Origin: Candidatus Poribacteria bacterium
Lineage (GTDB): Bacteria > Poribacteria > WGA-4E > WGA-3G
Assembly (NCBI GenBank): GCA_965204285.1
Contig: OZ241980.1
Span: 261,811 to 325,810 of the forward strand
Direction: 5' to 3'
Length of the DNA: 64,000 nucleotides
Part shown: piece by piece, positions 1-64,000 of the stretch
Position numbering within the stretch: the stretch's first letter is position 1
How the letters are laid out: each line of letters begins with the position of its first letter
Made by a program: the position numbers and the translations under genes
The notes under the pieces: model-generated
Seen by the model: only the letters and a program-made list of their open reading frames with translations
What the model was told of the DNA's origin: nothing
Databases searched by the model: none

Positions 1-1784
1 TCCCCGGCGCGCAAAGTGATATGACAATCTACCTTGCTTATACTAACGGTGTATTCCGCACAGATAATGCAGGTAAATCGTGGACGCCACTGTCCGATGA
101 TTTGACAGATAGGAAAATTCATGCAATCGCTGCCGTTGAAAACACCGTCTTTGCTGGTAGCGATAAAGGGCTATATCGCCTTAAATCAGAGAATTGGGAA
201 CAGTTGCCAGTAGGCGGTAAAGTGGAAAATATTCGAGCGTTGGCAAGTGCTGAACACCGACTCTATGTTGCCGTAGGAAAGGAGTCTAAAAATCAAATAA
301 CTTCTCAATTCTTGTCAATGATGACAACCCAAAAGGCATCCAAATCGCTTTATCGGTCAACAGACTTGGGAAAATCATGGAAATCAATAGACCCTGAAAA
401 AAGTCCTATGAAAATGTCTGGAAAAACGAGTATTCGGTTCTCTGACAAAAATAATTCAGAATCTACTAACACAGTAAGAATAATTGCACACCAAGATAAT
501 CTATTAGTCATTAATCTGGGTGATAATTCTTTTTTAAATGATTCTTATTACTCAAATGATGCCGGTAATAATTGGAATATCTTGCCACTAAGTTTTTCAG
601 ATAGTGACTCACTACCTGCAATCACAATGTTGAACAAAAACACATTCTACAGCAGTGGAAATGGTAGCATCTATCACACAACTAATGCTGGCAAGACATG
701 GCGTCAACTGAATACTGGGTTGGTGAATTCTTTCGTTATGAATTTAGTCGCTGTTAATGGTGCCCTCTATGCAAACATAGGGTCTGAACTTGTTGCCTCA
801 TCTGACGGTGGTGAATCGTGGACAACTGTACTTGGTAGAATAAGCAGCATCAATGGCATGGTTGAATCCAATGGTGTTCTCTATGTCAAAGGTTCAAAGA
901 ATCTGACACCACACCTTTACCGCTTGTCTTTTAACAACCAGGTAACCCCTGTCCCCGGCATGCCGAATTTTAAGGCTCCGGACTTTAACAAGTTGATGGA
1001 CGAAAAAATCGGTAAAGCATTTCTTGCCACACTTCAGGAGGATGCTCAGAAAGACCTTGCAGCAGAAAAGAAGATAAATCCTGAACATTTTGATGCAGAA
1101 ACGTTCAATGAAACCTACAATAAGATTGTGCAGGAAAATCTAAAAAAGTCATTTCAAGTTTCTTTTGGCAGTTTTGCTGTCAGCGGAGCAACCTACTATA
1201 TGGAGTCCGGAAGGAAACTGTTCAGATGGAAACCAGGTACTTCTGAATGGTACGACACAGGATTAGAAGATGAAGGTGGATCTGATCACTTTTATGGGAA
1301 AATCGACGATTTTGATTCTATTCGTTTCAAGATTGCCGTATCGGGAGACACTGTTTACGTCGGCAAAAGAGATGGACACCTCATGCTATCGCATGATGAA
1401 GGTGACATTTGGAACGATGTCACCACAACACTTCCATTTTCTGTTGGACGTTTCAATGCTATTACTTTCGCTGGGCAAACTGTCTATGTGGCTACCGACA
1501 AAGGTGTTGTGTGGTCAAACAATGGGACTAAATGGCACACACTCATTGATGCAGAAGGAACACCTCTCGCTATGAAAAGGTTGGCAGTGGATGATACAAA
1601 GGTTTACGGCGAATATAACCATAAAATATATCAATTGAATAAGGACTCTGGCAAGTGGCAACAGGTTACGCCAGAAATCCCACAATTTGTTTTCTCTTTT
1701 GACGTTGATGGAGACACACTCTATGTCGGAACAGCAGGACGAGGTGTGCTACGTTTCACACTTGACGATCCCGTGGATCAATAA
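1..1784 (+). CDS. C-terminal part of an ECF-sigma/TM/BNR beta-propeller fusion protein (paralog A); the 5' end lies upstream of the window
   Basis: The reading frame is open from nt 3 and the first Met of the listed ORF is internal. The sequence KSDMTIYLAY... aligns to SESDMTIYLAY in the full-length paralog at 15297-18338. It carries Asp-box-like motifs (SDNAGKSW, STDLGKSW, TTNAGKTW, SSDGGESW, HDEGDIW). Its C-terminus DGDTLYVGTAGRGVLRFTLDD is shared with the paralogs. Confidence 0.7.
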   Translation, partial: PGAQSDMTIYLAYTNGVFRTDNAGKSWTPLSDDLTDRKIHAIAAVENTVFAGSDKGLYRLKSENWEQLPVGGKVENIRALASAEHRLYVAVGKESKNQITSQFLSMMTTQKASKSLYRSTDLGKSWKSIDPEKSPMKMSGKTSIRFSDKNNSESTNTVRIIAHQDNLLVINLGDNSFLNDSYYSNDAGNNWNILPLSFSDSDSLPAITMLNKNTFYSSGNGSIYHTTNAGKTWRQLNTGLVNSFVMNLVAVNGALYANIGSELVASSDGGESWTTVLGRISSINGMVESNGVLYVKGSKNLTPHLYRLSFNNQVTPVPGMPNFKAPDFNKLMDEKIGKAFLATLQEDAQKDLAAEKKINPEHFDAETFNETYNKIVQENLKKSFQVSFGSFAVSGATYYMESGRKLFRWKPGTSEWYDTGLEDEGGSDHFYGKIDDFDSIRFKIAVSGDTVYVGKRDGHLMLSHDEGDIWNDVTTTLPFSVGRFNAITFAGQTVYVATDKGVVWSNNGTKWHTLIDAEGTPLAMKRLAVDDTKVYGEYNHKIYQLNKDSGKWQQVTPEIPQFVFSFDVDGDTLYVGTAGRGVLRFTLDDPVDQ

Positions 1785-1820
1785 GCAAGTAACGTTATGT
1801 CCTTTCGCAAAAGCACAACC

Positions 1821-1918
1821 ATTATGGTGAACCTTGAAATGAAAGAGGCACATATTCTGTAGGAGGGAACTCCGATTCCCGACTAAAACGGGTCGCGATT
1901 CGGAGATCGCTCCTACAG
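1821..1918. repeat. REP-like palindromic element, family 1 (arm order Y-X)
   Basis: ctgtaggagggaactccgattcccgac - 8 nt - gtcgcgattcggagatcgctcctacag forms an imperfect hairpin. The 5' flank tatggtgaaccttgaaatgaaagaggcacat is shared with the copy at 15128. Confidence 0.8.
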
Positions 1919-2178
1919 AATATGAAAAGTTGTGAAAAACAACAAAACTTTCACGTAAATAGCACAAGTCTTATATAACATTCACGTAATAATAAAAAGT
2001 ATCAAAATTTTTGAAAACTAAATAACCCTGATTGGAGAGTAATACCTATTTACATATCCTCAATTTTGTGTTATAATATGGATAAGAACATACAAATTTG
2101 ATTCTACATCACTAAAAACATAAAAAATCGTTCTATAACAAACCCGAAACATCTCAAAACAAATAGGTGGTAAGTTCC

Positions 2179-2958
2179 ATGAGATATAAAAATGTCTACA
2201 TTACAACTATCCTATTGATATTTTTCATCACCCCGCTCGCGATCAGTAAAGATGCTGGATATGATTCCACTTTTGGTCGCACCTCGCTTTCAAATGGAAA
2301 AGATATTGAATATGATTTCACATTTGTCCGGTTGAAATATAGTGGTAGTTTTCGGCATAAGAGTTTGTGGCATATAGATTACCCTGCAGCTGAACGAAAC
2401 TTACTCATTCAACTCAACAAACATACAGACATTAAAGCGAGTCCTGAAGAAAAAGTTATTGAGGTAGGTTCACCAGAACTTTTTGATTATCCTTTTGCAT
2501 ATATAGCGGAATTGAGTCGGCTTAACCTTTCCAAAGCAGAAGCTGAAAATCTTCGGGAGTATCTGTTACGCGGTGGGTTTATCATGATGGACGATTTTCA
2601 CGGCACTGAACAGTGGAGAAGATTCTATAAACAGTACAAGAAGATCTTCCCCAAACGCGAACCGAGAGATATTCCAATGACACACCCGCTTTTCCAATGC
2701 TTCTTTAAGATTGACAAACTGATGCAAATCCCCGCACCCGCTGCCTACCGAAGCGGAAGAACACATGAAAAGGATGGGTATCAAGTGAAATGCATGGGTG
2801 TGTTTGATGATCAAGGCAGACTTATGATGATGATTAACTTCAATACGGATTTAGGGGATGCATGGCAAAATGCTGCAGAATCGTTTTATCCGCGTAAATT
2901 TTCCGATATGGCATTCAAAATGGGGATTAACGCTATTGTCTACACGCTTACCCATTAA
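2179..2958 (+). CDS. DUF4159-family protein, secreted
   Basis: It has an N-terminal signal-like hydrophobic segment. The block PFAYIAELS...LREYLLRGGFIMMDDFHG...W...F...IFP...HPLF is typical of DUF4159. I prefer the ATG at 2179 to the GTG at 2167 listed in the ORF track. Confidence 0.55.
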   Translation: MRYKNVYITTILLIFFITPLAISKDAGYDSTFGRTSLSNGKDIEYDFTFVRLKYSGSFRHKSLWHIDYPAAERNLLIQLNKHTDIKASPEEKVIEVGSPELFDYPFAYIAELSRLNLSKAEAENLREYLLRGGFIMMDDFHGTEQWRRFYKQYKKIFPKREPRDIPMTHPLFQCFFKIDKLMQIPAPAAYRSGRTHEKDGYQVKCMGVFDDQGRLMMMINFNTDLGDAWQNAAESFYPRKFSDMAFKMGINAIVYTLTH

Positions 2959-3071
2959 AGTTATAATATTCGCTTAGTACATTAACATTTTCCCTCCTCC
3001 ATTAAAACCTTAATTTCTTCCGTTCTTTCCAACTTTTTTTCCTCTTTCCCTTAAAAAATCAATTTTTTCTC

Positions 3072-3154
3072 AAATAATTGCAATTTTTTTTCAAAAAGTG
3101 CAATTATTGCTCTCAAAAATGTGTCTATATATTAAAAGACCAATTTATGAGGGT
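3072..3154 (+). promoter_or_regulatory. 83-bp conserved upstream element, copy A, containing AATTGCA-N16-TGCAATT and the palindrome GCAATTATTGC
   Basis: It is 81/83 identical to 5257-5339. It lies about 215 bp upstream of the start of gene 3369. Confidence 0.6.
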
Positions 3155-3368
3155 ATCTCATTATAGATTTAAAATATAACCCGTTATACTATAGTTGACT
3201 TTACACAATTAACCATGCACCGATGCCTGGCGTGAACTAAAAATTGAGTCCGAAGTAATTCGTCAAGAGTATATAGATATTCATGGAGCAGATGTCTATG
3301 AGCGACAAATGGCAGAAATTGCAAAGCACGATCGATATAAAAATAAGTAATTCAAATAGGGAGTTATC

Positions 3369-4151
3369 ATGTTAAAATCTTTTTTCTTTTCAAAACCTGT
3401 TGTTATCGGAATAGCAATTTTATTATTTGTCTCCACGTTATGTTTCTTATACTATCAATCGGTAATAACATCAATTGAGAAAGAACAAGCCAGCGATGAT
3501 AAGATAATTAAATCGTTAACAGAAGATGTCAAGGACTCCGATACACAGAAAATAAATAACGGTGATATAGATTTGCATGGTGACTCTGATATTGTAACTC
3601 CTGAAATTCCTGTTAAAACTAATAAAGCATTAGGCGCGGATCATGATGATTCGGATGTCGATCCATCTGTACAAGAGAATAAATTAACAATGCCTGATAT
3701 GGTAGAAAAGGAAGTTCGGATGTCTCCGTTTGGATTCGGCGCATATCCTAAAATTCCTGATGTTTACAGAGATTTGGGAGGTGTTCAAGATATATGGGGA
3801 CACTTTGAAGAGTTAGCGAAAACTGATCCTGATCAAGCAAGAATACAGGAACTTGGAGAAAGAGTGTTAGTTAAGTTATGGAATGAAGGACTGCAGCCCG
3901 AAGGTGCAAATTACTCAGAAGGTAAATTCTTTCCGCAGTATCCAAATACTGTATATGTCCAATGGGACACAATAACACTTGAAGATGGATCAACAGAAAA
4001 AATCCCAAGTCGTGTTGTAGGAGATCCGGCATTTTCCCAATTTGATCTCCAGTTTTATGAATCCAATGGACAAGATATTCCAGCTGGATTCAATTTGTTA
4101 GATTATGATAAGGATGGTATTGATCCTTATCAATTTCTCAATTTAAAATAA
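3369..4151 (+). CDS. hypothetical signal-anchored protein, paralogous family with 6191-6970
   Basis: It has an N-terminal TM segment. The C-terminal domain is conserved with 6191-6970 (SPFGFGAYPKIPD ... GIDPYQFLNLK versus SPHGLGPYPKIPD ... GIAPYDFLNLE). Confidence 0.6.
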   Translation: MLKSFFFSKPVVIGIAILLFVSTLCFLYYQSVITSIEKEQASDDKIIKSLTEDVKDSDTQKINNGDIDLHGDSDIVTPEIPVKTNKALGADHDDSDVDPSVQENKLTMPDMVEKEVRMSPFGFGAYPKIPDVYRDLGGVQDIWGHFEELAKTDPDQARIQELGERVLVKLWNEGLQPEGANYSEGKFFPQYPNTVYVQWDTITLEDGSTEKIPSRVVGDPAFSQFDLQFYESNGQDIPAGFNLLDYDKDGIDPYQFLNLK

Positions 4152-4180
4152 AGAGGTTAATTATGAAATACTTTGTTTAG

Positions 4181-4561
4181 ATGGTTCTAATATCAGGGCT
4201 TATTTTAAGCGTAATAACTGTCACATTTGCTGGCAGAAATAATGACTATGATGGATCGTTAAGTGGTCATGTCAGCACATGGCAAGGCAAGAAGGATAAA
4301 CTCCCGCGAGCGTATGCATGTGTGAATGGAGGATATAGAAAGTGGGAGGATGGGACATGGAGCCTTACTGCGTATGTGCCAAATCCGCAAACTCAAGGAT
4401 CTCCCTATGACTCTGGATCAGTGGCGTTTAACTCATGGATCTACGAGTCGCATTATCACAGAGGTCATTTCGGTGGCACGGTGAGTCAGTGTTATGCAGC
4501 CGCATTTTGTAATGCGAAAGAGATGAACGGGCCTTGGAGAACCGTTACAACGAGCTGTTAA
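4181..4561 (+). CDS. hypothetical small Cys-rich secreted protein
   Basis: The ORF has a hydrophobic N-terminus and is followed by a perfect hairpin at 4595-4628. No family was recognised. Confidence 0.3.
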   Translation: MVLISGLILSVITVTFAGRNNDYDGSLSGHVSTWQGKKDKLPRAYACVNGGYRKWEDGTWSLTAYVPNPQTQGSPYDSGSVAFNSWIYESHYHRGHFGGTVSQCYAAAFCNAKEMNGPWRTVTTSC

Positions 4562-4594
4562 AATTGAACAGTGTCAATAAGTTAACGCTACAGA

Positions 4595-4628
4595 ATTGCA
4601 CCTCTGTAGCGTTAAGCTGAGCAAACGT
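4595..4628 (+). terminator. stem-loop ttaacgctacag-N9-ctgtagcgttaa, a putative terminator
   Basis: It is a perfect 12-bp inverted repeat immediately after the stop of 4181-4561. There is no clear U-tract. Confidence 0.4.
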
Positions 4629-4676
4629 TCCCAAGAGGAGATCAAATTTACAACCTATCAGAAACTATTTTAACCC

Positions 4677-4820
4677 AAGTTGCTACCTATAAGATTTCAG
4701 ACACGCAGACACCATTTTTAATAGAGAACAGTTCGTTATTGGTGAATATCGTAGCGCAAACTTTCAGTTTGCGTTGTTTTATGCACAAACTAAAAGTTTG
4801 TGCTACATAGGTGGCAACTT
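4677..4820. mobile_element. MITE-like element family 2, copy 1 (TIR aagttgctacct / aggtggcaactt)
   Basis: It has 12-bp terminal inverted repeats. Two internal hairpins are present: gcgcaaactttcagtttgcg and gcacaaactaaaagtttgtgc. A second copy with the same TIRs and the same flanking ttttaaccc lies at 55202-55344. Confidence 0.6.
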
Positions 4821-4885
4821 ATACCATTTCTAAATAATGATATTACATTATTTCATAAATCGGTTGTCCGAATGCAGCACCCTCT

Positions 4886-4918
4886 TCTGTAGGAGCGACC
4901 TCCTGGTCGCTCCTACAA
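4886..4918. repeat. short perfect palindrome related to REP family 1 (tgtaggagcgacc-tcc-tggtcgctcctaca)
   Basis: Seen directly in the sequence. It shares the ctgtaggagcg arm start with family 1. Confidence 0.6.
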
Positions 4919-5256
4919 AGAAACTCAAAAATCGGAATGATACTTTGTCAATTAGAAATGGTATTAGGTTATTTTAAGTAAACACATTCAAGCGAGGTAA
5001 TCAAGATGTTTCCCATATTAAGAAGCTAAGCAAGACCTTTATACGGTAATTTTGATGCTAATATAGCAGCTATGGCATTCGTAATGCAGCAAATTAATGC
5101 AGTTAATTCACTTGTCAATATGAACAACACTGAGCCGCAAATTAGAACCCTATGAACCTACTCAAATTACTCAGCAGTTACAGACGAATGACGACTTACC
5201 GCGAGAACTGCGATTTATGCACATCCGCCCGTAACATTTTTAATAATAGCACACTG

Positions 5257-5339
5257 AAATAATTGCAATTTTTTTTCAAAAAGTGCAATTATTGCCCTCA
5301 AAAATGTGTCTATATATTAAAAGACCAATTTATGAGAGT
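5257..5339 (+). promoter_or_regulatory. 83-bp conserved upstream element, copy B
   Basis: It is near-identical to 3072-3154. It lies about 215 bp upstream of gene 5555-6175, which is followed by 6191-6970. Confidence 0.6.
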
Positions 5340-5554
5340 GTTTTCTTATGGATTTGGTATAATTCAGCTAAGAGAAAAATGGATTGTTTTACCTATCTCT
5401 ATTTAAGACTTTTTATTTGATTTGCTGCGTGTGATACACACATTTTACATTACAGTAGATTTTACAACACATCTTTGGCAGGCGTGTTTTTTTAGGGGAG
5501 GCGCCAACTGGCCAATGTGCACATATTTTACATTTTAATTTGGAGGACGCAAAC

Positions 5555-6175
5555 ATGAAAACCACTCTTAGCACTTTCCCGTACGTTGTCACTCTACTTC
5601 TTGTTGTCTTGTCGTTTGCACTCGGTTGTGGCGACGAAGACGACAACGTTGTTATTATCCAACCAACCGAACCACCGATAGAGGAAGTGATCAAGGAACC
5701 TATAGAAGAAGTTGATGAAAAATTAACGTCTACACAACGCGCACGAAAACTGATGAATGAAGTTAATCAGAAAAGAACAGAGGCATACCAACAAGCAGAA
5801 GAAGAAAATGATTTTACCACGTTGCCTGAAACTTCTGAAGAAATCTTCAAAGAAATCCTCGGATTTGAAGAAAATTTTACAAACAAGTTGCTTGGAACAT
5901 GGGAGGCTGCTCTAAGAGCTGCGTTGGTGGTTAAGCGAATAGATAACGCTACAATGAAAAGGTATGAAAATTTTAAAATCGCTTACTTAGGAAAAATCCA
6001 TCTGCAAAATGGTAAACCTTATTTTGAATTTATCGGTGCTTATGATGACATTATCGCGGAGTATTTGCGAATTCAATTTGAATTTCCTGGCACACCTGAA
6101 GAAAAAATTCTTAATATGTTTGGCGATTCTCTGCTTAGAGGAAACACAGACATAATCTATCCAGAAGGTTTTTAA
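5555..6175 (+). CDS. putative lipoprotein, hypothetical
   Basis: GGAGG lies 7 nt upstream of the ATG at 5555. The signal peptide ends ...SFALGCGDEDD, which is lipobox-like. The mature part is acidic and low-complexity. Confidence 0.5.
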   Translation: MKTTLSTFPYVVTLLLVVLSFALGCGDEDDNVVIIQPTEPPIEEVIKEPIEEVDEKLTSTQRARKLMNEVNQKRTEAYQQAEEENDFTTLPETSEEIFKEILGFEENFTNKLLGTWEAALRAALVVKRIDNATMKRYENFKIAYLGKIHLQNGKPYFEFIGAYDDIIAEYLRIQFEFPGTPEEKILNMFGDSLLRGNTDIIYPEGF

Positions 6176-6190
6176 GCATGGAGGCTTGTC

Positions 6191-6970
6191 TTGTTACGGG
6201 ATATTTTCACCAATAAATGGGTTTTAAGTGCCTTGGCTTTTCTGTTTACTCTGACACTCTGTTGTTGGTTCTATTATCACAACGTTTCCAGCGAAATTGA
6301 GAAAGAACAATTGCGTCTGGATCAACTTATGCAACGCAATACGGATCGTGATAGTGAAAATGTCTTGACAGATAACACCCAACATATAAAGAGGCAAACG
6401 CAAGCAAGTCAACACAAAGATAAACCAAATTCTGACTTCGTCGTGTTGCCAGAGCAAACATCACCCCAAGAAACATCGCATCTCAAAACGCCAGAGAACC
6501 TATCCGATATAGATGAAAAGCGGGATGAAGTTGTTGTATCACCACATGGGTTAGGACCTTATCCTAAGATTCCTGATGGCTGGAATCCGCATGCTTTTGA
6601 TGGCGAGATGACGATTGGTCAAGAATTGATAGAACGTGTCCGTATAAAAATGTTCAATGAAGGCATATATACGTATGGGGGCACCATAGACAACGGAACA
6701 GGTTTGGTGTATCCTATCACGCGCCACCGAGTTTATATTCGATGGGAAGAAGCAGTATTGCCATCGCTCGGTAAAACAAGATATGCCCAGTTGATTCGGG
6801 GACACCCAGATATTGTTGCTAAAATAAAAAGCAACGCACGAGCTCGGTTGTCGGATTTACCAGAACAAATGCGTCCGATCACTGAGGTTGATATACCAGA
6901 AGGTATCAATGTCTTAGCAGAAAGTGATGGCATTGCGCCTTATGATTTTCTAAACCTTGAAAGGGAATAA
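6191..6970 (+). CDS. hypothetical signal-anchored protein, paralog of 3369-4151
   Basis: It has an N-terminal TM segment and a conserved C-terminal domain, as for 3369-4151. Confidence 0.6.
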   Translation: MLRDIFTNKWVLSALAFLFTLTLCCWFYYHNVSSEIEKEQLRLDQLMQRNTDRDSENVLTDNTQHIKRQTQASQHKDKPNSDFVVLPEQTSPQETSHLKTPENLSDIDEKRDEVVVSPHGLGPYPKIPDGWNPHAFDGEMTIGQELIERVRIKMFNEGIYTYGGTIDNGTGLVYPITRHRVYIRWEEAVLPSLGKTRYAQLIRGHPDIVAKIKSNARARLSDLPEQMRPITEVDIPEGINVLAESDGIAPYDFLNLERE

Positions 6971-7000
6971 TCTTTCAATCTATAAAAAGGAAGGAATATT

Positions 7001-7501
7001 ATGAAAAAACTTTCGACGATCACGATCACAACGTTATTTATTTTCGCTGCTGTTCAGATATCAGTGATAGCTGTGAATAATAATGGAACAAGTCATTATC
7101 CATTTGAATTTGGTGTGTATTCAGGCATATCCCGCTATGTCAGCGATACAGATAGCCCTTTAAGTTCATGGGCATGCACTGGGATTTTTAGTCGCTCCGC
7201 AGATGAAGACTTGGGTCTACAACTCATATATAACTGGTCAGCATCCGCAGGTGTTTATTGTTCGGATGGCAATTATCGAGGCAGTTCCGATATGCGTGCG
7301 GATATTATGACATTTTATCGGACGGGCAGTAGTGATTTTGTAGGCGAAGTGAGCGAATATGTGGGTTTTTATGTCCAAATGGAACCACCGCCAGATAACG
7401 TCACTTTGGATATAGAAGATTGCAGTTCCCACGGTGAAATTGATGGTGAAAACCAGATAAATGGTAACTCGCGGAGTTCGCGCTCTGAGATACCATTTTA
7501 A
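7001..7501 (+). CDS. hypothetical secreted protein
   Basis: It begins with a signal peptide (MKKLSTITITTLFIFAAVQISVIA). GGAAGG lies upstream. Confidence 0.45.
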   Translation: MKKLSTITITTLFIFAAVQISVIAVNNNGTSHYPFEFGVYSGISRYVSDTDSPLSSWACTGIFSRSADEDLGLQLIYNWSASAGVYCSDGNYRGSSDMRADIMTFYRTGSSDFVGEVSEYVGFYVQMEPPPDNVTLDIEDCSSHGEIDGENQINGNSRSSRSEIPF

Positions 7502-7514
7502 CCATTACATGTGT

Positions 7515-7542
7515 CTTGCGCGGAGACGTTAAACCCGCGCTC
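7515..7542 (+). repeat. hairpin motif tgcgcgg-agacgttaaac-ccgcgc
   Basis: It lies immediately 3' of the stop of 7001-7501. The same motif recurs at 10100-10127 after the stop of 9845-10087. Confidence 0.5.
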
Positions 7543-7560
7543 TAACAAAAGGAGAATTTA

Positions 7561-7950
7561 ATGAATAACAAATTCTTACAACAATGCATCGCGCTTTCGG
7601 TGCTGTGCTGTATTGTATTAGCATTTATATTAATTATTAATGTAGAGGAAGCCGAATCCTTTATCATATGGTTTATAATTTGGTTGTTGAATAGAGTTAT
7701 AGATGCCGTAGAGGCACTTTGGGATTGGTTTAGCGACATAATCAATAGTATTCCGGCGATTGTGCAATCTATATCAAGATGTGCTACGGCTGTTTCTGCA
7801 TGTATGTCGGCTGTGCAGGAAGTATATGACGCTTTACAGATAGCTGAAGATGATCCGACATTATCGAATGTTTCTGCTGTATCGGCTAAAATTGCAGTTG
7901 CATACAATACATGTGGTGACGTGTGGGGCGAATGTTTCCCAGATGATTGA
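7561..7950 (+). CDS. hypothetical small membrane protein, Cys-containing
   Basis: AAAGGAG lies upstream. There are two predicted hydrophobic helices. Confidence 0.45.
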   Translation: MNNKFLQQCIALSVLCCIVLAFILIINVEEAESFIIWFIIWLLNRVIDAVEALWDWFSDIINSIPAIVQSISRCATAVSACMSAVQEVYDALQIAEDDPTLSNVSAVSAKIAVAYNTCGDVWGECFPDD

Positions 7951-8011
7951 CCTAATGGCAGCGCAAGCTTTCAACATAAAATTGCGCTGCCTCAACAAAA
8001 GGAGAATATAA

Positions 8012-8746
8012 ATGAAATTCCGACTAATGTTTTCTCTTAGCCTTTTAATACTTTTTTTGGGATGTGGCAGTAGTGATGATAACAGTGAGACACATTGGAA
8101 TGTCATAAATCAGGAAATACCAGAAGCCGATGTCATTCATAGCAATAAAGCTGAAGAGGTCCTTGCACAACTAAAACAAGAATTTGCAGGCGATATTCTT
8201 GATGATGATTTTCAGACAATCAAAGAACTCACGAATTCTCCAACCTATCTGAAGTTCATTTCGCAGGATGTTGAATATGGGTCATTTATGGATTATGTGG
8301 ATGCGAATATTCCACCAAAACACTGGTTTCAAGAACTAATTGAAAATTGGATCGACAACCCTGAAGATGCGGATTATTTAGTCACATATTATATCGTATC
8401 TAATGGTCGACATGGAAGAGCTCTTGAATACCAAGGTGAACCGGAAGGTACTGCTGATGAATTAATGACTGAGACGTTCGCCGAACCCCACGTATGGGCA
8501 TGGTTGAATGGACGTTTTCCAGATAATCGCGCATTTGTATTGTTTACAGTTGAGCTCGCTATTAGAGAAAGACAGTTAGAAGAAGAAGATATTTCAATAT
8601 GTGATGGATTAATTAATGATTTTGGACAGGATGATGGAATGATCATGTTCGCTTTAAACTATCCATTCAGGTTGCCTCAAATTTTAAATGATTTCAGTGA
8701 CATAGATATTTTCCTGAAATGGACAAAGGGAGAGTTTACTAAATGA
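8012..8746 (+). CDS. putative lipoprotein, hypothetical, acidic
   Basis: AAAGGAG RBS. The signal peptide ends LILFLGCGSSDD. The stop overlaps the next start as ATGA. Confidence 0.5.
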   Translation: MKFRLMFSLSLLILFLGCGSSDDNSETHWNVINQEIPEADVIHSNKAEEVLAQLKQEFAGDILDDDFQTIKELTNSPTYLKFISQDVEYGSFMDYVDANIPPKHWFQELIENWIDNPEDADYLVTYYIVSNGRHGRALEYQGEPEGTADELMTETFAEPHVWAWLNGRFPDNRAFVLFTVELAIRERQLEEEDISICDGLINDFGQDDGMIMFALNYPFRLPQILNDFSDIDIFLKWTKGEFTK

Positions 8747-9456
8747 AGCGCAAGTATTTTTTATATGTTTTAATTTCTATGGCCTTTATAATTCTCTGTA
8801 TATGGTTTTCTATACTTGATAAGCAAATTAAACAAAATATATCTGATCCGGTGACTGTGACAGAAACTAAGGTCAACGAATCTATCTCAATGCCAATAAA
8901 AAAGGCATTTGACACCAAAAAACCTCAGAATAAAAAATCGACGATTGGACAAGAATATAAAGATGTTATTTTGAGTTTTCTTCCATCCCACATGCACGAT
9001 TCTCCTGAAATGAAAAAAATCTTAGCGGTTTTCGAAAGTGAAGAATTTGAGACATTTATAAAAAATAATCCCCAAGGACTCGGTGACTTTTACGACTTCT
9101 TTCAATCACAAGGATTACCTCTGGATAAGAATGAATTATTTGCTGAATATGATAACGATTTCAAAAAATTATTTCCGAATCACACGACAGAACAAATTGG
9201 AGAACTTTTACATTTAGACCTTTTTGCTCGATTTCTTGAAAACGATGTGTATGTCCATTTCTATGAAGACGAAGCACATGGTTTAGAAACTTTTGAAAAT
9301 GTTCTGACGGATTTTACTCTGGAGTCCCATAATAAAATCTGGATGAACGCTCATTTCAAGGGAAATCATCGTGATTTTGGTGTGTGGGCAATGAATGTTC
9401 TTCAGGACCTGAGTATCTTTGAAATGGATAAAGATAAAATACGTCCCTACCTTTGA
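8743..9456 (+). CDS. hypothetical signal-anchored protein
   Basis: Its start overlaps the stop of the previous gene as ATGA, suggesting translational coupling. It has an N-terminal TM segment. Confidence 0.45.
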   Translation: MKRKYFLYVLISMAFIILCIWFSILDKQIKQNISDPVTVTETKVNESISMPIKKAFDTKKPQNKKSTIGQEYKDVILSFLPSHMHDSPEMKKILAVFESEEFETFIKNNPQGLGDFYDFFQSQGLPLDKNELFAEYDNDFKKLFPNHTTEQIGELLHLDLFARFLENDVYVHFYEDEAHGLETFENVLTDFTLESHNKIWMNAHFKGNHRDFGVWAMNVLQDLSIFEMDKDKIRPYL

Positions 9457-9848
9457 ACAAATTTCGTGCATACTTAACTCCTGAAGAAAATGAAACCCTA
9501 CGGGCACTGATGAATCAAGAGGATAAAAATACACCCGTTCCCACTCTTGATACTTCAGACGATATAATAACCGAAACTGTTACCAACACACCAATACCGC
9601 CTGTAACTCAAGATACATCTACCAAAACTGCTATACCCGAAAATACTCATGTATCTCATGATAAGAGATTCAGGAGTAGTCTTCATAAAACTTTTGAACA
9701 ATTTAAGGACTCAAATGTTCGCTTCCGATCCGCAATGCAGATCGTAGAACAATACGGTGTCCAAGAAGGACTCCATCAGATCAGAGAAAATGATCCTGAG
9801 ATGGCAATAATTGTTGAACGTTATCTGAAACAACAGGAGAAAAAATGA
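9453..9848 (+). CDS. hypothetical protein; start uncertain (TTG at 9453 or ATG at 9509)
   Basis: It is an in-frame ORF within a coupled gene string. It contains a Thr/Pro-rich linker. Confidence 0.35.
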   Translation: MNKFRAYLTPEENETLRALMNQEDKNTPVPTLDTSDDIITETVTNTPIPPVTQDTSTKTAIPENTHVSHDKRFRSSLHKTFEQFKDSNVRFRSAMQIVEQYGVQEGLHQIRENDPEMAIIVERYLKQQEKK

Positions 9849-10087
9849 AAAAACTGTATTTTTTCTTCTCTATAGCAGTGCTCATTATATTTGTTGCTAT
9901 CTTGTATGTTGTGGGTCATGCAACGGATACAACGTTAACAGACCCACTCAAAGAAGAAACTTCAATTAGTGTAACAGAGTCTGTAAAATCGAAAACGATT
10001 AAGAAAGGTTGTGGATGTTGTGAAAATCGTATGAAACGGTTAATGAAGAAATATAGAAATAAGAAAGCGGCAGCAAGTTCAAAGTAA
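9845..10087 (+). CDS. hypothetical small membrane protein with a GCGCC motif
   Basis: It has an ATGA overlap with the upstream gene and a single TM helix. The recurrent hairpin 10100-10127 follows it. Confidence 0.4.
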   Translation: MKKLYFFFSIAVLIIFVAILYVVGHATDTTLTDPLKEETSISVTESVKSKTIKKGCGCCENRMKRLMKKYRNKKAAASSK

Positions 10088-10099
10088 CAATTCATGCGT

Positions 10100-10127
10100 C
10101 CTGCGCGGAGACGTAAAACCCGCGCAC
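10100..10127 (+). repeat. hairpin motif ctgcgcgg-agacgtaaaac-ccgcgc, second copy
   Basis: It is near-identical to 7515-7542. Confidence 0.5.
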
Positions 10128-10211
10128 AAATACCGTAAAATCCATAGGTCGTGTTGAGTTTTGCGGAATTCAAAATAGCAACTAACAACAACCAAAACAA
10201 GGAGGAATACC

Positions 10212-10496
10212 ATGGCTACATATAACGCTACAGTTCATAGAGTAATAGATGGTGATACGTTTGAAACTACATCTGGTAAAAAGATTAGGTTACATGATGT
10301 ATACGCGCCTGAAGCAGGAGAAGACGGCGGAGCTTTGGCTGCCAGCAGATTAAAAAATCTTATAGATGGTAAATCTGTAAAGATTCAAGAGTTGTATAGC
10401 AATTATGATAGAGAAGTTTCTGAAGTATGGCGAAATTCAGATGGACTTCATGTTAATCGAGCAATGAGAAATTTTGGTTATACCAAAAATTCATAA
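10212..10496 (+). CDS. minimal SNase-like (thermonuclease-fold) protein
   Basis: AAGGAGG RBS. It is alignable to staphylococcal nuclease: VIDGDTF, RLHDVYAPE (cf. RLLLVDTPE), and a later ...WRNSDGLHVNRAMRNFGY segment. There is no signal peptide. Confidence 0.55.
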   Translation: MATYNATVHRVIDGDTFETTSGKKIRLHDVYAPEAGEDGGALAASRLKNLIDGKSVKIQELYSNYDREVSEVWRNSDGLHVNRAMRNFGYTKNS

Positions 10497-12658
10497 TCAA
10501 TTAAAACCGAAATAAATAACGTTCAGAGTCGTTCAGTTTAAGGTTTTATCTTTACTTTAGCATGGTCGCGCCCAGGAGTTTCGCTCCTATAGTAAGATAT
10601 CCTTGTAAGAAGGTAGAAACCATTGGAAAATTGAATGGCTCTGAAGCGCGTTTATACAACTTCAATCAGTTCAAATCTGATGAGATTTTCCGTAAATTCA
10701 AAATCATTTTTTAATTGACTTATACTTTTAAATTCTAATTATGTTATACTAATCCTTGTAAAATGTAATACGCTCCAATTTGATTGTGAGATAACCTATG
10801 CAATACAATGATGCTGACCTGATTCAACGCACCTTAGAAGGTGATCAGCAAGCTTTTACGGATCTTGTGGAAAAATACCAAAAACAGATACACGCGTTGG
10901 CGTGGCAGAAGATTGGTGATTTTCACATTGCACAGGAAATTACGCAGGACGCTTTTTTAACTGCGTATCAAAAACTCGCGACGCTCACACATCACAGCCA
11001 GTTTTCAGGATGGATCTATGCTATTACCAGCAATAAGTGCAAAAATTGGCGGCGAAAGAAAAGACTGGCATTTCAATCCTTACAAACAATAGATCCTGTT
11101 GAATTAGAGGAGGTGTATTATTCAGAGTATATGACTAAACAACGCGAAGAAGCAGTAAATCGAAAACGACGCGCTATTGTGCAGAAATTGTTAAGTAAGC
11201 TGCAAGAGAGTGACCGCACCATCGTAAATCTATTTTACATCGCAGAAATGACCTGTGAGGATATTGGAAGGTTTTTAGGTGTATCTCCTAACACCGTCCG
11301 TAGTAGACTCCACCGCGCACGCAACCGATTAAAGAAGGAAGAAGCGATGATTAAAGAAAACTTAAGTAGTTTCCAATTGCCAACACAATTAACTGAAAAC
11401 ATTATGAAAGAGATTTCACACCTTAATCCAGTAGCACCTTCAGGAAACAGACCTCTGGTGCCAATAGTTGTTTCTGCCGCCTCAGCCATTTTAGTACTAT
11501 TGCTGATGGGTGCTGGCACACAATACTTAAATCGTTTTCAGAAACCGTATAGCTTAAACGCACAATCAGAACCGACAATTGAAATAACAGAGACACAACT
11601 TGTCATTGACATGCCAGCAGAACCTGCAGTACGCAACCAGATTGGACGTTCAGATGTCCCAGGCCAAAGTGACGGTGCGGGACAGAAACCAGACACACCA
11701 CTATTCGCTGCAGCACAAGCGGATGATGCCGAAATTTTAAAGGTAAAGCCGCAGTGGGTTAAAACAAAAGGATTTGAAGGCGGTGTAATTAATTCACTTT
11801 TCTCAACAACGCGTAGAGACATTTTTGCAGAGACTACTACAACTCTCTACAAACTCTCAGACAATGGAACGAGATGGAAACCTGTCAAAATATGGTATGC
11901 ACCTTCACTTAGATGGACAGATTGGTCAATAGGTGGCAGACGGATGGTTGAGTCGAACGACACACTCTACATCGTCACAAATGAAGAAATTTGGGCATCC
12001 GTTGATAGAGGAGAGACATGGAATTCACTTGGAACACATCCCGAAGGACCGCCAATAGGTATGGTAAGAACCGATGCAGGGTTTTATCTTGGCCTTGCCG
12101 ATGGGATTTACAGATCTGAAGATGGTATGGCACCGTGGATATCTCTAAAAGATGGAATGGAACCAGGAAAAATTAAGGCGATTGCTGCAGTGGAAAACAC
12201 AGTTTTTGCAGGGACCAATAACGGACTCTATCGTCTCAAAACAGGTGTATGGGAAAAAGTATCAATTAATCAGCCAGATAATACAGAACAAAATCAGGTT
12301 ATCCATGCACTGGCAGTTTCTGAACGCCAACTTTATGCAGCAGTAGGAAAGAAGTTTGAATATAGGTCGGGAAAGCAGCATCAATTAGAACTTACAAATG
12401 ATTCTTGGTGGTCACTCTATCGCTCTAATGATTTTGGTAATTCATGGGATTCCATAGATCCAAGGAAAAGACCATTAAACGAGATAAAATCGAAAAGTGA
12501 AGTGCCAATCAATTTTCCACCCAATGGTGTCAATGTAGCATTAGGTGCAAACCTAAAGATAATAGCGGAAAAAGAAAAAGTTATGGTTGCTGTCCCATCA
12601 GAATTATTCTACTCAATCGATACTGGTGAGACATGGAATTACTTCAGTTTAAATGATA

Positions 12659-13671
12659 ACGTGAGTTTGATAAATAGTATTAGAAATTACATATCATTGG
12701 CAACTGATAGTCATTTTCTTTAAGTTCTTTATGTTTAAGTGAAGGTTTTTTCTGTAGACAGGTATAAGCGATCAAGGCAGCAACTGCATTCACTTGAAAG
12801 TTAACAGGACTTCTATGGCGTGTGTGTTGTATCTCTGTCTGACTTTTAAGTTCTTTATTCACCGACTCAATAAGCATGCGTTTTTTTAGAAGTGCTGCAT
12901 CAGCATCAGACAAAGGTTCAGGTTTCATATTCTTACGCACCTTGTAAATGAGCGTCACACCGTCTTCTTGGAGTCTCTCCCGCAGATTTTTGTTGATATA
13001 CCCTTTATCGGCAAATAGTTTGCCAAAGAGCCCTTGACACAACTGTGGCACGGTTCGCCTGTCATCTACGTTTCCCGCTGTCACCATAGCGGACAAGAGT
13101 TCACCTTGGTCGTTGATGACGAGATGTAGTTTAAACCCATAGAACCATCCCATAGAGGTTTTAGAACGCTCCGCATAATCAATGAAGACGCGATGCGCTG
13201 AAATCCGGCGATTGTGGCAGACCGGCAGCGGTGTTGAGTCTATGAAGGAAATGCCACGACACTTACCGAAACGGGTGTTGAGAAAAATAGACAACAAAAC
13301 CAATACCTCTTGTGAGAGCTGCACAAAACGACTATAGCTGACAAGGTTCGGAAACGCCCAACGCAGATGGAAACAGACATAATCCTGATAATACGCTTTA
13401 AAGTTTTTATACTGCTTCTGATGAAAAAGCACAAGTATCGTCATGACTTCGCTCGGATGAAGGCGCCGGGGTCTGCCCCGTGTGTTGTTTGTTCCGGGTA
13501 TGTCCGGCAACTGGTATTGTGCTTGATATTGTTCATACGTAAGAAAAAAGTCGTCAATTTCACAGAAAAGTGTTATGATATCCATCAGAGAACTCCTTTG
13601 TAAGTATAATGGTATACTTCATCATAACAAAGGGGTTCTCTATTTACCAGTTTTTAATTATCAAACTCACG
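12659..13671 (-). mobile_element. IS982-family insertion sequence (1013 bp)
   Basis: It has perfect 15-bp terminal inverted repeats (acgtgagtttgataa ... ttatcaaactcacgt). A 10-bp direct repeat, ttaaatgata, flanks it on both sides. It encodes one 301-aa transposase. Confidence 0.75.
12680..13585 (-). CDS. IS982-family DDE transposase
   Basis: The 301-aa product begins MDIITLFCEIDDFF and contains a GFKLHLV block and later acidic residues typical of IS982/IS4-like transposases. AAGGAG RBS. Confidence 0.65.
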   Translation of the reverse strand: MDIITLFCEIDDFFLTYEQYQAQYQLPDIPGTNNTRGRPRRLHPSEVMTILVLFHQKQYKNFKAYYQDYVCFHLRWAFPNLVSYSRFVQLSQEVLVLLSIFLNTRFGKCRGISFIDSTPLPVCHNRRISAHRVFIDYAERSKTSMGWFYGFKLHLVINDQGELLSAMVTAGNVDDRRTVPQLCQGLFGKLFADKGYINKNLRERLQEDGVTLIYKVRKNMKPEPLSDADAALLKKRMLIESVNKELKSQTEIQHTRHRSPVNFQVNAVAALIAYTCLQKKPSLKHKELKENDYQLPMICNF

Positions 13672-15052
13672 TTAAATGATAGGTTAGGTGCCAGAATTCC
13701 TTCCCTTGTTCTGATGTTGGATGCAAAGACTTTCTATAGAGTTGGCGAGGCAGGCATTTATCGTACAACCGATGGGGTTAAATCGTGGCATCTGCTTAAT
13801 ACTGGATTATCAAGTGCAACCGTTACAAATATAGTCGCGATTAAAAACCGCGTCTACGCAAAAACAACCGATGAAGTTGTTACTTCAACTGATGGTGGTG
13901 AATCGTGGAGACCGCTACCTATTGATGCTAAAAATATCTTTGTAATGGCAGGATTCAACAATGAACCATATATAAGGCAATATATGAGGAACTTAAAGAA
14001 CGCACCGCCTATTCTACGTTTATCCATTGAGGACAATGAACTTACCCCTATTCCGAATATGCCTGTCTCTGAGGGATTCGATTACATTTTCCAAGAACGA
14101 ATTCCTCCATATTTGATACAATTGGGAAGTTTCGCTGTTAGCGGTGATACCTACTATGTGGAATCTGGACAGAAACTTTACAGATGGAAACTTGGTACAT
14201 ATAAATGGTACAACACAGGTGTAATGGATAAAATGAAACAACCTGATCGCCGCCATAGGGCTACCATGTCTAATGATTATCCGATTGGTATTTCTTCATT
14301 TTTTGTTTCACCCGATTTAATGAGTTTTAAAATTGCAGTTTCAGGCGAAACTATTTACGTCGGCAAACGGGATGGGCATCTCATGCACTCACTTGATGAA
14401 GGAGTTACTTGGAACGATCTTACTGATCATCTACCATTTTCTGTTAAAAGTTATAAATCAATAGTTTGCGCTGGAAACTTTGTCTTTGTGGCAACTGATA
14501 AAGGTGTTATACTGTCTGGCAATGGTGTTGACTGGCACATACTCACAGATATAGAAGGGACACCTCTTATAACAAATAAATTAGTGGTGGATGATATAGC
14601 GGTTTACTGTGAGGCTAAGCAAAAAATATATCAATTGAACAGGAACACGGGCATCTGGCAACCGGTTACACCAGAAATACCATATCCTGTTTCCAGTTTT
14701 GATGTTGATAATGACACGCTTTATGCCGGAACTTTTGGTGGGGGCGTGCTACGTTTTTCACTTGATAATCAGAATTGAGTGATGCATTTATAATATCTCC
14801 AATATTCGATTCACATTGAATTAATATTTCTCCAAGCGGGATAAAATCCCGCTTTTTTAGTTTAAGTTAAATTTATAGAATTTAAGCATTTACTTGTTTT
14901 CTGCTATAATAATTGCAACACTTATAAAATCTGAAGAGCGCAATAAAATTGATCCTACTTCTGAAAACGAACTGGCTACGTAACCCATAAATATAATTTC
15001 ACCATCTTGCCAATCTTTCCTAAAAAAATCTATAAAATTCATATTCTTTCTA

Positions 15053-15085
15053 AAAATTGCATTTTTTTTCAAAAAAGTGCAATAT
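15053..15085 (+). promoter_or_regulatory. AATTGCA-N16-TGCAAT inverted repeat, third occurrence, upstream of the intact sigma-fusion gene
   Basis: It has the same half-sites and the same T8-C-A6 spacer as the 83-bp elements at 3072 and 5257. Confidence 0.45.
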
Positions 15086-15127
15086 CTAATCAGAAAATCG
15101 CGTTTATAATTACAGAAGGTTCTTTCA

Positions 15128-15230
15128 TTGTATGGTGAACCTTGAAATTAAAGAGGCACATTTTCTGTAGGAGCGATCTCCGAATCGCGACAAAACTCAC
15201 TGATAGTCGGGAATCGGAGTTCCCTCCTAC
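15128..15230. repeat. REP-like element family 1 (arm order X-Y)
   Basis: ctgtaggagcgatctccgaatcgcgac - 14 nt - gtcgggaatcggagttccctcctac. Its 5' flank tatggtgaaccttgaaattaaagaggcacat is shared with 1821. Confidence 0.8.
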
Positions 15231-15296
15231 GCCTCAAAATGTCCTGTTAATTCTAAAGGTCACTATAATTGAATTTTTCTATATCTAAGGTGTACG

Positions 15297-18200
15297 ATGA
15301 AAAACGATGATTCTGAACTAATTCAACGCACATTAGAAGGTGACCAACACGCTTTTGCTCTACTCGTAGAAAAATACCAAGAGCAGGTACACACCCTTGC
15401 GTGGCAAAAAATTGGTGATTTTCACATTGCACAAGAAATCACGCAAGATGTTTTCCTCACTGCATATCAAAAATTCTCGACCTTCACACACTACAGACAA
15501 TTTGCAGGATGGCTCTATGTTGTTACAAACCGAAAGTGCATTGCATGGCACCGGAAGAAAAAAATAAAAACACAATCAATTGATGAGACAAATCCAATTG
15601 AGTTGGAGGAAGCATATTATACAGAATATATGGCGCATCAGCGGGAAGAATCAGCAAAAGAAAAACGCCGCACTATAGTTCATAAACTGCTCAGCAAGCT
15701 AAAGGAAAGTGACCGTACAGTGATGAACCTCTATTACATCGCTGAAATGTCATGTGAAGAAATTGCTGAGTTTTTGGGTGTATCTCCCAATACGGTTCGG
15801 AGTAGACTCCACCGCGCACGCAACCGATTAAAGAAGGAGGAAGCAATGATTAAAGAAAATCTCAGCAGTTTCCAACTGCCAACACAATTAACTGAAAACA
15901 TTATGAAGGAAATTTCACGTCTCAATCCAGCGGCACCTTCTGGAAATAAACCACTTGTGCCGATAGCAGTTTCTGCCGCCGCTGCAGTTTTAGTCTTAAT
16001 GCTGATAGGGACTGGGATGCAATACTTAAATCGTTTTCAGAAACCGTATAGCTTAAACGCACAATCTGAGCCGACGATTGAGATAACAGAGACACAACTT
16101 GTCATTGACACACCAGTAAAACCGTCTGTACGGACTCAGGTTGGGAAATCTGATGTAACAGGTAGAACAGAAGGGGCAGGTCAAAAACCGGACGCGCCAC
16201 TATTGGCTGCAGCACAAGTGGATGAAGATGAAATATCAAAACCGATACGGCAATGGAGAGATGCAAAAGGACCGGAAGGTGGTGCAGTTGGTACTCTCTT
16301 CACAACAAACAGCGGTGACGTGTATGCAACGTCAAAAAACGGTCTCTACAGACTCACAGGTGATGGAAAAGCATGGAAACTCATAAACACTATTAAATAT
16401 TCTTCCGGTGATGCACTAACAGGAAGGAATGTATTTCGACATGTAGCAGAATGGCAGAATACATTCTACCGTGCTATTGATACAAAAATCTTCGCTTCTA
16501 CAGATAGAGGCGCGACATGGAAAGAATTTTGCGAGTGTATAAAAGGTGATCTTGTTGGTATGGTGATAACAGGAAGTAATCCAGAATCTGAAAGCGATAT
16601 GACAATCTACCTTGCTTACAAGAAAGGAGTCTTCCGTTCAGATAATGCTGGCAAATCGTGGACACCACTACCCGAAGGTATCAACGATAGACAAATTGGT
16701 GTAATCACTAATATAGGAAATACTGTTTTTGTCGGTACTGACAAAGGACTTTATCGTCTTAACGCTGATAAATGGGAACAATTGTCCATCGCTCAAGCAG
16801 ATACGAAAGAAAACACGCTACCTATTATTGCGATGGAAGTTGCAGAAAATAGCCTCTATGTTGTTACAAGGAAAAGTATATTTGGAGATCCTGATCCATT
16901 ATACACAAGTTTCGGTTTGTCGCGTGTAAGAATCAATTCTCGGATACCAAGAATTGGATTTAAACCTCGTGAACCATACGTGTGGTCAATCTTTCGTTCA
17001 GATGATATAGGCAATTCATGGAAAACTATTACGCCAGATAGCAACAATATAAAGAAGAAACCAGGGCAAAAGCCAAAAATCTCCAATATATTTCCACCAC
17101 GTAAGAACGAAGGCGATGCTCCCTTTATAACATCTCTGGATACAACCTTCAAAATGTCTGCAGCGGTGGGAAAGGTGGTAGTAATAGATGGTGAGGCATT
17201 CTTTTTTTCTATCAATGCTGGTGAAACTTGGAGAACCGTAGACAAAACGGCTAATATAGGTAAGACTTCTGGTTTGGCATTGTTAAATGAGAATACTATC
17301 TATGTATCTGGAAGATTCGGAATTTATCGCTCGACTGATGGCGGAGAATCATGGCATGAATTTAATACCGGTTTAGTGAACACAGAAGTTCGGGAATTAA
17401 TTGCTGTTAAAGGAACCCTCTACGCAAACACAAGAACTGGACTTTTCAGTTCTGTTGACGGTGGAGAATCGTGGATACCTGTTCCAGGCGATACTGGCTA
17501 TCTCACGCGTTTGGCGAAATTTAACGAGGAGCTCTATGTAAGAGATGATAAAATCGGTGCACCCCGGTTTTTCCGCTTTTCCGCCAAAGACAATAGACTC
17601 ATGGACATCTCAGAAATACCTGCCTTTAAAAAAGTTGATTTTCATAAAGAAGTACGTGAGAAACCAATTCAGGATAGAGGACCTATAACATCGGTACCAC
17701 ACGGAAAGGGAAGTTTTTATACGTTGATGCTTGGTAGCTTTGCTGTCAATGATGGAACGTATTATGTGGAATATATGCAAAAACTCTTCAAATGGAAATC
17801 TGGTATACCTGAATGGTCCAACACTGGATTATTAGATAAAATTGGTATCGAGAAAAATTGGTATTCCAATAACTTATTCGATTCTATTGGCTTTAGGCTT
17901 GCTGCCTCAGAGAATAATGTTTACGTTGGAAAATGGGATGGTCATCTCATGCAATCGTTTGATGAAGGCAACACATGGAATGATGTCACCGCGAATCTTC
18001 CATTTTCTGTCGTCCATTTTAGGGCAATAGTTTTCGCTGGAAACTTTGTTTATGTCGCAACCGACAAGGGCGTCGTGCTGTCAGGCAACGGCAATGACTG
18101 GCACATACTCACTGATGCAGAAGGGGCTGCTCTTGTTATGAATAGATTAGCAGTGGATGACACGACGGTTTACGGGGAATCTAAGCGAATAGTTTACCAA

Positions 18201-18338
18201 CTGAACAGGAATTCTGGCACGTGGCTGCAAGTCACGCCAGAAATTTCATATCCTGTTAACTGTCTTGCTGTTGATGGGGATACGCTTTATGTCGGTACAG
18301 CTGGATCCGGGGCACTCCGCTTTTCGCTTGATAATTAA
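15297..18338 (+). CDS. ECF sigma-70 domain / single TM / BNR-Asp-box beta-propeller fusion protein (intact paralog C, 1013 aa)
   Basis: The N-terminus has sigma-70 region 2 (LVEKYQEQVHTLAWQKIGDFHIAQEITQDVFLTAY) and region 4 (DRTVMNLYYIAEMSCEEIAEFLGVSPNTVRSRLHRARNRL). A hydrophobic helix follows (LVPIAVSAAAAVLVLMLIGTG). The rest is about 750 aa with repeated S-x-D-x-G-x-(S/T)-W motifs. Confidence 0.8.
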   Translation: MKNDDSELIQRTLEGDQHAFALLVEKYQEQVHTLAWQKIGDFHIAQEITQDVFLTAYQKFSTFTHYRQFAGWLYVVTNRKCIAWHRKKKIKTQSIDETNPIELEEAYYTEYMAHQREESAKEKRRTIVHKLLSKLKESDRTVMNLYYIAEMSCEEIAEFLGVSPNTVRSRLHRARNRLKKEEAMIKENLSSFQLPTQLTENIMKEISRLNPAAPSGNKPLVPIAVSAAAAVLVLMLIGTGMQYLNRFQKPYSLNAQSEPTIEITETQLVIDTPVKPSVRTQVGKSDVTGRTEGAGQKPDAPLLAAAQVDEDEISKPIRQWRDAKGPEGGAVGTLFTTNSGDVYATSKNGLYRLTGDGKAWKLINTIKYSSGDALTGRNVFRHVAEWQNTFYRAIDTKIFASTDRGATWKEFCECIKGDLVGMVITGSNPESESDMTIYLAYKKGVFRSDNAGKSWTPLPEGINDRQIGVITNIGNTVFVGTDKGLYRLNADKWEQLSIAQADTKENTLPIIAMEVAENSLYVVTRKSIFGDPDPLYTSFGLSRVRINSRIPRIGFKPREPYVWSIFRSDDIGNSWKTITPDSNNIKKKPGQKPKISNIFPPRKNEGDAPFITSLDTTFKMSAAVGKVVVIDGEAFFFSINAGETWRTVDKTANIGKTSGLALLNENTIYVSGRFGIYRSTDGGESWHEFNTGLVNTEVRELIAVKGTLYANTRTGLFSSVDGGESWIPVPGDTGYLTRLAKFNEELYVRDDKIGAPRFFRFSAKDNRLMDISEIPAFKKVDFHKEVREKPIQDRGPITSVPHGKGSFYTLMLGSFAVNDGTYYVEYMQKLFKWKSGIPEWSNTGLLDKIGIEKNWYSNNLFDSIGFRLAASENNVYVGKWDGHLMQSFDEGNTWNDVTANLPFSVVHFRAIVFAGNFVYVATDKGVVLSGNGNDWHILTDAEGAALVMNRLAVDDTTVYGESKRIVYQLNRNSGTWLQVTPEISYPVNCLAVDGDTLYVGTAGSGALRFSLDN

Positions 18339-18387
18339 CTTTAGCATTGAGTTGATTGTAGTAAAACTTACAATTAATGGGACACTT

Positions 18388-18446
18388 CTGTAGCGCAAAC
18401 TGTTAGTTTGCGTCACATCGGCACAAACTAACAGTTTGTGCTACAC
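18388..18446. repeat. solo internal double-hairpin of MITE-like family 2
   Basis: It has gcgcaaactgttagtttgcg and gcacaaactaacagtttgtgc but lacks the TIRs. Confidence 0.55.
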
Positions 18447-18677
18447 CTTCTATTGTCCGTTATGTTACAAAACAGGTTTATCAAAGTGTCTCAATAATTT
18501 CAAAGTTCACTATAAATCTACAGCGTATCTCATAAATAGTAAAAACATTAGATTGTTTTTTAATTATGAATCATTTCTGTTTTGAAGTAATAATCCAACG
18601 TCTTGTATCGCCACCCCAAACTTTATTATTTAAGTTTGGGTGCACAGGTCTTGATAGTAATTTTCCAGGAGATAAAA

Positions 18678-19673
18678 ATGAAACGCGCCTATATGTTTTT
18701 TGGAATGACATTCCTGTTTAGTATTTTTATGCTTACCGTAAACGCTTGGGGAGCTCCGTATATTTCTTTCAATTCTATCAGGACAGGGGAAACTGGCATC
18801 TACATCGGCATCTACATCATTGATACAAACGGGAAGAATCTACGTAACCTACCCGCATTAGGCTCTAGCGCAGCGTGGGCACCAGATGGGCGTTCTTTTG
18901 CTTTTGCGTCGAACCGTGATGGAAAGTCCAAAATCTATATTAAGATATTCAATGCAGCTGAGGCGCGTCGGTTGACAAATCATCCGGAGGGCGATGCTGA
19001 TCCTGCCTGGTCCCCTGATGGAAATTGGATCGCTTTTGTATCCACGAGAACAAAGGAACATCATATTTACAAAATAGGTATCAACGGGAAGAATCTACAG
19101 AGACTGACTAACCAAGGAAAAGACAACCTTAGCCCAGCCTGGTCTCCAGATGGGCAATCAATTGCTTTCGATTCTTTTGGGAATGATGGCAACGGTATCT
19201 ATGTGATGGACGCAGATGGAAAAAATCCCAGACAGCTTATAGACAAGCGGCATGTAGACGGGCGTCCTTCGCATCCTGCTTGGTCGCCTGATGGGAAACA
19301 GATTGCTTGTACTGTCCTTAATCAGGGGAGTGGTATCTACATCATGGATACAGATGGACAAAACGCCCGCCGCGTGTCACCTCTTGGGACTTGGAGCTAC
19401 AATCCTGCGTGGTCTCCTGATAGTAAGTGGATTGCCTACGATGCCTTCGATGCAGGAATTGCGAATCCTTTGCAAAACCGAAACCCGAATTTAGGGAGAC
19501 ACATTTTTATCATTTCTGTCACGGGGGGCGAGCCACGGCAAATCACACAACATCCTGGGCTACATTATTCTCCTGCATGGGTTCCCGAAAGTTTTTTCTC
19601 CGTTTCTCCGGCTGTGGACACCCAGACGACCCTCTGGGGTCGGTTGAAACAAGCTGAACGTATGACGCAATAA
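18678..19673 (+). CDS. TolB-like PD40 beta-propeller repeat protein, periplasmic
   Basis: Signal peptide plus repeated PAWSPDG..IAF motifs. AGGAG RBS before the ATG at 18678. Confidence 0.65.
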   Translation: MKRAYMFFGMTFLFSIFMLTVNAWGAPYISFNSIRTGETGIYIGIYIIDTNGKNLRNLPALGSSAAWAPDGRSFAFASNRDGKSKIYIKIFNAAEARRLTNHPEGDADPAWSPDGNWIAFVSTRTKEHHIYKIGINGKNLQRLTNQGKDNLSPAWSPDGQSIAFDSFGNDGNGIYVMDADGKNPRQLIDKRHVDGRPSHPAWSPDGKQIACTVLNQGSGIYIMDTDGQNARRVSPLGTWSYNPAWSPDSKWIAYDAFDAGIANPLQNRNPNLGRHIFIISVTGGEPRQITQHPGLHYSPAWVPESFFSVSPAVDTQTTLWGRLKQAERMTQ

Positions 19674-19779
19674 AGATAATCACGGTTCACCATGCAGAAA
19701 ATACCATTTCTAAGTGATTATATTGCATTATTTCGTAAGTCGGGTTTCGCTTGTGACACCCGACAAATGCCATACAGGA

Positions 19780-20073
19780 ATGCAGCAGCTAACGGCAGAA
19801 ATGTTTCAAATTATGCAAGAAGGAGTAAAAGAAGAGGACAAACCAGTCTTGACCTTCTTCATGAATTTAATGACAATGAGTAATAGATTAGTAAACGCAA
19901 ATGGTGAATTAGTTTTATCCGAATATGTAAAAATGGTGGATCAGATGGAAGCAGCGGGAATGGATGAAATATCAAAAGGTATACGTGGATGGGCACAGAA
20001 TGCTCTTGACAACGGATATGAAGTAATTAGAGTTGAGGAAGTACAGAGTCTAATGGCGCAAGGTGAAAATTAA
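19780..20073 (+). CDS. hypothetical small helical protein
   Basis: It is an ORF with protein-like composition. The start is uncertain; 19714 is a GTG alternative. Confidence 0.3.
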   Translation: MQQLTAEMFQIMQEGVKEEDKPVLTFFMNLMTMSNRLVNANGELVLSEYVKMVDQMEAAGMDEISKGIRGWAQNALDNGYEVIRVEEVQSLMAQGEN

Positions 20074-20126
20074 TTCCTTGTATCCCTTTGTTGTAGTAAA
20101 GCAAATATAATGAATTATAAAAATAT

Positions 20127-20280
20127 GTTGACATCTCTTCTGTAGGAGCGATCTCCGAATCGCGACTTTGACATCTCTTCTGTAGGAGCGATCTCCGAAT
20201 CGCGACTTTGACATCTCTTCTGTAGGAGCGATCTCCGAATCGCGACCCATTTGAGTCGTGAATCGGAGTTCCCTCCTACA
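20127..20280. repeat. tandem array of REP family 1: three direct 40-bp units plus one inverted arm
   Basis: The unit tttgacatctcttctgtaggagcgatctccgaatcgcgac occurs 3 times. It is followed by ccatttgagtc and then gtgaatcggagttccctcctaca. Confidence 0.85.
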
Positions 20281-20301
20281 ATATCTAAAGTATCAGAACC
20301 G

Positions 20302-21483
20302 TTAAACCACTTCCATCCATACCCCCGGCACAAACCCAGGATACTTCCCTTCACTGAACGCAGGATAATATTCACCCTCTCCACTAAAATCGTGGACAGT
20401 CTCTCCGCCATCCGCATTTGGAATATGTACTCTGCACGTATAATCAGTTTGGTGGAACAGCTGCTGCGGTGTCGGTGTTGAACTCTCAACGCGATATGTT
20501 GCCAATGCATCCTCATCCACAGAGACTCCCAGTCCCGGTGAATCTGGAACATGGATCGTCCCTTCAACTACTTCGAGTCGGTTCTCAAGTAAATCCGATT
20601 CCCACAACTCATGGCAGGTGATTGCTGGCAATTCGGCTTGCGATAGCACTGCACCGAGATGCACACAATGTGCTGTTGTAATGCCAGTGCCGACCATCTG
20701 AAGCCAGAACGGTTGCCCAAACGAGGCACAAAGTGCATTAGTCCGAAGTAGTGAGTTGACACTGCCTCCAACAACAAATCCGCCACAACAGCGCGCATGT
20801 AAACAGGATTCGTTGTAATGCTCTACAATACGTTTTTCAACAGCCTCCTGCAACCTTGCCGCGCCCTCAATATCTGTCCCAAGATAGAACGGACTTTCGT
20901 AGATAGCAACATTCGGATGTTCATCTAACTTCTGTAAAACAGGAATAGCGTTGTCCGCTGTCAGTAGGAAACCGTTGAAGTCAATGTCAAGTTTGTAATC
21001 CGCCGGTACCGCATTGCCAACTGCGTCAACTTGTGCGAAGATGTCTCGCCATGGTCTCGCTTTGAGTTTGGCAGATGTATAACCTCTTTTAACCGATTCC
21101 TGCACTTCCGCAACCCAATCCTCTGGCGGCATGTCGATATCCCACCATGAGATCGGACACTTTTCACGCACCTTTGGACCAATCAGTTCAGACACGGATA
21201 CACCCACCGTTTTACCAACAGCATCATAAAGCGACATCTGGATACCGAACCCGACACCATCATCGTGCATACACGCAAACGGATTTTTTCCTATCAACCG
21301 TTCAATATTACCCGATTCATCAGATAAATTTTCACCATACCCTATAATTCCGTTACTCAATTCTACGCGATAGACGTGAACCCTTTCGCCATGCGTTGCT
21401 GCTCGATGCATGTGTCGACTGACACGATCACAATAAAAAGGCACATTCAAGGGGATTGTTTCTATATGTTTGATGCTAAGCAT
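20302..21483 (-). CDS. enolase-superfamily enzyme (mandelate racemase / muconate lactonizing enzyme-like)
   Basis: KLDIDFNG, ESPF and other MR/MLE-like blocks are present. The RBS is TTAGGAGG. It has a C-terminal extension of about 60 aa. Confidence 0.6.
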   Translation of the reverse strand: MLSIKHIETIPLNVPFYCDRVSRHMHRAATHGERVHVYRVELSNGIIGYGENLSDESGNIERLIGKNPFACMHDDGVGFGIQMSLYDAVGKTVGVSVSELIGPKVREKCPISWWDIDMPPEDWVAEVQESVKRGYTSAKLKARPWRDIFAQVDAVGNAVPADYKLDIDFNGFLLTADNAIPVLQKLDEHPNVAIYESPFYLGTDIEGAARLQEAVEKRIVEHYNESCLHARCCGGFVVGGSVNSLLRTNALCASFGQPFWLQMVGTGITTAHCVHLGAVLSQAELPAITCHELWESDLLENRLEVVEGTIHVPDSPGLGVSVDEDALATYRVESSTPTPQQLFHQTDYTCRVHIPNADGGETVHDFSGEGEYYPAFSEGKYPGFVPGVWMEVV

Positions 21484-21769
21484 GTTGCCCTCCTAATCTA
21501 TGGGTTGTTGCGAATTGTAGCATATTCTATAAATTATCGGTTAAGAAATTTGAAGAAAACCGAAGAAAGTCACAACAAATAAAATGAGAAGTTGAATCAG
21601 TTTTACCGTAGAAACGATCTCCGAATCACAACGTATTCTCTGTAATATTACATAATCTTATGTTCTATATCAGTTGACATGCCTCCTATTTGTTGGTATA
21701 ATTTCAATCATACATCCAACATTAAAATACATTTATTTTCTAATATTTCTTGGAGGCGACAAACACATT

Positions 21770-22633
21770 ATGGCAAAAATTGAACCTTTTTTTGTTTCAA
21801 ATGGACTGTTAGATCAACCCGAAAAACTCCGTGAACGAGCACAACAGGATGGGTATCTCTATTTTCGTGGGTTAATTGATGAAGAATCCATTTATAACTT
21901 ACGTAGGGATTTTTTAGATATTTGTCATAAACACGGATGGGCGCAAGGTGGAGAAGCGTTGATGGACGGAATCCGTACAGGCGGACCTTTCATGGAAGGT
22001 GATGACGGATATTGGCCCGTATTAGACGAATTCCAATCTCTTGAATCATTCCACGCTTTTGCTCATCATCCTGCAATTTTGGATATGTGTGACAAATTGT
22101 TTGGTGAAAAAACGTTGGTCCATCCGCGAAATATCGGAAGAATTATGTTTCCAGAAAACACTAAATATACAACGCCAGCACACCAGGATTTTATCCATAT
22201 CCGAGGTACGGAAGATACCTATACTGGTTGGATTCCGCTGGGTGCATGTCCTGAACATTTGGGCGGCTTATCTGTATTATCTGGATCGCATCGGTCTGGA
22301 ATTTATCCGGTGAAGCCAGCGTTTGGCGCGGGCGGACTTGGGATTGACACGGCTCCCTTAGAAGCAGATGGACTACATTGGGTTGGCGGAGATTACGAAA
22401 TAGGTGATGCTATGTTCTTCCATAGCCATACCGTTCACAAAGCACTGCCGAACCAAAGTCCTAATAGGATTCGTTTGTCAGTGGATTACCGCTACCAAGG
22501 TTGCTCTCAACCTGTCACGGAAGGTTCACTCTTACCACATTTCAACAGAATGCCTTGGGATGAAATTTATAACGGATGGACATCTACACAATATCAGTAC
22601 TATTGGAACAATTTTGATCTCAATCGGGTGTAA
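21770..22633 (+). CDS. phytanoyl-CoA dioxygenase (PhyH) family Fe(II)/2OG oxygenase
   Basis: GGAGG RBS. It carries the H-x-D ... H pattern (HQDFIHIRG ... HSHTVH). A TATAAT lies upstream. Confidence 0.6.
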   Translation: MAKIEPFFVSNGLLDQPEKLRERAQQDGYLYFRGLIDEESIYNLRRDFLDICHKHGWAQGGEALMDGIRTGGPFMEGDDGYWPVLDEFQSLESFHAFAHHPAILDMCDKLFGEKTLVHPRNIGRIMFPENTKYTTPAHQDFIHIRGTEDTYTGWIPLGACPEHLGGLSVLSGSHRSGIYPVKPAFGAGGLGIDTAPLEADGLHWVGGDYEIGDAMFFHSHTVHKALPNQSPNRIRLSVDYRYQGCSQPVTEGSLLPHFNRMPWDEIYNGWTSTQYQYYWNNFDLNRV

Positions 22634-22636
22634 TCA

Positions 22637-23458
22637 TTGATGAAAACTGTGTTGATATTGCTACTGTTTATTGCTTCCTGTGTTACAGCAAGTTTGTTGT
22701 CTCAGGTGAATAATGAAACTAAAATTGTGAAAGTCCCTACTGGTATGGTGTTGATTCCCACAGGCGAATTTGAGATGGGAAGCAAAAAAGGTGACCGTGA
22801 CGAGAAACCTATACATACTGTGCATCTTGATGCGTATTACATAGATAAACATGAGGTTACAGTTGGAGAGTACAAAAAGTTCATCAATGCCACTGGACAT
22901 AGCGCACTACCAGATTCTGTTTTTCGATGTTCTCCTACCGACCAGCATCCAGTTGTCGGTGTAAGTTGGCACGATGCTATGGCTTACGCAAAGTGGGCAG
23001 GAAAACGTTTACCGACAGAAGCAGAATGGGAGAAAGCCGCACGAGGCGGTTTAATAGGGCAGAAATATCCGTGGGGAAATGAGATTGATAGCAATAAAGC
23101 GAACTACAACAAGAACACAAAATCTGGCACGCATGATGAGCAGACAACACCTATAAGAAAGTACTCTGCTAATACGTACGGATTATTTGATATGTCTGGT
23201 AATGTAGCGGAATGGTGTCTTGATGCATATCAGAAAAATTATTACGCAAATTCTCCTCAACGCAACCCTATCGCTGGAGCAGAAAACCTAAATCAGATTA
23301 TCAATAATTTCAAAGATGTAAAGACACGTCGTGTTGTCCGGGGCGGTTCGTGGAGTTTCAACGCAAAGAGTGTGCGTGTAGCAAACCGCATGGGTGAGAA
23401 ACCTTCGCTTTTGAGTAGTGATGTTGGATTTAGATGTATCCGAGATGTAAATCCTTAA
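22637..23458 (+). CDS. formylglycine-generating-enzyme (FGE / SUMF1) domain protein, secreted
   Basis: Signal peptide. Blocks PVVGVSWHDAMAYAKWAGKRLPTEAEWEKAARGG ... RVVRGGSWS ... RCIRD are typical of the FGE-sulfatase domain. Confidence 0.7.
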   Translation: MMKTVLILLLFIASCVTASLLSQVNNETKIVKVPTGMVLIPTGEFEMGSKKGDRDEKPIHTVHLDAYYIDKHEVTVGEYKKFINATGHSALPDSVFRCSPTDQHPVVGVSWHDAMAYAKWAGKRLPTEAEWEKAARGGLIGQKYPWGNEIDSNKANYNKNTKSGTHDEQTTPIRKYSANTYGLFDMSGNVAEWCLDAYQKNYYANSPQRNPIAGAENLNQIINNFKDVKTRRVVRGGSWSFNAKSVRVANRMGEKPSLLSSDVGFRCIRDVNP

Positions 23459-23541
23459 AATATGTTGACACTTCTTCTGTAGGAGCGATCTCCGAATCGC
23501 GATGGAACATAGAAATAGTCGGGAATCGGAGTTCCCGTCCG
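23458..23541. repeat. REP-like element family 1 (arm order X-Y)
   Basis: ttgacacttcttctgtaggagcgatctccgaatcgcgat - 14 nt - gtcgggaatcggagttcccgtcc. Confidence 0.8.
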
Positions 23542-23618
23542 TTAAATACCAAAAGCGCATTTGGCGTTGATTCACAAATCAAATGCAAGTTAATTGTAAA
23601 ATTCGCTATTAATACTTT

Positions 23619-24725
23619 TTGCTCCAGATTAGAAGGAATAAATCATTGATTAAACTAAAACACTTGGCACTTATCGGATGCTGTTTTCTCATCGTATTGT
23701 CCGCATCTGCAGAAAACTATACTGGTGATTTTTTAACAAATGGTATTGGGGCACGCGCCCTTGGACTTGGGGGGGCGTATGTTGGCATCGCTGACGATGC
23801 CACCGCTACCTATTGGAATCCCGCGGGAATAGCGGGCGTTCCTCAAAAGTATCAAGTCTGTATGATGCATGCCACACGTCGCTCTGGATTAGGAGCATTC
23901 AGTTATGTCAGCGGTATCGGGAAAATCTTACCACAACTGACACTCGGTCTCTCGTGGATTCGCGCTGGCATTGACGACATTCCGATCTATTACGATGTGC
24001 CAGCATTTGATCCGGATATTAGTGCAGATCAACGCAAAAACAATCCAAAATACCGACCACGAGAAGAAGACTTTATCCCTTCAGGTTATCTCAACGATAG
24101 TGAAAATGCTTTTGTGTTATCACTCGCAACGCGTGTTGCTATCAGTCAATCGTGGTGGGATAACTTCGGAAGAGATTCTATTCCGCCCGAATTTCTATTC
24201 GGTATAAATGTGAAAGGGATCTTTCAGAATTTCAACGGAGCAGGTGATCTTGACGAGTTTACTTCTGTGTTTTCGACTTATGGAAGCCGCGGATACGGTT
24301 TTGATGCAGGCATGCTCATTCGTCTCCCGGATATGAATGCACTTTTCGGTTTGGAAAATGCAGGTGGGTTTGCTTTTGGTATGAATCTCCAAGACATATC
24401 ACAAACGACTTTGACATGGAATACCGTGCCTGCTCTCAAAGAATCAATTCCAGCAAATTTCAATATAGGTCTTGCGTATTTCACGAAACTTTTTTTTAAT
24501 CGTGAATTAATTCTCTCCTATCAATGGCAAGAGCGTTACGGTGGACAAATACATCTCGGCGTAGAATATCAACTCAGTCCACCATTGGCACTACGAATTG
24601 GCTACCGTGATACTCGTTTGACAAGTGGTGTCGGTATTCAGCTCAAACAGTTTCGCCTTGACTATGCGCTTCTCATTGGCGATCTGGTTAGTACCCATTT
24701 TTTAAGTGTACTGTGGACTTTTTAA
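23619..24725 (+). CDS. PorV/PorQ-like outer-membrane beta-barrel protein
   Basis: Signal peptide followed by GARALGLGGAYVGIADDATATYWNPAGIA, characteristic of the PorV/PorQ/UPF0164-type family. The C-terminus ends in aromatic residues. Confidence 0.5.
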   Translation: MLQIRRNKSLIKLKHLALIGCCFLIVLSASAENYTGDFLTNGIGARALGLGGAYVGIADDATATYWNPAGIAGVPQKYQVCMMHATRRSGLGAFSYVSGIGKILPQLTLGLSWIRAGIDDIPIYYDVPAFDPDISADQRKNNPKYRPREEDFIPSGYLNDSENAFVLSLATRVAISQSWWDNFGRDSIPPEFLFGINVKGIFQNFNGAGDLDEFTSVFSTYGSRGYGFDAGMLIRLPDMNALFGLENAGGFAFGMNLQDISQTTLTWNTVPALKESIPANFNIGLAYFTKLFFNRELILSYQWQERYGGQIHLGVEYQLSPPLALRIGYRDTRLTSGVGIQLKQFRLDYALLIGDLVSTHFLSVLWTF

Positions 24726-25951
24726 TCAGATTTCGGGTTGGACAAATCTGGTTGACTTCTGAGGAATATCACCAGTGGGGACACCATCAACGGCACCGTT
24801 ACTAACCAATCCAGCACAATAGGTAATCCGTACTTATCAGCCAAAGCACCGACAATCAAATTTAGTAGTCCGCCCACACCCCACGATGCCCCCATCATAA
24901 AACTTGATGCGATGTTCTCATGCCCACGCAAAATAATCTGTGCTACTATAATGTTTAAGGTAATTGAACTGGATAGGACTACGTTACCCAAAAACAGAAA
25001 TACCAGAGAAGTGATACCCTGCGTGTGAAGTGCGACATAGAGCAGTGGCGGTGCAACAACAAGTGAGAACAACAGTAAAATAAGTGTATGTACACGACTT
25101 AACACCCATCCACTTCCCATAATACCCATAGAACCTGCAAAGATATAGAGCGCAACAACTAAAGAACGCATCTGATCTGAATAATTCAGATCATTTAAGT
25201 AGATGGAGAGAAAGTTCTCTAATCCTATCCCAGTGACCGTTCGAAACGAGGCAATAACAAACAGTACAATTAATGGGAACAGATGGGGTTGGACAACAAT
25301 CCAAAAGGATTCTCGTTGTGTCTTTCCTACATGTGATAGGACACGAGTAGACGCGGTCAGGTCAAGTCCATGTTCAAATTTCAATATGATAGGTACCGAT
25401 AACGCTACAAGAAAACCCGGTATCATTTCCCAAATTAAATGTCCGTATCCGAGACGGTATGGTATCAAAAGTAGTACTACCGGACCAATAGCGCGTCCGA
25501 TATTACCACCTGTAAGAAAAATAGAAATTCCCATACCTCTTGTTTCAGCTGCGAGTGCCCCTGCATAAGTGGTCGCTTGTGGGTGAAATGCTGCAACGCC
25601 AGTACCACCGATAGCTAATAACACAAGGGCAATAGTTGTTGAAGGAACAAGACTCACCAGTCCTAAACCGATTACCGTGAATGCAACTCCGAATGTAATG
25701 AAATGTATAGTCCTTACCCTATCCGACAACCATCCAAAGAAAACCTGTCCAAGAGAACTGAAAAGGCTATAGACTGAGATGAGAATACCCGCAAAACTAT
25801 TCCGCGTCGTTGCGGAAGCAAGGTTAGCTAATAAACGCGGTTGTAAATGTGGAAATAGGTTGGCGTAAGAATCAAGGACGGTATGTGTGAATGTGAGGAA
25901 GAAAAACTGGTTGCGTGTAGATGAATTCGTGGTTTTTTGATTTTTTTCCAT
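24722..25951 (-). CDS. MFS transporter
   Basis: About 12 predicted TM helices with MFS-like loops. The start Met was chosen at 25951; the ORF extends to 25999. Confidence 0.6.
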   Translation of the reverse strand: MEKNQKTTNSSTRNQFFFLTFTHTVLDSYANLFPHLQPRLLANLASATTRNSFAGILISVYSLFSSLGQVFFGWLSDRVRTIHFITFGVAFTVIGLGLVSLVPSTTIALVLLAIGGTGVAAFHPQATTYAGALAAETRGMGISIFLTGGNIGRAIGPVVLLLIPYRLGYGHLIWEMIPGFLVALSVPIILKFEHGLDLTASTRVLSHVGKTQRESFWIVVQPHLFPLIVLFVIASFRTVTGIGLENFLSIYLNDLNYSDQMRSLVVALYIFAGSMGIMGSGWVLSRVHTLILLLFSLVVAPPLLYVALHTQGITSLVFLFLGNVVLSSSITLNIIVAQIILRGHENIASSFMMGASWGVGGLLNLIVGALADKYGLPIVLDWLVTVPLMVSPLVIFLRSQPDLSNPKSD

Positions 25952-26007
25952 TCGATAAAATACTATTTGGTTTTTGAATATCTGGTGATTATAGCACAAT
26001 TCTTAAT

Positions 26008-27723
26008 TTACGTCTCAAGTTTTTTCAATTTCCTTCTATCACGCCAATACGCAAACTGCCGATAATAATACCTTATATTTTTCGGAATGTTCTTGAACTC
26101 TGGCACGAATTGGCACGTCCCACCGAGAACAACTAACTGCTCCTTTGCACGTGTCATAGCGACATAGAAAACACGCCGTTCTTCTTCAAGGATGGTATCC
26201 TTCCGGGGAAACCTCCGCTCCAACGTATTGTGAACGAGGATGACCTTTTCCCATTCTCGCCCTTTTGCTTTATGTATTGTTGTCACCTCTATTGGAGAAG
26301 ATAAGGATTCACTTGAAAGTATCTCCTCAATTCGGGCAACCTCATAGTTTGTTCTGACAAGGATTGCGGTCTCAACAGATTCAGATAAATTTTCCAATAG
26401 ACGTTTTGTTATCGTCTCAGGTGTCGTTTCTACTATATCCATTTCTTTTTTCATCGGATTATGGGAACGTAGGTTTTTCCGAATTCGAGGTCTGTTCCGT
26501 TCAATTATGGCTCTTGCATGCTCAACTATTGTTGACGTAGAACGATAATTACGTGTAATCTCATATTGAACGACATCTCGTTTGTTGGTGAATTTCTGCA
26601 TAATCTGGGAATCACCGCCGCGAAAGCTATAAATCGCTTGGTCATCGTCTCCTACCGCAAACAGATTTTCGGACAGTTGAGAAATAAGCCGAAAGTCAAT
26701 TGGTGCAATATCTTGGAATTCATCAACAAGCACATAAGGATATTTGTCTCTGTAGATTTGGCGGATATCTGGGTGGGTTTCTAACAGATTTGCTGCGTAA
26801 ATAATCATATCCTCAAAGTCAACAGCATTCGCGGTTGATTTCTGGTCTTCATATTTCTTTGCAAATTCGCGTGCAACAGGATTTTGTAATGTGTTTGGAT
26901 CAAAAAATCCAGTTTCAACCTGCCGTTTTGCACGCATAACTATCTCTTTTACGTCGTAAAAACGATCACGCAGATTTTCAAAATCGGGGTTTCTATCCAG
27001 ATGATCAGTATATTGTATGCTAAAATGTTGACAGAACATCTCAAGCATAACTTGATTGCTAAATTGTTCTCGCATCGGGTCTGCGCGGTTGAACACTTCG
27101 CCACAGTTTCTGTAATGTCTAATCCAGTATGCTTCACGTTGGTTTGCCTCTCTTCCTCCAACCTGTTCCAACACTTTAAAAGTGAACTGCGATTCTCCTT
27201 CAGCGCGAATGGCTTGTCGGAGTCTATCGTTTGAGGAGTGACTGAAGTGTTCACGCCGACGCCGTTCCGGATTTGTTGATTGTCCTATATAACACTTGCC
27301 TGTCAGTGTGTTCTCAATTTTATAGATAGAAACTGTACTTGTTGCGGCTGCCTGATCAATCTGACTCTTTTCTTTAGCAATGATTTTGTCTATCTCACCT
27401 GACCAAATTTCAGGATGGTGCTTGAATCCTGCCTGCTCGTAGTTTGCCGTGACAATATCTTTTCCAAAAGCATGAAGCGTCCGGATGACCGGCAAAGTGC
27501 CCTTTGACTTTAGTCCAAGCACAATCCGATTTTCCATTTCTTCAACCGCTTTTCTGTTGAATGCTATGGCGAGGATTTTAGAGGGAGGAATGTTGTGGCT
27601 TTGAATAAGTTTCAGAATACGTGCTGTTACCACTCTGGTTTTACCACTTCCTGGTCCAGCAATAACGATAGCGGGACCCACAAAGTGGTTAACAGCTTTC
27701 TCTTGGTTTTTGTCAAGATTCAT
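26008..27723 (-). CDS. UvrD/PcrA-type SF1 helicase with an embedded GIY-YIG nuclease domain
   Basis: Walker A (AGPGSGKT), motif Ia (ILAIAFNRKAVEEM), motif II (VLVDEFQD), motif IV (VGDDDQAIYSFRGGD) and motif V/VI (TIHKAKGREWEKVILV) are present. The GIY-YIG insert reads IYKIENTLTGKCYIGQSTNPERRRREH...AYWI, at about aa 131-215 (nt ~27078-27333). Confidence 0.7.
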   Translation of the reverse strand: MNLDKNQEKAVNHFVGPAIVIAGPGSGKTRVVTARILKLIQSHNIPPSKILAIAFNRKAVEEMENRIVLGLKSKGTLPVIRTLHAFGKDIVTANYEQAGFKHHPEIWSGEIDKIIAKEKSQIDQAAATSTVSIYKIENTLTGKCYIGQSTNPERRRREHFSHSSNDRLRQAIRAEGESQFTFKVLEQVGGREANQREAYWIRHYRNCGEVFNRADPMREQFSNQVMLEMFCQHFSIQYTDHLDRNPDFENLRDRFYDVKEIVMRAKRQVETGFFDPNTLQNPVAREFAKKYEDQKSTANAVDFEDMIIYAANLLETHPDIRQIYRDKYPYVLVDEFQDIAPIDFRLISQLSENLFAVGDDDQAIYSFRGGDSQIMQKFTNKRDVVQYEITRNYRSTSTIVEHARAIIERNRPRIRKNLRSHNPMKKEMDIVETTPETITKRLLENLSESVETAILVRTNYEVARIEEILSSESLSSPIEVTTIHKAKGREWEKVILVHNTLERRFPRKDTILEEERRVFYVAMTRAKEQLVVLGGTCQFVPEFKNIPKNIRYYYRQFAYWRDRRKLKKLET

Positions 27724-27905
27724 ATTTGATCGTAGGAAAGAATACTTATGCTTAGTATATCATTAGAGAGATGTGAAGTCAAAACGTTTGTAGCTTGAAT
27801 AAAATGGAAGTTGACTCCAACAAACCTAATATGATATAATATTCACATACAATTTAGGAGCAATCCAGAAACCTCCCGCACCTTGTTGATAGTTAAAAAC
27901 ACTTT

Positions 27906-28835
27906 ATGAATTACGTCTTTATTTATATTTTTATTATAACTTCCATCCTCATTTGTATACCCGTTGCAGCTGATAGTACAGACATCCACGAAAATGCTGG
28001 AACTCGTGCGATGACATTCCTCAAAATAGGTGTCGGTGCAAAGGCAATGGGAATGGGAGAGTCTCAAGTTGCTGCGACAGATGATCTTTACGCATCGTTT
28101 TGGAATCCCGCTGGTCTTGCAAGACTTCAAAAACCGCAACTTGCACTTATGCATAATGAATGGTTCGCTGGAATCAATCACGAGTTTGTGGGGTTTGCCC
28201 TTCCAATTGGAAATAATACTGTCGGTGCGAGTGCTAATTTCTTATCCTTTGGTGAATTACAGGGACGCGATCAGGAAGGAAATGAAACGACCCTTTTCCG
28301 TCCTTACGATTTAGCAGTTGTCCTCTCTTATGCGCGTAGTATCGGAAATACGTTGGCTTTTGGTGCAAATGCAAAATTCTTACGGGAACAGATCGCAGAC
28401 GATAGCGGCAGAGGGATTGCGTTTGATCTTGGTGGATTATATGCTTTTACAGATGTTCCGCTTTCACTTGGTTTTAACGCACAACATATCGGACCGCGAG
28501 TGAAGTACATTGAAGATGCGTTTGAACTTCCCTTCACTTTAAGATTAGGGACAGCATATCGATTTTGGAACGAGGCTGTCATCTTAACAATGGATTTCAT
28601 TCGTCCCACCGACAACGATAATTCCATTGGGATAGGTGGCGCTTACACAATAGGTAACGTATTGCAACTACGGACAGGTTATATATATAAACTCGGTGGA
28701 AACGATTTAGGGGCAATTTCTGGACTTAGAGGCGGTTTTGGACTGACCCTCCGAAAATTCCAAATTGATTATGCACTCGTCCCGTTCGGTGATTTGGGGA
28801 TAACACACCGATTTTCTTTGCTTGCGAATTTTTAG
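27906..28835 (+). CDS. PorV/PorQ-like outer-membrane beta-barrel protein (second copy)
   Basis: Signal peptide plus GTRAMTFLKIGVGAKAMGMGESQVAATDDLYASFWNPAGLA. It ends ...LLANF. Confidence 0.5.
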   Translation: MNYVFIYIFIITSILICIPVAADSTDIHENAGTRAMTFLKIGVGAKAMGMGESQVAATDDLYASFWNPAGLARLQKPQLALMHNEWFAGINHEFVGFALPIGNNTVGASANFLSFGELQGRDQEGNETTLFRPYDLAVVLSYARSIGNTLAFGANAKFLREQIADDSGRGIAFDLGGLYAFTDVPLSLGFNAQHIGPRVKYIEDAFELPFTLRLGTAYRFWNEAVILTMDFIRPTDNDNSIGIGGAYTIGNVLQLRTGYIYKLGGNDLGAISGLRGGFGLTLRKFQIDYALVPFGDLGITHRFSLLANF

Positions 28836-28857
28836 CAGATTCCAATTTACAGCAATG

Positions 28858-29556
28858 TTATTCAGCAGCAGCTTTAATAAATGCCTCAAATAGTTTCCGT
28901 CTGTGTTCACGAAATTCGTCAGTTTCCAGCATCCGTTCTGGATGATATTGCACACCTACCACAAACCGCTTTGATGGATCTTCCACTGCTTCAACAATAC
29001 CATCTGATGATCGGGCAGTTACCACAAATCCTTCCCCAATATTGTCTAATGCTTGATGATGCGCTGAGTTGACGAAGTCTTTACTTTTGCCTACAAGTTT
29101 GCTTAACAGACTGCAGGGTTCAATCTCAATTTCATGCAGGGAATCCTCACCACCTACCTTAGGATGCGTGAGTGCTTGCTGCGGATATTCAGACTCTATA
29201 TCTTGATATATGTCCCCGCCCATTGCAACATTCATGATCTGGATACCAAAACAAATCCCTATAGTAGGCGTATCCTTTTCAATCGCGTGCTTGAATATTG
29301 ACAACTCTAATTCATCACGATCCTCGTTAACATGCTTTAGTGTAGGATGCCATTCTTGATTGAAATTTTTTGGATCAAGGTCACCACCCCCCGGTAGTAA
29401 AAGCCCATCAATACCTGCGATAAATTCTTCAATAGATTGTTCGTCTTGGACCAAAAAGCGAACGACTCCTCCGTGCTGCTCAATTGCGTTTTTATAGTTC
29501 TCAAACTTATACTTTGCTGCAGAATCTACTGCAGGAATACCAATAATAGGTGCCAT
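28858..29556 (-). CDS. class I glutamine amidotransferase-like peptidase C26 (gamma-glutamyl hydrolase, PuuD-like)
   Basis: It has LLPGGGD, the GICFGIQ nucleophile elbow, HHQ and YHPE motifs. Confidence 0.6.
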   Translation of the reverse strand: MAPIIGIPAVDSAAKYKFENYKNAIEQHGGVVRFLVQDEQSIEEFIAGIDGLLLPGGGDLDPKNFNQEWHPTLKHVNEDRDELELSIFKHAIEKDTPTIGICFGIQIMNVAMGGDIYQDIESEYPQQALTHPKVGGEDSLHEIEIEPCSLLSKLVGKSKDFVNSAHHQALDNIGEGFVVTARSSDGIVEAVEDPSKRFVVGVQYHPERMLETDEFREHRRKLFEAFIKAAAE

Positions 29557-29657
29557 GTCTTATTCCCTTCGTATAATAGTTTTTTGAACGATCTCGAAAA
29601 TCAGAAATTTGGTTTTAAAGTATACCTTATTATGCTAACAGAAAACAAACCAATCTG

Positions 29658-29694
29658 AATTGCGTTTGCAATTATGAGGCATGCATGGTATAAT
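29658..29694 (+). promoter_or_regulatory. putative sigma-70 promoter: -35 TTGCAA, 17 bp, -10 TATAAT, overlapping the palindrome AATTGCgtttGCAATT
   Basis: It sits directly upstream of 29702. It uses the same AATTGC/GCAATT half-sites as the 83-bp elements. Confidence 0.45.
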
Positions 29695-29701
29695 ATAGCA
29701 C

Positions 29702-30508
29702 ATGACATTTATGTTGGACGAAGTGCCCAATAAAGAGGTATCCATAACAGAAGCGGGAGAGTCAGTTCTAACATTTTGCTATGGTGAATCGGTATCGCGT
29801 TCATATTTTCATCCGATTTATGCACCGAATGGGCAAGTTGTAACAGAAGGCACAACGGAAACTGAAAAACGACATTCCCCAGGCATCTGTTTCACACATG
29901 GTACAGCAAAAGATGATAGTGGAAAGCCTATTAAACTGAATCGAAGTGGTCCAACACTTGATGGAGAAACATTAAAATCTTCTGAAACTGAAGAATTAGC
30001 CAAAGTTGTTAGTAAAATAACTTGGAAATCCTCTAATTCCATGTTGATAGAGGTGTGTAAAGTTAAAGTCTATCCACTTCAAAATGGCGTTCGGATACTT
30101 GACCTGAAAGTAATTTTACATACAGCATCTAACCCAATAACATTTGAAGGTGAAATTGGATTAGGTTACCATGCCGTTGAGATGGAGCATAGGAAAGCAG
30201 CAAACGCAAATGGAAAAATTGGCGAATCCGAAGTAAATGGGCAGGAATCGGAGTGGGCAACGTTGTGTGGTATCGCTGGTGATGATGCCGTTGGCGTGGC
30301 AATCTTACCACGCCCTGAAAACGGACAAACAGTCTTTCTCGCTGAGGATGCATATCAAGGATTTTTATTTGCTCAAACAGCACCGTTTACGCTAAATGTC
30401 AATGAAAAGCGACAATTAAATTATCGCGTGCTTATCTATCTCGGAGACTTGTTTACCTTTGACGTGTGGGATTACTACGAAAAATATATTGATAGTAAGA
30501 ACGGTTAA
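29702..30508 (+). CDS. hypothetical protein, possibly DUF6807/PmoA-like
   Basis: It is a 268-aa ORF with a good promoter upstream. The family assignment is tentative. Confidence 0.35.
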   Translation: MTFMLDEVPNKEVSITEAGESVLTFCYGESVSRSYFHPIYAPNGQVVTEGTTETEKRHSPGICFTHGTAKDDSGKPIKLNRSGPTLDGETLKSSETEELAKVVSKITWKSSNSMLIEVCKVKVYPLQNGVRILDLKVILHTASNPITFEGEIGLGYHAVEMEHRKAANANGKIGESEVNGQESEWATLCGIAGDDAVGVAILPRPENGQTVFLAEDAYQGFLFAQTAPFTLNVNEKRQLNYRVLIYLGDLFTFDVWDYYEKYIDSKNG

Positions 30509-30547
30509 ATTTTAGAAATACGTCTCTGCCAAATATTCTGAAAATTC

Positions 30548-31948
30548 ATGAAAGATAAATCATCTCTCCCCATCTACAATTCCCATCCACCATTACGACT
30601 GTCTGATATAAGTGTCCGTCCTACAAGTGTCAATGGACAACCAACGCGCAATGTCTATATTGAGACTTATGGGTGTCAGATGAACGTCAGCGATAGTGAA
30701 CTGATGGCAGGTATCTTGACGCAATCAGGGCATCAAACTGTTTCCGACATTGATGATGCCGATGTAATTTTGCTGAATACCTGTGCAATACGGGAGAACG
30801 CTGAAACGAAGGTTATCAATCGACTTGAGCATTTGAATCATCGGAAACGACGAGAAGGTAATCTAATTATTGGCGTTTGCGGATGTATGGCACAACATTT
30901 ACGCGACAAACTTTTGAAAGCAGCCCCGTATGTTGACCTTGTGATGGGACCTGATGCCTATCGGAATCTACCGATGGCACTCAATGCTGTAGCGAGCGGC
31001 GATCCTTTTCTCGGTTTACAGTTGGATAAAAGTGAAGACTATGCTGACATTGCACCTATTCGTAAAGAAGGAATTCGGGCATGGCTCACTATTCAGCGCG
31101 GATGCGATAAGATGTGCACCTTCTGTATCGTACCGTTTGTGCGAGGTAGAGAACGGAGTATACCACTGAAAAACCTTACGGATGATGTCCAAAGACTTGT
31201 CAATGAAGGATTCAAAGAGATTGTTCTACTCGGACAAACAGTGAACTCTTATCACGATGGTAGTCACGATTTTGGTGAACTCCTATGGTCAATTGCTGAA
31301 GTTGAGGGCGTGGAACGGGTGCGATTCACTTCGCCTCACCCCGCAGATGCAACCGATAGCATGATTGGTGCGATGGAAAATTGCCCGCAGGTATGTAAAC
31401 AACTTCATCTTCCTTTACAATCTGGGTCAACACAGGTATTAGAACGGATGCGGCGCACCTATACAGCGGAAGAATATCAAGAACTGATTTCAAAACTCAG
31501 AGAACGTATCCCTAATATAGCACTTTCAACGGATATTATTGTCGGTTTTTGTGGAGAAACTGATGAAGATTTTATGCAAACCTATCAACTGATGGCAGAT
31601 ATCCGCTTCGATTCAGCATTTATGTTTAAGTATTCTGATAGAGAAGGGACGTTAGCAAATAAGTCATTGGAGGATGACGTTCCTGAAACCGAAAAGGCAA
31701 GACGACTCAACGAGATAATTGCATTGCAAGAAAAAATCTCTGCAGACATCAATCAAGCTGCGGTTGGAACAACTGCTTCTGTATTAGTTGAGGGAGATAG
31801 TCGCCGAGACACAGAACAATATCACGGTAAGACAGATACATTCAAAACAACAGTTTTTCCAAAGGAAGATGCTCAAGTCGGTGATATTGTGAATGTTGAA
31901 ATCCATTCTGCTACAGCACATACATTGATAGGAGAAATTGCCAGATAA
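30548..31948 (+). CDS. miaB: tRNA-i6A37 methylthiotransferase MiaB (radical SAM MTTase)
   Basis: ETYGCQMN MTTase N-domain, a CDKMCTFC radical-SAM cluster, and a C-terminal TRAM-like region. Confidence 0.7.
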   Translation: MKDKSSLPIYNSHPPLRLSDISVRPTSVNGQPTRNVYIETYGCQMNVSDSELMAGILTQSGHQTVSDIDDADVILLNTCAIRENAETKVINRLEHLNHRKRREGNLIIGVCGCMAQHLRDKLLKAAPYVDLVMGPDAYRNLPMALNAVASGDPFLGLQLDKSEDYADIAPIRKEGIRAWLTIQRGCDKMCTFCIVPFVRGRERSIPLKNLTDDVQRLVNEGFKEIVLLGQTVNSYHDGSHDFGELLWSIAEVEGVERVRFTSPHPADATDSMIGAMENCPQVCKQLHLPLQSGSTQVLERMRRTYTAEEYQELISKLRERIPNIALSTDIIVGFCGETDEDFMQTYQLMADIRFDSAFMFKYSDREGTLANKSLEDDVPETEKARRLNEIIALQEKISADINQAAVGTTASVLVEGDSRRDTEQYHGKTDTFKTTVFPKEDAQVGDIVNVEIHSATAHTLIGEIAR

Positions 31949-32035
31949 CAAAGTTATTTGGTTAATAGTTTCGGTTTTTTGTAAAGCATTTTTGCACATC
32001 AGCATATTTTTCTACGAAAACCAATCTCTTGAATT

Positions 32036-32824
32036 ATGCAAAAAGTTAAAATAAAAAATAAATTAGAAATAGAAAAAATGAGGCATAGCGGGCAAGCCGC
32101 AGCACAGGTTTTGCAGGCGATTGCAGAGACGATTCAGCCGGGGATAACGACTTATGAATTAGAAATGGTTTCCCGCAAAACGATTGCTAATCTGAATGCT
32201 ACATCATCATTTTTGAACTACGTAATTCCAGACCACAGTCCTTATCCCGCCACGATCTGTGTCTCTGTCAATAACAAAGTCATTCACGGTATCCCAAATA
32301 AATCCGAGGAACTCATGGAGGGGGACATTATCGGTGTGGACACCGCTGTGAGTATTGACGGCTATCACGGGGATAACGCCTTTACATTTCCGGTAGGAAA
32401 AATCTCACCCGATATACAAAAGTTGCTTGATGTGACGAAAGCCTCGCTGTATGCTGCAATAGCGGAAGCGAAACCAGGGAACCGTATGGGCGATGTCTCT
32501 TTCCAATTACAAAACGTTGCTGAAAAGGCAGGGTTCTCCGTAATTGAAAATTTTTCTGGGCACGGTATCGGTAGACACTTGCATGAAGAACCGCAAGTGC
32601 TTACAACTGGCAAGCGGGGCCGTGGTGCCCGTTTGCGGCCAGGGATGGTGCTTGCCATTGAAGCGATGGTCAACGCAGGACGTTCAAGCGTAGATATTTT
32701 GGAAGATGGGTGGGGTGTTACTACATCGGATGGCAGTTTGTCTGCCTTTTTTGAGCATACGGTGGCTGTTCTTCCCGACGGTCCTGAGATTTTAACAGGG
32801 AGTCCAATATGGGAAAATCCGTAA
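32036..32824 (+). CDS. map: methionine aminopeptidase type I
   Basis: MetAP pita-bread blocks are present (GDIIGVD, HGIGRHLHEEP, EHTV). Confidence 0.75.
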   Translation: MQKVKIKNKLEIEKMRHSGQAAAQVLQAIAETIQPGITTYELEMVSRKTIANLNATSSFLNYVIPDHSPYPATICVSVNNKVIHGIPNKSEELMEGDIIGVDTAVSIDGYHGDNAFTFPVGKISPDIQKLLDVTKASLYAAIAEAKPGNRMGDVSFQLQNVAEKAGFSVIENFSGHGIGRHLHEEPQVLTTGKRGRGARLRPGMVLAIEAMVNAGRSSVDILEDGWGVTTSDGSLSAFFEHTVAVLPDGPEILTGSPIWENP

Positions 32825-33483
32825 AAATACTTACAGTTGCCACCGCAATCCTACTATTCATTGCCCTTTATCTTATCTTTGGATATGCACAAGTTGAAAA
32901 AACTATGTTGGAGGTACAAAAGATTTTCTACCTTCACGTCTCAGCTGCGATGACCGTTTATCTGGCATTCGGTGTAAACTTCATATTTAGCATCAAGTAT
33001 CTAATTAAACGCAAATCAAATGATGACCTACTGGCAGTATCCGCAGCTGAAATAGGTCTTGTTTTTTGTACGATTGTGCTGCTTTCAGGTCCAATTTGGG
33101 CAAAATATGCATGGAAAACTTGGTGGACTTGGGAAGCACGTCTCACAAGCACGCTTGTACTCTGGTTAATGTACGTCGGTTATTTTATACTCCGTTCTGC
33201 ATTAACTGAGGACAAACGAAAGATCTATTCCGCAGTACTTGGCATTATTGCTTTTTTTGATGTGCCGATTGTCCATTTTGCAACAAAACTTTGGGAAACC
33301 AAAATGCATCCAGAACGGGGTTCAAAATTTGACCTGCTTCCAACAATGTTGAATACATGGATGATAGTGTTAGCGACATTCGTCATTTTATTTTTTGTAT
33401 TATTGATCCTACAATATCAGACAAAAAAGACTGAGTCTCGCTACGAAGTAATTAGACGAAAACACCTACAGGAGCTCATCTAA
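32809..33483 (+). CDS. ccmC: heme exporter protein CcmC-like
   Basis: Polytopic membrane protein with a Trp-rich WKTWWTWEARLTS motif (WWD domain), about 224 aa. Confidence 0.55.
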   Translation: MGKSVKILTVATAILLFIALYLIFGYAQVEKTMLEVQKIFYLHVSAAMTVYLAFGVNFIFSIKYLIKRKSNDDLLAVSAAEIGLVFCTIVLLSGPIWAKYAWKTWWTWEARLTSTLVLWLMYVGYFILRSALTEDKRKIYSAVLGIIAFFDVPIVHFATKLWETKMHPERGSKFDLLPTMLNTWMIVLATFVILFFVLLILQYQTKKTESRYEVIRRKHLQELI

Positions 33484-33839
33484 TGCGAATTGTTATTGTC
33501 CTCAGCTGTTTAATTGTAATCGGTTTTTTGTTTTCAGCAATTCAAGTTCCAATTATAGATATTGCAAAGGTTGAAGAGGCAATTAATGATGTAAAATCTA
33601 TATCACAAGTAAACATTGCGGATGAAGATACACTAAAGAAAACTGTTAATCTTATAGTTAAGGAATTGGAGTCAGACCAACGCACACGCCTTAAATACCT
33701 TGTCTCCGCCTATCTCATTATTTGGTTGGTTTTTATGCTTTATCTGTTGCGATTGGGGAGGCAGCAGCAAGCATTAGATCAACGTCTTGCGCAACTGGAA
33801 AACGAAACATCTGATAATGAAAACATGCCTATAGATTGA
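33483..33839 (+). CDS. small membrane protein, possibly CcmD-like with an N-terminal extension
   Basis: TAATG overlap with ccmC. The C-terminal TM segment plus LRLGRQQQALDQRLAQLE tail resembles CcmD. Confidence 0.3.
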   Translation: MRIVIVLSCLIVIGFLFSAIQVPIIDIAKVEEAINDVKSISQVNIADEDTLKKTVNLIVKELESDQRTRLKYLVSAYLIIWLVFMLYLLRLGRQQQALDQRLAQLENETSDNENMPID

Positions 33840-33941
33840 ACATATTTGATCTATGTTATTAATTGTCAATATCACTTGGAAACGCGAGATTGCATATTTA
33901 ACGGGCGTTAAATATGCTGGTGTTGTGCCGTTGTAAAGTCA

Positions 33942-34706
33942 CTACTGCTCGCTGTCAGGAATATCTTCCCAATTGTGCTCGGGTGAATATCCCAATTCCC
34001 TTTCTCCCTGTTTCCAATCATAACGCGAGTCTACACGTCCTGCAACTGCGTTATATGCGCCATAAGCCACGTTTTTCGTTTCAATAGCGCGTTCAACACA
34101 CTGTGCAACATCCCTTGGATCAACATAGACAAACCACGGATCGGTTACGGCTTCAGGGACTGAAGGACCGGGATTAAGCCCATCCCCTGCAATCACACCC
34201 GGACGGACATGAATCACCTCCAAACCGTGTGCCTGATGATACGCCAAGCCAATCTGTTCACCGAGATGTTTTGCCAAGGCATAATAAAGGTCACCAGCAC
34301 CGAACTGAAACGCATCATCTACCTGATATGGCAATTTTGTTCCAGGAGCAGGAGGACATGCAGAAATACTGGAAATGTTTATCAATTTTTGCACGCTCTG
34401 CCGCACACATGCTTCCGCAACGTTCCAAGTACCTTTTACCATCACATCAGCAAATAATGGGTGAGGTTTACCGTGCCGTTCCCGCACCAATGCAACAAGA
34501 TGAACAACAGCATCTTGCCCCGCACATGCTGCTTCAATCTCAGATGCTTTTGTTATATCTGCTTTGATAAATGTTGTCCCATCCAAATCGCCTTTCGGTT
34601 CAACAATATCAGTTAGTGTCAATTGATATTTAGTGTGTAACCGCTCAATGATAAATTGGGCGAGATATCCAGCAGCACCGGTAATCAGTATCTTTTCAAT
34701 TGCCAT
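33942..34706 (-). CDS. NAD-dependent epimerase/dehydratase (extended SDR)
   Basis: ITGAAGYLA Rossmann motif and YALAK catalytic motif. Confidence 0.6.
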   Translation of the reverse strand: MAIEKILITGAAGYLAQFIIERLHTKYQLTLTDIVEPKGDLDGTTFIKADITKASEIEAACAGQDAVVHLVALVRERHGKPHPLFADVMVKGTWNVAEACVRQSVQKLINISSISACPPAPGTKLPYQVDDAFQFGAGDLYYALAKHLGEQIGLAYHQAHGLEVIHVRPGVIAGDGLNPGPSVPEAVTDPWFVYVDPRDVAQCVERAIETKNVAYGAYNAVAGRVDSRYDWKQGERELGYSPEHNWEDIPDSEQ

Positions 34707-34715
34707 CAGTTTTAA

Positions 34716-35012
34716 CTATCTGTTTGTAAACGGCACGTCAGAATAGAGGGCATCGTTGTAACCGACAAAAAAGACGTTCCCTGTTTTAACTGTCGGTGCA
34801 CGCAGACTACCACTACGCCCTAAAACCGCTTTCAAGATTGCATCACGGTGATCTTCATCAGGTACGAAGGTTACTACGCTTTTGCCTTTCGCGACAACTA
34901 TCTGTTCTGCGGAACCCATTAAATCCCATACAGCATCTGCTTCTAACTTCTCTTTACGAGCATCAGTTTTGTCTTCTACTTGTAAGTTGTTTGTGTCAAG
35001 AACCTCTTGCAC
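34716..35012 (-). CDS. ArsC/Spx-family-like thioredoxin-fold protein lacking the usual N-terminal Cys; GTG start
   Basis: The C-terminal LRAPTVKTGNVFFVGYNDALY resembles the ArsC family. An in-frame TGA lies 6 codons upstream of the GTG. Confidence 0.25.
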   Translation of the reverse strand: MQEVLDTNNLQVEDKTDARKEKLEADAVWDLMGSAEQIVVAKGKSVVTFVPDEDHRDAILKAVLGRSGSLRAPTVKTGNVFFVGYNDALYSDVPFTNR

Positions 35013-35059
35013 TTTTTTGCATGAGTTTCAGCTATTACGGAAATACATCCAATCTATCA

Positions 35060-36094
35060 TCATAATTCCTCCACTTGAATAAATTTACCTGTATCGCGAC
35101 TTTGAATTGCCGCGTCAATTAATGTGAGCGTCTCAAGTGCGTCACCAAAAGTGGAACGGATCAGTGTTCTGTCCCCTGTTTCAATAGCACGTAGCCACGC
35201 TCCAGTTTTATCTAAACCTAAACTATTTTGCGAAGTAGCAGGTTCATTTATTGTTTCACCATTAAGATAACCACTAATTGCGTTCTTCCCCATATTCGCC
35301 TGCAAGCGCAAGTGCGGACCTACAACCTCAACATCAAAACAAAACCCCTCGGTGCCGCAGTGATTCATGTGCGTTCCAAAAACACCATTGTCCAATTCAT
35401 AAGTCATCTGGATCGCATTTTCAGCATCAAATTCGGTTCGTTCTAATGCCATGTTTTTGACTGCCAATGCGTGTGCTTGTATAGGTTTTGGATCTCCCAT
35501 AACAAATCGCGCACAATCCAATACATGCACGGCTTGTTCTGCTAAGGGGCCGCCACTAATCTCAGACTGTAGAAACCAATCTTGCATTTGAAAATCGAGA
35601 TAATAATTAACTGTGCATACTGTTCTAACCAGATGGACTGTCTCCGAAGCAATTAACGCTTTCAATTGTTCATAGAGCGAGTGGTACCGAAGTTGAAATC
35701 CAACAGCTGCCATCACATCCGCCTCCTCAATGCATTCCAGACATTTTCGTCCATCACTTATATTGAGGGCAGGCGGTTTTTCAACCATCAGTGCAGTGCC
35801 ATGTTCACACGCCATCTGGATAGGTTCTAAACGAACAGGGGGTGGCGTTGTAATCACCACCCCGTCCATTTCTATATTAAAAAAATCATCCAACACATCG
35901 GTAGCAAGTTCAGCACTGGCAAGTGTTGCGAGTGTTTGCGCAGCTTCAAGCTGCACATCGTGGACAGCAACCACACGTGCACCATAATTAGTTATTGCAC
36001 TGTGGTGATGTTTGCCCATCCTGCCAGCACCAATAATGCCGATGGATAAGGGATTAACACCGTGATTTGTGATTGAGGTAGATTTTTGATGCAT
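35060..36094 (-). CDS. Gfo/Idh/MocA family oxidoreductase
   Basis: N-terminal GIIGAGRMG Rossmann motif with a C-terminal alpha/beta domain. Confidence 0.7.
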   Translation of the reverse strand: MHQKSTSITNHGVNPLSIGIIGAGRMGKHHHSAITNYGARVVAVHDVQLEAAQTLATLASAELATDVLDDFFNIEMDGVVITTPPPVRLEPIQMACEHGTALMVEKPPALNISDGRKCLECIEEADVMAAVGFQLRYHSLYEQLKALIASETVHLVRTVCTVNYYLDFQMQDWFLQSEISGGPLAEQAVHVLDCARFVMGDPKPIQAHALAVKNMALERTEFDAENAIQMTYELDNGVFGTHMNHCGTEGFCFDVEVVGPHLRLQANMGKNAISGYLNGETINEPATSQNSLGLDKTGAWLRAIETGDRTLIRSTFGDALETLTLIDAAIQSRDTGKFIQVEEL

Positions 36095-36096
36095 TG

Positions 36097-36819
36097 TTAT
36101 TTCTCAGTTTTAACTTGTGCCCAGGTTGTCGTTAGTTTACCAGTTGGTTCAACTGCCATCGGATCATTGCCACCATAAATCTCGATTTCATCAATACGCG
36201 CACCACCAGTGGCGCGAATGTGAATGCGTAACCAGCGTGCTTCTACATCGTCAAAAGTTATCTCAGTCGTTTTGCTTATTGGCTCACCTTTGTGGGTATA
36301 AACTTTTTTCCATGTGTTTGCTTCGGAGTTCGCATCCGCCTTAGTTGTCGCAACAAGGATATCAAAGTCTGACGATGGCCGGTCAAGGAAACTTTGCGAA
36401 TGGTCACTACCGAAAAAGATGCGGTTAACATTCGCAACTGCACCGATGTCAATTTGTGCCCAGCCGGGGACCGCTCCGATTATCCAACTACGACAGTTGT
36501 TGTAGAAACCATCATTCAGGTATTCGGTACAATGCCGCTGAGGACACCACCCTCCTAATAGAGAAGAAGCCTCTGGTTTAGCATCTTTCAGTAATGCCAA
36601 ATTCGGTTGTTTATCCCGAACTGTTGGGACAAACTCGGGACCCGCTCTACCGGCAGCATCACAAGCATCCGTTGCCGCTTTGATGTCTTGCTCCTTGAAT
36701 TCGTAAATTCCAAATTTTTCCGGTCCTTTATCTTCTTTATCTTCATCATGAAGTGCTAAAACAACAGGTGCTATTGACATAACTACCATCACGAGCAAAC
36801 AGAAAGTTGTAGGTCTCAT
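36097..36819 (-). CDS. secreted protein with a discoidin (F5/8 type C)-like carbohydrate-binding domain
   Basis: AAGGAGG RBS before the Met at 36819 and a signal peptide. The C-terminus ...VEARWLRIHIRATGGARIDEIEIYG is typical of F5/8-C. Confidence 0.5.
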   Translation of the reverse strand: MRPTTFCLLVMVVMSIAPVVLALHDEDKEDKGPEKFGIYEFKEQDIKAATDACDAAGRAGPEFVPTVRDKQPNLALLKDAKPEASSLLGGWCPQRHCTEYLNDGFYNNCRSWIIGAVPGWAQIDIGAVANVNRIFFGSDHSQSFLDRPSSDFDILVATTKADANSEANTWKKVYTHKGEPISKTTEITFDDVEARWLRIHIRATGGARIDEIEIYGGNDPMAVEPTGKLTTTWAQVKTEK

Positions 36820-36913
36820 TGGGAATTCCTCCTTTGGAACCAAAATATATTGGTTAGAAGTTGCAACAAAGGTTTAAAACAACTCAAGGAGAGTAATTCT
36901 ACTATTATTGTGG

Positions 36914-37993
36914 TTACTCAATCCGAGGTTGTCTTGCAGATGGATTTCTTTGTAAACGGATTTTAGAAACTTTCAGTGGAAGATCTATCCGTGCGCCGTT
37001 ATGTAGATGTGATTCAATGATGCCAAAAATTAGTTCAGTACTGGCATACGCGCACCGGACACCGCCTCGTGTCGGTTCACCGGTATCTAATGCGTTAACG
37101 AGGTCTTTAATCAAGTTTGCTGTGCTACTGGTACGTTCAAATGCAGGAAAAGTATCAGGCACTTTACACGCTCGCCATCCCGGTACATCTTGCTGTTTAC
37201 GGAGATGCCATTGCCAACCGTTGTTCCAGCAGGTAACGATTCCACCGTCACAAATTGCTTCCCATTCACTACTACGTGGGGTCAACAGTGCATGTGCTGT
37301 CACACCATTTTCAAATTGGATTGTTCCACCACCAGTCGGATCTACTTGTAGCACATCACCATCAAAAACTGAGTCCCCTTGCGGGAGATAACCGGAAACC
37401 CAACTTGCAGGTGCATCACTATTCAGGCGTAAAATCAGATCAAGATTATGGCTTGCAGTGTTGAAAAGTGTTCCGTTGGAATAGATAATCAGTGTTCGCA
37501 ATTTGCCGATTTCACCGCTATCAATAATTTCTTTCATCTTATCAAAGCCTGTATGCCATCGGCGATTTGTGCCGAGGTTAAAGGCGACACCGTTTTTCTC
37601 AACCGAAGAAACCATCGCAGCTGCTTCGTCCATAGAAGCCGCCATCGCTTTTTCTGCATAGATTGCTTTTACACCGTGTTCAGCTGCGTAAATGACAATT
37701 TCCGCGCGATGTTCAGGTTGTGTGGCAACACTAACAATATCCGGTTGCTCTTTTTCAAGCATCTCACGATAATCAGTGTAATGATTTGCTTTCGGAACAT
37801 TATAACGGTTTCCGAAATGCTCCATTATTTCCGGGCGTAGATCAGCACATGCGATAAGGTTAGTTCGTTCCTCGGCAAAAAACCCTGCAGCGTGGGAATA
37901 GGGTAACTTAATCGCTTCGTAATCGGGAACTTCGTTGTCAATAAATGCCCCCATTCGGCTGCAACCGATTACAGCAGCACGATACGTTTTCAT
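36914..37993 (-). CDS. Gfo/Idh/MocA family oxidoreductase
   Basis: AVIGCSRMG N-terminus. Confidence 0.7.
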   Translation of the reverse strand: MKTYRAAVIGCSRMGAFIDNEVPDYEAIKLPYSHAAGFFAEERTNLIACADLRPEIMEHFGNRYNVPKANHYTDYREMLEKEQPDIVSVATQPEHRAEIVIYAAEHGVKAIYAEKAMAASMDEAAAMVSSVEKNGVAFNLGTNRRWHTGFDKMKEIIDSGEIGKLRTLIIYSNGTLFNTASHNLDLILRLNSDAPASWVSGYLPQGDSVFDGDVLQVDPTGGGTIQFENGVTAHALLTPRSSEWEAICDGGIVTCWNNGWQWHLRKQQDVPGWRACKVPDTFPAFERTSSTANLIKDLVNALDTGEPTRGGVRCAYASTELIFGIIESHLHNGARIDLPLKVSKIRLQRNPSARQPRIE

Positions 37994-38044
37994 AGCAACC
38001 TCCCCAATTCTTGATAAATATGAATAGAACCCGTAGAATTAAGA

Positions 38045-39034
38045 TTATTCAACGAAAAATTTGTTAGCAACTTCAGTTACAAAATTCTTTCCCATCACCC
38101 GGTAACCTTCTGCATCAGGATGCAGATTATCAGGGAGTAAATCCACAAAATCTGAACCGAATACGTCTAAACCGCTGATGTAATGTATATTTTCGTCGCC
38201 ATAAGTTTTAAGTGCTTCGGCAGCTGCCTGCACCTCTTCACGCATTTTCTGTAGATTGAAACCGACAGCGTTTGGATTTTCCTCTCTGTTTGGACAATAG
38301 ATAGGTGACATCAAGACGATAGGTATTTCTGTGTGTTTTTCACGAATAATCTGCACAGCACCGATAATCGCTGGACGAAACGCACGGGGTCCCAAACTGG
38401 ATGCACCCTGTATGTTAATTCCAAGACACATTGAGATATAATTCGCAGGCAGGTCCCGAATCATTCGCGCAACCATAGAATCGAGGTGACATTGTCCACC
38501 GTAACCGAGACAGGTTAAGTTAAAATTCCGATCCCGCGCAGCAATGCCGGGCCATGTCTGTGTGGGTGATGCTGCTGAACGACACTGTGTAATAGAACTT
38601 CCATAAGTAATCCACCGTGGACGTTTGTCAATAAAAGGTTCTAATGTAGCACCTTCTTCTATGTCTAAATTGCGAAGTTGAAACCGACCGAATTGTGGTA
38701 GCCAGAGTTCAATTAATTTATCCTGATCTGACAGGTTTTCAAAGACGAAACTGTTTTTCCCTTTCAGATCAAACGATGCAATGAACTCGCCATCGCAACA
38801 CAGATCAAGCATACCGGATTCGCGTTGTTCAACGATATTGCCCGAAATCCGTGTAGTGTTACTCCGAAAACTGATACGAACCCCCGCAGGCATTGCTGAA
38901 CGTTCTAATAACGGTTCTGGAAACAGTACGTGCATCTCGTGAGGTGTCCGCCACGGCATAAGTGAATCGTCTCTGTTTTCAAGGGACACAACACCTTGCC
39001 AATTCAGATGTGGCGAGTTAGGTTTCAAATGCAT
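38045..39034 (-). CDS. SGNH/GDSL hydrolase with an N-terminal beta-sandwich domain
   Basis: Block I ITYGSSIT (catalytic Ser) and block V DNLHPDAEGY (D-x-x-H). Confidence 0.55.
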   Translation of the reverse strand: MHLKPNSPHLNWQGVVSLENRDDSLMPWRTPHEMHVLFPEPLLERSAMPAGVRISFRSNTTRISGNIVEQRESGMLDLCCDGEFIASFDLKGKNSFVFENLSDQDKLIELWLPQFGRFQLRNLDIEEGATLEPFIDKRPRWITYGSSITQCRSAASPTQTWPGIAARDRNFNLTCLGYGGQCHLDSMVARMIRDLPANYISMCLGINIQGASSLGPRAFRPAIIGAVQIIREKHTEIPIVLMSPIYCPNREENPNAVGFNLQKMREEVQAAAEALKTYGDENIHYISGLDVFGSDFVDLLPDNLHPDAEGYRVMGKNFVTEVANKFFVE

Positions 39035-39064
39035 TATAATATATCTCCTTACTTTTAGAATGGG

Positions 39065-39955
39065 TTACATTGCATCAACAACTGCACGAAGTTGACGGAT
39101 ACCGTCTAACATCTGTTGTGGGTTTCCCCAGTGTTCTATGCTCGCAGCACCTTTAAATCCGTCATCAATTAATGTTTGCAACAATTGTTCATAGCGTAGG
39201 TCTGTGTCTCTAATCGGGTCCAGATTTTTCTCGCGGTTCGGTTTTACATGCACATGCCGTACGAACCCCTTAATATGTGAATATCCATCGGGTAATGGAT
39301 TTTCTCCGCAGTGTAAACCGTTATTGACATCCCAACATGAAGCGAGTGCAGGACTATTGCCAAGTGCATCAATTACGGTTCGCGTTTCTTCACAAGTGCC
39401 AGCAAGTGTAGCATCTTCATTCTCAAAAGCGAGAATCACGTTTGCACTTTCAGCAATCGGAACTACGGGCGAAAGTTTTTCAACAATCTGGTCCAAATAG
39501 TCGTTTATATCCGGACGAGAGGATTCTTTAAGTCTCCGATTTGGATTCCAAAAAGCGAATCCACGAATAATCTGTGTTTCAAAGGCGTGTGCAAGTTCAA
39601 CCATACGGTCGAAGTGCCGCAGATGACGTTCATATTCTTGCGAGTTGTCGATTGCACATTTCCCAAAAGGTGAGCCGACGCTCGCGACGCTGACATTGTA
39701 AGAAGTTAGTACGTCTTGTGCGCGTTTCACGTCGTCATCGTCAATTTCAGTTACGTGCTTTCCCCAAACACCACCCCGCACTTCCACAGTGTTGGCACCA
39801 GCTTCAACACCTAATTTGATAGCTTCCTCAAAATCTTCTCTGGAAACTTCATCAGCGAAAAAACATACATCAATCATTTCAAATTTCCTGCAAATTTCTC
39901 CGATGTTTCTTAAATCCTGATCATTGGGAGACGACAAGTTGACTAACCTTGTCAT
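39065..39955 (-). CDS. sugar-phosphate isomerase/epimerase (xylose-isomerase-like TIM barrel)
   Basis: Composition and conserved His/Glu/Asp positions typical of the AP-endonuclease-2/TIM-barrel family. Confidence 0.5.
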   Translation of the reverse strand: MTRLVNLSSPNDQDLRNIGEICRKFEMIDVCFFADEVSREDFEEAIKLGVEAGANTVEVRGGVWGKHVTEIDDDDVKRAQDVLTSYNVSVASVGSPFGKCAIDNSQEYERHLRHFDRMVELAHAFETQIIRGFAFWNPNRRLKESSRPDINDYLDQIVEKLSPVVPIAESANVILAFENEDATLAGTCEETRTVIDALGNSPALASCWDVNNGLHCGENPLPDGYSHIKGFVRHVHVKPNREKNLDPIRDTDLRYEQLLQTLIDDGFKGAASIEHWGNPQQMLDGIRQLRAVVDAM

Positions 39956-40228
39956 AATCCTATATCAACTCAAGAAATTGCAGACTCCTTTCATAAAATT
40001 TCGGTGCGCCCAGCATTTTCGTTTAATAATTTATTAAGCAATTAAAATAAGAGCCGCGGCGGAGATCATCAGGGTTATTTGAATCACAGTAGGAATGATT
40101 TTACCGACCATATTAAGATAATGTGATAGCCATTCAAGGACACTATATAAGATGAGAAGCGAACCGGTTCGACTGGATTGCTTTATAAAAGAAAGTTCCA
40201 ATCCGGGCAAACATAACTTTGTTTCCTC

Positions 40229-41917
40229 TTAATAATCCAAGTTAGGAACGATAATAGATGCAAGTTTTGCCATTATCTCAAGTGGTGAATCTTTATCAGA
40301 GATCGACACTTCAAATGTAGCTGCGTTTTCCTTCACTGTAATCCAAGCAAGAAGTGAAGGAATTTCATCTGGTTTTACCATATCATTTTCTAACGGCATA
40401 GCACCATTCATTGCTTCAAATAATTTCAATATATTTAATTTCACGACTAAGAGTGGTGTTTTAGGCAACTGTTTTAAGTAGGAAGGTTTCTTCCCTTCAA
40501 GCGTGTCAACAATTGAGTGCATCTGCTCTTCTGCAAAACTTAAAAGAGACAGTCCATCCCTTTCTGCATAGTAGATATTCGATCCAAACTCAGACACCGT
40601 TGCACCTTTATAATCAGTTTTAGAAACAGAAGTATTCTGCAGATTAGATAGACTGTTACCTATCTGATCCCATTTGCCTGGGTTATCTGGAATAAAAATT
40701 AAACTCCCATGTGTATATACGTTTCCCGCATCAATTTGGAAGGTTTCATCTATGTCAATATCCAAGCTTTCCAAATCATCCGGTTCAAACAACGTTAAGT
40801 CGTCAACAGATAAGGCAAGTTCACCAGTTAAACCGGCAATAACATCATCTTTAAAATCGAGATTTAGAATCCCTTCAAGAAACGTAATAAATGCGTAAAC
40901 GTCATCTGATTCCGTATTTTCAATTTCAGTATGAATAAGTTGCCAGATTGTATCTAAAACGGTTGGAGCAACAGCAATAAACAGATCTTCTTTTCCCGAC
41001 AAACTTTTAAGTATCTCCAGTTCATCCCCTTCTTTTAGGAAAGGTCCAATTTTACTTTCGGAGAAGGTTGGGTCAAATTCAGTGTAGAGTTGAAAAAGTG
41101 GTCCAACCTCTAATAAATTGAGCTGAGCAAAAACAGTTTTAAAAGTTTGCAGTTGTGTTCGTTCAATATCTGATAAGTCGTTCAGCAGCGGTGATAGCCC
41201 CGATACATTGAAAAACCCTGTCACTTGTCCCTCATCATATTTTTTCGAAACTTTTGAATATGATTCGTTTTTTTGAATAGATAAGGTTTTTTTTCGGTAG
41301 GTATCAATCAATTTCTCAAAACTGTTTTCACCAATACCAACGACAAGAAAATCACCTACAAATCCATAAGTGAACAAGACATCTGGCATTTGGAGTGTCT
41401 CGTATTTAACCTTCCTGTGTTCCCCCGCATCAGGTTTTAATGTGCCACCAGACAACCCCATAGCACCGGTCAAGATTTTGGTAAATCGTTGCAGCTCAGC
41501 AAGGTTTCCTCCTGAATGTATAACAATGCCGCCCCGAATGCTATTTATTCCTACGTCCCATATCGCAAAACCTGTTTGGTATCCGACAGTATCAATCACA
41601 CCAAATAGATCCGTCCCAATAATCCCTTGTACTGCCAACATTCCCTGTTCCATTTCCTGCCAATCTGATTCATCCAGCGCTTGATCAAGTGTTTTTTTCC
41701 AATTTTCCGAAATCTGAATTTCGCTGTAAATTTCATCAATATCATTCAATTGTATATAAATGACACTTTCTTTTGGAATAAAGTCAGCAACCTTCGCTGC
41801 CTGAGCGAAAACTGGGATACTGACGGTTAAGAGAATGGAAATAATTAGTTTATGTAAGTTTACCCAAGGTCGTGATAGCGAATTGTGTTTTTGCACGAAA
41901 ACTTGTGACTTCATCAA
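40229..41917 (-). CDS. hypothetical secreted protein (562 aa)
   Basis: Signal peptide. No family confidently recognised. Confidence 0.4.
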   Translation of the reverse strand: MMKSQVFVQKHNSLSRPWVNLHKLIISILLTVSIPVFAQAAKVADFIPKESVIYIQLNDIDEIYSEIQISENWKKTLDQALDESDWQEMEQGMLAVQGIIGTDLFGVIDTVGYQTGFAIWDVGINSIRGGIVIHSGGNLAELQRFTKILTGAMGLSGGTLKPDAGEHRKVKYETLQMPDVLFTYGFVGDFLVVGIGENSFEKLIDTYRKKTLSIQKNESYSKVSKKYDEGQVTGFFNVSGLSPLLNDLSDIERTQLQTFKTVFAQLNLLEVGPLFQLYTEFDPTFSESKIGPFLKEGDELEILKSLSGKEDLFIAVAPTVLDTIWQLIHTEIENTESDDVYAFITFLEGILNLDFKDDVIAGLTGELALSVDDLTLFEPDDLESLDIDIDETFQIDAGNVYTHGSLIFIPDNPGKWDQIGNSLSNLQNTSVSKTDYKGATVSEFGSNIYYAERDGLSLLSFAEEQMHSIVDTLEGKKPSYLKQLPKTPLLVVKLNILKLFEAMNGAMPLENDMVKPDEIPSLLAWITVKENAATFEVSISDKDSPLEIMAKLASIIVPNLDY

Positions 41918-41930
41918 AATACCTCCTTAT

Positions 41931-43625
41931 TTATGGAACTCGAATTTCTTCTACCAATACTTGCACTTCTTCAGGGGGAGGTGGTGTAAAAGCAGACACG
42001 ACAATTGCAACAATAAAATTTAATACCATACCAAGAGTACCGATACCTTCCGGTGATATTCCCCATAACCAATTTTCAGGAACGTTCAGTTCCTCTGGTT
42101 GGATGAATTTGAAAAAGATAATATAGGCTGCTGTGAAGGTAAAACCGACAATCATTCCTGCCACTGCACCAGCTTTGTTCATTCGCTTAGAGAAAATACC
42201 CATAACAATCGCTGGAAAGAATGAACTCGCCGCGAGTCCAAAGGCGAATGCAACAACTTGTGCTACAAATCCGGGCGGATTGATGCCAAAGTAGCCAGCT
42301 ACGCAGACTGCAAAACCTGCAGCGATTCGCGCAGCCATTAATTCCTGTTTTTCGGATAAATCCCGTACAATGCAACCCTTGAGTAAATCATGAGCAATAG
42401 CCGTTGAAATAACCAACAATAAACCTGCAGCAGTAGACAGGGCAGCTGCTAAGCCACCTGCCACAACTAATCCAGTAACCCAATTGGGTAATTTTGCAAT
42501 TTCAGGGTTAGCTAACACCATAATATCGTTGCTGATAGTCAGCTCATTCGGCACAGCAGAATTTGGACCACGGTACTGTATTGTGCCATCGTTGTTTAAA
42601 TCATCAAATGTTATGAGTCCGGTTTTTTCCCAATTTGTAAACCACTCAGGAACGTCCTCATATCTGATATCTTGTAATTCACCATCCTGTTCATAAGTCA
42701 CAGTCTTAAGCAAATTTGTTTTGGCAAAAATGGCAACTGCAGGGGCGGTAGTATAGAGTAGTGCAATAAACAGTAATGCCCATCCAGCAGAGGCCCGTGC
42801 CTCAGATGCTTTACGGACTGTATAAAACCGAATAATTACATGTGGAAGTCCTGCTGTGCCTAACATTAAAGCAGCAGTGATGAAAAATACATCTATCTTA
42901 GCTTTGCTTCCATCTGTATATTTATCAAAACCGAGTGCTTCATGTAGTCCATTGAGGCGGTCTAAAAGGTATACACCTGAATCGTCTGCGGCACCAAATC
43001 CTAACTGCGGAATAGGATTGCCTGTAACAAGAAAAGAAATAAATATAGCAGGAACGAGAAATGCAAAAATGAGAACGCAGTATTGTGCGACCTGTGTATA
43101 GGTAATGCCTTTCATGCCGCCAAGCACAGCATAAAAGAAAACAATCCCCATCCCGACAAGCACACCGTAAGTAACATCAACATTTAAAAACCGAGAAAAG
43201 GCGATACCTACACCTTGCATCTGTCCAGCAACATAGGTAAAGGAAACAAAGACAGCACACACAACAGCAACTATCCGTGCCAATTGTGAATAATACCGAT
43301 CCCCAACGAAATCAGGGACAGTATACTTACCGAATTTCCGGAGGTAAGGTGCCAATAACAAGGCAAGTAGTACGTAGCCTCCTGTCCATCCAAGCAAATA
43401 GACCGATCCGTCACGTCCCAAAAAAGCAATCATCCCAGCCATCGAAATGAAGGAGGCGGCACTCATCCAATCTGCCGCTGTTGCCATTCCGTTCACAACC
43501 GGATGCACGTTGCTGCCTGCAACATAGAAGTCTCCAGTCGAGCGTGCTTTGGACCAAATCGCTACACCGATATACAATGCGAAGGAAAGACCAACCATTA
43601 TGAAGGTCCATGCTTGTACGTTCAT
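41931..43625 (-). CDS. sodium:solute symporter family, ActP-like cation/acetate symporter
   Basis: About 13 TM helices. GMATAADWMSAASFISMAGMI and TVPDFVGDRY blocks. Confidence 0.65.
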   Translation of the reverse strand: MNVQAWTFIMVGLSFALYIGVAIWSKARSTGDFYVAGSNVHPVVNGMATAADWMSAASFISMAGMIAFLGRDGSVYLLGWTGGYVLLALLLAPYLRKFGKYTVPDFVGDRYYSQLARIVAVVCAVFVSFTYVAGQMQGVGIAFSRFLNVDVTYGVLVGMGIVFFYAVLGGMKGITYTQVAQYCVLIFAFLVPAIFISFLVTGNPIPQLGFGAADDSGVYLLDRLNGLHEALGFDKYTDGSKAKIDVFFITAALMLGTAGLPHVIIRFYTVRKASEARASAGWALLFIALLYTTAPAVAIFAKTNLLKTVTYEQDGELQDIRYEDVPEWFTNWEKTGLITFDDLNNDGTIQYRGPNSAVPNELTISNDIMVLANPEIAKLPNWVTGLVVAGGLAAALSTAAGLLLVISTAIAHDLLKGCIVRDLSEKQELMAARIAAGFAVCVAGYFGINPPGFVAQVVAFAFGLAASSFFPAIVMGIFSKRMNKAGAVAGMIVGFTFTAAYIIFFKFIQPEELNVPENWLWGISPEGIGTLGMVLNFIVAIVVSAFTPPPPEEVQVLVEEIRVP

Positions 43626-43906
43626 ACTTGTTCTGAGTCCTCCGCATCATCTTTATCAGCCTGATATTTTTTATCTAAACGGTTCATCAACCAAGCATAG
43701 ACAAAAATTAGCACAACAAAAATCCATATAGATGCTTGTTGTGCGAAATAGAACCCGAGCCGAAACCCTCCGAACCTAATCTTGTCAAGTTGTTCTACAA
43801 ACACAATTGAACAGAGAAAAGATGTGACGAACCAGATTCCGAGTAAGATACCGAGATATTGTAGATTTTTCCGCCAATAAAGTTTATTATTCTCAGATGA
43901 TTTCAC
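43622..43906 (-). CDS. DUF4212 small membrane subunit accompanying the symporter
   Basis: ATGA overlap with the symporter gene. Two TM helices and FGGFRLGFYFAQQASIWIFVVLIFVYAWLMNRLD. Confidence 0.6.
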   Translation of the reverse strand: MKSSENNKLYWRKNLQYLGILLGIWFVTSFLCSIVFVEQLDKIRFGGFRLGFYFAQQASIWIFVVLIFVYAWLMNRLDKKYQADKDDAEDSEQV

Positions 43907-43986
43907 AAACTATCCTCCGTTAGTCGGTAAATTCTTCGGGGAAATCAAGGAAGTGTACAGAATAATATCAGAAAACAGTATTTTTG

Positions 43987-44574
43987 TCAATAGTTCTCAG
44001 GAAACATCAAACGTTCCACTTGTTCTATTAGGATATGTAAAACCTTTATATGGATTTCCTGAATTCTATCCGCTGTCTCACCAGGCGCAATCAGGTAACT
44101 ATCACAGTAGTTTTTAAGCTGTCCACCATCTTTACCGATCAATCCAGACACGTGCATCTGTCTTGATTTTGCTGCTTTCGCCGCATGCACAACATTTTCA
44201 GAATTCCCACTTGTCGAGAGGATAACCAACAGATCGCCAGGATGACCTAACGCTAACAGCGGACGCGCGAAAATCTCTGCAAACCCGAAATCGTTTGCAG
44301 TACAGGTGATATGTCCGGAATCGCTTAGTGCAATGACAGGAAGCGGTTTCCGATTATCCCGAAACTTCCCTGTACACTCTTCTGCAAAGTGGATAGCATC
44401 GCACAAACTTCCACCATTTCCACATGTAAAGATTCTGCCCTGCTGTTCAAAAACGTCTCGCATCAAGGATGCTGTCTCAGCGATGACTTTGATATTATCG
44501 GGGTTTTGGATAAACTGATTGAGTGCGTCCTGTGCATCTAACAACGCGCTACGAATACTATGCGAGAGGTCCAT
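43987..44574 (-). CDS. gmhA: D-sedoheptulose-7-phosphate isomerase (SIS domain)
   Basis: GNGGSLCDAIHFAEE and the SIS fold. About 195 aa. Confidence 0.7.
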   Translation of the reverse strand: MDLSHSIRSALLDAQDALNQFIQNPDNIKVIAETASLMRDVFEQQGRIFTCGNGGSLCDAIHFAEECTGKFRDNRKPLPVIALSDSGHITCTANDFGFAEIFARPLLALGHPGDLLVILSTSGNSENVVHAAKAAKSRQMHVSGLIGKDGGQLKNYCDSYLIAPGETADRIQEIHIKVLHILIEQVERLMFPENY

Positions 44575-44575
44575 T

Positions 44576-45049
44576 CTATTTTTCTCCTAACGTGTCAAAC
44601 TGCAAATCCATAGAATCACCAGGCGCCAAATTATCCCATCGCTGCAACAATTTTCGCAGATGTTGCCGCATTGTCTCAACCTGTTCGGTAGTGACGTTGG
44701 CTGGAAGTTCTTGGCTATCAGGTTGAAGCAACGGATCAGGAAAACTTTCCCATAATTCTGCCTGTAATAGGGCTACAATAGGTTCTGCCGTCATGGCTTC
44801 TTTTGGAATTTTGAACGGGCGTTCTGATGTAGGCAGGCTAAAATCGGGAATATCATAACCTTTCGCAACAAGTCCGAAGAACGCATTTTGAAAACCGAGC
44901 GTGGTTTCGACTACGTAGTGCGCAAAGTCGTGTTGCACGAATCCACGATGGATGTGATTCCAAGTTACAGTTCCATCGTCCCGAATGCAGGTAAGTGTGT
45001 CAGGTTTGTGTTTATGTCGGTTTTTGCCTTTTTTAAAACAAATGAGCAT
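44576..45049 (-). CDS. hypothetical protein
   Basis: The ORF abuts gmhA. No family recognised. Confidence 0.35.
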   Translation of the reverse strand: MLICFKKGKNRHKHKPDTLTCIRDDGTVTWNHIHRGFVQHDFAHYVVETTLGFQNAFFGLVAKGYDIPDFSLPTSERPFKIPKEAMTAEPIVALLQAELWESFPDPLLQPDSQELPANVTTEQVETMRQHLRKLLQRWDNLAPGDSMDLQFDTLGEK

Positions 45050-45061
45050 ATGTTATATTTG

Positions 45062-45664
45062 TTAAACATTCTGTTCTTCAATTTGATGTAACGCTTCACT
45101 GATGTATCTGCGAACCCATTCACTTTCAGTGGTCTCCGCCAATGCATTGAGTGCAGAAATCGCTTGCGGATTACCAATTCTGCCTAATGCCACAACCGCA
45201 GCTGAACAGACGGACCTATCAATATCGTTGACGCTGCTTATCAATGCTTCTATCACCTGTACGGGTGGATTTGCGAATCGTTCTTCGCTAAGCCCCAATT
45301 CACCCAGAGCAACGACCACAGCACACCGCATATCCGGCTCTTCATCTTGTAGGAACGGAATAAGTTGGTCAACAGCACGCTTATCACGGAGATGTCCAAG
45401 GGAAGAGATTGCAAAACGGCGAACGGCTATATTATCGTCGGATAATGCTTCAATTAGTGGTGCAATAGCATGCACATCCCCTACACCGCCTAACCCTTCG
45501 GCGGCGTATGCACGCATCTCAGCAGATTCGGATCGCAATTTTCGCAGTAAAAACCGCGTCGGAAAATATCGCCAATTCCGTAAGGGACCGTCTTTGTGTG
45601 AAAGCAGCTGGATCAATCTACGAATCTTTTGTTGTAGGGATAGGTCCGAAACTTTATCTGCCAT
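45062..45664 (-). CDS. HEAT / PBS-lyase-like repeat protein
   Basis: Repeated ...VRR.A...LG.LGD..A...L...L.D blocks. Confidence 0.55.
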   Translation of the reverse strand: MADKVSDLSLQQKIRRLIQLLSHKDGPLRNWRYFPTRFLLRKLRSESAEMRAYAAEGLGGVGDVHAIAPLIEALSDDNIAVRRFAISSLGHLRDKRAVDQLIPFLQDEEPDMRCAVVVALGELGLSEERFANPPVQVIEALISSVNDIDRSVCSAAVVALGRIGNPQAISALNALAETTESEWVRRYISEALHQIEEQNV

Positions 45665-45768
45665 TGTGCTATCTCTATGGTAATTGAATTGTGTGAATTA
45701 TAGCATGTATTCTATCCAATGGCAATCGGTTTTTAGATGAAGTAAATAGAGTAAACAGTCTATGTGCC

Positions 45769-46962
45769 TTACAAAGTAATGCCCAATTCCTTTGCGATGG
45801 TGTAGACATCTTTATCACCACGACCAGAAAGACACACGACAATAGTTTTACCTTCACCCAGTTTCGGTGCAAGTTCACGCAGATATGCGATTGCATGTGC
45901 GGATTCTAAAGCAGGGATAATCCCCTCAGTTTCCGATAACAATTGAAATCCTTCTACTGCTTCTGTATCAGTAATTGGCACATATTCTGCCCTACCGGTT
46001 TCTCGGTAATAACTATGTTCCGGACCGACACCGGGATAATCTAAACCTGCGGAGATTGAATGTGCAGGTGTAATCTGTCCATCTTCTTCTTGCAATAGAT
46101 AACACTTTGCCCCGTGGAAAACACCTACGCTTCCAGCAGTAAGTGGTGCTGCATGACGTCCGCTACGAATGCTTTCACCTGCCGCTTCTACTCCGATGAG
46201 ACGGACCGATTCGTCATGATAGAATGGGTAAAACATGCCGAGAGAGTTACTTCCGCCACCGACACAAGCAACGACACAATGCGGTAAATTTTTCTCCTGT
46301 TCTAAAATCTGTGCCCTTGCTTCTTCACCAATGACTGCTTGAAAGTCTCTAACGATCATAGGATAGGGGTGCGCGCCAACAACTGAACCGAGAAGCAAAT
46401 ATGTCGTGCGGACATTCGTGACCCAATCTCTGAAACAAGCATTGATCGCATCTTTTAGTGTACGCGAACCGGAGTTAACTGGCACAACCTTTGTTCCCAT
46501 CAACTGCATGCGAAAGACGTTGAGTGCTTGTCGTTCTATATCCTCTTCACCCATATAGACTTCGCATTCCATATCAAACTTAGCGGCGACGGTAGCGGTC
46601 GCAACGCCGTGTTGCCCTGCCCCAGTTTCAGCGATAATACGTTTCTTACCCATCCACCGTGCAAGTAGGATTTGTCCGATTGCACTGTTTATTTTGTGGG
46701 CACCTGTATGGTTCAGGTCTTCGCGTTTGAGGAATATCTTTGCACCGCCGAGTGTTTCCGTTAGCCGTTCTGCATAATAGAGTGGATTCGGACGACCAAC
46801 GTATTCGCTGAGGTAATACCGAAATTCCTTTTGGAAATCGGGATTGTCTTTAAGGGATGTGTAAGCCTCCTCTAATTCTATGAGTGCGGGCATAAGAGTT
46901 TCGGGGACGTATCTGCCACCGAACTGTCCGAAGTGTCCTGCTGCATCTGGGAGTTGTTGCAT
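45769..46962 (-). CDS. trpB: tryptophan synthase beta chain
   Basis: [10 protein letters not shown], the PLP-lysine region [10 protein letters not shown], and GGGSNAMG-like blocks. Confidence 0.85.
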
Positions 46963-46998
46963 GTGAGTTCTCCAGTTTGTGTCATGTTTATAATGTGA

Positions 46999-48015
46999 TT
47001 ATGTATTCTTTTTCATCAATGATTTTGCTCGAAGGTTTGGACGTTCCAAAACAGCTGGATTTACAACCGATGCGGGCAGTTGTCCTGTCAACACTTGCGC
47101 CACACAAGTAGCAGCGGTGATCTCCAATTCAAGGATCGATTCTTCTGAAACAAACGCAGTGTGAGGCGTGATGACCACATTATCAAGTGTGAGCAGTACT
47201 TCATCTGCTTCTGGCGGTTCGGTTACTAAGACATCTATACCCGCCCCTGCAATTTCACCGTTTTGGAGTGCTTCGGTGAGTGCTGCAGTGTCTACGATGC
47301 CACCCCGCGCCGTATTAATCAGGAACGCTGTTGATTTCATTGCACGAAATTCATTATGACTGAACATGTGCTGTGTTTCTGTGGTTAATGGTGCGTGGAT
47401 TGTAATAAAATCTGCCGTTTTGAGCAAGTCTTGAAAAGAGACTTTTTCCGCACCTTGTTGTTGGATTGATTCATCTGATGTCCGCGGGGAATAGACTTTG
47501 ACAATTAGCCCAAATGCTTTTGCTTTTGGTATGATTGCTTTTGCAATGTGTCCAAATCCGATAATACCTAACGTTTTTCCGCGTAATCGATACATCTGTG
47601 GACCAATGTTTTGGTCCCAAGTGCCAGATTTAACTGCTTCATTATAACACGATATTTTTCTTGCACAAGCAAGGAGAAGTGCCATTGCATGGTCAGAAAC
47701 TTCATCAACACAATATGCAGGCACATTCGTAACGATGATGCCCTTCTCGGTAGCAGTTCCCACATCAATGTTATCTAATCCGATACCGTAACGAGCGATA
47801 ATTTGGCATTTTTTTGCTGCGTCAATGACACACTTACGAACCGGTTTCCAACAAGTTAGAATACTGTCCACCGTTGATGCAAGCGTGAGGAGTTCTTCTT
47901 CGTCACCTGTTTCTGCTACGATAAGTTCTGCACCAATTTCAGCAAGCACTTGTCGTTCGGGTTCAATTGAGGCCCACGCGTAATCAGTTATAAGTACTTT
48001 CCAATTGTTCAACAT
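46999..48015 (-). CDS. D-isomer-specific 2-hydroxyacid dehydrogenase family protein
   Basis: GKTLGIIGFGHIAKAI NAD-binding motif. Catalytic R/E/H positions are present. Confidence 0.65.
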   Translation of the reverse strand: MLNNWKVLITDYAWASIEPERQVLAEIGAELIVAETGDEEELLTLASTVDSILTCWKPVRKCVIDAAKKCQIIARYGIGLDNIDVGTATEKGIIVTNVPAYCVDEVSDHAMALLLACARKISCYNEAVKSGTWDQNIGPQMYRLRGKTLGIIGFGHIAKAIIPKAKAFGLIVKVYSPRTSDESIQQQGAEKVSFQDLLKTADFITIHAPLTTETQHMFSHNEFRAMKSTAFLINTARGGIVDTAALTEALQNGEIAGAGIDVLVTEPPEADEVLLTLDNVVITPHTAFVSEESILELEITAATCVAQVLTGQLPASVVNPAVLERPNLRAKSLMKKNT

Positions 48016-48044
48016 ATTTTAATCATATTAGGTTAGAAACAAGT

Positions 48045-49427
48045 CTATAAGAATACTTTTCCAGGGTTCATCAAATTCTGCGGGTCAAGAGCTTGCTTAA
48101 TAGCACGCATTAAATCAACTGCTTCTCCATGCTCTTTTTTTAAAGCTGCCCGTTTGCCGATACCGATGCCGTGTTCGCCAGTACAAGTGCCATCCATTTT
48201 CAATGCGATGTCTACAATCTGGTCGCTGATTTGCTGTGCCTCTGCTAATTCATCTTTATTCCCAGGTTCAAGCGGAAAAACCACGTGGAAGTTTCCATCG
48301 CCGACATGACCAAGCATAGATGCCATAAGATTTGAGTTACTAAGTAGTTCTTTCGTTTTTTCGATACATTCAGCGAGTCGAGAAATCGGAACACAGACAT
48401 CGGTGACGTATCCTACGGAGCCAGGACGTCGATTGAGCGCAGCGTAGTAGCTATCATATCGAGCTTGCCATAGTTTTTTGCGTTCGGTTTCGTCTGTCGC
48501 CCATCGAAAATCGCCACTGCCGTGTGCTGATGCTGTAGTCCCTGCCACTTTTGAACTCTCTGCCACCGTATTCGCCGATCCGTGAAATTCAAAGAAAAGT
48601 GTCGGCGCAACTTCATAAGCTAATCCAGAATACTTATTGACAGCATCCATCTGAAACTCATCTAACAGTTCTATCCGAGTGATGCTGACACCCGCGCCTA
48701 TAAGTTCAATTACGGTATTTACTGCGGCATCCACGGTTGGAAAAGCACAAACAGCGGCGGCGATTGCTTCCGGTAACCGCGCTAATTTAAGTGTGATTTC
48801 AGTGATAATTCCCAGTGTGCCTTCTGAACCGATAAAGAGACGAGTGAGATCGTACCCCGCAGCGGATTTTCGCGCTCTACTACCGGTACGGACAACTGTG
48901 CCATCGGCAGTAATAACGGTTAAGCCAAGAACGTTGTCCTGCATGGTGCCATAGCAGACAGCACTTGTGCCTGAAGCGCGTGTTGCTGCCATGCCACCTA
49001 ATGAGGCATCCGCACCCGGATCAACAGGAAAATGCAGTTGCGTTCCAAGTTCAGTAAGGTGTGCGTTCAATTGCATCCTTGTAACGCCTGCTTGGACAGT
49101 TGCATCTCTGTCGTCCGCGTTGACACTAAGGATACGGTTCATTTCGTTTAAGGAGATACAAAGTGTGCCTTCGGTTGCAACAACTGCTCCTTCAACACCG
49201 GTACCTGTGCCGTAAGGAATTATCGGTATATTGTACTTCGCACAAATTTTGACTATCTCAGAAACTTCATCGTTGGTTTTAGGAAAGGCAACACCATCAG
49301 GAAGTGTGCCTTGGTGATAGGAAGCATCCTGTGCGTGTGCGTCTCGAACGGCACTGTCTGTGCTGAAACGTGTTCCAAGAAGGGTTCGGAGTTCTTTATG
49401 TGGATTTGTTAAATCGTGTTGATTCAT
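48045..49427 (-). CDS. FAD-linked oxidase (GlcD / D-lactate dehydrogenase-like)
   Basis: FAD-binding PCMH-type N-domain (IPIIPYGTGTGVEGA) and an FAD-oxidase C-domain. Confidence 0.65.
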   Translation of the reverse strand: MNQHDLTNPHKELRTLLGTRFSTDSAVRDAHAQDASYHQGTLPDGVAFPKTNDEVSEIVKICAKYNIPIIPYGTGTGVEGAVVATEGTLCISLNEMNRILSVNADDRDATVQAGVTRMQLNAHLTELGTQLHFPVDPGADASLGGMAATRASGTSAVCYGTMQDNVLGLTVITADGTVVRTGSRARKSAAGYDLTRLFIGSEGTLGIITEITLKLARLPEAIAAAVCAFPTVDAAVNTVIELIGAGVSITRIELLDEFQMDAVNKYSGLAYEVAPTLFFEFHGSANTVAESSKVAGTTASAHGSGDFRWATDETERKKLWQARYDSYYAALNRRPGSVGYVTDVCVPISRLAECIEKTKELLSNSNLMASMLGHVGDGNFHVVFPLEPGNKDELAEAQQISDQIVDIALKMDGTCTGEHGIGIGKRAALKKEHGEAVDLMRAIKQALDPQNLMNPGKVFL

Positions 49428-49545
49428 GCTAACCGTATTTTAGCATGATTTGCGGGTGGAGGCAAGATAATATGGAAGAGACAGTTAAAACTTCGCTCGC
49501 AAAATGAGTAAGCACTGCTCCGTGTAATGCTTATTTAGTGTGGTT

Positions 49546-50136
49546 CTATTCAGGGAATGTAACGCGTTCGTATATTTCCTGCAACGGCAATTCGCATTGA
49601 ACGGAAGTAAGCGGAACTTGTTGTGTAAGCTCTTGGAAGAAGGTTATACCCCACTCATCCGGTTTTCGAATATAGCGTTCAACGTTCACCTTATCTTGAG
49701 AAACGACGATATATTCTTGTAGGGATTCAAGTTGTCGGTAGTGCGAAAATTTTTCACCTCTATCATACGCTTCAGTTGTGGGAGAAAGCACCTCTACGAT
49801 GAGAATCGGGTTGAGAAGTGTATCAAATACATCGTCTTCAAAACGGGGTTCTTCACAGACAACAACGATATCTGGGTAGAAGTAGGATGAAGTGAGGGGT
49901 GAACTCACGCGCATTTCATTCGCTAAAACAGCGCACCCACTGCCTTTCAAGCGAGTACCAAGTTCAATATAGATATTGCCTGTAATCAAATTATGCGCGA
50001 AACTTGCTCCGGACATTGCAATTATCTCTCCATTGACGTATTCACTTCTGACAGTGTCAGCGTCAGGTATTGCTTTACGTTCTAATGTGATATATTCCTC
50101 AGGTGTCAGAAATGTTTGTGCTGCTTTTGTTGCCAT
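49546..50136 (-). CDS. Uma2-family (DUF820) putative endonuclease
   Basis: TPEEYITLE...EYVNGEIIAMSGASFAHN...PDIVVV...PILIVEVLSPTTEAYD...K...Y pattern. Confidence 0.6.
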   Translation of the reverse strand: MATKAAQTFLTPEEYITLERKAIPDADTVRSEYVNGEIIAMSGASFAHNLITGNIYIELGTRLKGSGCAVLANEMRVSSPLTSSYFYPDIVVVCEEPRFEDDVFDTLLNPILIVEVLSPTTEAYDRGEKFSHYRQLESLQEYIVVSQDKVNVERYIRKPDEWGITFFQELTQQVPLTSVQCELPLQEIYERVTFPE

Positions 50137-50213
50137 GATTCTCTCCCGAAATTTGCTGATAATTTTATTATAACGGGACTATGTAGATATTTCAAGAATT
50201 TTATGTGGAATCC

Positions 50214-51341
50214 CTAATCTCTAAAGAGATTCAGGTATTTATGTAATACAAAAAGCCGGTTCCGAGAAAATCCCGTAATTTCTTTTAATATGCCTAGATC
50301 CTCCAATGACTTTAGGAGCAGATTAGCACTTGAAAAAACCACTTCTAATTCCTCAGCAACCCAGTTTGTGTTAACGATTGGACGTGCAAACATGGTTCTA
50401 AGCAATTTATGGGCGTTTTTCGCTCTAGAACCGAGTGTTAGGATCTGTTCTTCATATTCTTGACGGAGTGAAATGATTTCTCGGAATATCTCAATTCCAT
50501 GCCGGGCAGTGTCAGCAATACCGTTTAAGAAAAAAGCGATCCACTGCTCTAAGTCATTTGATGTCCGTACCATAGAGAGTGAGTCATAATAGGAAGTCCT
50601 ATGTTTTTCAAAAAAAGTAGACATATAGAGTACCGGCTTTTGCAATATCTTTGCATCAAGAAGTTGCAAAACAATTAACAATCTACCACATCTTCCGTTA
50701 CCATCAAGGAAAGGATGGATGGTTTCAAACTGATAGTGCGTAACAGCGATTTTGATAAGATGTGGTAGATGTAGTGATTGGTTGTGCCAGAATTTTTCCA
50801 AATCGCTTAAAAGATCGGGAACTTCCTCCGCTGAGGGCGGAACAAAAAATGCATCAGAAGGCGATGAACCTCCGATCCAGTTTTGACTCCTATGAATTTC
50901 ACCAGGTGCTCTTTGTCTTCCACGAACACCAGAGAGTAAGATCTTATGTGCGTCCTTTAGTAACCGGATACAAAGTGGAAGCTCAGGCAGCTTGGCTATC
51001 GCGAAGTTCATTGCTTTGATATAGTTCTGGACTTCGTCCCAATCATCACGTTTTTCTGGCTCAATTTCCTCCTGAGGCAGCAAAATATCATCAAGTTCAG
51101 TTTTTGTGCCTTCAATAAGATTAGAGTCTCGCGCTTCTTTCACAACTTTCATTTGGATAAAAAAATCTACATCGGGTATGAGTTCTGCATAAGCGTTTAA
51201 TTCACCTAAAAGTCGTCCTGCCTGCTCTAATAGAACATCTATCTGCGGATCATCCCAGACAAAACAGTCATTTATAAAGGAGGGCGTAAAACTCTTATGA
51301 TCTTGTTGCTGTTTATATTCACCTGCTACGAATTTTTTCAT
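50214..51341 (-). CDS. Fic-family AMPylase, class II with an intramolecular inhibitory helix
   Basis: Fic motif [12 protein letters not shown]. The upstream inhibitory motif S-x-x-x-E-G appears as SNLIEG. Confidence 0.7.
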
Positions 51342-51448
51342 ATTACGATTTTCCCAATTTTTCGCAATATAGAAATCTATATTTTTATTTTTTGAAAATT
51401 TTCATAATATGGAATTCCATATTAGCAAAATGATAATATAACATGGTT

Positions 51449-52432
51449 TTATCTCTGTGAAAGCGTATTGCGGACTTCGTTCACAACAGCATCAGAAACA
51501 ATGCCTTCACCTTGACCTTCAAAATTGAGGAGAATGCGATGACGGAGTGCAGGCAGAAGCACGGCATCAATATCCTCGTAGGCAACATTATAGCGTCCAT
51601 CAAGGAGTGCCTTGATTTTTGCAGTGAGTGCTACTGCTTGAATGCTACGGATGCCAGCTCCGAGATGAACATAACGTTTGACAACTTCTGGTGCGTCTTC
51701 AGAATCAGGGTGTGTAGCACGCACAAGTCGGATAATGTGTCGCTCAACATGCTCTGCGATAATCACCTGTGGCACAAGTTGCCGCATCTGATTCAGTGTT
51801 CCAGCATCTGTAACTTTATCTATTGTGATGTCCGCGCCAGATGTTGTGCGCCGCATAATTTGAACTATTTCATCCTCATTGGGAAATTCAATGAGTAATT
51901 TGAATAGAAATCTATCCAATTGTGCCTCTGGAAGCGGATAGGTCCCCTCCATTTCAAGTGGGTTTTGTGTGGCGAGGACGCAAAAAGGCTCTTCTAATTT
52001 GTGGCTTGTTCGTCCGACAGTGACAGTGCGGTCTTGCATTGCTTCAAGGAGTGCGGATTGGGTGCGAGGTGTAGCACGGTTAATCTCGTCGGCAAGGATA
52101 AGTTGTGCGAAAATAGGTCCCGGCTGAAATTCAAACTGTTTTCTACCGTGTTCATCCTCAACAAGGAACGTTGTGCCTGTGATGTCAGACGGCATCATAT
52201 CTGGTGTAAAATGGATCGGTTTGAAAGTGAGGTTGAGTGCCTCGCTGAGCGTCCGAATAAGTTGGGTTTTGCCTAACCCAGGTATACCCTCAAGCAGCGC
52301 GTGCCCATTGGCAAGTAAGCAGAGAAGGACACCTTCAACTATCGCGTCTTGACCAACAATCCGCTTTTGGACTTCGGTCTTGACACGATAGAAGGTATCA
52401 CGAAATTCTTGGATTTGGATCTCTAAATTCAT
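51449..52432 (-). CDS. MoxR-family AAA+ ATPase
   Basis: VGQDAIVEGVLLCLLANGHALLEGIPGLGKT Walker A with the MoxR signature. About 327 aa. Confidence 0.75.
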   Translation of the reverse strand: MNLEIQIQEFRDTFYRVKTEVQKRIVGQDAIVEGVLLCLLANGHALLEGIPGLGKTQLIRTLSEALNLTFKPIHFTPDMMPSDITGTTFLVEDEHGRKQFEFQPGPIFAQLILADEINRATPRTQSALLEAMQDRTVTVGRTSHKLEEPFCVLATQNPLEMEGTYPLPEAQLDRFLFKLLIEFPNEDEIVQIMRRTTSGADITIDKVTDAGTLNQMRQLVPQVIIAEHVERHIIRLVRATHPDSEDAPEVVKRYVHLGAGIRSIQAVALTAKIKALLDGRYNVAYEDIDAVLLPALRHRILLNFEGQGEGIVSDAVVNEVRNTLSQR

Positions 52433-52491
52433 ATTTATTGGCGCGCTAAGTAAGCGCGCCTAACAGTTTATACAGATTCAGTTTTCAAATA

Positions 52492-53541
52492 TTACCAGTC
52501 GCGTCTGCCAATATAGAGGCTACGATTTTCCATTGGCAGTGAAACACGTTGACCATCCAACCGATGTGATTCTATCATCCCCATCAATGTCTCTTGACTG
52601 CGCCGTGCAAGATGAACAGGTCCTTTCGTCTCACGGTCCTCGTCAAGTGCCTCAGCAACGTCTGTGATGCCCATCACGGTACCAGTTGCACGAGACACCT
52701 CTGGAAACGGCACATCTTCGTAGAAAGTTCCCTGTTTCTTCCGGAATTGGATTTCTCTACTGTTGTTTTGGATACGGATTTTGCCGCCAGTACCGCAGAC
52801 CTCATATTCAGGTCCTGTTCCTGCAGTATTATACCCGTGGACTCCATTGGAAAACCGGATATAGCCGCTGGTAACTGCCGGGTCAACGTTCAAACGATTA
52901 CCATCCCAATCGGAATCCTTGCATGAAACGGTGCCTTGCACAAAGTCAACTTCTGGGTCTTTGGCAAGGAAAAGGAGCATGTCGGCAGCGTGCGTTAACC
53001 CCCAAAGAGCAGAACTCGCCCCGTATTGCGCGATGGTGCATTGGATGTCTCCAATTTCGCCTGCTTCAACGAGTTCGCGCACTTTTCGGTAGATTGGCAT
53101 AAAGCGGCGTTGCGTACCGTAATTGAATTTGACACCGTGCTTTTCTACAATATCTACCATAACGTCTGCTTCTTCCATTGAACAGCAGAGCGGTTTTTCA
53201 CAGTAGATACCTTTGACGTTGTTTTCAGCAGCGAAAACAGTAATTTCCGCGTGTGGTCCGGGACGCGTGGCAATACAGACAATGTCAGGTTTCTCCTTCT
53301 CAATCATCTCTTGGTAGTCTGTATAAGCACGTTCTGCCCCGTAACGTTCACGGATGGCTTCTGCTTTGTCAGCAAAAACATCTGAGACAGCGACGAGATC
53401 AGTCCTTTCACAAGCCACAGCAGCTGCAGCGTGTGAAAAGGGTTGCCAGATGAAACTATCGGCACGACCTGCGACTTCGTCGTCAATGGTTGCTCCCATC
53501 CGTCCGCATCCGATAAGACAAGTTTTATATGTTTGTGGCAT
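52492..53541 (-). CDS. Gfo/Idh/MocA family oxidoreductase
   Basis: CLIGCGRMG N-terminus. Confidence 0.7.
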   Translation of the reverse strand: MPQTYKTCLIGCGRMGATIDDEVAGRADSFIWQPFSHAAAAVACERTDLVAVSDVFADKAEAIRERYGAERAYTDYQEMIEKEKPDIVCIATRPGPHAEITVFAAENNVKGIYCEKPLCCSMEEADVMVDIVEKHGVKFNYGTQRRFMPIYRKVRELVEAGEIGDIQCTIAQYGASSALWGLTHAADMLLFLAKDPEVDFVQGTVSCKDSDWDGNRLNVDPAVTSGYIRFSNGVHGYNTAGTGPEYEVCGTGGKIRIQNNSREIQFRKKQGTFYEDVPFPEVSRATGTVMGITDVAEALDEDRETKGPVHLARRSQETLMGMIESHRLDGQRVSLPMENRSLYIGRRDW

Positions 53542-53695
53542 GTTTTCCTCCTATAACGTAACGCTCTATCGGGAATCTGACCGTTTCCAATCTCACATGA
53601 TATAAAATTCGATGTGAACGTTCTAACAAAAAAGTAAATTGTGGTTGAAACCGCTCCCACAAGAGCAAGATTTGTAATACTTTCCTTGCCAAGAA

Positions 53696-55177
53696 TCACT
53701 TTCCAGAATAAAGTTTTCCGAAATAAGGGCGGAACCCTTCAGGTCCAGGATACCCATCCCAATAATTGGGATTTTCAGGGAACGCACTCTCACCACCACT
53801 TCGGAGCCATGCGATAAGTGCTGGATCTGTGCCACGGCTGTCAATTTCGTCAACAGCGGCAGCATGTAGTTTTGCAACAACATCCTGATGCTGATCCTGA
53901 ACATACTCTAAGTCTCCGAGTTTGACAAGTTTTGAATTTTCAGGTTTTGCTGCAACCTCTAAACTCCAGTCTTGGTCGAAAGCGGTAAAGAGAACGAATT
54001 TTTCCTTATTTGATGCTTGTTTCCATCTCTCAACGCTTCCTCCTGATAGTGCCAGTTCTCTTTCCCCTGATTTTCCTTCGCGAGCAGGTGTTACAAAATC
54101 GTGGCCTACAATCCCTTTGGGATAATCCTCACCGAGAAGACTTAAAATAGTTGGAAAGAAATCCTGCGGCTGAACGATAACGTTACTACGTCCTGAATCT
54201 CCTTCTGGTAAACGAACAAAGAGTGGGACGTGTCCCTCCTGTTCCCGCACAGGTTGCCCTTTTCCAAACGAACCGCGTTCACCCACGTTTGTACCGTGGT
54301 CACCTGTTAAAATAACAGCGGTATTCTTGTCAAGCCCCGTAGATTCAAGCGCGTCCAAGAACTGTCCAAAACAATGGTCCATCCAGGTCAACTTTGCGGA
54401 ATATTGGTCTTTGATGTGTTTTCTTGCCTCATCAGACAAGCTTGGTTTGTTCCTGGCGCCAAGACTGCGAGGATCAATGTTTCCGTCATAGCCGAGACGT
54501 TTGTCATATTTCTTCATGAATTCAGGTGGTGCATCCCATGGTTCATGCGGATCAAAACAATCTACCCAGAGGAAGAAATTCTCTCGCTTAGCATTGTCTT
54601 TAAGGAATTGCGCAGCTGTGTTAAATAGTTTGGCACAGTTCCAATCTTCAAGCTTTTTGCGATTTCGATTTGCACGCGCATAACTCCGAAGCATATTTGA
54701 CTGAAACGCATTATCGTCAAGGGAATCAAAAAGTGGTTCTTTAACCCAATTGTCAGGCCACGGAACCTTATCCATAATCCAATCTCGGTCTACTTCTGCC
54801 CCACGAACAAATGTCCATGCGTGAAAGGGCCAATCAAAGTTATGCCCACCATTGACAAGATGTGGTGTGTCGTGAATAAGTTGTGTCGCATAACCACGTT
54901 GTGCAAGTGTCCACGGAAGCGTTTGGCGTTCATGTCTGAGTGGTTTCCATGGATGGAAAGGTGCGCCGTATTGGCTCGTAATGACATCAGTACGGTAGGG
55001 AATAGTCGGGAAACTGGAACAAAAAGCGCGATCATAAGCCCAGGCTTTAGAGGCAAAACGATCAATGTTCGGGGTTTCTATCCAATCATTGCCGTTTGCC
55101 CCGATGTGGTCATAACGCAATGTATCAATAACAATATAAGCGACGTTCATATAAATTCTCCGTTTGTTACGGCACAA
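53696..55177 (-). CDS. alkaline-phosphatase-superfamily hydrolase (sulfatase / NPP-like)
   Basis: N-terminal VIDTLRYDH metal-binding block with the sulfatase-family fold. A canonical CxPxR formylglycine motif is not evident. Confidence 0.55.
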   Translation of the reverse strand: MCRNKRRIYMNVAYIVIDTLRYDHIGANGNDWIETPNIDRFASKAWAYDRAFCSSFPTIPYRTDVITSQYGAPFHPWKPLRHERQTLPWTLAQRGYATQLIHDTPHLVNGGHNFDWPFHAWTFVRGAEVDRDWIMDKVPWPDNWVKEPLFDSLDDNAFQSNMLRSYARANRNRKKLEDWNCAKLFNTAAQFLKDNAKRENFFLWVDCFDPHEPWDAPPEFMKKYDKRLGYDGNIDPRSLGARNKPSLSDEARKHIKDQYSAKLTWMDHCFGQFLDALESTGLDKNTAVILTGDHGTNVGERGSFGKGQPVREQEGHVPLFVRLPEGDSGRSNVIVQPQDFFPTILSLLGEDYPKGIVGHDFVTPAREGKSGERELALSGGSVERWKQASNKEKFVLFTAFDQDWSLEVAAKPENSKLVKLGDLEYVQDQHQDVVAKLHAAAVDEIDSRGTDPALIAWLRSGGESAFPENPNYWDGYPGPEGFRPYFGKLYSGK

Positions 55178-55201
55178 AGATTGTGCCTACTATTTTAACC
55201 C

Positions 55202-55344
55202 AAGTTGCCACCTTTGTAACATAATCTGTTAGATTGTGCCTATAAGTGCGCAAACTGACAGTTTACGCTACAAAGTTTCGCAAATAATGCTCTTTTTTGA
55301 TTAAAACGGTGTTTACATGTCTGAAATCTTATAGGTGGCAACTT
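55202..55344. mobile_element. MITE-like element family 2, copy 2 (TIR aagttgccacct / aggtggcaactt)
   Basis: It has the same TIRs, size (143 bp) and left flank ttttaaccc as 4677-4820. Internal hairpin gcgcaaactgacagtttacgc. Confidence 0.6.
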
Positions 55345-55352
55345 ATGTTATT

Positions 55353-56099
55353 TTACCACTTTGGAATTGCCCCGAGCAGCAATTTTTGCTTGGGTGTGCC
55401 TTCTTCGCGTAGTTTTGTTACGCGCGGTCCGTTAAACGGTTCACGGGATTTCATCCAAGCATTTTGATAACACATCAAACAAACGCGTCGGCTTTGCGAA
55501 GAGGTGTTAGCAGCACCACGATGCCATGTCCACCCATCAAACATGACTGCTTGTCCTGGGGAAACTAACACACGCTTTTCATCAGGAAGTTGAACAGGGC
55601 TTGGCGGCGGACGGAACGGTGCTCTGTGACTGCCGGGTTGCACGACTGTTGGTCCTTTTTCATCAGTTACTTCGTCAAGATAGTAGCCGCAGTTTATCTG
55701 GGCAGGTAAACTTCCATAGGGGGTGCCAAAAGGGTCAACCGGCCATGGACCATCGCGATGCCAGTTTTGGTCAGGTGTTCCCGGTTCGACAATACGGGCA
55801 GTTGCACTGTGCAGCTGCACACACGTCCCCAAAATTGCTTCCATTCGTTTCATCACGGGCGGATTGTCAAGTAAGAATGCAAATCTATCATCCTCTTCAA
55901 GCAATTCACCGATGAATTGGCTCTTATTGTGCCGTTCATAACTTTCATCAAGCGCATCTCGCAACGACTCAATCTGTTCAGGTGTGGCGGCATCATCAAC
56001 AATAAGGTAACCCCACTTTAGAAAAAAATTGACCTCTTGTTGCAATTGGTGGTCAAGTTCAACGTTCAGCGTTGGCGGCACTACAGGTACTTCAGCCAT
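55353..56099 (-). CDS. PhyH-family dioxygenase
   Basis: WHRD ... GSHR ... WHRG pattern. Confidence 0.55.
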   Translation of the reverse strand: MAEVPVVPPTLNVELDHQLQQEVNFFLKWGYLIVDDAATPEQIESLRDALDESYERHNKSQFIGELLEEDDRFAFLLDNPPVMKRMEAILGTCVQLHSATARIVEPGTPDQNWHRDGPWPVDPFGTPYGSLPAQINCGYYLDEVTDEKGPTVVQPGSHRAPFRPPPSPVQLPDEKRVLVSPGQAVMFDGWTWHRGAANTSSQSRRVCLMCYQNAWMKSREPFNGPRVTKLREEGTPKQKLLLGAIPKW

Positions 56100-56102
56100 C
56101 GT

Positions 56103-56927
56103 TTATTCCTCCTTTATAGCGGCGCGGTCTGCGGCTGCCCATGCTTCCCACCGTTCCTCGTCAGATTGGAGAAAACCAGAATTGCATCGCGGTTGTAGCT
56201 GCTCATCAACACCGAGGAGGCGCATCAGTTGATGGTTGTTTGCCTCTTTTGCGTCTGCAAGCAGTTTTTGTGTATGCGGTCCGGTATGGTGATCCGTGTG
56301 TTTGAGCCATGTCAAATTGTAATAGATGCTGAAAAAGTAGCGAAGTTGCCCAGAGGTGTTTGGTGTGCCAGAATGGATGAGACCGTTATGTGTGATTACA
56401 ACATCGCCTGCTTTCATGTGGATGATCGTTTCTTCGGGATGTGGTATGCCGCGGCCTGCATCTTCAATAGTAATTGATTTCCTATGTGAACCGACAATGA
56501 CGCGTAACGGACCAAACTCGTCCGTGAGGTCTTGCAGGTATGAGATGGCATTGATAGCGTTGGGACGATGATACGCATCGGTGAAAGGCACATGTGCCCA
56601 CCGATCTCGGTGCCACCCTGAAACTCTTCCATCAGCTTTTTCAGGTTCAATTGAGGGAAATGCAGCAAGCGTTAGGTTGTCTAACTGCACAAAGGGTCCC
56701 ATCACCTTTTCTATAAATTCAAGTATCGTAGGGTGTGAGACAGCGGGCCACATCAGTTCGGGTACTAATTCAAGTGTGTTACCGAACCATGTTTGCCCAT
56801 TGTGTGCTGTAGAAAGTTCTTGGTGCTTCTCTTTCCAAAGATCCATTTGTGTTTCGTCAAAAACTTTTTCAAAGATAGTGAAACCATCAGTTTTATATGC
56901 TTCAAGTCGTTGGTCTAATGTTGCCAT
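56103..56927 (-). CDS. PhyH-family dioxygenase (adjacent paralog)
   Basis: GWHRDRW ... GSHR ... HSGTPN. Confidence 0.55.
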   Translation of the reverse strand: MATLDQRLEAYKTDGFTIFEKVFDETQMDLWKEKHQELSTAHNGQTWFGNTLELVPELMWPAVSHPTILEFIEKVMGPFVQLDNLTLAAFPSIEPEKADGRVSGWHRDRWAHVPFTDAYHRPNAINAISYLQDLTDEFGPLRVIVGSHRKSITIEDAGRGIPHPEETIIHMKAGDVVITHNGLIHSGTPNTSGQLRYFFSIYYNLTWLKHTDHHTGPHTQKLLADAKEANNHQLMRLLGVDEQLQPRCNSGFLQSDEERWEAWAAADRAAIKEE

Positions 56928-57014
56928 CGTTGTTTCCTAAAGAAATGGCGAGGCACCAAATTAACGCTGTGAATGCCTTTTGGCATTCAGCGGAGACCTC
57001 ACCCTACAAATGAG

Positions 57015-57962
57015 TTATGAGATAGTCTGTAAAATATCTTCTGCAAGTTGCATAGTTTTCACTGCCTCGTCCAAATTAGCTGCAGGGAGTGAAACGGGAG
57101 TATCAGATTTAACACAATCCAGAAAATACCTGTTCTGTTCAACGCTGCCGCTACTTCCTGACTCAGTGAGTTTGTGTTGTGTACCATCACAGAAGATTGT
57201 TCCATGCGAAACTCCCTCAAGATATGCTGAGATGTTTCTACCGTGAATCTCGTATCGTTCAAGACGTGCATCAGTCGTATAATTTGCAATGAGTTGTGCA
57301 ACACAACCGTTCTCAAAGAGAATCAAGGCAGCGTGAACATCCTTGTAATCTGAAATTGTGCGTTGAACAACACCATGCACTTCCTGAACATCCGATTCGG
57401 CAATTGCACGGAGTGTATCCAGGGCATGGATAGGTGTTTCCAGAAACATATTATCCATCAGATGTTCCGGGAATCTGGACGATTGTGCTAAACGTGTGAT
57501 ACTCTTATGAAATTCACCGACCAATTGAGTGACATCTCCACGTGCTTTAACGCGTTGGGTTGCCTCCACAATAATCGGATGAAAACGACGATTCCAACCT
57601 ACCATCCCTTTCGCACCGGTTTTCTTAGCAGTATCCCGCAAATTGATTGTTTCTGCAACGCTCATCCCAGGCGGTTTTTCAAGCAGTGTGTTGACTCCAC
57701 GTGCTAAACATGGCGCTGCAGCTTCACCGTTTAGGTGCGCTGGCGTTGCAACAATAACCGCATCCAGTGTTTCATTGTACAGTAACGCTTCAATCGTGTC
57801 ATAACGTTTTGAGACTTTAAAAGTGTCACCTGCATTGTTCCGTGCATTTTCTACAGGATCACAGACTGCAACGAGATCGGTATCTTCAAATTCAGAGAGG
57901 ATATTCATGTGACCGCGTCCGCGTCCACCACATCCAATAACTGCAACTTGTAGGTTTGCCAT
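57015..57962 (-). CDS. Gfo/Idh/MocA family oxidoreductase
   Basis: VAVIGCGGRGRGH N-terminus. Confidence 0.7.
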   Translation of the reverse strand: MANLQVAVIGCGGRGRGHMNILSEFEDTDLVAVCDPVENARNNAGDTFKVSKRYDTIEALLYNETLDAVIVATPAHLNGEAAAPCLARGVNTLLEKPPGMSVAETINLRDTAKKTGAKGMVGWNRRFHPIIVEATQRVKARGDVTQLVGEFHKSITRLAQSSRFPEHLMDNMFLETPIHALDTLRAIAESDVQEVHGVVQRTISDYKDVHAALILFENGCVAQLIANYTTDARLERYEIHGRNISAYLEGVSHGTIFCDGTQHKLTESGSSGSVEQNRYFLDCVKSDTPVSLPAANLDEAVKTMQLAEDILQTIS

Positions 57963-57973
57963 AATATTCTCCG

Positions 57974-58777
57974 CTAATGCCTTATGTGTGGTGCTTCCAT
58001 CACTTCACGTTGTTCAGGAGACATGTCCTCAATATACTCTGGATATTCAATGTGATGTGCCCCCGCACTATATGCCTGAAAACCTGGACTAAATTTATAA
58101 AGTAGGGCACGCCGTTGGTGTGATGCTTTCCACGGAAGCGTACCATGCGTTAAAGTCTCAGTGAAGATAACAGCATCGCCTGCCTTGGCGTTGACTTCAT
58201 GCACTAAGTGCTGATATTTTTCGTATCGTTTCATATTACTCGGACATGGTAGGTTCGCTTTGTGACTGCCGGGAATAATCGCGAGACCACCGTCACCAGG
58301 TCCTTCGTCTGCAAGCATATATTCCACAACAGTGAGCCCTGTGTAAATGCGTCCATATTTGAAGAAATAAGCCTCAGAGAAATTAGGGCGTTCAATTCCA
58401 CCACCATGTAAGGTGCCGCCTTCCGTGCCATCTTCCATAGCGATTAAGCCTGGCCCGTGGTCAAGTCGGTATTTCTTGCCTAAAACTTCTTCCAAGTGTG
58501 GTTTAACGTTTGGATGTACCAGTAACTCACGGAACGGTTCACACCACGGTTTTTCCCATGCCAACATGCCACCCATATCCATGCGGTGAGCGGTTCCAGA
58601 AAGAGCTTCTGAACCGCCTGCTAATGAGTTCTCGCGTTCTCTGAGAGATTCTATGTGATGGTCAATTGCTGCATTGCACTGTTCAACCTCTTCGGAGGAA
58701 AGCGCATTTTCAACAATGATATATCCCGTCAAATCAAATAGGTATTTTTGTTCTTCATTCATAAGTGATTTCTCCAA
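57974..58777 (-). CDS. PhyH-family dioxygenase
   Basis: LHGGG ... PGSHK ... THGT pattern. Confidence 0.5.
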   Translation of the reverse strand: MEKSLMNEEQKYLFDLTGYIIVENALSSEEVEQCNAAIDHHIESLRERENSLAGGSEALSGTAHRMDMGGMLAWEKPWCEPFRELLVHPNVKPHLEEVLGKKYRLDHGPGLIAMEDGTEGGTLHGGGIERPNFSEAYFFKYGRIYTGLTVVEYMLADEGPGDGGLAIIPGSHKANLPCPSNMKRYEKYQHLVHEVNAKAGDAVIFTETLTHGTLPWKASHQRRALLYKFSPGFQAYSAGAHHIEYPEYIEDMSPEQREVMEAPHIRH

Positions 58778-58836
58778 GGTTGATGACGGATGAAGATTAG
58801 TGTTCTATATACACTAAAATTGCGAGTCTTGTCAGG

Positions 58837-58901
58837 AGTCGGGAATCAGAGTTCCCTCCTACAAAGAGAGGTATTCTGTAGGAGCGATCTCCGAATCGCG
58901 A
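58837..58901. repeat. REP-like element family 1 (arm order Y-X)
   Basis: gtcgggaatcagagttccctcctacaaag - 9 nt - ctgtaggagcgatctccgaatcgcgac. Confidence 0.8.
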
Positions 58902-59023
58902 CCTTTACCCGCAAAATATCGGTGGACACTCCATTAGGTTTCACATCAAGCAAGAATTGCGCGATTACTGAAGTGCTATTTCAAAATCAAAGACATTTCT
59001 AAAATCTTGTCGCAAACCTGAAT

Positions 59024-59755
59024 TTAATTATTTCTCTCCGCGCGAAGACGTTCAATTTCCGCTAAAGCATTAGCAAGTTCTGTCTCAGCATTTTTTCGTG
59101 CATTAGCTTCTTGTTGTGCTCGTGTTTCAGCGTCTTCTGCTCGTATTTCAGCGTTTTCTGCTCGTTCCGGTGGGGTTTGCAACCATTGCAGTGTGTTTGG
59201 GTTATAAAGTCGTAACTCACCATCACGTTCTCCTAACTCTAAACCCAACGTTTCTGAAAGGAGACGCTCATTAACAAATTCTATCTCTTGATATTCACCA
59301 TCAATGAGTCGAAATCCGATAAAACTTGGCACGATTTCACCCAGTGGGTCGTAGATATAGTATTCCTTTACACCAAGCACAGACGCGTACAGGTCTTTCT
59401 TCTCTCTCATATCCTTTGTATAGCTACTTGGACTCGCCACTTCCAGCACAAAATCAGGGGTGCGCCCCTCTTCCCATGTCAGATAAGTGTTCCGACGTTT
59501 TTTCGCAACACCAAAAACCACAAACACATCAGGTGAGACAGATTTCCTTGGGTTTCCTTTTTCATAATACATGAACAGGTTTCCAGATACATAAACATCA
59601 TCATTTCGGTAATAATGTTTTAGCATTAGAATGAAATCAATCATCAAGTCTCTATGAACATCTGTTTCTGCCATAGGCATACCGTCCGATTCCGGATAGA
59701 CTATTGTCGGCGCAGACTGTATTTTTTTCTGCATCGTTTCATCTCCCAGCATCAA
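59024..59755 (-). CDS. Uma2-family putative endonuclease with a C-terminal coiled-coil repeat tail
   Basis: Uma2 core (YPESDGMPMAETDVH ... PDVFVV ... PDFVLEVASPSS ... D...K...Y). The tail reads ERAENAEIRAEDAETRAQQEANARKNAETELANALAEIERLRAE. Confidence 0.6.
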   Translation of the reverse strand: MMLGDETMQKKIQSAPTIVYPESDGMPMAETDVHRDLMIDFILMLKHYYRNDDVYVSGNLFMYYEKGNPRKSVSPDVFVVFGVAKKRRNTYLTWEEGRTPDFVLEVASPSSYTKDMREKKDLYASVLGVKEYYIYDPLGEIVPSFIGFRLIDGEYQEIEFVNERLLSETLGLELGERDGELRLYNPNTLQWLQTPPERAENAEIRAEDAETRAQQEANARKNAETELANALAEIERLRAERNN

Positions 59756-60045
59756 GCTATAAAGATTCAGTCTATTGTTTTAAGTATATTATAATGTTAT
59801 GTTGATGTCAAGGAATTTGTGGGAGCGACAGAGTTATTCAGTTTTCGACTTTTTGTATTTAGACAAGTTCTATCCTACAAGGAGTTATACCACTCAACAT
59901 CCACTCTTATCAGGCAGCTTAATCTCCTTAACAAATTCAAAACGCTTGTTTTTAATTGTGTATCTGTGTATAATGCACATAATAGAAATGTAAAGCTTTA
60001 TCAACGTTCCGTTGCACAATTCACAATCCGAAACACCTTTAATCA

Positions 60046-62754
60046 ATGTCTATACAGATCGAAAACCGACTTACTGAATATATTCCGAACCTAAATATCT
60101 CCCAAGAAGTGTTGCAAAAACAGTTGGGAGCTTTCATCCAATCGGAGCGGGAGCAACTCAAAGAACAGATACTGAATGGAGAAAGCGGGTTTTCTGCGTG
60201 CGCTATGCACACACAGATATGGGATGCTGTGATCCAGAAAGTTTACGAAGTCGCTTCCTATCAAATTCAGGATGAATACAATAAACAGGTTGAAGAACTC
60301 CTCAAGATACCGGGTGTTGATTACAGTGATTTCTCAGATGAAATTCCTGACGAATGGACACCTGATGTTGCGCTGTATGGTGTAGGGAGCTACGGTAGAA
60401 ATGAACTCTGCTTCTATTCAGACGTTGATGTTGTGTATACCTCTTCTGTTGATCTTGAGGATGTATATGACGAAGGCACTTTAGAACTTATCCGTTGGTT
60501 CTACGATTTTTTTGATAGCCTACATACGGTGATTCCTGGCTTTGAGTTTAGTTTTATCTACCGTCCGATGGCAGATATAACCAAGTGGAATTATCAAGAC
60601 ATGACCGCACTGATTGATATGCGGTTTATCATAGGAGATACGACACTAACAGAAAAGTTTCGAAAAGCGGTCCATTCCGATAAATCTGACATTTCACTTG
60701 TGCTGGACCTCCTTCAATCAAAAGCGGATTCCTTTAAAGCCTCCGAGGATACGATCTATCTAAATCAACCTGATATAAAAACAGGTCGTGGTGGGTTAAG
60801 AACACTTCAGTACGCCCTCTGGATGTGCGGACTTCCTCAGTTTACCTCAATACTTGAACTCTACCAACGTTATGATGACGAACAATTAATGCCATCTCTC
60901 GATTTTATGTTCAAGGTTCGCAATTTGTTACATGTTTTAGCAGATGCACCACACGATTCACTCTCTTTTCACCCTGAACAAGAGGACACACTTCAGTCGC
61001 AAATTGCAACAGCACTCGGTTACTCAGACAAAACGGAGGATTCCCGTTATGATTTTATGGCGGACTATTACGCCAAAGCTAAATACCTTCATTTTAAAGC
61101 GGAACTATTGATACGGAAGTTTCTTGCAAACGGAATACCAGTTTCCGATGTACTCGGTGTTCGGACAGATGTGCTTTACTGTATTGATAACAATTTCGGT
61201 GAACTTGATACAGATGAACTATTTAAACTATTTGCTTATTTCCAACAGTACGATTTTGAGATTGACCCATCGCTTGCAACCTTTATTTTCGCCTATGTTG
61301 ATGCGTTTGATTGGGACCGTTTTAAACCGAGAATGGCTGAACTCATAAACACACCCGGTAATGTAGAAAAAAGTTTCACGCGTTTACACAGACTCGGTAT
61401 TCTTTCACGGCTCGGTGAAGGTGGAGAACGTTTTGAAAAAGCGATGATGACACGGAGCGAACGCAGCCTTGATCCATACACCGTTGGGAAACACACACTT
61501 GTCGCGATCAGCCATCTTGATGAAATTCGCCGCACTGAATCAAGTAGTCCGTTTGGGGGTGCCCGCCTCGGTCAACCGACAACTCCTTCTCAAAACTCTG
61601 AGTTAGAGGAATTGAACACCGCCTTTCGTTCCCTTTCCGAACCAGCATCATTGTATATGGCACTTTTTCTCCACGATATTGATAAACCTGACCCAACTCA
61701 TCCTGAAACGGGAGCAGAAAAAGCAAAACGTATCGCGCCAGAATTTGGGTTTAATCCGCAACAGACAGATGAGATAAGTTTTCTGATTCGAGAACATCTC
61801 ACTATGATTACATTGGCACGCTACCACCAATGGGATGAAGGCACAATTTCAGAGTTTTGTGAAAAGGTTAATTCCCTTGAACGTCTAACTGCACTTTATC
61901 TGCTGACCTATTGCGATTCAAAAGCGAACGGTTCCCAAAACTTTAGCAATCTCGTAAAACATAACCTAAAACGGTTATACGAAGTTGTACGCGTGCGTTT
62001 CGTAGGTCAAGAGGAATCTCAGTGGGGTGTTTCCGCACCGCCAGCAGAATTTCAGCATTTTCTCCATCAGATGCCGGTCACTTATCGTATCGGTATTCCG
62101 CCAGAGGAGATTCCCATGCACATGAAAATGATTACGCAAGCGGAGGCAACACCTTCTGATGATTCGGATCGGACAGCAAATGCGGCTATCCTCCAATTCG
62201 TTGACAAACCGGGTTTTACAGAATTGCATCTTTGTGGTCATAGTCGTGTCGGGAAACTGCACACAGTGAGCGGACTGTTTTTTGCAAATAACATTGATGT
62301 TCGTGATGCACGCGTCTATACGAAACAGGATTCGCAAATTGAGTTGGAAATTTATCGTCTTGTGCATCAACCATCACATTCCACCGCTGAACCATTGCCG
62401 CTTGACGAAGAATTAAAACGGGATTTAGATTTTGACATTCGAAGCTTGATGGCACGAGAAGTAACGCTGGAACAGATTTTTGAAAAACACTATGTAGACC
62501 CGACCGGAACATGGCGAGTAGACGATGTTGCTGTAGAAACTGCAAGGAATTACACAGAAATCGTTGTGACAGGAGAAGAGAAGGTCGGTTTTCTGCACTA
62601 TTTCAGCGGGATTTTGGCAAAATTGGGGTTAAACGTTGAGATGTGTAAATGTTCTGGTTTGGGAGGACAAGCGGTTGACCGATTTTATGTGCAACCTGTC
62701 GCCGACCCACAAAAGGTGCGTGATCAAATTTTAGCGGAGTTACCAACTGAATAG
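60046..62754 (+). CDS. glnD: [protein-PII] uridylyltransferase / uridylyl-removing enzyme
   Basis: Nucleotidyltransferase motif GVGSYGRNELCFYSDVDV, an HD domain (LFLHDIDKPD) and two C-terminal ACT-like domains. 902 aa. Confidence 0.65.
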   Translation: MSIQIENRLTEYIPNLNISQEVLQKQLGAFIQSEREQLKEQILNGESGFSACAMHTQIWDAVIQKVYEVASYQIQDEYNKQVEELLKIPGVDYSDFSDEIPDEWTPDVALYGVGSYGRNELCFYSDVDVVYTSSVDLEDVYDEGTLELIRWFYDFFDSLHTVIPGFEFSFIYRPMADITKWNYQDMTALIDMRFIIGDTTLTEKFRKAVHSDKSDISLVLDLLQSKADSFKASEDTIYLNQPDIKTGRGGLRTLQYALWMCGLPQFTSILELYQRYDDEQLMPSLDFMFKVRNLLHVLADAPHDSLSFHPEQEDTLQSQIATALGYSDKTEDSRYDFMADYYAKAKYLHFKAELLIRKFLANGIPVSDVLGVRTDVLYCIDNNFGELDTDELFKLFAYFQQYDFEIDPSLATFIFAYVDAFDWDRFKPRMAELINTPGNVEKSFTRLHRLGILSRLGEGGERFEKAMMTRSERSLDPYTVGKHTLVAISHLDEIRRTESSSPFGGARLGQPTTPSQNSELEELNTAFRSLSEPASLYMALFLHDIDKPDPTHPETGAEKAKRIAPEFGFNPQQTDEISFLIREHLTMITLARYHQWDEGTISEFCEKVNSLERLTALYLLTYCDSKANGSQNFSNLVKHNLKRLYEVVRVRFVGQEESQWGVSAPPAEFQHFLHQMPVTYRIGIPPEEIPMHMKMITQAEATPSDDSDRTANAAILQFVDKPGFTELHLCGHSRVGKLHTVSGLFFANNIDVRDARVYTKQDSQIELEIYRLVHQPSHSTAEPLPLDEELKRDLDFDIRSLMAREVTLEQIFEKHYVDPTGTWRVDDVAVETARNYTEIVVTGEEKVGFLHYFSGILAKLGLNVEMCKCSGLGGQAVDRFYVQPVADPQKVRDQILAELPTE

Positions 62755-63516
62755 ATGAAACAACGAGTACTTATCACAGGTGCTGCGGGAACGGTAGGTT
62801 CAGCACTCTGGAAAGCATGGGAAAAACAGGATTTATACACGTTAACCCTGATGGACATCAATTCAATTGAGGGATCGACGTCTCGCGTGGTGCAGGCAGA
62901 TATTCGGGATTATCCTGAAATGCAAGCGTTGTGTCAAGAACAAGATGTTTTGGTGCATCTGGCTTATGTCCGTCAAGATTCACTTGGCAAAAATCCAGGT
63001 GAAGTCAGCGACATCGGTGCGTCAATGAATTTGTTTGAGGCTGCACGAGAAGGTGGAATTCAAAAGATCGTATACGCCAGCACAAATCATGTGTCAGGAT
63101 GGAATGAGCGATTGAGTTCACCGCCAAAGTTCTCAACTGGCGATCAATTCAGACCTGACGGTTGGTATGGCGCGATGAAAGGCATGGCAGAAATTGCGGG
63201 ACGATACCTTGTTGATGCACACGATATGCGGTTCATCAGTATCCGAATTGGCAGCTTCAACGGCACTTATGAGCCGAATGGGCTTAGGCATTGCAGCACA
63301 CTTTTGACACCGCGCGATTGCGTGCAACTGTTCGGGTTAGCTGTGGATTACGATGGCCCTGTCAAATATCTAATTACCTATGGTCGTTCAGCGAATTCAG
63401 ATGGATATCAACAGAGTTATCTTGACATTAGTGACGCGGTTGAAGTGTTAGGTTACGATCCCCAAGACAACTTGATTAAGACACATCTACACAAATTTTT
63501 GCAGAACGAAGAATGA
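62755..63516 (+). CDS. NAD-dependent epimerase/dehydratase (SDR)
   Basis: ITGAAGTVGS Rossmann motif and YGAMK catalytic motif. Confidence 0.6.
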   Translation: MKQRVLITGAAGTVGSALWKAWEKQDLYTLTLMDINSIEGSTSRVVQADIRDYPEMQALCQEQDVLVHLAYVRQDSLGKNPGEVSDIGASMNLFEAAREGGIQKIVYASTNHVSGWNERLSSPPKFSTGDQFRPDGWYGAMKGMAEIAGRYLVDAHDMRFISIRIGSFNGTYEPNGLRHCSTLLTPRDCVQLFGLAVDYDGPVKYLITYGRSANSDGYQQSYLDISDAVEVLGYDPQDNLIKTHLHKFLQNEE

Positions 63517-64000
63517 ATGCCGAACCTCGTTACAATGACATCTACTACAGATGCACAACCTCCCACTCGCAGATAATTGAGGCGGTAGAAAATAATGCCG
63601 TTCCTTTGCATGAGATACCTTCTCCTATTGATTGGAATAAACTCTTTGGCAACACACATCCGGTTGAAATTGAGGTTGGACCCGGCAAGGGGCGATTTCT
63701 CCTTGAAGCGTCAAAGCAATATCCCAATATTAACTATATCGGTGTGGAACGTGCACAAAAATATGTGGAAATCACACGAGAAAGGTTTAGAAAATATATG
63801 CGGCATTTCTCAGTAGAGAGGAATTCAGGCATGTTTGCAAATGTTCGCCTTGCATGGACTGATGCCAATTACTTTTTAACACGTTACGTGCCTGATGAAT
63901 CGGTGCAAGCATATCATATCTATTTTCCCGACCCGTGGCCGAAAGCACGGCAGCAAAAGCGGAGAATTTTTCGTAACAAAGATTTCCTCTCTGCCATCAC
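63513..64000 (+). CDS. trmB: tRNA (guanine46-N7)-methyltransferase, 3' partial
   Basis: ATGA overlap with the upstream gene. VEIEVGPGKGRFLLEASKQYPNINYIGVE and FPDPWPKARQQKRR signature. It runs off the window end. Confidence 0.75.
   Translation, partial: MNAEPRYNDIYYRCTTSHSQIIEAVENNAVPLHEIPSPIDWNKLFGNTHPVEIEVGPGKGRFLLEASKQYPNINYIGVERAQKYVEITRERFRKYMRHFSVERNSGMFANVRLAWTDANYFLTRYVPDESVQAYHIYFPDPWPKARQQKRRIFRNKDFLSAI

Follow-up and report, generated by a model that had tools for sequence, protein, structure and literature searches.

What are the small proteins encoded between two ECF sigma-fusion genes in this Poribacteria genome, and do they belong together? The window considered here is a 64-kb stretch of DNA, in which a preliminary description had delineated an islet of about eleven plus-strand genes. 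Eleven ORFs are present at the coordinates given (3369, 4181, 5540/5555, 6191, 7001, 7561, 8012, 8743, 9453, 9845, and 10212), and 11/11 are coding in their own frame according to a codon model whose training set was 23 long genes from the same window. Ten are annotated with identical boundaries in the public record of a 5,076,652-bp contig, where the remaining one, 7001, has an identical counterpart in P0020. dN/dS values of 0.10-0.36 indicate real genes. Pfam and NCBIfam searches yield no above-threshold match for any of the eleven, the only gene with a known relative being the last one, which is SNase-like. The view of envelope proteins that are specific to the lineage and outside any known family is upheld. 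The location between ECF sigma-fusion genes also holds, as Pfam finds Sigma70_r2/r4 and Sortilin/BNR domains in the flanking genes. The idea of a single unit is rejected, since the islet comprises a conserved core and two repeat-flanked insertions (Table 1). It is a patchwork region of a sponge-symbiont genome, centred on a many-copy two-gene cassette, previously undescribed and phylum-wide in Poribacteria. Two copies of this cassette form the core (A 3369 with B 4181; A 6191 with B 7001). The other genes are unrelated lineage-specific passengers: the lipoprotein 5555, F34 with the split F22, two small membrane proteins, and the SNase-like nuclease.

Table 1. Coordinates of the cassettes, passenger genes, repeats and regulatory features in the window.
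Feature	Coordinates	Strand	Remarks
102-nt direct repeat, copy 1	3069..3170	+	core TTGCAATTTTTTTTCAAAAAGTGCAAT at 3078-3104; left junction of insertion 1
A gene, copy 1	3369..4151	+	TM anchor at the N terminus, disordered linker, conserved alpha/beta domain at the C terminus; paralog of 6191; family alignment A1
B gene, copy 1	4163..4561 (annotated 4181-4561)	+	ancestral start ATG 4163; codon 6 is TAG (4178-4180)
Non-coding stretch	4562..5253	.	REP-like palindromes; perfect hairpin 4888-4917
102-nt direct repeat, copy 2	5254..5355	+	right junction of insertion 1; upstream of 5555
Lipoprotein	5555..6175	+	lipobox FALGC; 206-aa product; called gene; no known family
A gene, copy 2	6191..6970	+	paralog of 3369; alignment A1; orthologs in L082 and L002
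B gene, copy 2	7001..7501	+	signal peptide, all-beta, C-terminal IPF; superfamily alignment A3
43-nt direct repeat, copy 1	7503..7545	+	contains GCGCGG...CCGCGC hairpin; left junction of insertion 2; family D11
129-aa membrane protein	7561..7950	+	called gene; followed by strong hairpin 7957-7991
Lipoprotein, family F34	8012..8746	+	lipobox LFLGC; 30% homologs in L013
One split gene, family F22	8743..9848	+	ORFs 8743-9456 and 9453-9848
80-aa TM protein	9845..10087	+	Cys-rich basic tail; called gene; weak coding score 0.099
43-nt direct repeat, copy 2	10088..10130	+	right junction of insertion 2
SNase-like nuclease	10212..10496	+	94 aa, without signal peptide; PHROG 452, PADLOC SNc
ECF sigma-fusion B	10798..14778	+	Pfam: sigma70 r2/r4, TM, BNR/Sortilin propeller; IS-interrupted
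Promoter-like element, third diverged copy (72%)	15031..15128	+	upstream of sigma-fusion gene 15297-18338

The two A genes, for which a common C-terminal domain had been proposed, are indeed paralogs (29% identity over the full length, E 3e-23). Gene A encodes a predicted type-II inner-membrane protein with its conserved alpha/beta domain facing the periplasm: a 7-residue cytoplasmic tip and a conserved TM helix are followed by a disordered linker of ~60 residues and by the domain itself, of ~145 residues. The AlphaFold model of A 3369 has a pLDDT of about 95 over residues 113-260, and a fold search with the C-terminal domain retrieved no match from PDB or BFVD. The family is confined to Candidatus Poribacteria. 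A homolog search returned 19 matches, every one from Poribacteria or unnamed metagenomes, and the 329 stretches confirmed in species-representative genomes are titled Poribacteria or "uncultured bacterium". The family counts 793 clusters at 50% identity, with a uniform length of 240-270 aa. A 6191 has a 95% identical ortholog in the close relative L082 and a 37% identical one in L002, located immediately 3' of a sigma-fusion gene; A 3369 compared with its L083 ortholog gives a dN/dS of 0.36.

Gene B encodes a predicted Sec-exported, all-beta protein of ~100-170 mature residues, rich in Trp, Tyr, Ser, Asp, and Gly. An N-terminal hydrophobic signal is found in 88/101 B proteins, compared with 244/659 background ORFs, and a C-terminal [VIL]P[FW] motif in 18/101 compared with 7/1778. 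The B proteins fall into dozens of strongly diverged families that are nevertheless distant homologs, with hhalign probabilities of 84-97% for the cross-matches, the 7001 family included, and with motifs common to the families in alignment A3. B 7001 has a homolog 3' of an A gene in L002 (E 4e-15), and B copy 1 a 63% identical ortholog, likewise 3' of an A gene, in L004. An alignment with L083 and L004 reveals that B copy 1 carries an early nonsense codon, TAG at codon 6 where the relatives have TGT.

A same-strand B gene lies within 150 bp 3' of A in 111/138 cases (spacing typically 11-13 bp; median 162 aa). The cassette occurs in several copies per genome, often in tandem arrays, hundreds of copies in all. 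About a quarter of the A genes have no B, and L024 and L007 contain arrays of A alone. A remains recognisable throughout its family, whereas B is far more divergent. The nearest A neighbour has the same B family in 55/59 cases, and A domains whose partners belong to one B family share an identity of 0.60, versus 0.38 between families. A and B are kept as a unit, each B family being tied to its own A clade and co-diversifying with it. In three of four close-relative comparisons, B is damaged while A is intact: by the nonsense codon in the window and by frameshifts in L083, where the ortholog of B copy 1 is affected, and in L082.

Both insertions, of 2.2 and 2.6 kb, are flanked by direct repeats and absent from L082; insertion 1 is present in L083. 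The two copies of the 102-nt repeat are 92% identical, and L082 possesses a single copy of this repeat and a single copy of the 43-nt repeat, each aligning to both window copies. The recurrent hairpin reported earlier, TGCGCGGAGACGTWAAACCCGCGC, does occur twice exactly in the window (7517 and 10102; 0 expected by chance). It belongs, however, to the 43-nt repeat at the insertion junctions, hence it is not evidence for a common terminator, and in folding energy it does not stand out (z -1.0 and -1.5). Synonymous divergence (dS) is 0.07-0.21 for the A-bearing segments versus 0.36-0.55 for the flanking genes. Cassettes are acquired and lost as whole units, and have recently been swapped between close relatives, at the repeats that flank them. 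The non-coding stretch downstream of B copy 1 is devoid of coding signal in any frame under the codon model; its hairpin reaches -28.7 kcal/mol (z -6.9), positions 4674-4969 are missing in L083, and 4818-4909 recurs elsewhere in L082.

Among the passengers, 5555 lies directly upstream of A copy 2, an arrangement kept in L082, where its ortholog is 91% identical (dN/dS 0.34). Lipobox cysteines, a feature noted earlier for the islet, can be read straight from the sequence of 5555 and 8012, at the putative +1 position after hydrophobic N-termini. The lipobox Cys is conserved in the 8012 homologs of L013, which adjoin a homolog of 8743/9453. The latter two ORFs were described as members of a translationally coupled series from 8012 to 10087. 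The ATGA/TTGA overlaps at 8743, 9453, and 9845 do exist, and those at 8743-8746 and 9845-9848 join distinct genes. F22 is, however, uninterrupted in other Poribacteria (L013, L020, L022, and L046; 360-474 aa, aligning to both halves), so the 9453-9456 overlap is a break inside one ancestral gene; a stop codon interrupts the 9453 frame at 9435-9437. F22 proteins display a TM anchor, a helical domain, a linker, and a conserved C-terminal motif. No homologs were found for the products of 7561 and 9845; the coding score of 7561 is 0.093, versus -0.002 for an overlapping minus-strand ORF, and the hairpin that follows it has a z of -3.7.

It has also been suggested that the ECF sigma-fusion proteins on either side control the islet as their regulon; they would then drive its operons from a shared promoter. 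A 27-nt core motif, part of a promoter-like element, is found upstream of 3369 (within the 102-nt repeat, ~290 nt from the gene), of 5555, and of the sigma-fusion gene 15297; these are its only three occurrences in the 64-kb window (0 expected). Comparative data favour the link as well. In an 82-locus survey based on naive ORF calling and family clustering, sigma-fusion gene density within 2 kb of A is ~4-5x that further away, a figure that is indicative only, like the other enrichments, since the loci are phylogenetically non-independent. Both sigma-fusion and sigma54-activator genes are over-represented in the 1-2 kb around A, at least five different side-by-side arrangements of sigma-fusion genes and A are conserved, and the islet core still adjoins sigma-fusion B in L082. 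However, 60/82 loci harbor no sigma-fusion gene within 10 kb, and many cassettes elsewhere have a sigma54 promoter and an adjacent sigma54 activator instead: of 58 TGGCAC-N5-TTGC sites in 3.1 Mb, 18 precede an A gene by no more than 400 nt, versus 1.9% expected. The shared element, moreover, bears no resemblance to known ECF promoters, and searches of the other loci and of metagenome contigs did not recover it; it also serves as a recombination junction. Sigma-fusion B is not preceded by a copy of it, and an IS interrupts the gene (~12659-13671; transposase on the minus strand, 12680-13585), L082 having an intact 982-aa version that aligns to 10743-12658 and 13672-14769. The window cassettes themselves have no sigma54 promoter (TGGCAC-N5-TTGCW); the sole hit, a one-mismatch site at 5073, ~480 nt upstream of 5555, is within chance expectation. 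The regulators and sigma54 promoters enriched beside cassettes elsewhere make the regulon idea plausible in principle, yet as an account of this islet it is rather doubtful.

What, then, could the cassettes do? The tentatively preferred reading, still short of an even chance, is that of a mosaic, fast-turnover islet of envelope modules, the core of which is a Poribacteria-only A-B operon encoding a cognate pair with a variable binding partner. A and B would associate physically in the periplasm, with A acting as a membrane tether or dedicated holder and B as the variable working part, possibly a non-enzymatic binding protein facing the host, phages or competitors. Each cassette would be activated by its neighbouring regulator, a propeller-sensor-fused ECF sigma or a sigma54 activator. 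As neither protein has a known domain or catalytic signature, it is composition and fold class that suggest the binding role. A bolder version, which we regard as rather unlikely, sees in the A-B cassettes new contingency modules of sponge symbionts, individually regulated and recombination-exchanged, in which a novel-fold tether presents a hypervariable beta-rich partner. Diversification would then be driven by interaction with host, phages or competitors, and the flanking sensor-sigma or sigma54 regulators would select the variant expressed.

The main rival to the cognate envelope pair is a toxin-immunity function, in which B would be a Sec-exported non-enzymatic toxin or bacteriocin acting in the periplasm or on a competitor envelope, and A its tethered periplasmic immunity protein. 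CDI, T6SS effector-immunity, and colicin M/Cmi systems are polymorphic toxin-immunity cassettes with orphan immunity arrays, and Cmi, with which A may be compared, is anchored in the inner membrane and exposes its domain to the periplasm. A and B share with them adjoining, co-diversifying genes, numerous different pairs in a single genome, arrangement in tandem arrays, recent exchange of A-bearing segments between lineages, and loss of one partner while the other is kept. The A genes without B, the orphan-immunity-like A-only arrays, and the damaged B genes beside an intact A fit an immunity gene at least as well as a tether. On the other hand, searches of A and B against Pfam, NCBIfam, PHROGs, and PADLOC recovered no domain typical of toxins, bacteriocins, immunity proteins or defence systems, nor did a Pfam search of ten other B families. 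Alignment A4 retains only three invariant residues in B (Asp, Gly, and Pro), alignments A3 and A4 exhibit no catalytic pattern, and no linked delivery or export system occurs in the 82 loci. The variable partner is the Sec-signalled one, the slow-changing A is far better conserved than B, unusually for an immunity protein, A precedes B, and dedicated sigma54/ECF regulators next door are atypical of such cassettes. This function is considered unlikely. Less probable still is a trans-envelope pair, with B, variable in its loops, forming a small beta-barrel in the outer membrane or a surface protein, and A, its ~60-residue linker crossing the periplasm, docking onto it in a TonB/TolA-like manner. 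The composition of B (Trp, Tyr, Ser, Gly, Asp, and Asn enriched; Leu, Ile, and Met poor), the 8-9 long antiparallel strands with short turns in the 7001 model, and the aromatic ends with alternating hydrophobic positions of several families (e.g., YSAYAHVPF) would agree with a barrel. However, a Foldseek search of PDB with this moderate-confidence model (pLDDT 69) found no outer-membrane barrel, the best hits being Ig-like sandwiches at TM 0.2; just 25/101 B proteins end in Phe or Trp; barrel proteins do not typically show a penultimate Pro or an enrichment in Cys; and no Pfam OMP match was obtained, ten other B families included.

The cognate envelope pair has partial parallels among known systems. 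Lif/LipB of Pseudomonas and Burkholderia is a lipase-specific foldase, TM-anchored in the inner membrane, with a flexible linker and a periplasmic domain, dedicated to the Sec-exported lipase LipA. A likewise has an N-terminal TM anchor, a linker, a periplasmic domain, and a gene beside that of a specifically paired Sec-exported partner. A has, however, no sequence or fold similarity to Lif, which is all-helical, whereas the A domain is alpha/beta without PDB match; moreover, Lif occurs in one copy and serves an enzyme, and the two genes stand in the opposite order. A tether in the periplasm does not by itself place B at the cell surface. In Bacteroidetes polysaccharide utilisation loci, SusC/SusD pairs come with an ECF sigma/anti-sigma or hybrid two-component regulator of their own. 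A-B is also a multi-copy envelope pair often located beside its own extracytoplasmic-sensing regulator, but with no homology, TonB-dependent transporter or cassette enzymes, and with far smaller proteins. Among ECF sigma factors, C-terminal extensions form a regulatory class (PMC7826278). The islet-flanking genes resemble these extended sigmas in combining sigma70 regions 2 and 4 with a TM segment and a beta-propeller. In the planctomycetal ECF01-Gob type, the ECF sigma is fused to a TM helix and WD40 repeats; the flanking-gene propeller is, in contrast, of the BNR/Sortilin/Ycf48 type, and the genes neighbour the islet, outside the cassette.

The last gene had been described as a minimal SNase, and PHROG 452 supports a short SNase-like nuclease (endonuclease, E 4.6e-12), along with PADLOC SNc (E 5e-4). 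The Pfam SNase match (PF00565, E 0.0018) falls short of its cut-off, with 19.2 bits where 21 are needed, as does NCBIfam NucI, with 17.4 bits where 250 are needed, and a sequence search of PDB returned no match. In S. aureus nuclease, the Ca-binding and catalytic residues are Asp21, Arg35, Asp40, Glu43, and Arg87. By eye, the SNase motif order is found in 10212, with DGDT, R-L-x-D-V-x-A-P-E (IRLHDVYAPE), and a later Arg (YDRE), the Asp40 equivalent being ambiguous (D-V-Y-A-P-E). The protein differs from staphylococcal nuclease by its small size and by the absence of both the C-terminal helical part and the signal peptide. Its ortholog in L082 is 82% identical.

The islet (3369-10496) comprises eleven ORFs, all on the plus strand and named by start coordinate. 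ORFs 3369 and 6191 (family A), together with their downstream partners 4181 and 7001 (family B), represent a gene pair that is phylum-specific, multi-copy, co-diversifying, exchanged as a cassette, and adjoining regulators. A is a membrane-tethered periplasmic protein, and B is a Sec-exported, all-beta protein. The preliminary description had allowed for these ORFs lacking coding signal; a codon model derived from 23 of the window's long genes scores each of the eleven as coding in its own frame, and gives no coding score to the 1-kb gap at 4562-5539. Ten of the products are called genes with identical boundaries on a public 5,076,652-bp contig (NCBI/ENA), and the remaining one, 7001, has an identical counterpart there, P0020. 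A junk or non-coding reading is ruled out by the coding scores, the homologs, and dN/dS values below 0.4. The same description placed the islet between sigma-fusion genes (ECF sigma, TM, and propeller), which the Pfam domains of both flanks bear out, and saw no recognisable family in it: Pfam, NCBIfam, PHROGs, and PADLOC indeed recognise none of the islet proteins but 10212. This last gene, then described as an SNase, is SNase-like (PHROG 452 endonuclease, E 4.6e-12; below the Pfam cut-off), with the motifs DGDT and RL..V.APE. Rfam gave no match in the entire window.

The two A proteins are paralogs (E 3e-23), and the common C-terminal domain first noticed in them is conserved across the family. 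Among 5.8 billion proteins, A has 19 relatives, all of those with a named source being from Poribacteria; judged by the names of homologs, the organism that carries the islet also belongs to Candidatus Poribacteria. With one genome scanned per species, 329 coding stretches were confirmed. An exhaustive profile search yielded 793 representatives of clusters at 50% identity, and the best 150 of these are mostly 240-270 residues long. From Poribacteria MAGs (three titled 'uncultured bacterium'), 78 distinct A loci were retained, and single chromosomes harbor six or more copies. The conserved N-terminus (MLRDIFTNKW, then a TM helix) is followed by a variable linker and by the conserved C-terminal domain, starting with SP[HF]GFG[PA]YP and ending with DPYxFLNL. 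AlphaFold predicts residues 113-260 with a pLDDT of about 95, the domain being modelled as two helices, two beta hairpins, a helix, and a strand. Foldseek found no significant match to this model in the PDB (best E 0.6) or BFVD, and the A profile has no solved relative among PDB sequences. A weak PHROG match of 6191 to an Rz-like spanin (TM and helix region, E 0.004) was judged to reflect architecture only. A genes also occur in tandem: locus L024 (10001-20711) displays a run of up to 11 A-family ORFs, some without B, and long arrays are present in L007, L012, L032, and L073. Other loci carry regular A-B-A-B successions with one B family repeated.

Family B was delineated by calling and clustering the ORFs of 82 sources (81 fetched loci and the first 20 kb of the window). 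For 111 of 138 A genes, a small gene (median 162 residues) starts on that strand no more than 150 bp downstream, as a rule 11-13 bp; 4181 and 7001 are such genes, with homologs after A genes in L004, L003, L002, and L001. An N-terminal signal-like hydrophobic stretch is found in 88/101 B proteins, versus 244/659 background small ORFs. In their composition, Trp, Ser, Tyr, Cys, Asp, and Gly are over-represented and Leu, Ile, and Met under-represented, and 18 of the 101 carry a C-terminal [VIL]P[FW] (versus 7/1778). BLAST separates the B genes into >25 families and 25 singletons, many of which are linked by profile-profile comparison, as are F21 with F69 (96.8%), F143 with F17 (95.7%), and the 7001 family with F69 (85.6% over 156 columns). 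The joint alignment reveals common motifs, DxDGPL, GxY, TIxDC, and the C-terminal VPF/IPW. The 7001 model is all-beta, with 8-9 long strands (pLDDT 69), and has no significant Foldseek match in the PDB; the B profile found nothing among PDB sequences, nor did ten other B families in Pfam. The nearest A domain has the same B family in 55/59 cases, and the median A-domain identity is 0.60 inside a B family versus 0.38 across families; A thus changes slowly and B fast, and they are inherited as one. Downstream of A-B in L011 (~11.5-20 kb), an unannotated pair, F32/F33 (250-275 residues each), is repeated four times in tandem. In L003, a Phage_tube_2 gene (11932-13305) and an A gene are 1.2 kb apart; none of the other loci showed a link to phages.

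Alignment with close relatives presents the islet as a mosaic. In L082, a TARA scaffold with 84-90% nucleotide identity, the order is DUF4159, orthologs of 5555, 6191, 7001, and the SNase, sigma-fusion B, and then the gene found at 20302 in the window. Compared with it, the window possesses two insertions (see the table), each flanked by a repeat of which L082 has a single copy; that of the 102-nt repeat aligns to both window copies. Insertion 1, with the two copies of its repeat, is also present in a second relative (L083/L084). Further right, an IS breaks sigma-fusion B into 10798-12723 and 13609-14778, the gene being intact in L082 (982 residues). A diverged copy of the 102-nt element is located at 15031-15128, on the 5' side of the segment missing from L082. 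The recurrent hairpin reported after two of the genes has to be reinterpreted: both copies lie inside the 43-nt repeat and L082 has one, so that it is a duplicated junction. As a terminator it was rejected (no U tract, unremarkable stability, no call by the terminator scan), and it is absent from the other 81 loci. The regions before 7561 (7517-7560) and 8012 (7957-8011) share one layout, a GC-rich hairpin, TC(T)AACAAAAGGAGAAT, and the start codon.

Coordinates of features in the window and of promoter-like sites in the comparison loci
Feature	Position	Remarks
Sigma-fusion gene, 3' end, left of islet	21-1784	Pfam Sigma70_r2/r4 + Sortilin/BNR
DUF4159 gene, left of islet	2167-2958	
Second sigma-fusion gene (B), right of islet	10798 onward	Pfam Sigma70_r2/r4 + Sortilin/BNR
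Insertion 1 relative to L082		2,185 bp; carries 3369, 4181, and non-coding DNA
102-nt repeat flanking insertion 1	3069-3170, 5254-5355	Copies 92% identical
Insertion 2 relative to L082		2,585 bp; carries 7561, 8012, 8743, 9453, 9845
43-nt repeat flanking insertion 2	7503-7545, 10088-10130	Includes the recurrent hairpin
IS in sigma-fusion B	~12659-13671	Transposase 12680-13585, minus strand, DDE_Tnp_1_3
Segment missing from L082	14770-20290	~5.5 kb; sigma-fusion gene 15297-18338; PD40 beta-propeller protein 18603-19673
REP-like copies	1830-1916, 4888-4917, 15138-15224, 20113-20246, 21599-21632, 23450-23536, 58849-58902	20113-20246: three tandem copies
TGGCACGGAAATTGCT sites	L002 9916, 12025; L036 9919, 10784; L007 8610, 12348; L013 7450, 12270; others	

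The dS to close relatives reaches 0.36-0.55 for DUF4159, sigma-fusion, SNase, and 7001, versus only 0.07-0.21 for 3369, 4181, 5555, and 6191, so the A-bearing segments were transferred between lineages later than their surroundings diverged. For all genes compared, dN/dS is 0.10-0.36 and indicates purifying selection. Some genes show decay. Codon 6 of the ancestral frame of 4181 is TAG, versus TGT in relatives, and the orthologs of 4181 in L083 and of 7001 in L082 are frameshifted. The chain of overlapping genes proposed for 8012-10087 does not hold for 8743 and 9453, which are halves of one gene, uninterrupted (360-474 residues) in L013, L020, L022, and L046. Where a lesion is a single-base change, an assembly error is possible.

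The density of sigma-fusion genes around A genes, per 100 kb, is 4.7 in the first kb, 3.2 in the second kb, and ~0.8 beyond, in related loci; a sigma54 activator family follows the same pattern, in loci that are not independent. Conserved arrangements include sigma-fusion then A (L002, L033, and L036) and A, F17-type B, then sigma-fusion (seven loci), and others exist. TGGCAC-N5-TTGC sites cluster strongly ahead of A genes, with 18/58 occurrences there within 3.1 Mb of related loci, versus 1.9% expected; none is present at the window's own cassettes. Within the 64 kb, the core of the 102-nt element has a single further occurrence, upstream of sigma-fusion gene 15297; this shared upstream element is absent from the other 81 loci and from JGI metagenome contigs. 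Dedicated regulation of the cassettes is likely. Given the shared element and the enrichment near A, the suggestion that the islet is the regulon of the sigma-fusion genes is plausible here. Near-consensus sigma54 promoters (TGGCACGGAAATTGCT) lie directly 5' of A genes in many Poribacteria loci, and a sensor-less sigma54 activator gene often adjoins such A genes. Another motif, TTCATTTTATGCACCCTTTT, is conserved ~60-130 nt upstream of the A start in loci with A and an F17-type B (L018, L028, L034, and related loci), three of which display an inverted copy further upstream. This motif may serve as operator or promoter in this subtype of cassette, which adjoins sigma-fusion genes.

Functionally, we tentatively favor a cognate envelope complex, in which A would tether or hold B, and B would be a variable, non-enzymatic binder. 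A toxin-immunity cassette is a less likely reading. The arrays with A only, the persistence of A next to damaged B genes, and the exchange of cassettes would fit it, but no toxin domain or delivery system was found with the pair, and A is conserved to a degree unusual among immunity proteins. It is more doubtful still that B is an outer-membrane barrel with A as its periplasm-spanning tether: the composition and C-termini of B are compatible with this reading, but the fold search disagrees.

Expanded, lineage-specific paired envelope gene families are familiar as a kind; what is new here is the families themselves, the fold of A, and the way the cassettes behave. No description of the families was found in Pfam, in NCBIfam, or in the literature that could be searched. 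The analysis defines two protein families still nameless in current databases. Poribacteria are dominant, uncultivated sponge symbionts, whose life inside the animal host is mostly inferred from eukaryote-like repeat proteins. The A-B pair is restricted to the phylum and present there in hundreds of diverged copies. One of its proteins has a fold that is modelled with confidence but has no solved relative, the other evolves very fast, and the cassettes, which probably have dedicated regulators, were recently exchanged between lineages. These traits make A-B a concrete candidate for an envelope interface that varies or for a system of competition. Objects open to testing are the cognate A-B pairs, the putative promoters (sigma54 and shared element), and the insertions that are polymorphic between strains.

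Outside the cassettes, the islet contains the lipoprotein 5555, the lipoprotein 8012 (F34) with the split gene 8743/9453 (F22), two membrane proteins (7561 and 9845), and the SNase-like nuclease; beyond position, no link of these genes with A-B was detected. Two positional links are kept: 5555 lies immediately upstream of 6191 in L082 as in the window, and the F34-F22 pair is found again near A and sigma genes in L013. The hhalign probability between F34 and F22 is 23%, and the same comparison gave no homology of 5555 to either. Finally, a family of REP-like palindromic repeats (TGTAGGAGCGATCTCCGAATCGCGAC and relatives) occupies intergenic positions, often close to the borders of segments that vary among relatives; the copy at 4888-4917 forms a perfect hairpin (-28.7 kcal/mol, z -6.9).

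Follow-up and report, generated by a model that had tools for sequence, protein, structure and literature searches.

Insertion sequences of the IS982 family are 845-1282 bp in length and carry one transposase gene of ~290 aa; their inverted repeats have 11-32 identical bp, start with 5'-AC and follow the consensus AC(N)6T(N)5TT, and their target duplication is variable, at 2-10 bp (PMC7335449). Members of the family inactivate genes by insertion, as in the case of carO by ISAba825 (PMC7335449). Among the ECF sigma factors that are built into membrane proteins, IutY of Pseudomonas putida (ECF243) is a sigma/anti-sigma hybrid that is set free through regulated proteolysis by Prc and RseP, and its activity is altered by C-terminal truncation (PMC8999054). 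It has a FecR-type anti-sigma region and a TonB-dependent receptor as partner. The ECF52 proteins, found in Actinobacteria only, combine an anti-sigma domain of the zinc-finger type with a small module that binds carbohydrate.

The window analyzed here is a 64-kb stretch of a Candidatus Poribacteria genome in which three paralogs of a sigma-fusion family (A, B, and C) are all located within 18 kb. We propose that a recent IS982 transposition into gene B has very probably disrupted one sensor paralog among many. As such the insertion is a textbook case, with terminal repeats, a duplication, an empty site and a disrupted gene, and is of little import. The host family, which has thousands of members and combines an ECF sigma factor, a membrane helix and a predicted GH74-like double propeller, is of more interest than the element.

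The inserted element and its boundaries

The element and the bases that flank it consist of the following features.

12650..12658, no strand assigned: target-site duplication, left copy, TAAATGATA (9 bp, perfect)
12659..13672, minus strand: insertion sequence of the IS982 family, 1014 bp, whose transposase is read against the direction of the host gene
12659..12673, plus strand: terminal inverted repeat at the transposase-distal end, ACGTGAGTTTGATAA (read from the sequence and found by pattern scan)
12680..13585, minus strand: transposase gene, 301 aa, apparently intact and the sole long ORF in the element (NCBIfam and Pfam profiles)
13658..13672, minus strand: terminal inverted repeat at the transposase-proximal end, ACGTGAGTTTGATAA on the minus strand
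13673..13681, no strand assigned: target-site duplication, right copy, TAAATGATA (9 bp, perfect)

The perfect 15-bp terminal inverted repeats described in the first-pass annotation are confirmed by direct reading and by repeat and pattern scans, the two ends being exact reverse complements of each other (15/15 bp identical), and ACGTGAGTTTGATAA has only these two matches in the 64 kb when 2 mismatches are allowed (0.25 expected by chance). The same 15 terminal bases close all 18 related copies that are complete, which come from other Poribacteria genomes, and because these copies finish with ...CTCACGT, the right boundary is placed at 13672 and the element is 1014 bp in length rather than the 1013 bp (12659-13671) given previously. 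Similarly, the direct repeat that flanks it, previously given as 10 bp, is 9 bp (TAAATGATA), its two copies lying 1023 bp apart. The T at 13672 had been counted twice, since both a 15-bp right repeat and a 10-bp direct repeat need it, and the element plus one duplicate comes to 1023 bp under either bookkeeping (9 or 10 bp). A boundary taking in the flanking TA, which would correspond to the 17-20 bp repeat reported by the repeat scan, was rejected because two of the related copies (L032 and L039) have TT/GA on one side and still have 7-8 bp duplications.

In agreement with the first-pass annotation, the element is on sequence grounds a member of the IS982 family, as indicated by its transposase profile, inverted repeats, duplication, size and 5'-AC ends. 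The transposase has a score of 249.4 bits against NCBIfam NF033520 (transpos_IS982, cutoff 130) and an E-value of 8.9e-68 against Pfam DDE_Tnp_1_3, and the IS5, IS4, and IS1182 models all score under their cutoffs. Its 301 aa equal or nearly equal the length of its closest homologs (283-321 aa, most 296-301), an AAGGAG ribosome-binding site is located 8 nt upstream of its ATG, and the presumed catalytic residues D116 (FIDST), D193 (FADKGY), and E240 (LIESV), which were assigned by motif context alone, are in columns that are invariant among 18 homologs. Over its full length the element has ~90% nucleotide identity to complete copies from other Poribacteria genomes, its transposase-proximal end has 36 exact matches in public genomes, and related copies are present as multiple copies in at least 10 Poribacteria genomes at many different sites, with duplications that vary from 2 to 9 bp. 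Ten of these related copies have clear target duplications (9, 8, 8, 8, 7, 7, 7, 7, 5, and 4 bp), seven others have TA alone in common and one is without any duplication. The ten with clear duplications are either intergenic or lie 0-37 residues from the end of an open frame, where the open frame is the longest one that spans each insertion site.

The interrupted gene, its relatives and the empty site

Gene B and its neighbors in the window are made up as follows, where the assignment of blades is predicted.

21..1784, plus strand: paralog A, C-terminal propeller part, truncated by the left window edge (Pfam)
10798..12658, plus strand: gene B 5' part, codons 1-620 and one base (sigma domain, helix, linker, and blades 1-6)
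nt 10864-11064, plus strand: gene B sigma region 2, aa 23-89, Sigma70_r2 (Pfam)
nt 11176-11337, plus strand: gene B sigma region 4, aa 127-180, Sigma70_r4_2 at aa 127-178 (Pfam)
nt 11452-11517, plus strand: gene B transmembrane helix, about aa 219-240 (hydropathy peak at residues 217-242)
12659..12723, plus strand: element-encoded tail of ORF 10798-12723, 21 foreign codons (NVSLINSIRNYISLATDSHFL) and then a stop
13682..14778, plus strand: gene B 3' part, the rest of codon 621 to codon 985 and the stop (blades 7-14)
14834..14854, plus strand: terminator-like hairpin with a T-run, 3' of gene B (consensus scan only)
15297..18338, plus strand: paralog C, intact, 1013 aa, with the same architecture as B and used as the reference for collinearity

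The product of gene B is a single polypeptide in which a sigma domain, a membrane helix and an external domain follow one another. The protein scores 87 bits against the TIGR02937 sigma70-ECF model (cutoff 42.9) and its sigma domain contains regions sigma2 and sigma4 only, as in the ECF (group 4) sigma-70 factors. The stretch from sigma4 to the membrane helix is ~35 residues long and contains a single short helix (197-209), and no Pfam or NCBIfam match with E <= 0.01 to an anti-sigma domain, either FecR-type or zinc-finger, was found in it. We infer that an ~80-residue disordered linker joins the membrane helix to a pair of seven-bladed beta-propellers. The AlphaFold model of an 88%-identical ortholog has ~14 four-stranded blades, and both this blade count and the predicted position of the element, between blades 6 and 7, are to be read with the medium confidence of that model (mean pLDDT 69, pTM 0.58). 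The best PDB matches obtained with Foldseek are the GH74 xyloglucanases (2cn3_A, E 3.6e-21, target TM-score 0.57), the ectodomains of Bacteroides hybrid two-component sensors are also matched, and the NCBIfam glycosylhydrolase-like model F510_1955 scores 109 on paralog C, which is under its cutoff of 175. Gene B is predicted to encode a one-polypeptide transmembrane regulator with a cytoplasmic ECF sigma factor and external GH74-like propellers that probably bind a ligand.

The family to which gene B belongs has >4200 relatives in the databases, and in one related genome (L001) there are 4-5 paralogs in a 15-kb stretch. Paralog A, with matches to Pfam Sortilin-Vps10 and PSII_BNR, is syntenic with a paralog of 1021/1026 aa in L001/L002. 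Alignment of the upstream regions of B, C, and the orthologs shows a 5' region common to gene B and its closest ortholog, and no ECF-type autoregulatory motif could be defined in these regions. The literature searched contained nothing relevant on sigma factors in Poribacteria and no description of a family that combines an ECF sigma factor, a helix and a GH74-like double propeller, and neither Poribacteria nor propeller extensions are mentioned in the main text of the 2021 ECF classification.

Excision of the element and one duplicate yields, as had been claimed, an uninterrupted frame of 985 codons, in which ...TWNYFSLND is followed directly at the junction by RLGARIPSLVLMLDAK..., and the restored protein is indeed collinear with paralog C, with which it aligns end to end at 50% identity, without a gap at the junction and with only a 2-residue gap five positions beyond it. 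No interruption is seen in orthologs of 985, 987, and 982 aa, and the gene is intact in two related Poribacteria genomes (985 and 982 aa, 88% and 81% identical). The sites in L001 and L002 are empty, each having a single TTAAATGATA exactly at the position of the element with flanks that overlap by exactly the duplicated bases, which bears out the earlier view that a sigma-fusion gene has been interrupted. The alternative to this, that the 341-codon segment belongs natively to the sigma-fusion gene, as an insertion or a domain, and is not a mobile element, has as its sole support the fact that 1023 bp is divisible by three. The interval between the conserved W613 and Y639, which lie on either side of the site, contains 24-29 residues in 58 of the 58 family members that were compared, so the segment is not a native domain, and none of these relatives has the extra residues. 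Together with the 22 stops in the gene frame, the opposite-strand transposase as the sole long ORF, and the empty sites in the orthologs, this already refutes the native-domain reading, to which we assign next to no probability. One further ortholog, the 580-aa P0105 of L043, was considered as a second independent truncation but is probably an assembly artefact, since it is on a 10x long-read contig with many fragmented genes and there is no insertion sequence at the break, which makes sequencing errors the more probable cause.

Probable consequences of the insertion for gene B

The first-pass annotation described the insertion as precise and in-frame, with 1023 being 3 x 341. The arithmetic is correct but has no biological meaning, because within the element the frame of gene B crosses 22 stop codons, the first after 21 codons, and divisibility by three is a one-in-three coincidence. 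Read-through across the element is ruled against by these 22 in-frame stops. The ORF listed for the 3' half (13609-14778) has its start ATG inside the element, and no obvious ribosome-binding site was found for the ATG at 13609. A rightward-facing promoter candidate is present within the element at 13551-13579. This candidate is not evidence for expression of the 3' half because promoter-like sites are not above chance in the region searched (19 in 10400-15400 vs 13.6 +/- 3.2 expected). Most likely, the downstream 365 codons are without a useful expressed product. Since the terminator-like hairpin follows gene B, a polar effect on paralog C is not expected.

The insertion appears to be recent, because neither the inverted repeats nor the duplication has any mismatch, both halves of gene B are still open frames, and dN/dS in the orphaned 3' half is not raised (0.37 against the ortholog, compared with 0.36 for the 5' ectodomain part and 0.30-0.37 between two intact orthologs). 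The related copies with clear duplications are intergenic or at frame ends whereas the insertion in B is mid-gene, and this would fit a recent event that is neutral or mildly harmful. The 1014-bp element has entered codon 621 of the 985-codon gene in a Candidatus Poribacteria genome. In the sequence of events that we propose, its DDE transposase would recognize the 15-bp terminal repeats, and staggered cleavage of the target followed by repair would duplicate the 9 bp (TAAATGATA). Translation would stop 21 codons into the element to give a truncated product with the sigma domain, the anchor and 6 of the 14 blades, the other eight being missing. With eight of 14 blades gone the sensor function of paralog B would be lost, a loss that may be tolerated because the genome holds many paralogs, and gene B is most likely en route to becoming a pseudogene.

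The truncated product could nevertheless have an activity of its own, and it had been suggested that the insertion could have created a sigma or anti-sigma-like product that is constitutively anchored. The upstream half does retain an intact sigma domain and transmembrane helix, but it is not just a sigma factor with an anchor, as the 641-aa product bears in addition ~380 extracytoplasmic residues, ending past blade 6, and because these are cut off at that point the product is probably a misfolding stump. Moreover, the full-length protein is anchored too and has no detectable anti-sigma domain, and the suggestion finds no support here. A gain or change of function might arise if the stump were trimmed by envelope proteases and an intramembrane cut were to free a signal-independent sigma factor, or if it remained tethered and titrated RNA polymerase or a partner. 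ORF 10798-12723 keeps the native 5' region, complete sigma2 and sigma4 regions and the membrane helix, and there is precedent in that truncated IutY is active without inducer (PMC8999054) and sigma-only SCO4117 retains activity (PMC5826349). However, those active truncations had dropped the anchor and nearly the whole extension, while the 641-aa product keeps ~380 external residues. In addition, by its sequence the insertion is indistinguishable from a random event, and the other copies of this lineage avoid coding sequence, suggesting that intragenic insertions are normally purged rather than selected, and we consider such a gain or change of function unlikely. That the insertion produced a signal-blind ECF sigma factor, always released and active by way of stump degradation and intramembrane cleavage, is in our view distinctly unlikely. 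If true, it would be a natural counterpart, made by an insertion sequence, of the engineered IutY and SCO4117 truncations, and it would have rewired a single branch of a very extensive family of sensors in a sponge symbiont.

It is also conceivable that the insertion is not fixed: only a minority of the sampled population might carry it, or the assembler might have misplaced a repeated copy of the element. The DNA comes from a metagenome-assembled genome, no other protein clusters with the truncated 641-aa product, and two metagenome scans gave no match to the empty or the filled junction in any other sample. On the other hand, a perfect 9-bp duplication that is single in the orthologous empty sites is a signature of transposition and not a product of misassembly, and even as a minority allele the insertion would be genuine. 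This possibility is therefore judged to be highly improbable. A recent transposition that disrupted gene B would serve as a dated case of IS982 activity and of paralog turnover still under way in the Poribacteria, which are uncultivated sponge symbionts, and the truncated gene B would be a naturally occurring truncation allele of use in studying how the family is controlled.

Comparison with IS982 elements and membrane-anchored sigma factors

Like the described IS982-family elements (ISAba825, IS1187, IS982), the element in gene B is ~1 kb in size with 5'-AC ends and a single DDE transposase of ~300 aa, and its length of 1014 bp, 301-aa ORF and 9-bp duplication are all inside the published ranges. 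It differs from the full repeat consensus in that AC and T9 are present but the TT at positions 15-16 is replaced (AA and AT). The IS982 transposases are regarded as "atypical" DDE enzymes with no K/R 6-7 residues after the Glu, while here an invariant K247 is at +7 from the presumed Glu E240, and near the position of the semi-conserved K/R ~17 after the Glu there are R256 and R258, at +16 and +18. The element is part of a Poribacteria lineage, as reflected in the ~90% identical copies from other genomes of this group.

Like IutY, the gene B protein joins an ECF sigma domain through a membrane helix to an external sensing part within a single polypeptide, but only ~35 residues separate its sigma4 from the helix, no anti-sigma domain is detectable in it, and its ectodomain is a predicted tandem propeller. 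It is also like ECF52 (SCO4117, Actinobacteria) in the order of sigma domain, membrane segment, low-complexity linker and external domain, which in ECF52 is of the carbohydrate-binding type (PMC5826349). Unlike ECF52, gene B is from Poribacteria and has no zinc finger, and its external domain is a predicted GH74-like double propeller of ~660 residues. Its residues 320-985 are predicted to fold into paired seven-bladed propellers with Asp-box (BNR) motifs like those of the GH74 xyloglucanases and the periplasmic sensors of the Bacteroides hybrid two-component systems (BT4663), but sequence identity to these proteins is 10-16%, and in gene B the propeller is fused to a sigma factor rather than being part of a secreted enzyme or a histidine kinase.

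Identity and boundaries of the inserted element

Paralog B, a sigma-fusion gene (10798-14778, plus strand), is split by an insertion sequence (IS) of the IS982 family, and its edges are evident from direct reading of 12500-13850 (...CAGTT TAAATGATA / ACGTGAGTTTGATAA ... TTATCAAACTCACGT / TAAATGATA GGTTAGG...). The features are as follows.

12659-13672: IS, 1014 bp, boundary set by related copies
12659-12673, plus strand: terminal inverted repeat, ACGTGAGTTTGATAA, pattern scan
13658-13672, minus strand: terminal inverted repeat, ACGTGAGTTTGATAA, pattern scan
12680-13585, minus strand: transposase ORF, 301 aa, the sole long ORF between the repeats
14834-14854: terminator-like hairpin 3' of gene B

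These two copies of the 15-mer ACGTGAGTTTGATAA are the only ones in the 64-kb window at up to two mismatches (chance expectation 0.25), and a repeat finder places the flanking direct repeats 1023 bp apart. The first-pass annotation had described 15-bp inverted repeats, which stand, and a 1013-bp element with a 10-bp direct repeat, which are off by one base because base 13672 was claimed by both the 15-bp right repeat and the 10-bp direct repeat. All 18 complete related copies in other genomes end in ...CTCACGT, and hence the T at 13672 is part of the element. The target duplication is 9 bp (TAAATGATA), and one duplicate together with the element spans 1023 bp under both countings.

The transposase ORF scores 249.4 bits against the NCBIfam IS982-family model (cutoff 130) and matches Pfam DDE_Tnp_1_3 (E 8.9e-68), while in the profile search of this ORF the IS5, IS4, and IS1182 transposase models scored under their own cutoffs. 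Its closest homologs are 283-321 aa long (mostly 296-301 aa), and D116 (FIDST), D193 (FADKGY), and E240 (LIESV) occupy invariant columns in an alignment of 18 homologs. As described by Fayad et al. (2020; PMC7335449), IS982 members are 845-1282 bp with a transposase of ~290 aa, repeats of 11-32 bp that start 5'-AC, and duplications of 2-10 bp, and the element lies within these ranges in length, repeat length and start, duplication, and transposase size. The score and the published ranges together bear out the original family assignment. The element differs from the IS982 consensus in lacking TT at repeat positions 15-16, and its transposase has an invariant lysine at +7 from the presumed catalytic Glu, whereas the family is described as being without it. 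It is a new member, probably unnamed.

A 26-base probe taken at the transposase-proximal end had 36 exact matches, every one in Candidatus Poribacteria assemblies and at least 10 on chromosome OX638351.1. These, together with the comparison set of 18 complete non-redundant copies (1006-1047 bp), show a multi-copy IS lineage that has been active across Poribacteria. Of the 18, 10 are flanked by clear duplications of 4-9 bp, seven share TA alone, and one has no duplication. On the transposase-distal side the flank starts with TA in 17 of 18, suggesting that one target cut is fixed at TA and the other variably placed. Within this single lineage (loci L007-L042 in other Poribacteria genomes plus window 12650-12658 / 13673-13681), duplication length ranges from 2 to 9 bp. 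The 10 copies with clear duplications are all intergenic or near open-frame ends (0-37 residues from either end of the longest open frame that covers the site), and the mid-gene copy in paralog B is an exception that fits a young, not-yet-filtered insertion.

Empty sites, reading frame, and age

Deletion of 12659-13681 restores an open frame of 985 codons, the product of which aligns over its whole length with intact paralog C (15297-18338; 50% identity), gapless at the junction and with a sole nearby gap of 2 residues five positions after it, in agreement with the collinearity first noted. Intact database relatives have 985, 987, and 982 aa (88%, 83%, and 81% identity), every name given for relatives is Candidatus Poribacteria, and the 641-aa truncated ORF forms a cluster of one in the search with the restored protein. 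At the orthologous loci of two related genomes, L001 and L002, the left flank of the window aligns as far as position 7861 and its right flank from 7852 onward, the overlap is exactly the duplicated bases, and the empty sites read ...CTTCAGTTTAAATGATAGG..., with the target present once. The conserved Trp and Tyr bracketing the site are separated by 24-29 residues in 58 of 58 aligned family members. A native 341-codon insertion, for which a check in relatives had been proposed, is rejected by the empty sites and this spacing; no native insert was seen and the IS reading stands. An assembly error or minority allele is unlikely to alter the picture, because the duplication marks genuine transposition.

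The arithmetic of the in-frame claim is correct (1023 = 3 x 341, and both halves share one frame), but the emphasis placed on it finds no support. The gene B frame has 22 stop codons inside the element, the first at 12721 after 21 foreign codons, and a continuous protein across it is therefore impossible. The same-frame halves are a coincidence that would arise a priori one time in three, and it is without consequence.

Both the inverted repeats and the duplicates are perfect pairs, and neither half of gene B has acquired a stop or frameshift. By the Nei-Gojobori method and relative to the L001 ortholog, the orphaned 3' half gives a dN/dS of 0.37 and the 5' ectodomain part 0.36, compared with 0.30-0.37 between the two intact orthologs, and relaxed selection is not visible in these values. 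We infer a recent insertion event, with which the unrelaxed dN/dS is consistent. A scan of 12400-12680 found no terminator-like site past the transposase stop codon (12680, minus strand), and transcription of the transposase gene could therefore continue, in antisense orientation, into the sigma gene's 5' half. An effect on paralog C is unlikely because the terminator-like hairpin comes after gene B. Upstream, ~3140-10660 is a 7.5-kb block without counterpart in syntenic L001 and L002, which have a 3-keto-disaccharide-hydrolase-like gene in its place. Searches of seven of its eight ORFs (9845-10087 being the eighth) against PHROGs and PADLOC, and of six of these seven against Pfam, gave no match. 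The block encodes a 94-aa SNase-like nuclease (10212-10496) and looks like a strain-specific island.

The sigma-propeller family

Residues 1-190 of the gene B protein are an ECF-type sigma factor (Sigma70_r2 23-89, r4_2 127-178; TIGR02937 87 bits, cutoff 42.9), and hydropathy has one strong peak at ~219-240. A profile search detected no anti-sigma domain between sigma4 and the membrane helix. The 88%-identical ortholog P0001, modeled with AlphaFold from 58 aligned sequences (mean pLDDT 69, pTM 0.58), has a helical sigma domain, an unstructured stretch (240-315), and ~14 blades of four strands each between 320 and 985. The model's top Foldseek matches in the PDB are GH74 xyloglucanases (2cn3_A, E 3.6e-21, target TM-score 0.57), followed by tandem-propeller periplasmic sensors of Bacteroides hybrid two-component systems (4a2l). 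In the predicted plan of the Poribacteria family, an ECF sigma domain is joined through a single transmembrane helix and a disordered linker to a tandem of GH74-like seven-bladed propellers, with no detectable anti-sigma domain.

Redundancy in the family is high: paralogs A (partial, at 21-1784), B, and C lie within 18 kb, L001 has 4-5 paralogs in 15 kb, and >4200 relatives were found at E <= 1e-10; tandem arrays are frequent. Between B and its ortholog, synonymous divergence reaches 0.54 in the sigma region but 0.14-0.16 in the ectodomain. Over nucleotides 501-700 (10798-11800 compared with 15297-16300 and L001 6001-7000), B resembles paralog C (91% and 79%) as closely as it does the ortholog, a pattern suggestive of patchy conversion between paralogous genes in the segment that spans sigma4 and the transmembrane helix. 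The array has a fast turnover: across 15297-19673, L002 lacks paralog C and the adjoining PD40-repeat gene (18603-19673), its MR_MLE gene (window 20302-21483) directly follows the B ortholog, and the C ortholog in L001 is split (613 + 361 aa). A literature search that covered, among others, the main text of the 2021 ECF classification did not find the fusion of ECF sigma with a GH74-like tandem propeller. The family could serve sponge symbionts in one-component sensing of glycans, and it merits attention of its own.

Fate of the interrupted product

The insertion lies after residue 620, directly past an Asp-box (SIDTGETW), in a low-confidence model loop (621-623) between blades 6 (587-617) and 7 (630-658). 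A truncated product would therefore keep sigma, anchor, linker, and, as modeled, six blades, followed by 21 foreign residues, with the first propeller incomplete and the second missing. After the one-base correction the first-pass observation is confirmed overall, as a known IS family behaving in its ordinary way.

We propose that ligand sensing by paralog B would be lost and that its decay into a pseudogene is the most probable outcome. The alternative raised at first, that the truncated product acts as a deregulated sigma factor, has precedents in truncations of IutY, which is released by Prc and RseP and is constitutively active without its C-terminal extension, and of SCO4117, which retains activity as sigma only (PMC8999054, PMC5826349). 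We nevertheless regard such a neo-functional product as unlikely and not supported, since the active truncations of IutY and SCO4117 are anchorless, whereas the product here would stay anchored with ~380 external residues.

What the first reader, a model, noticed from the sequence alone, without database searches (positions are those of the whole stretch)
26008..27723. UvrD-type helicase with a GIY-YIG nuclease domain inserted where domain 1B normally lies
The 571-aa product carries SF1 helicase motifs I, Ia, II, III, IV and V/VI. Between motifs Ib and II, where UvrD/PcrA have the 1B domain, it has an insert of about 85 aa with the GIY-YIG signature (IYKIENTLTGKCYIGQSTNPERRRREH ... E ... YWI). 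The protein is shorter than UvrD and Rep.

A helicase with an internal, rather than terminal, GIY-YIG module is an unusual nuclease-helicase arrangement. It could act in defence or repair, for example processive unwinding coupled to nicking. The gene stands alone, flanked by an MFS transporter gene and a PorV-like gene.
Basis: partly seen in the sequence, partly recalled or inferred. Interest (0 to 1): 0.6.

Follow-up and report, generated by a model that had tools for sequence, protein, structure and literature searches.

The report
Helicase with built-in GIY-YIG nuclease
This gene encodes a compact DNA-unwinding motor of the UvrD type with an intact DNA-cutting (GIY-YIG) module wired into one of its DNA-contacting domains. 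The design is conserved across the sponge-associated phylum Poribacteria, was found nowhere else I looked, and appears to be undescribed.

Summary
ORF 26008..27723 (-) encodes a 571-aa SF1A UvrD/PcrA-type helicase with all motor motifs. Nested at residues 129-216 is a GIY-YIG domain: Pfam E 4e-10 (above gathering cutoff), and the modelled fold matches the I-TevI catalytic domain (TM 0.74-0.79).

- The insert does not replace domain 1B. It sits in a loop between 1B helices that are retained.
- The protein is short because the regulatory 2B domain and the C-terminal domain are missing.
- The gene stands alone here, but in some Poribacteria a longer paralogue lies directly downstream. That paralogue has a second, degenerate GIY-YIG, a GrpE domain and S1 RNA-binding repeats.

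Evidence that the module is functional:
- The catalytic Tyr/Tyr/Arg/His/Glu set is kept in 245-249 of 250 family members.
- dN/dS of the module (about 0.06-0.12) equals that of the motor.
- The gene is syntenic and evolves at the rate of its neighbours.

This argues for a domesticated homing-endonuclease domain, not a selfish passenger.

Most likely it is a helicase-nuclease that couples 3'-5' translocation to strand incision. Its biological role (repair or recombination versus defence) is unresolved. I rate it a new variant of a known kind, of moderate to good interest.

The parts
26008..27723 (-). Complete CDS (571 aa plus stop) of the helicase-nuclease
   Evidence: ORF list. Pfam UvrD-helicase, UvrD_C and nested GIY-YIG. 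An identical protein (P0001) lies on a 5.08-Mb contig, and more than 120 clusters at 70% identity or above share the architecture.
27754..27782 (-). Promoter-like site (TTGACT-17-TATACT with TG) about 30 bp upstream of the ATG
   Evidence: Consensus scan. The number of such sites in the region is not above the shuffle expectation, so this is only a candidate.
27484..27723 (-). Residues 1-80: first half of motor domain 1A (Q motif, motif I GPGSGKT, motif Ia)
   Evidence: Aligns to PcrA 11-89 and UvrD 13-90. Q7, G25-T29 and R35 are invariant or nearly so in the family.
27340..27483 (-). Residues 81-128: N-terminal part of domain 1B (helices 83-93 and 110-128). The boundary with 1A is approximate.
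   Evidence: Query 81-104 aligns to PcrA 90-113. GIY-less relatives have the equivalent helix.
27076..27339 (-). Residues 129-216: GIY-YIG nuclease domain of the I-TevI (homing endonuclease) type. Catalytic candidates are Y134, Y145, R155, H159, E197 and N212.
   Evidence: Pfam PF01541 E 4.4e-10. TIGR01453 53.4 bits. PHROG homing-endonuclease families. I-TevI by sequence and by fold. Catalytic residues are invariant. dN/dS is 0.06-0.12. Coordinates verified.
26974..27075 (-). Residues 217-250: conserved helix (224-233, SNQ..E.FC.HF) and a flexible loop that came in with the insert
   Evidence: Absent from GIY-less relatives. P216, E228 and F234 are invariant. Residues 240-247 have low pLDDT.
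26737..26973 (-). Residues 251-329: C-terminal part of domain 1B (helices 251-267, 282-297, 303-316, 318-327)
   Evidence: Query 279-329 aligns to PcrA 168-218 and UvrD 162-212. Shared with GIY-less relatives. Model.
26089..26736 (-). Residues 330-545: second half of 1A and domain 2A, with motifs II (DEFQD), III, IV (NYRS), V and VI
   Evidence: Alignment to PcrA, UvrD and Rep. Foldseek top hits are UvrD, PcrA and Rep. Invariant columns listed.
26293..26316 (-). Residues 470-477 (SSESLSSP): short junction where canonical UvrD/PcrA/Rep carry the roughly 170-aa 2B domain
   Evidence: Query 469 aligns to EcUvrD 367, and query 477 to DrUvrD 564. Canonical relatives have about 170 extra residues here. 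Coordinates verified.
26011..26088 (-). Residues 546-571: basic/aromatic C-terminal tail (IPKNIRYYYRQFAYWRDRRKLKKLET), predicted helix, function unknown
   Evidence: The motif is shared with the extreme C-termini of long paralogues (KKNLGYYLRQ.GRF..K.K). Helix 550-569 has modest pLDDT. Coordinates verified.

Best explanation
The gene encodes a compact SF1A (UvrD/PcrA/Rep-type) ATP-driven DNA translocase-helicase that carries its own endonuclease.

Architecture (shown):
- A complete I-TevI-type GIY-YIG domain is nested in a loop of the 1B domain. 1B lies over the DNA channel next to the single-strand/duplex junction.
- The regulatory 2B domain is absent.
- The module most probably began as a phage-type homing-endonuclease domain that was captured in frame and domesticated.
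- It is now a vertically inherited core gene of Candidatus Poribacteria under strong purifying selection.

Proposed working (inferred):
- The motor binds and moves 3'-to-5' on single-stranded DNA, as its relatives do.
[quoted passage not shown] This could create the enzyme's own entry nick (nick-and-unwind), or cut a strand at the fork during unwinding, as helicase-nuclease resection machines do.
- In some Poribacteria it probably works together with a longer paralogue encoded immediately downstream. In this window it acts alone, or with a partner encoded elsewhere.

Status of each step:
- Shown: the architecture, the intact motor and nuclease motifs, the conservation, and the lineage restriction within the data searched.
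- Inferred: catalytic activity, polarity, which strand is cut, and the biological role. I favour DNA repair, recombination or processing over dedicated anti-phage defence.
For: - Motor: all SF1 motifs align with PcrA, UvrD and Rep. PF00580 E 3e-61. The AF2 model (pLDDT 80) matches UvrD, PcrA and Rep best (TM 0.52-0.60).
- Nuclease: PF01541 above cutoff. I-TevI match by sequence and by fold. Homing-endonuclease PHROGs.
- Active site: Y134, Y145, G147, R155, H159 and E197 are kept in 245-249 of 250 family members, including paralogues at only 46-50% identity.
- Selection: dN/dS of the GIY module is 0.06-0.12, against 0.06-0.15 for the motor. Identity across 120 homologues is 76% for the module and 78-82% for the core.
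- Position: nested between retained 1B helices, with 2B absent.
- Core-gene behaviour: same architecture in all 120 best hits, many from 4-6.7-Mb chromosomes. Synteny is conserved, and divergence is similar to the neighbours (88% against 87-95% in L001; 78% against 78-87% in L002).
- Family: tandem short-then-long paralogue pairs.
- Literature context: 2B is regulatory/autoinhibitory and forms the dimer interface (PMC11912403). The Gabija nuclease GajA docks on the 1B domain of its UvrD-like partner GajB (PMC10781630), so 1B is a precedented nuclease-coupling surface.
Against: - No biochemical or expression data exist. The tools did not give model coordinates, so the distance and orientation of the GIY-YIG active site relative to the DNA path could not be measured.
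- The long paralogues carry S1 RNA-binding and GrpE domains, which hints that the family may act on RNA or RNA-DNA hybrids and not on plain DNA.
- Toxin-antitoxin, HNH and restriction genes recur within a few kb of the gene in relatives. This is compatible with a defence role.
- Whether Poribacteria also have canonical UvrD/PcrA, RecBCD/AddAB and UvrC could not be checked, so 'repair' is not anchored by a missing-function argument.
- The homing-type GIY-YIG domain is inherently non-specific, and what restrains it from damaging the host chromosome is unexplained.
Confidence: 0.6

Rival explanations
1. Dedicated anti-phage or anti-plasmid defence effector: a single-protein nuclease-helicase that recognises and shreds foreign DNA. 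It would be functionally comparable to Gabija (GajA nuclease plus GajB UvrD-like helicase) or to single-chain nuclease-helicase immunity proteins.
For: - The best PADLOC matches are GajB models (up to 226 bits).
- The family shows lineage-specific paralogue expansion and domain accretion.
- Relatives' loci often have PemK/MazF toxins, small HNH genes, restriction-modification genes, Mrr, Uma2 or an integrase within a few kb.
- The nearest GIY-less helicase relatives sit in giant phage-like proteins.
Against: - The GajB matches are generic UvrD similarity, and no GajA/OLD-type partner is adjacent.
- The short gene is present in essentially every Poribacteria hit, at a conserved chromosomal position (purL-purQ ... 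HEL-MFS-OMP-PhyH). It diverges no faster than its metabolic neighbours and has dN/dS of about 0.1. This is atypical for defence genes, which are patchy and fast-evolving.
- The window itself has no defence genes within about 8 kb.
- Sponge-symbiont genomes are known (my own background knowledge) to be rich in such genes, so nearby TA and R-M genes are weak evidence.
Confidence: 0.2
2. The enzyme acts on RNA or RNA-DNA hybrids (R-loops, transcription-replication conflicts, RNA turnover). The helicase strips or unwinds RNA-containing structures and the nuclease cuts them.
For: - Long paralogues fuse the same helicase-nuclease core to up to four ribosomal-protein-S1-like S1 domains and a GrpE domain.
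- The short form shares their C-terminal tail motif and is sister to GrpE-bearing forms in a rough tree.
- UvrD/PcrA-family enzymes are known to act on RNA-DNA hybrids and to bind RNA polymerase (my own background knowledge).
- Pfam also reports Viral_helicase1 (SF1 RNA helicase) similarity at 54 bits.
Against: - The window protein itself has no S1, GrpE or other RNA-binding domain.
- All characterised GIY-YIG nucleases I know of cut DNA.
- The motor is closest to DNA helicases in both sequence and fold.
- The Viral_helicase1 match is generic SF1 similarity.
Confidence: 0.12
3. The GIY-YIG module is a selfish or neutral passenger: a homing-endonuclease domain that landed in frame in a helicase gene and is tolerated without contributing to the host protein's function. 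This was proposed for the one-off GIY-YIG insertion in an HsdR subunit (PMC1564403).
For: - The module is of the homing-endonuclease type.
- Free-standing GIY-YIG endonuclease genes resembling it lie near helicase genes in phage contigs.
- The literature documents the mobility of this domain.
Against: - No empty-site close homologues were found. All 250 family members keep the module at the same position.
- Catalytic residues are near-invariant across paralogues at about 46% identity.
- dN/dS equals that of the motor.
- There is no intron (no Rfam hit) and no intein domain.
- There are no NUMOD or other DNA-binding modules that a homing enzyme needs.
- A degenerate second copy is retained in paralogues, which indicates structural integration.
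Confidence: 0.05
4. The GIY-YIG domain is retained but catalytically silent. It would serve only as a DNA-binding or structural substitute for the missing 2B domain.
For: - 2B, the usual duplex-contacting regulatory domain, is missing.
- In paralogues, a second GIY-YIG copy that has lost the catalytic Arg in 93 of 93 cases is nevertheless conserved, so a non-catalytic role for this fold exists in the family.
Against: Module 1 keeps every catalytic residue in about 98-99% of sequences. This would not be expected if chemistry were irrelevant, and the contrast with the decayed module 2 makes the point.
Confidence: 0.05

Closest known systems
UvrD / PcrA / Rep (SF1A DNA helicases)
   Same: All motor motifs and the 1A-1B-2A fold are shared. 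These are the best sequence and structure matches. 3'-5' ssDNA translocation is expected.
   Different: - There is no 2B domain and no C-terminal (Tudor-like) domain.
- 1B carries a nested nuclease.
- Scores are far below NCBIfam equivalog cutoffs (222 against 911 for PcrA).
- It is not an orthologue of any of the three.
I-TevI-type GIY-YIG homing endonucleases
   Same: The catalytic domain matches in sequence, fold and residues (Y, Y, R, H, E, N). It also matches phage homing-endonuclease PHROGs.
   Different: - There is no linker, zinc finger, NUMOD or HTH DNA-binding region.
- It is not free-standing or intron-encoded.
- It is fixed, syntenic and under host-level purifying selection, so it is a domesticated domain and not a mobile element.
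AdnAB / AddAB / RecBCD helicase-nuclease machines
   Same: A UvrD-like motor is covalently joined to a nuclease. In some Poribacteria two paralogous motor-nuclease subunits are encoded in tandem, as for AdnA/AdnB (PMC5314763).
   Different: - The nuclease is GIY-YIG, not RecB-type PD-(D/E)XK.
- It is nested in 1B and not appended at the C-terminus.
- The window has only one subunit.
- No evidence for double-strand-break end processing was obtained.
Gabija (GajA nuclease plus GajB UvrD-like helicase)
   Same: A UvrD-like helicase is coupled to an endonuclease through the helicase 1B domain (PMC10781630). GajB models are the best PADLOC hits.
   Different: - There is no GajA/OLD-Toprim partner.
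- The nuclease is a different fold and is in the same chain.
- GajB retains 2B.
- The gene behaves like a core gene.
Tlr8p-type SF1 helicase with a C-terminal GIY-YIG domain; GIY-YIG inserted in HsdR MCA0838 (Dunin-Horkawicz et al. 2006, PMC1564403)
   Same: These are precedents for I-TevI-like or Slx1-like GIY-YIG domains joined to helicase or translocase proteins, including one internal insertion.
   Different: - Tlr8p is eukaryotic and element-encoded, and its nuclease is terminal.
- The HsdR insertion is a singleton with a close empty-site homologue and was judged possibly non-functional.
- Here the insertion is ancient, phylum-wide and selected.

Membership tests
SF1A UvrD/PcrA/Rep-like helicases (superfamily level) | Conserved motifs Q, I, Ia, II, III, IV, V and VI of the RecA-like 1A/2A motor | tested here: met
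   Residue-level alignments to PcrA, UvrD and Rep. PF00580, PF13361 and PF13538 are all above cutoff. These motifs are invariant across the family.
SF1A UvrD/PcrA/Rep-like helicases (superfamily level) | Fold of the motor core | tested here: met
   AF2 model (pLDDT 80.4). The top 24 Foldseek PDB hits are UvrD, PcrA, Rep and UvrD1, with E down to 7e-23.
Canonical UvrD, PcrA or Rep (orthologue level) | Four-subdomain architecture including the rotating 2B domain (GIG motif) (PMC11912403, PMC5973834) | tested here: not met
   Only 8 residues (470-477) lie where UvrD has residues of about 368-554.
Canonical UvrD, PcrA or Rep (orthologue level) | Score above the NCBIfam equivalog cutoff | tested here: not met
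   PcrA 221.9 against 911; Rep 192.8 against 951; UvrD 187.7 against 1144.
GIY-YIG nuclease superfamily | Profile match above the curated threshold | tested here: met
   PF01541, 40.1 bits against 22.6, E 4.4e-10.
GIY-YIG nuclease superfamily | Catalytic residues (two Tyr, Arg, His/Tyr, Glu, Asn of I-TevI: Y6, Y17, R27, H31, E75, N90) | tested here: met
   Y134, Y145, R155, H159, E197 and N212 align to them. They are kept in 245-249 of 250 sequences.
GIY-YIG nuclease superfamily | Three-stranded sheet with flanking helices (the GIY-YIG fold) | tested here: met
   Segment model (pLDDT 86.9). The best PDB matches are I-TevI 1mk0/1ln0 (TMt 0.74-0.79, rmsd 2.3-2.6 A), then UvrC 1yd2 and Slx1.
GIY-YIG nuclease superfamily | Mg2+-dependent strand cleavage | not testable with these tools
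   Needs biochemistry.
Homing endonuclease (mobile I-TevI-like element) | Free-standing, intron-encoded or intein-associated gene with C-terminal DNA-binding modules, and a patchy presence/absence distribution | tested here: not met
   - No Rfam intron across 24-30 kb.
- No intein or NUMOD domains.
- TIGR01453 is just under its cutoff (53.4 against 56.05).
- The module is present in all family members at one site and under purifying selection.
Gabija GajB | UvrD-like helicase encoded next to GajA (OLD-family ATPase-Toprim nuclease) | tested here: not met
   GajB HMMs hit, but the neighbours are MFS and PorV-like genes. No GajA appears in any of 13 related loci.
AddAB / AdnAB / RecBCD | RecB-type PD-(D/E)XK nuclease domain C-terminal to the motor | tested here: not met
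   No such Pfam domain was found. AddA and RecB models match only over the motor, far below cutoffs.
AddAB / AdnAB / RecBCD | Two-subunit machine encoded by adjacent genes | tested here: inconclusive
   - Not in this window.
- A paralogue is directly downstream in L002, L081, L082 and L083, but in only 1 of 10 loci sampled through the short form.
- Physical interaction was not tested.
UvrC / Cho (nucleotide excision repair incision) | UvrC-type GIY-YIG with UvrB-binding region, Endo V-like domain and HhH | tested here: not met
   No UvrC or Cho NCBIfam or Pfam hits at E <= 1. The structure is closer to I-TevI than to UvrC.

The most novel reading that the evidence does not exclude
Poribacteria have evolved their own class of helicase-nuclease machine. 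It is built from 2B-less UvrD-like motors with a GIY-YIG nickase wired into domain 1B. It exists as a universal short subunit (this gene) and as optional long partner subunits that add a dead GIY-YIG copy, a GrpE domain and ribosomal-S1-like RNA-binding repeats. The system would do a job that other bacteria give to AddAB/AdnAB/RecBCD or to transcription-coupled UvrD, for example DNA end or R-loop processing linked to RNA and the DnaK chaperone. It would be a mechanistically new way of coupling unwinding to incision.
Probability: 0.3. Interest if true: 0.75.

Novelty: new variant of a known kind. Interest (0 to 1): 0.58.

Why it matters
Helicase-nuclease fusions are central to DNA repair, recombination and immunity, but the known ones append a PD-(D/E)XK, HD or Toprim nuclease to an end of the motor or supply it in trans.

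Here a homing-endonuclease-type GIY-YIG domain has been domesticated inside the 1B domain of a UvrD-like motor that has also lost its regulatory 2B domain. The result has been kept under strong selection across a whole phylum. If the activities are coupled as proposed, it offers three things:
- a natural example of a self-loading 'nick-and-unwind' enzyme;
- a test case for how 1B and 2B govern SF1A helicase activity;
- a clear example of a selfish nuclease domain turned to host use.

The long paralogues (helicase, nuclease, GrpE and S1 in one chain) point to an unexplored link between DNA or RNA processing and the DnaK chaperone system in uncultivated sponge symbionts. A compact motor-nickase could also interest enzyme engineers.

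Tried and rejected
- **Group I intron or intein carrying the endonuclease.** Rejected. There is no Rfam match in 24-30 kb at E <= 1 and no Hint/intein domain. The reading frame is continuous and conserved.
- **Gabija membership.** Rejected. The GajB hits are generic and no GajA is present.
- **Functional operon with the MFS transporter or the PorV-like gene.** Rejected as a functional link. The synteny holds only among closer relatives (L001-L003, L164, L165, L167), while other loci have DUF6785/GFO instead. There is no terminator before the MFS gene, so co-transcription is possible.
- **Viral origin or relatives.** IMG/VR holds no close relatives (<= 39% identity). BFVD structures match only the motor.
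- **Nested architecture elsewhere.**
  - None of about 155 non-Poribacteria helicase loci has a GIY-YIG inside the helicase gene.
  - None of the 120 GIY-less top representatives carries the module.
  - An InterPro-style architecture query could not be run.
- **Cluster look-up for taxonomy of divergent members.** It returned no names.
- **Unavailable or limited tools.**
  - Lee & Yang 2006 could not be read, so the exact UvrD domain boundaries rest on my own knowledge plus PMC5973834 and PMC11912403.
  - Model coordinates are not exposed, so I could not measure active-site geometry.
- **Long paralogue elsewhere in this genome.** I could not determine this from a 64-kb window. There is no long-form C-terminal homology in the window.
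Full report
**1.

The minus-strand ORF 26008..27723 starts with ATG and encodes 571 aa.
- Pfam reports UvrD-helicase (PF00580, E 3e-61, residues 3-381) and the C-terminal UvrD domains. Inside the PF00580 match it reports a GIY-YIG domain (PF01541, residues 133-206, E 4.4e-10, 40.1 bits against a gathering cutoff of 22.6).
- NCBIfam places the motor nearest PcrA, Rep and UvrD but far below their equivalog cutoffs. It matches the insert to TIGR01453 'group I intron endonuclease' at 53.4 bits, just under the cutoff of 56.05.
- Residue-level alignments to solved PcrA, UvrD and Rep chains show motifs I, Ia, II, III, IV, V and VI.
- The insert aligns to the I-TevI catalytic domain, with Y134, Y145, R155, H159, E197 and N212 on the I-TevI catalytic positions.
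- The neighbours are an MFS transporter gene downstream on the same strand and a divergent PorV-like gene.
- No RNA family, and in particular no intron, is detected across 24-30 kb.

**2. Where the insert sits, and why the protein is short.**

The query aligns to PcrA 11-113 with residues 2-104 and to PcrA 168-372 with residues 279-470. Residues 477-535 align to the motif V/VI region (about PcrA 560-620).
- The UvrD-family plan is two RecA-like motor subdomains (1A, 2A), each interrupted by a large insertion (1B, 2B) (PMC11912403). From my own knowledge of Lee & Yang 2006, 1B is about residues 90-214 and 2B about 378-550 in E. coli UvrD. The 2B GIG motif at 414-422 is cited in PMC5973834.
- So both ends of 1B are present. 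About 174 residues stand where PcrA has about 54.
- Only eight residues (470-477) stand where 2B should be.
- A full-length AF2 model built on 56 family sequences (mean pLDDT 80.4, pTM 0.69) has helices 83-93 and 110-128. These are followed by a beta-beta-alpha-alpha-beta-alpha unit (130-207, pLDDT above 90) and an extra helix at 224-233. Helices 251-267, 282-297, 303-316 and 318-327 then precede motif II.
- MAFFT against GIY-less relatives shows they have about 40 residues between the equivalents of helix 110-128 and helix 251-267. The nearest of these relatives also lack 2B.
- Foldseek places the whole model with UvrD, PcrA and Rep (TM 0.52-0.60, E down to 7e-23).
- A separate model of residues 105-300 (pLDDT 86.9) has the I-TevI catalytic domain as its best PDB match (1mk0, 1ln0; TM normalised to target 0.74-0.79; rmsd 2.3-2.6 A). 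UvrC's GIY-YIG domain and Slx1 follow.
- Conclusion: the GIY-YIG domain plus one helix is nested in a loop of a retained 1B domain. It does not replace 1B. The small size of the protein comes from the loss of 2B and of any C-terminal domain.

**3. Who has it.**

- All 120 best database hits (70-100% identity, 564-603 aa) have the same Pfam architecture. Every hit that carries a source name is 'Candidatus Poribacteria', apart from one labelled with the sponge Geodia barretti. Many come from 4-6.7-Mb chromosomes.
The rest were ordinary UvrD/PcrA-like genes at 23-41% identity.
- IMG/VR has nothing closer than 39%.
- A family-specific GIY-YIG profile run over six-frame translations of all 163 fetched loci finds the nested module only in Poribacteria. 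Phage contigs show only free-standing GIY-YIG genes near helicase genes.
- The literature library holds a C-terminal GIY-YIG on the Tlr8p SF1 helicase and a singleton GIY-YIG insertion in an HsdR subunit (PMC1564403, PMC5499653). It holds nothing on a GIY-YIG nested in UvrD, and nothing linking Poribacteria with this domain.

**4. It is part of a larger paralogous family.**

The exhaustive search of 50%-identity representatives revealed proteins of 750-1640 aa at 45-57% identity over the same core.
- These proteins have the helicase with the nested GIY-YIG. Many add a second GIY-YIG-like module, an extra insertion in 2A, a coiled coil and a genuine GrpE domain (up to 88 bits).
- Further C-terminal parts are a conserved unknown domain (motif CTD..FR.FW..MW), up to four ribosomal-protein-S1-like S1 domains, a low-complexity region and a basic tail.
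- They too are Poribacteria. NCBI names some of them 'nucleotide exchange factor GrpE'.
- Of 250 family members in hand, 157 have one module and 93 have two.
- Module 1 keeps Y/Y/G/R/H/E in 245-249 of 250 sequences. Module 2 has lost the catalytic Arg in 93 of 93.
- The C-terminal tail of the window protein (NIRYYYRQFAYWRDRRKLKK) recurs at the extreme C-terminus of many long forms (KKNLGYYLRQ.GRF..K.K). A profile of the short-form tail hits only that region, with eight real hits and none in shuffled controls.
- A rough neighbour-joining tree without support values makes the short forms one clade, sister to single-module forms that carry GrpE. This suggests the short form is a trimmed derivative.

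**5. Genomic context.**

- In L002, L081, L082 and L083 a short form lies immediately upstream, on the same strand, of a medium or long paralogue. This occurs in two different synteny backgrounds.
- Sampling through the short form (window, L001-L005, L164-L167) finds the paralogue adjacent in only 1 of 10 loci.
- The window has no homology to the long-form C-terminal modules.
- The usual setting is purL-purQ, small variable genes (PemK toxin, HNH), the helicase, then MFS, an outer-membrane protein, PhyH and an enolase-family gene. A variant has DUF6785 and a GFO oxidoreductase.
- No partner other than the paralogue recurs.
- The helicase diverges at about the rate of its neighbours: 88% against 87-95% in L001, 78% against 78-87% in L002, and 72% against 70-81% in L003.

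**6. Selection.**

- Across 120 homologues, identity to the query is 76% in the GIY-YIG module and 78-82% in the motor.
- Nei-Gojobori dN/dS on 13 short-form genes gives 0.06-0.12 for the module in unsaturated pairs and 0.06-0.15 for the motor.
- With the near-invariant catalytic set, this argues that the nuclease chemistry matters to the host.

**7. How it most likely works.**

Shown:
- an intact SF1A motor;
- an intact, well-folded GIY-YIG domain anchored on 1B;
- no 2B;
- long-term purifying selection.

From established knowledge:
- UvrD-family motors track 3'-5' on ssDNA, with the 5' side on 2A and the 3' side on 1A (PMC11912403).
- 2B is regulatory and autoinhibitory and forms the activating dimer interface (PMC11912403).
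- 1B lines the DNA-binding site (PMC5973834).
- In Gabija, the nuclease docks on the helicase 1B domain (PMC10781630).
- GIY-YIG domains have a single active site and cut one strand.

Inferred:
- The enzyme is a helicase-nuclease in which the motor supplies DNA binding and positioning, replacing the DNA-binding modules of a homing enzyme. The 1B-borne nuclease incises a strand at or near the junction.
- The incision could make the enzyme's own loading nick, or it could cut during unwinding.
- Where a long paralogue is present, a two-subunit machine analogous to AdnAB (PMC5314763) is plausible.
- I could not measure the geometry because model coordinates are not exposed.

**8. Role.**

- Core-gene behaviour favours a housekeeping DNA-processing role over dedicated defence.
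- However, nearby toxin-antitoxin, HNH and restriction genes in relatives, the paralogue expansion, and the fact that the nearest GIY-less helicases sit in giant phage-like proteins all keep defence alive as a rival.
- The S1 and GrpE fusions keep an RNA or R-loop-linked role alive.
- The selfish-passenger and catalytically-dead readings are poorly supported.

**9. Verdict.**

This is a real feature with a correctly read architecture. The corrections are that 1B is retained, 2B is missing, and the gene belongs to a paralogous family.
- It is not a member of canonical UvrD/PcrA/Rep, of Gabija, of AddAB/AdnAB/RecBCD or of mobile homing endonucleases, because defining features were tested and not met.
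- It combines a motor like the first with a nuclease like the last.
- I rate it a new variant of a known kind (helicase-nuclease fusion) with interest of about 0.58.

Noticed in passing
L002:9812-13903 (+); also L082:8001-12158, L081:8001-10427, L083:8001-10337: Long and medium paralogues fuse several parts in one chain:
- the helicase-GIY-YIG core and a second, degenerate GIY-YIG module;
- a GrpE domain;
- an unknown conserved domain (motif CTD..FR.FW..MW);
- up to four ribosomal-S1-like S1 domains.
NCBI annotates some of them simply as 'nucleotide exchange factor GrpE'. This is a very unusual domain combination of unknown function.
   Followed up: partly
Proteins P0149, P0151, P0153, P0154 (2273-6513 aa; contigs of 42-261 kb): The closest helicases without the GIY-YIG insert lie inside giant proteins. 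These proteins contain protease-like regions and a repeated 'LLSGQR' motif (8 copies in P0153), and look like phage or mobile-element polyproteins. Their origin and function are unknown.
   Followed up: partly
window 26011-26088 (-); C-termini of long forms such as P0129, P0298, P0132: A basic/aromatic C-terminal tail motif (K-N-[LI]-G-Y-Y-[YL]-R-Q-F...RKLK) is shared by short forms and many long forms despite completely different preceding domains. It may be a partner- or membrane-binding peptide.
   Followed up: partly
window 10798-12723 (+) and 15297-18338 (+): Two paralogous ECF-type sigma-70 factors (regions 2 and 4 in the first ~180 aa) are fused to long C-terminal extensions. The 1013-aa protein's extension shows BNR/Sortilin-Vps10/DUF6242-like repeats, while the 641-aa protein's extension has no Pfam match. 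This is an unusual sigma-factor architecture.
   Followed up: no
L164:6538-6888, L167:6572-6904, L005:6887-7237 (PemK); L166:6598-7014, L081:5212-5619 (HNH): The short stretch between purQ and the helicase gene in relatives is a variable slot. It holds PemK/MazF toxins or small HNH endonuclease genes, and in L166 the HNH gene overlaps the helicase start.
   Followed up: no
L159:3127-4158, L131:8135-8668, L151:3467-4066, L160:11159-11785, L134:9736-10416: Phage contigs fetched through their UvrD-like helicase genes carry free-standing GIY-YIG endonuclease ORFs a few kb from the helicase gene. These match the Poribacteria module (up to 63 bits). This is consistent with a homing-endonuclease origin for the insert.
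   Followed up: no
window 23619-24725 (+) and 27906-28835 (+): The 368-aa ORF with no Pfam hit shares an N-terminal motif (G.GA.A.G.GG...ADD....YWNPAG) with the PorV-like protein. It is therefore probably a second PorV/FadL-like outer-membrane protein, and the two bracket the helicase-MFS pair.
   Followed up: no
L002:16301-16716 (-): The FGE-sulfatase gene that is intact in the window (22637-23458) survives in L002 only as two short fragments. It is probably a pseudogene there.
   Followed up: no
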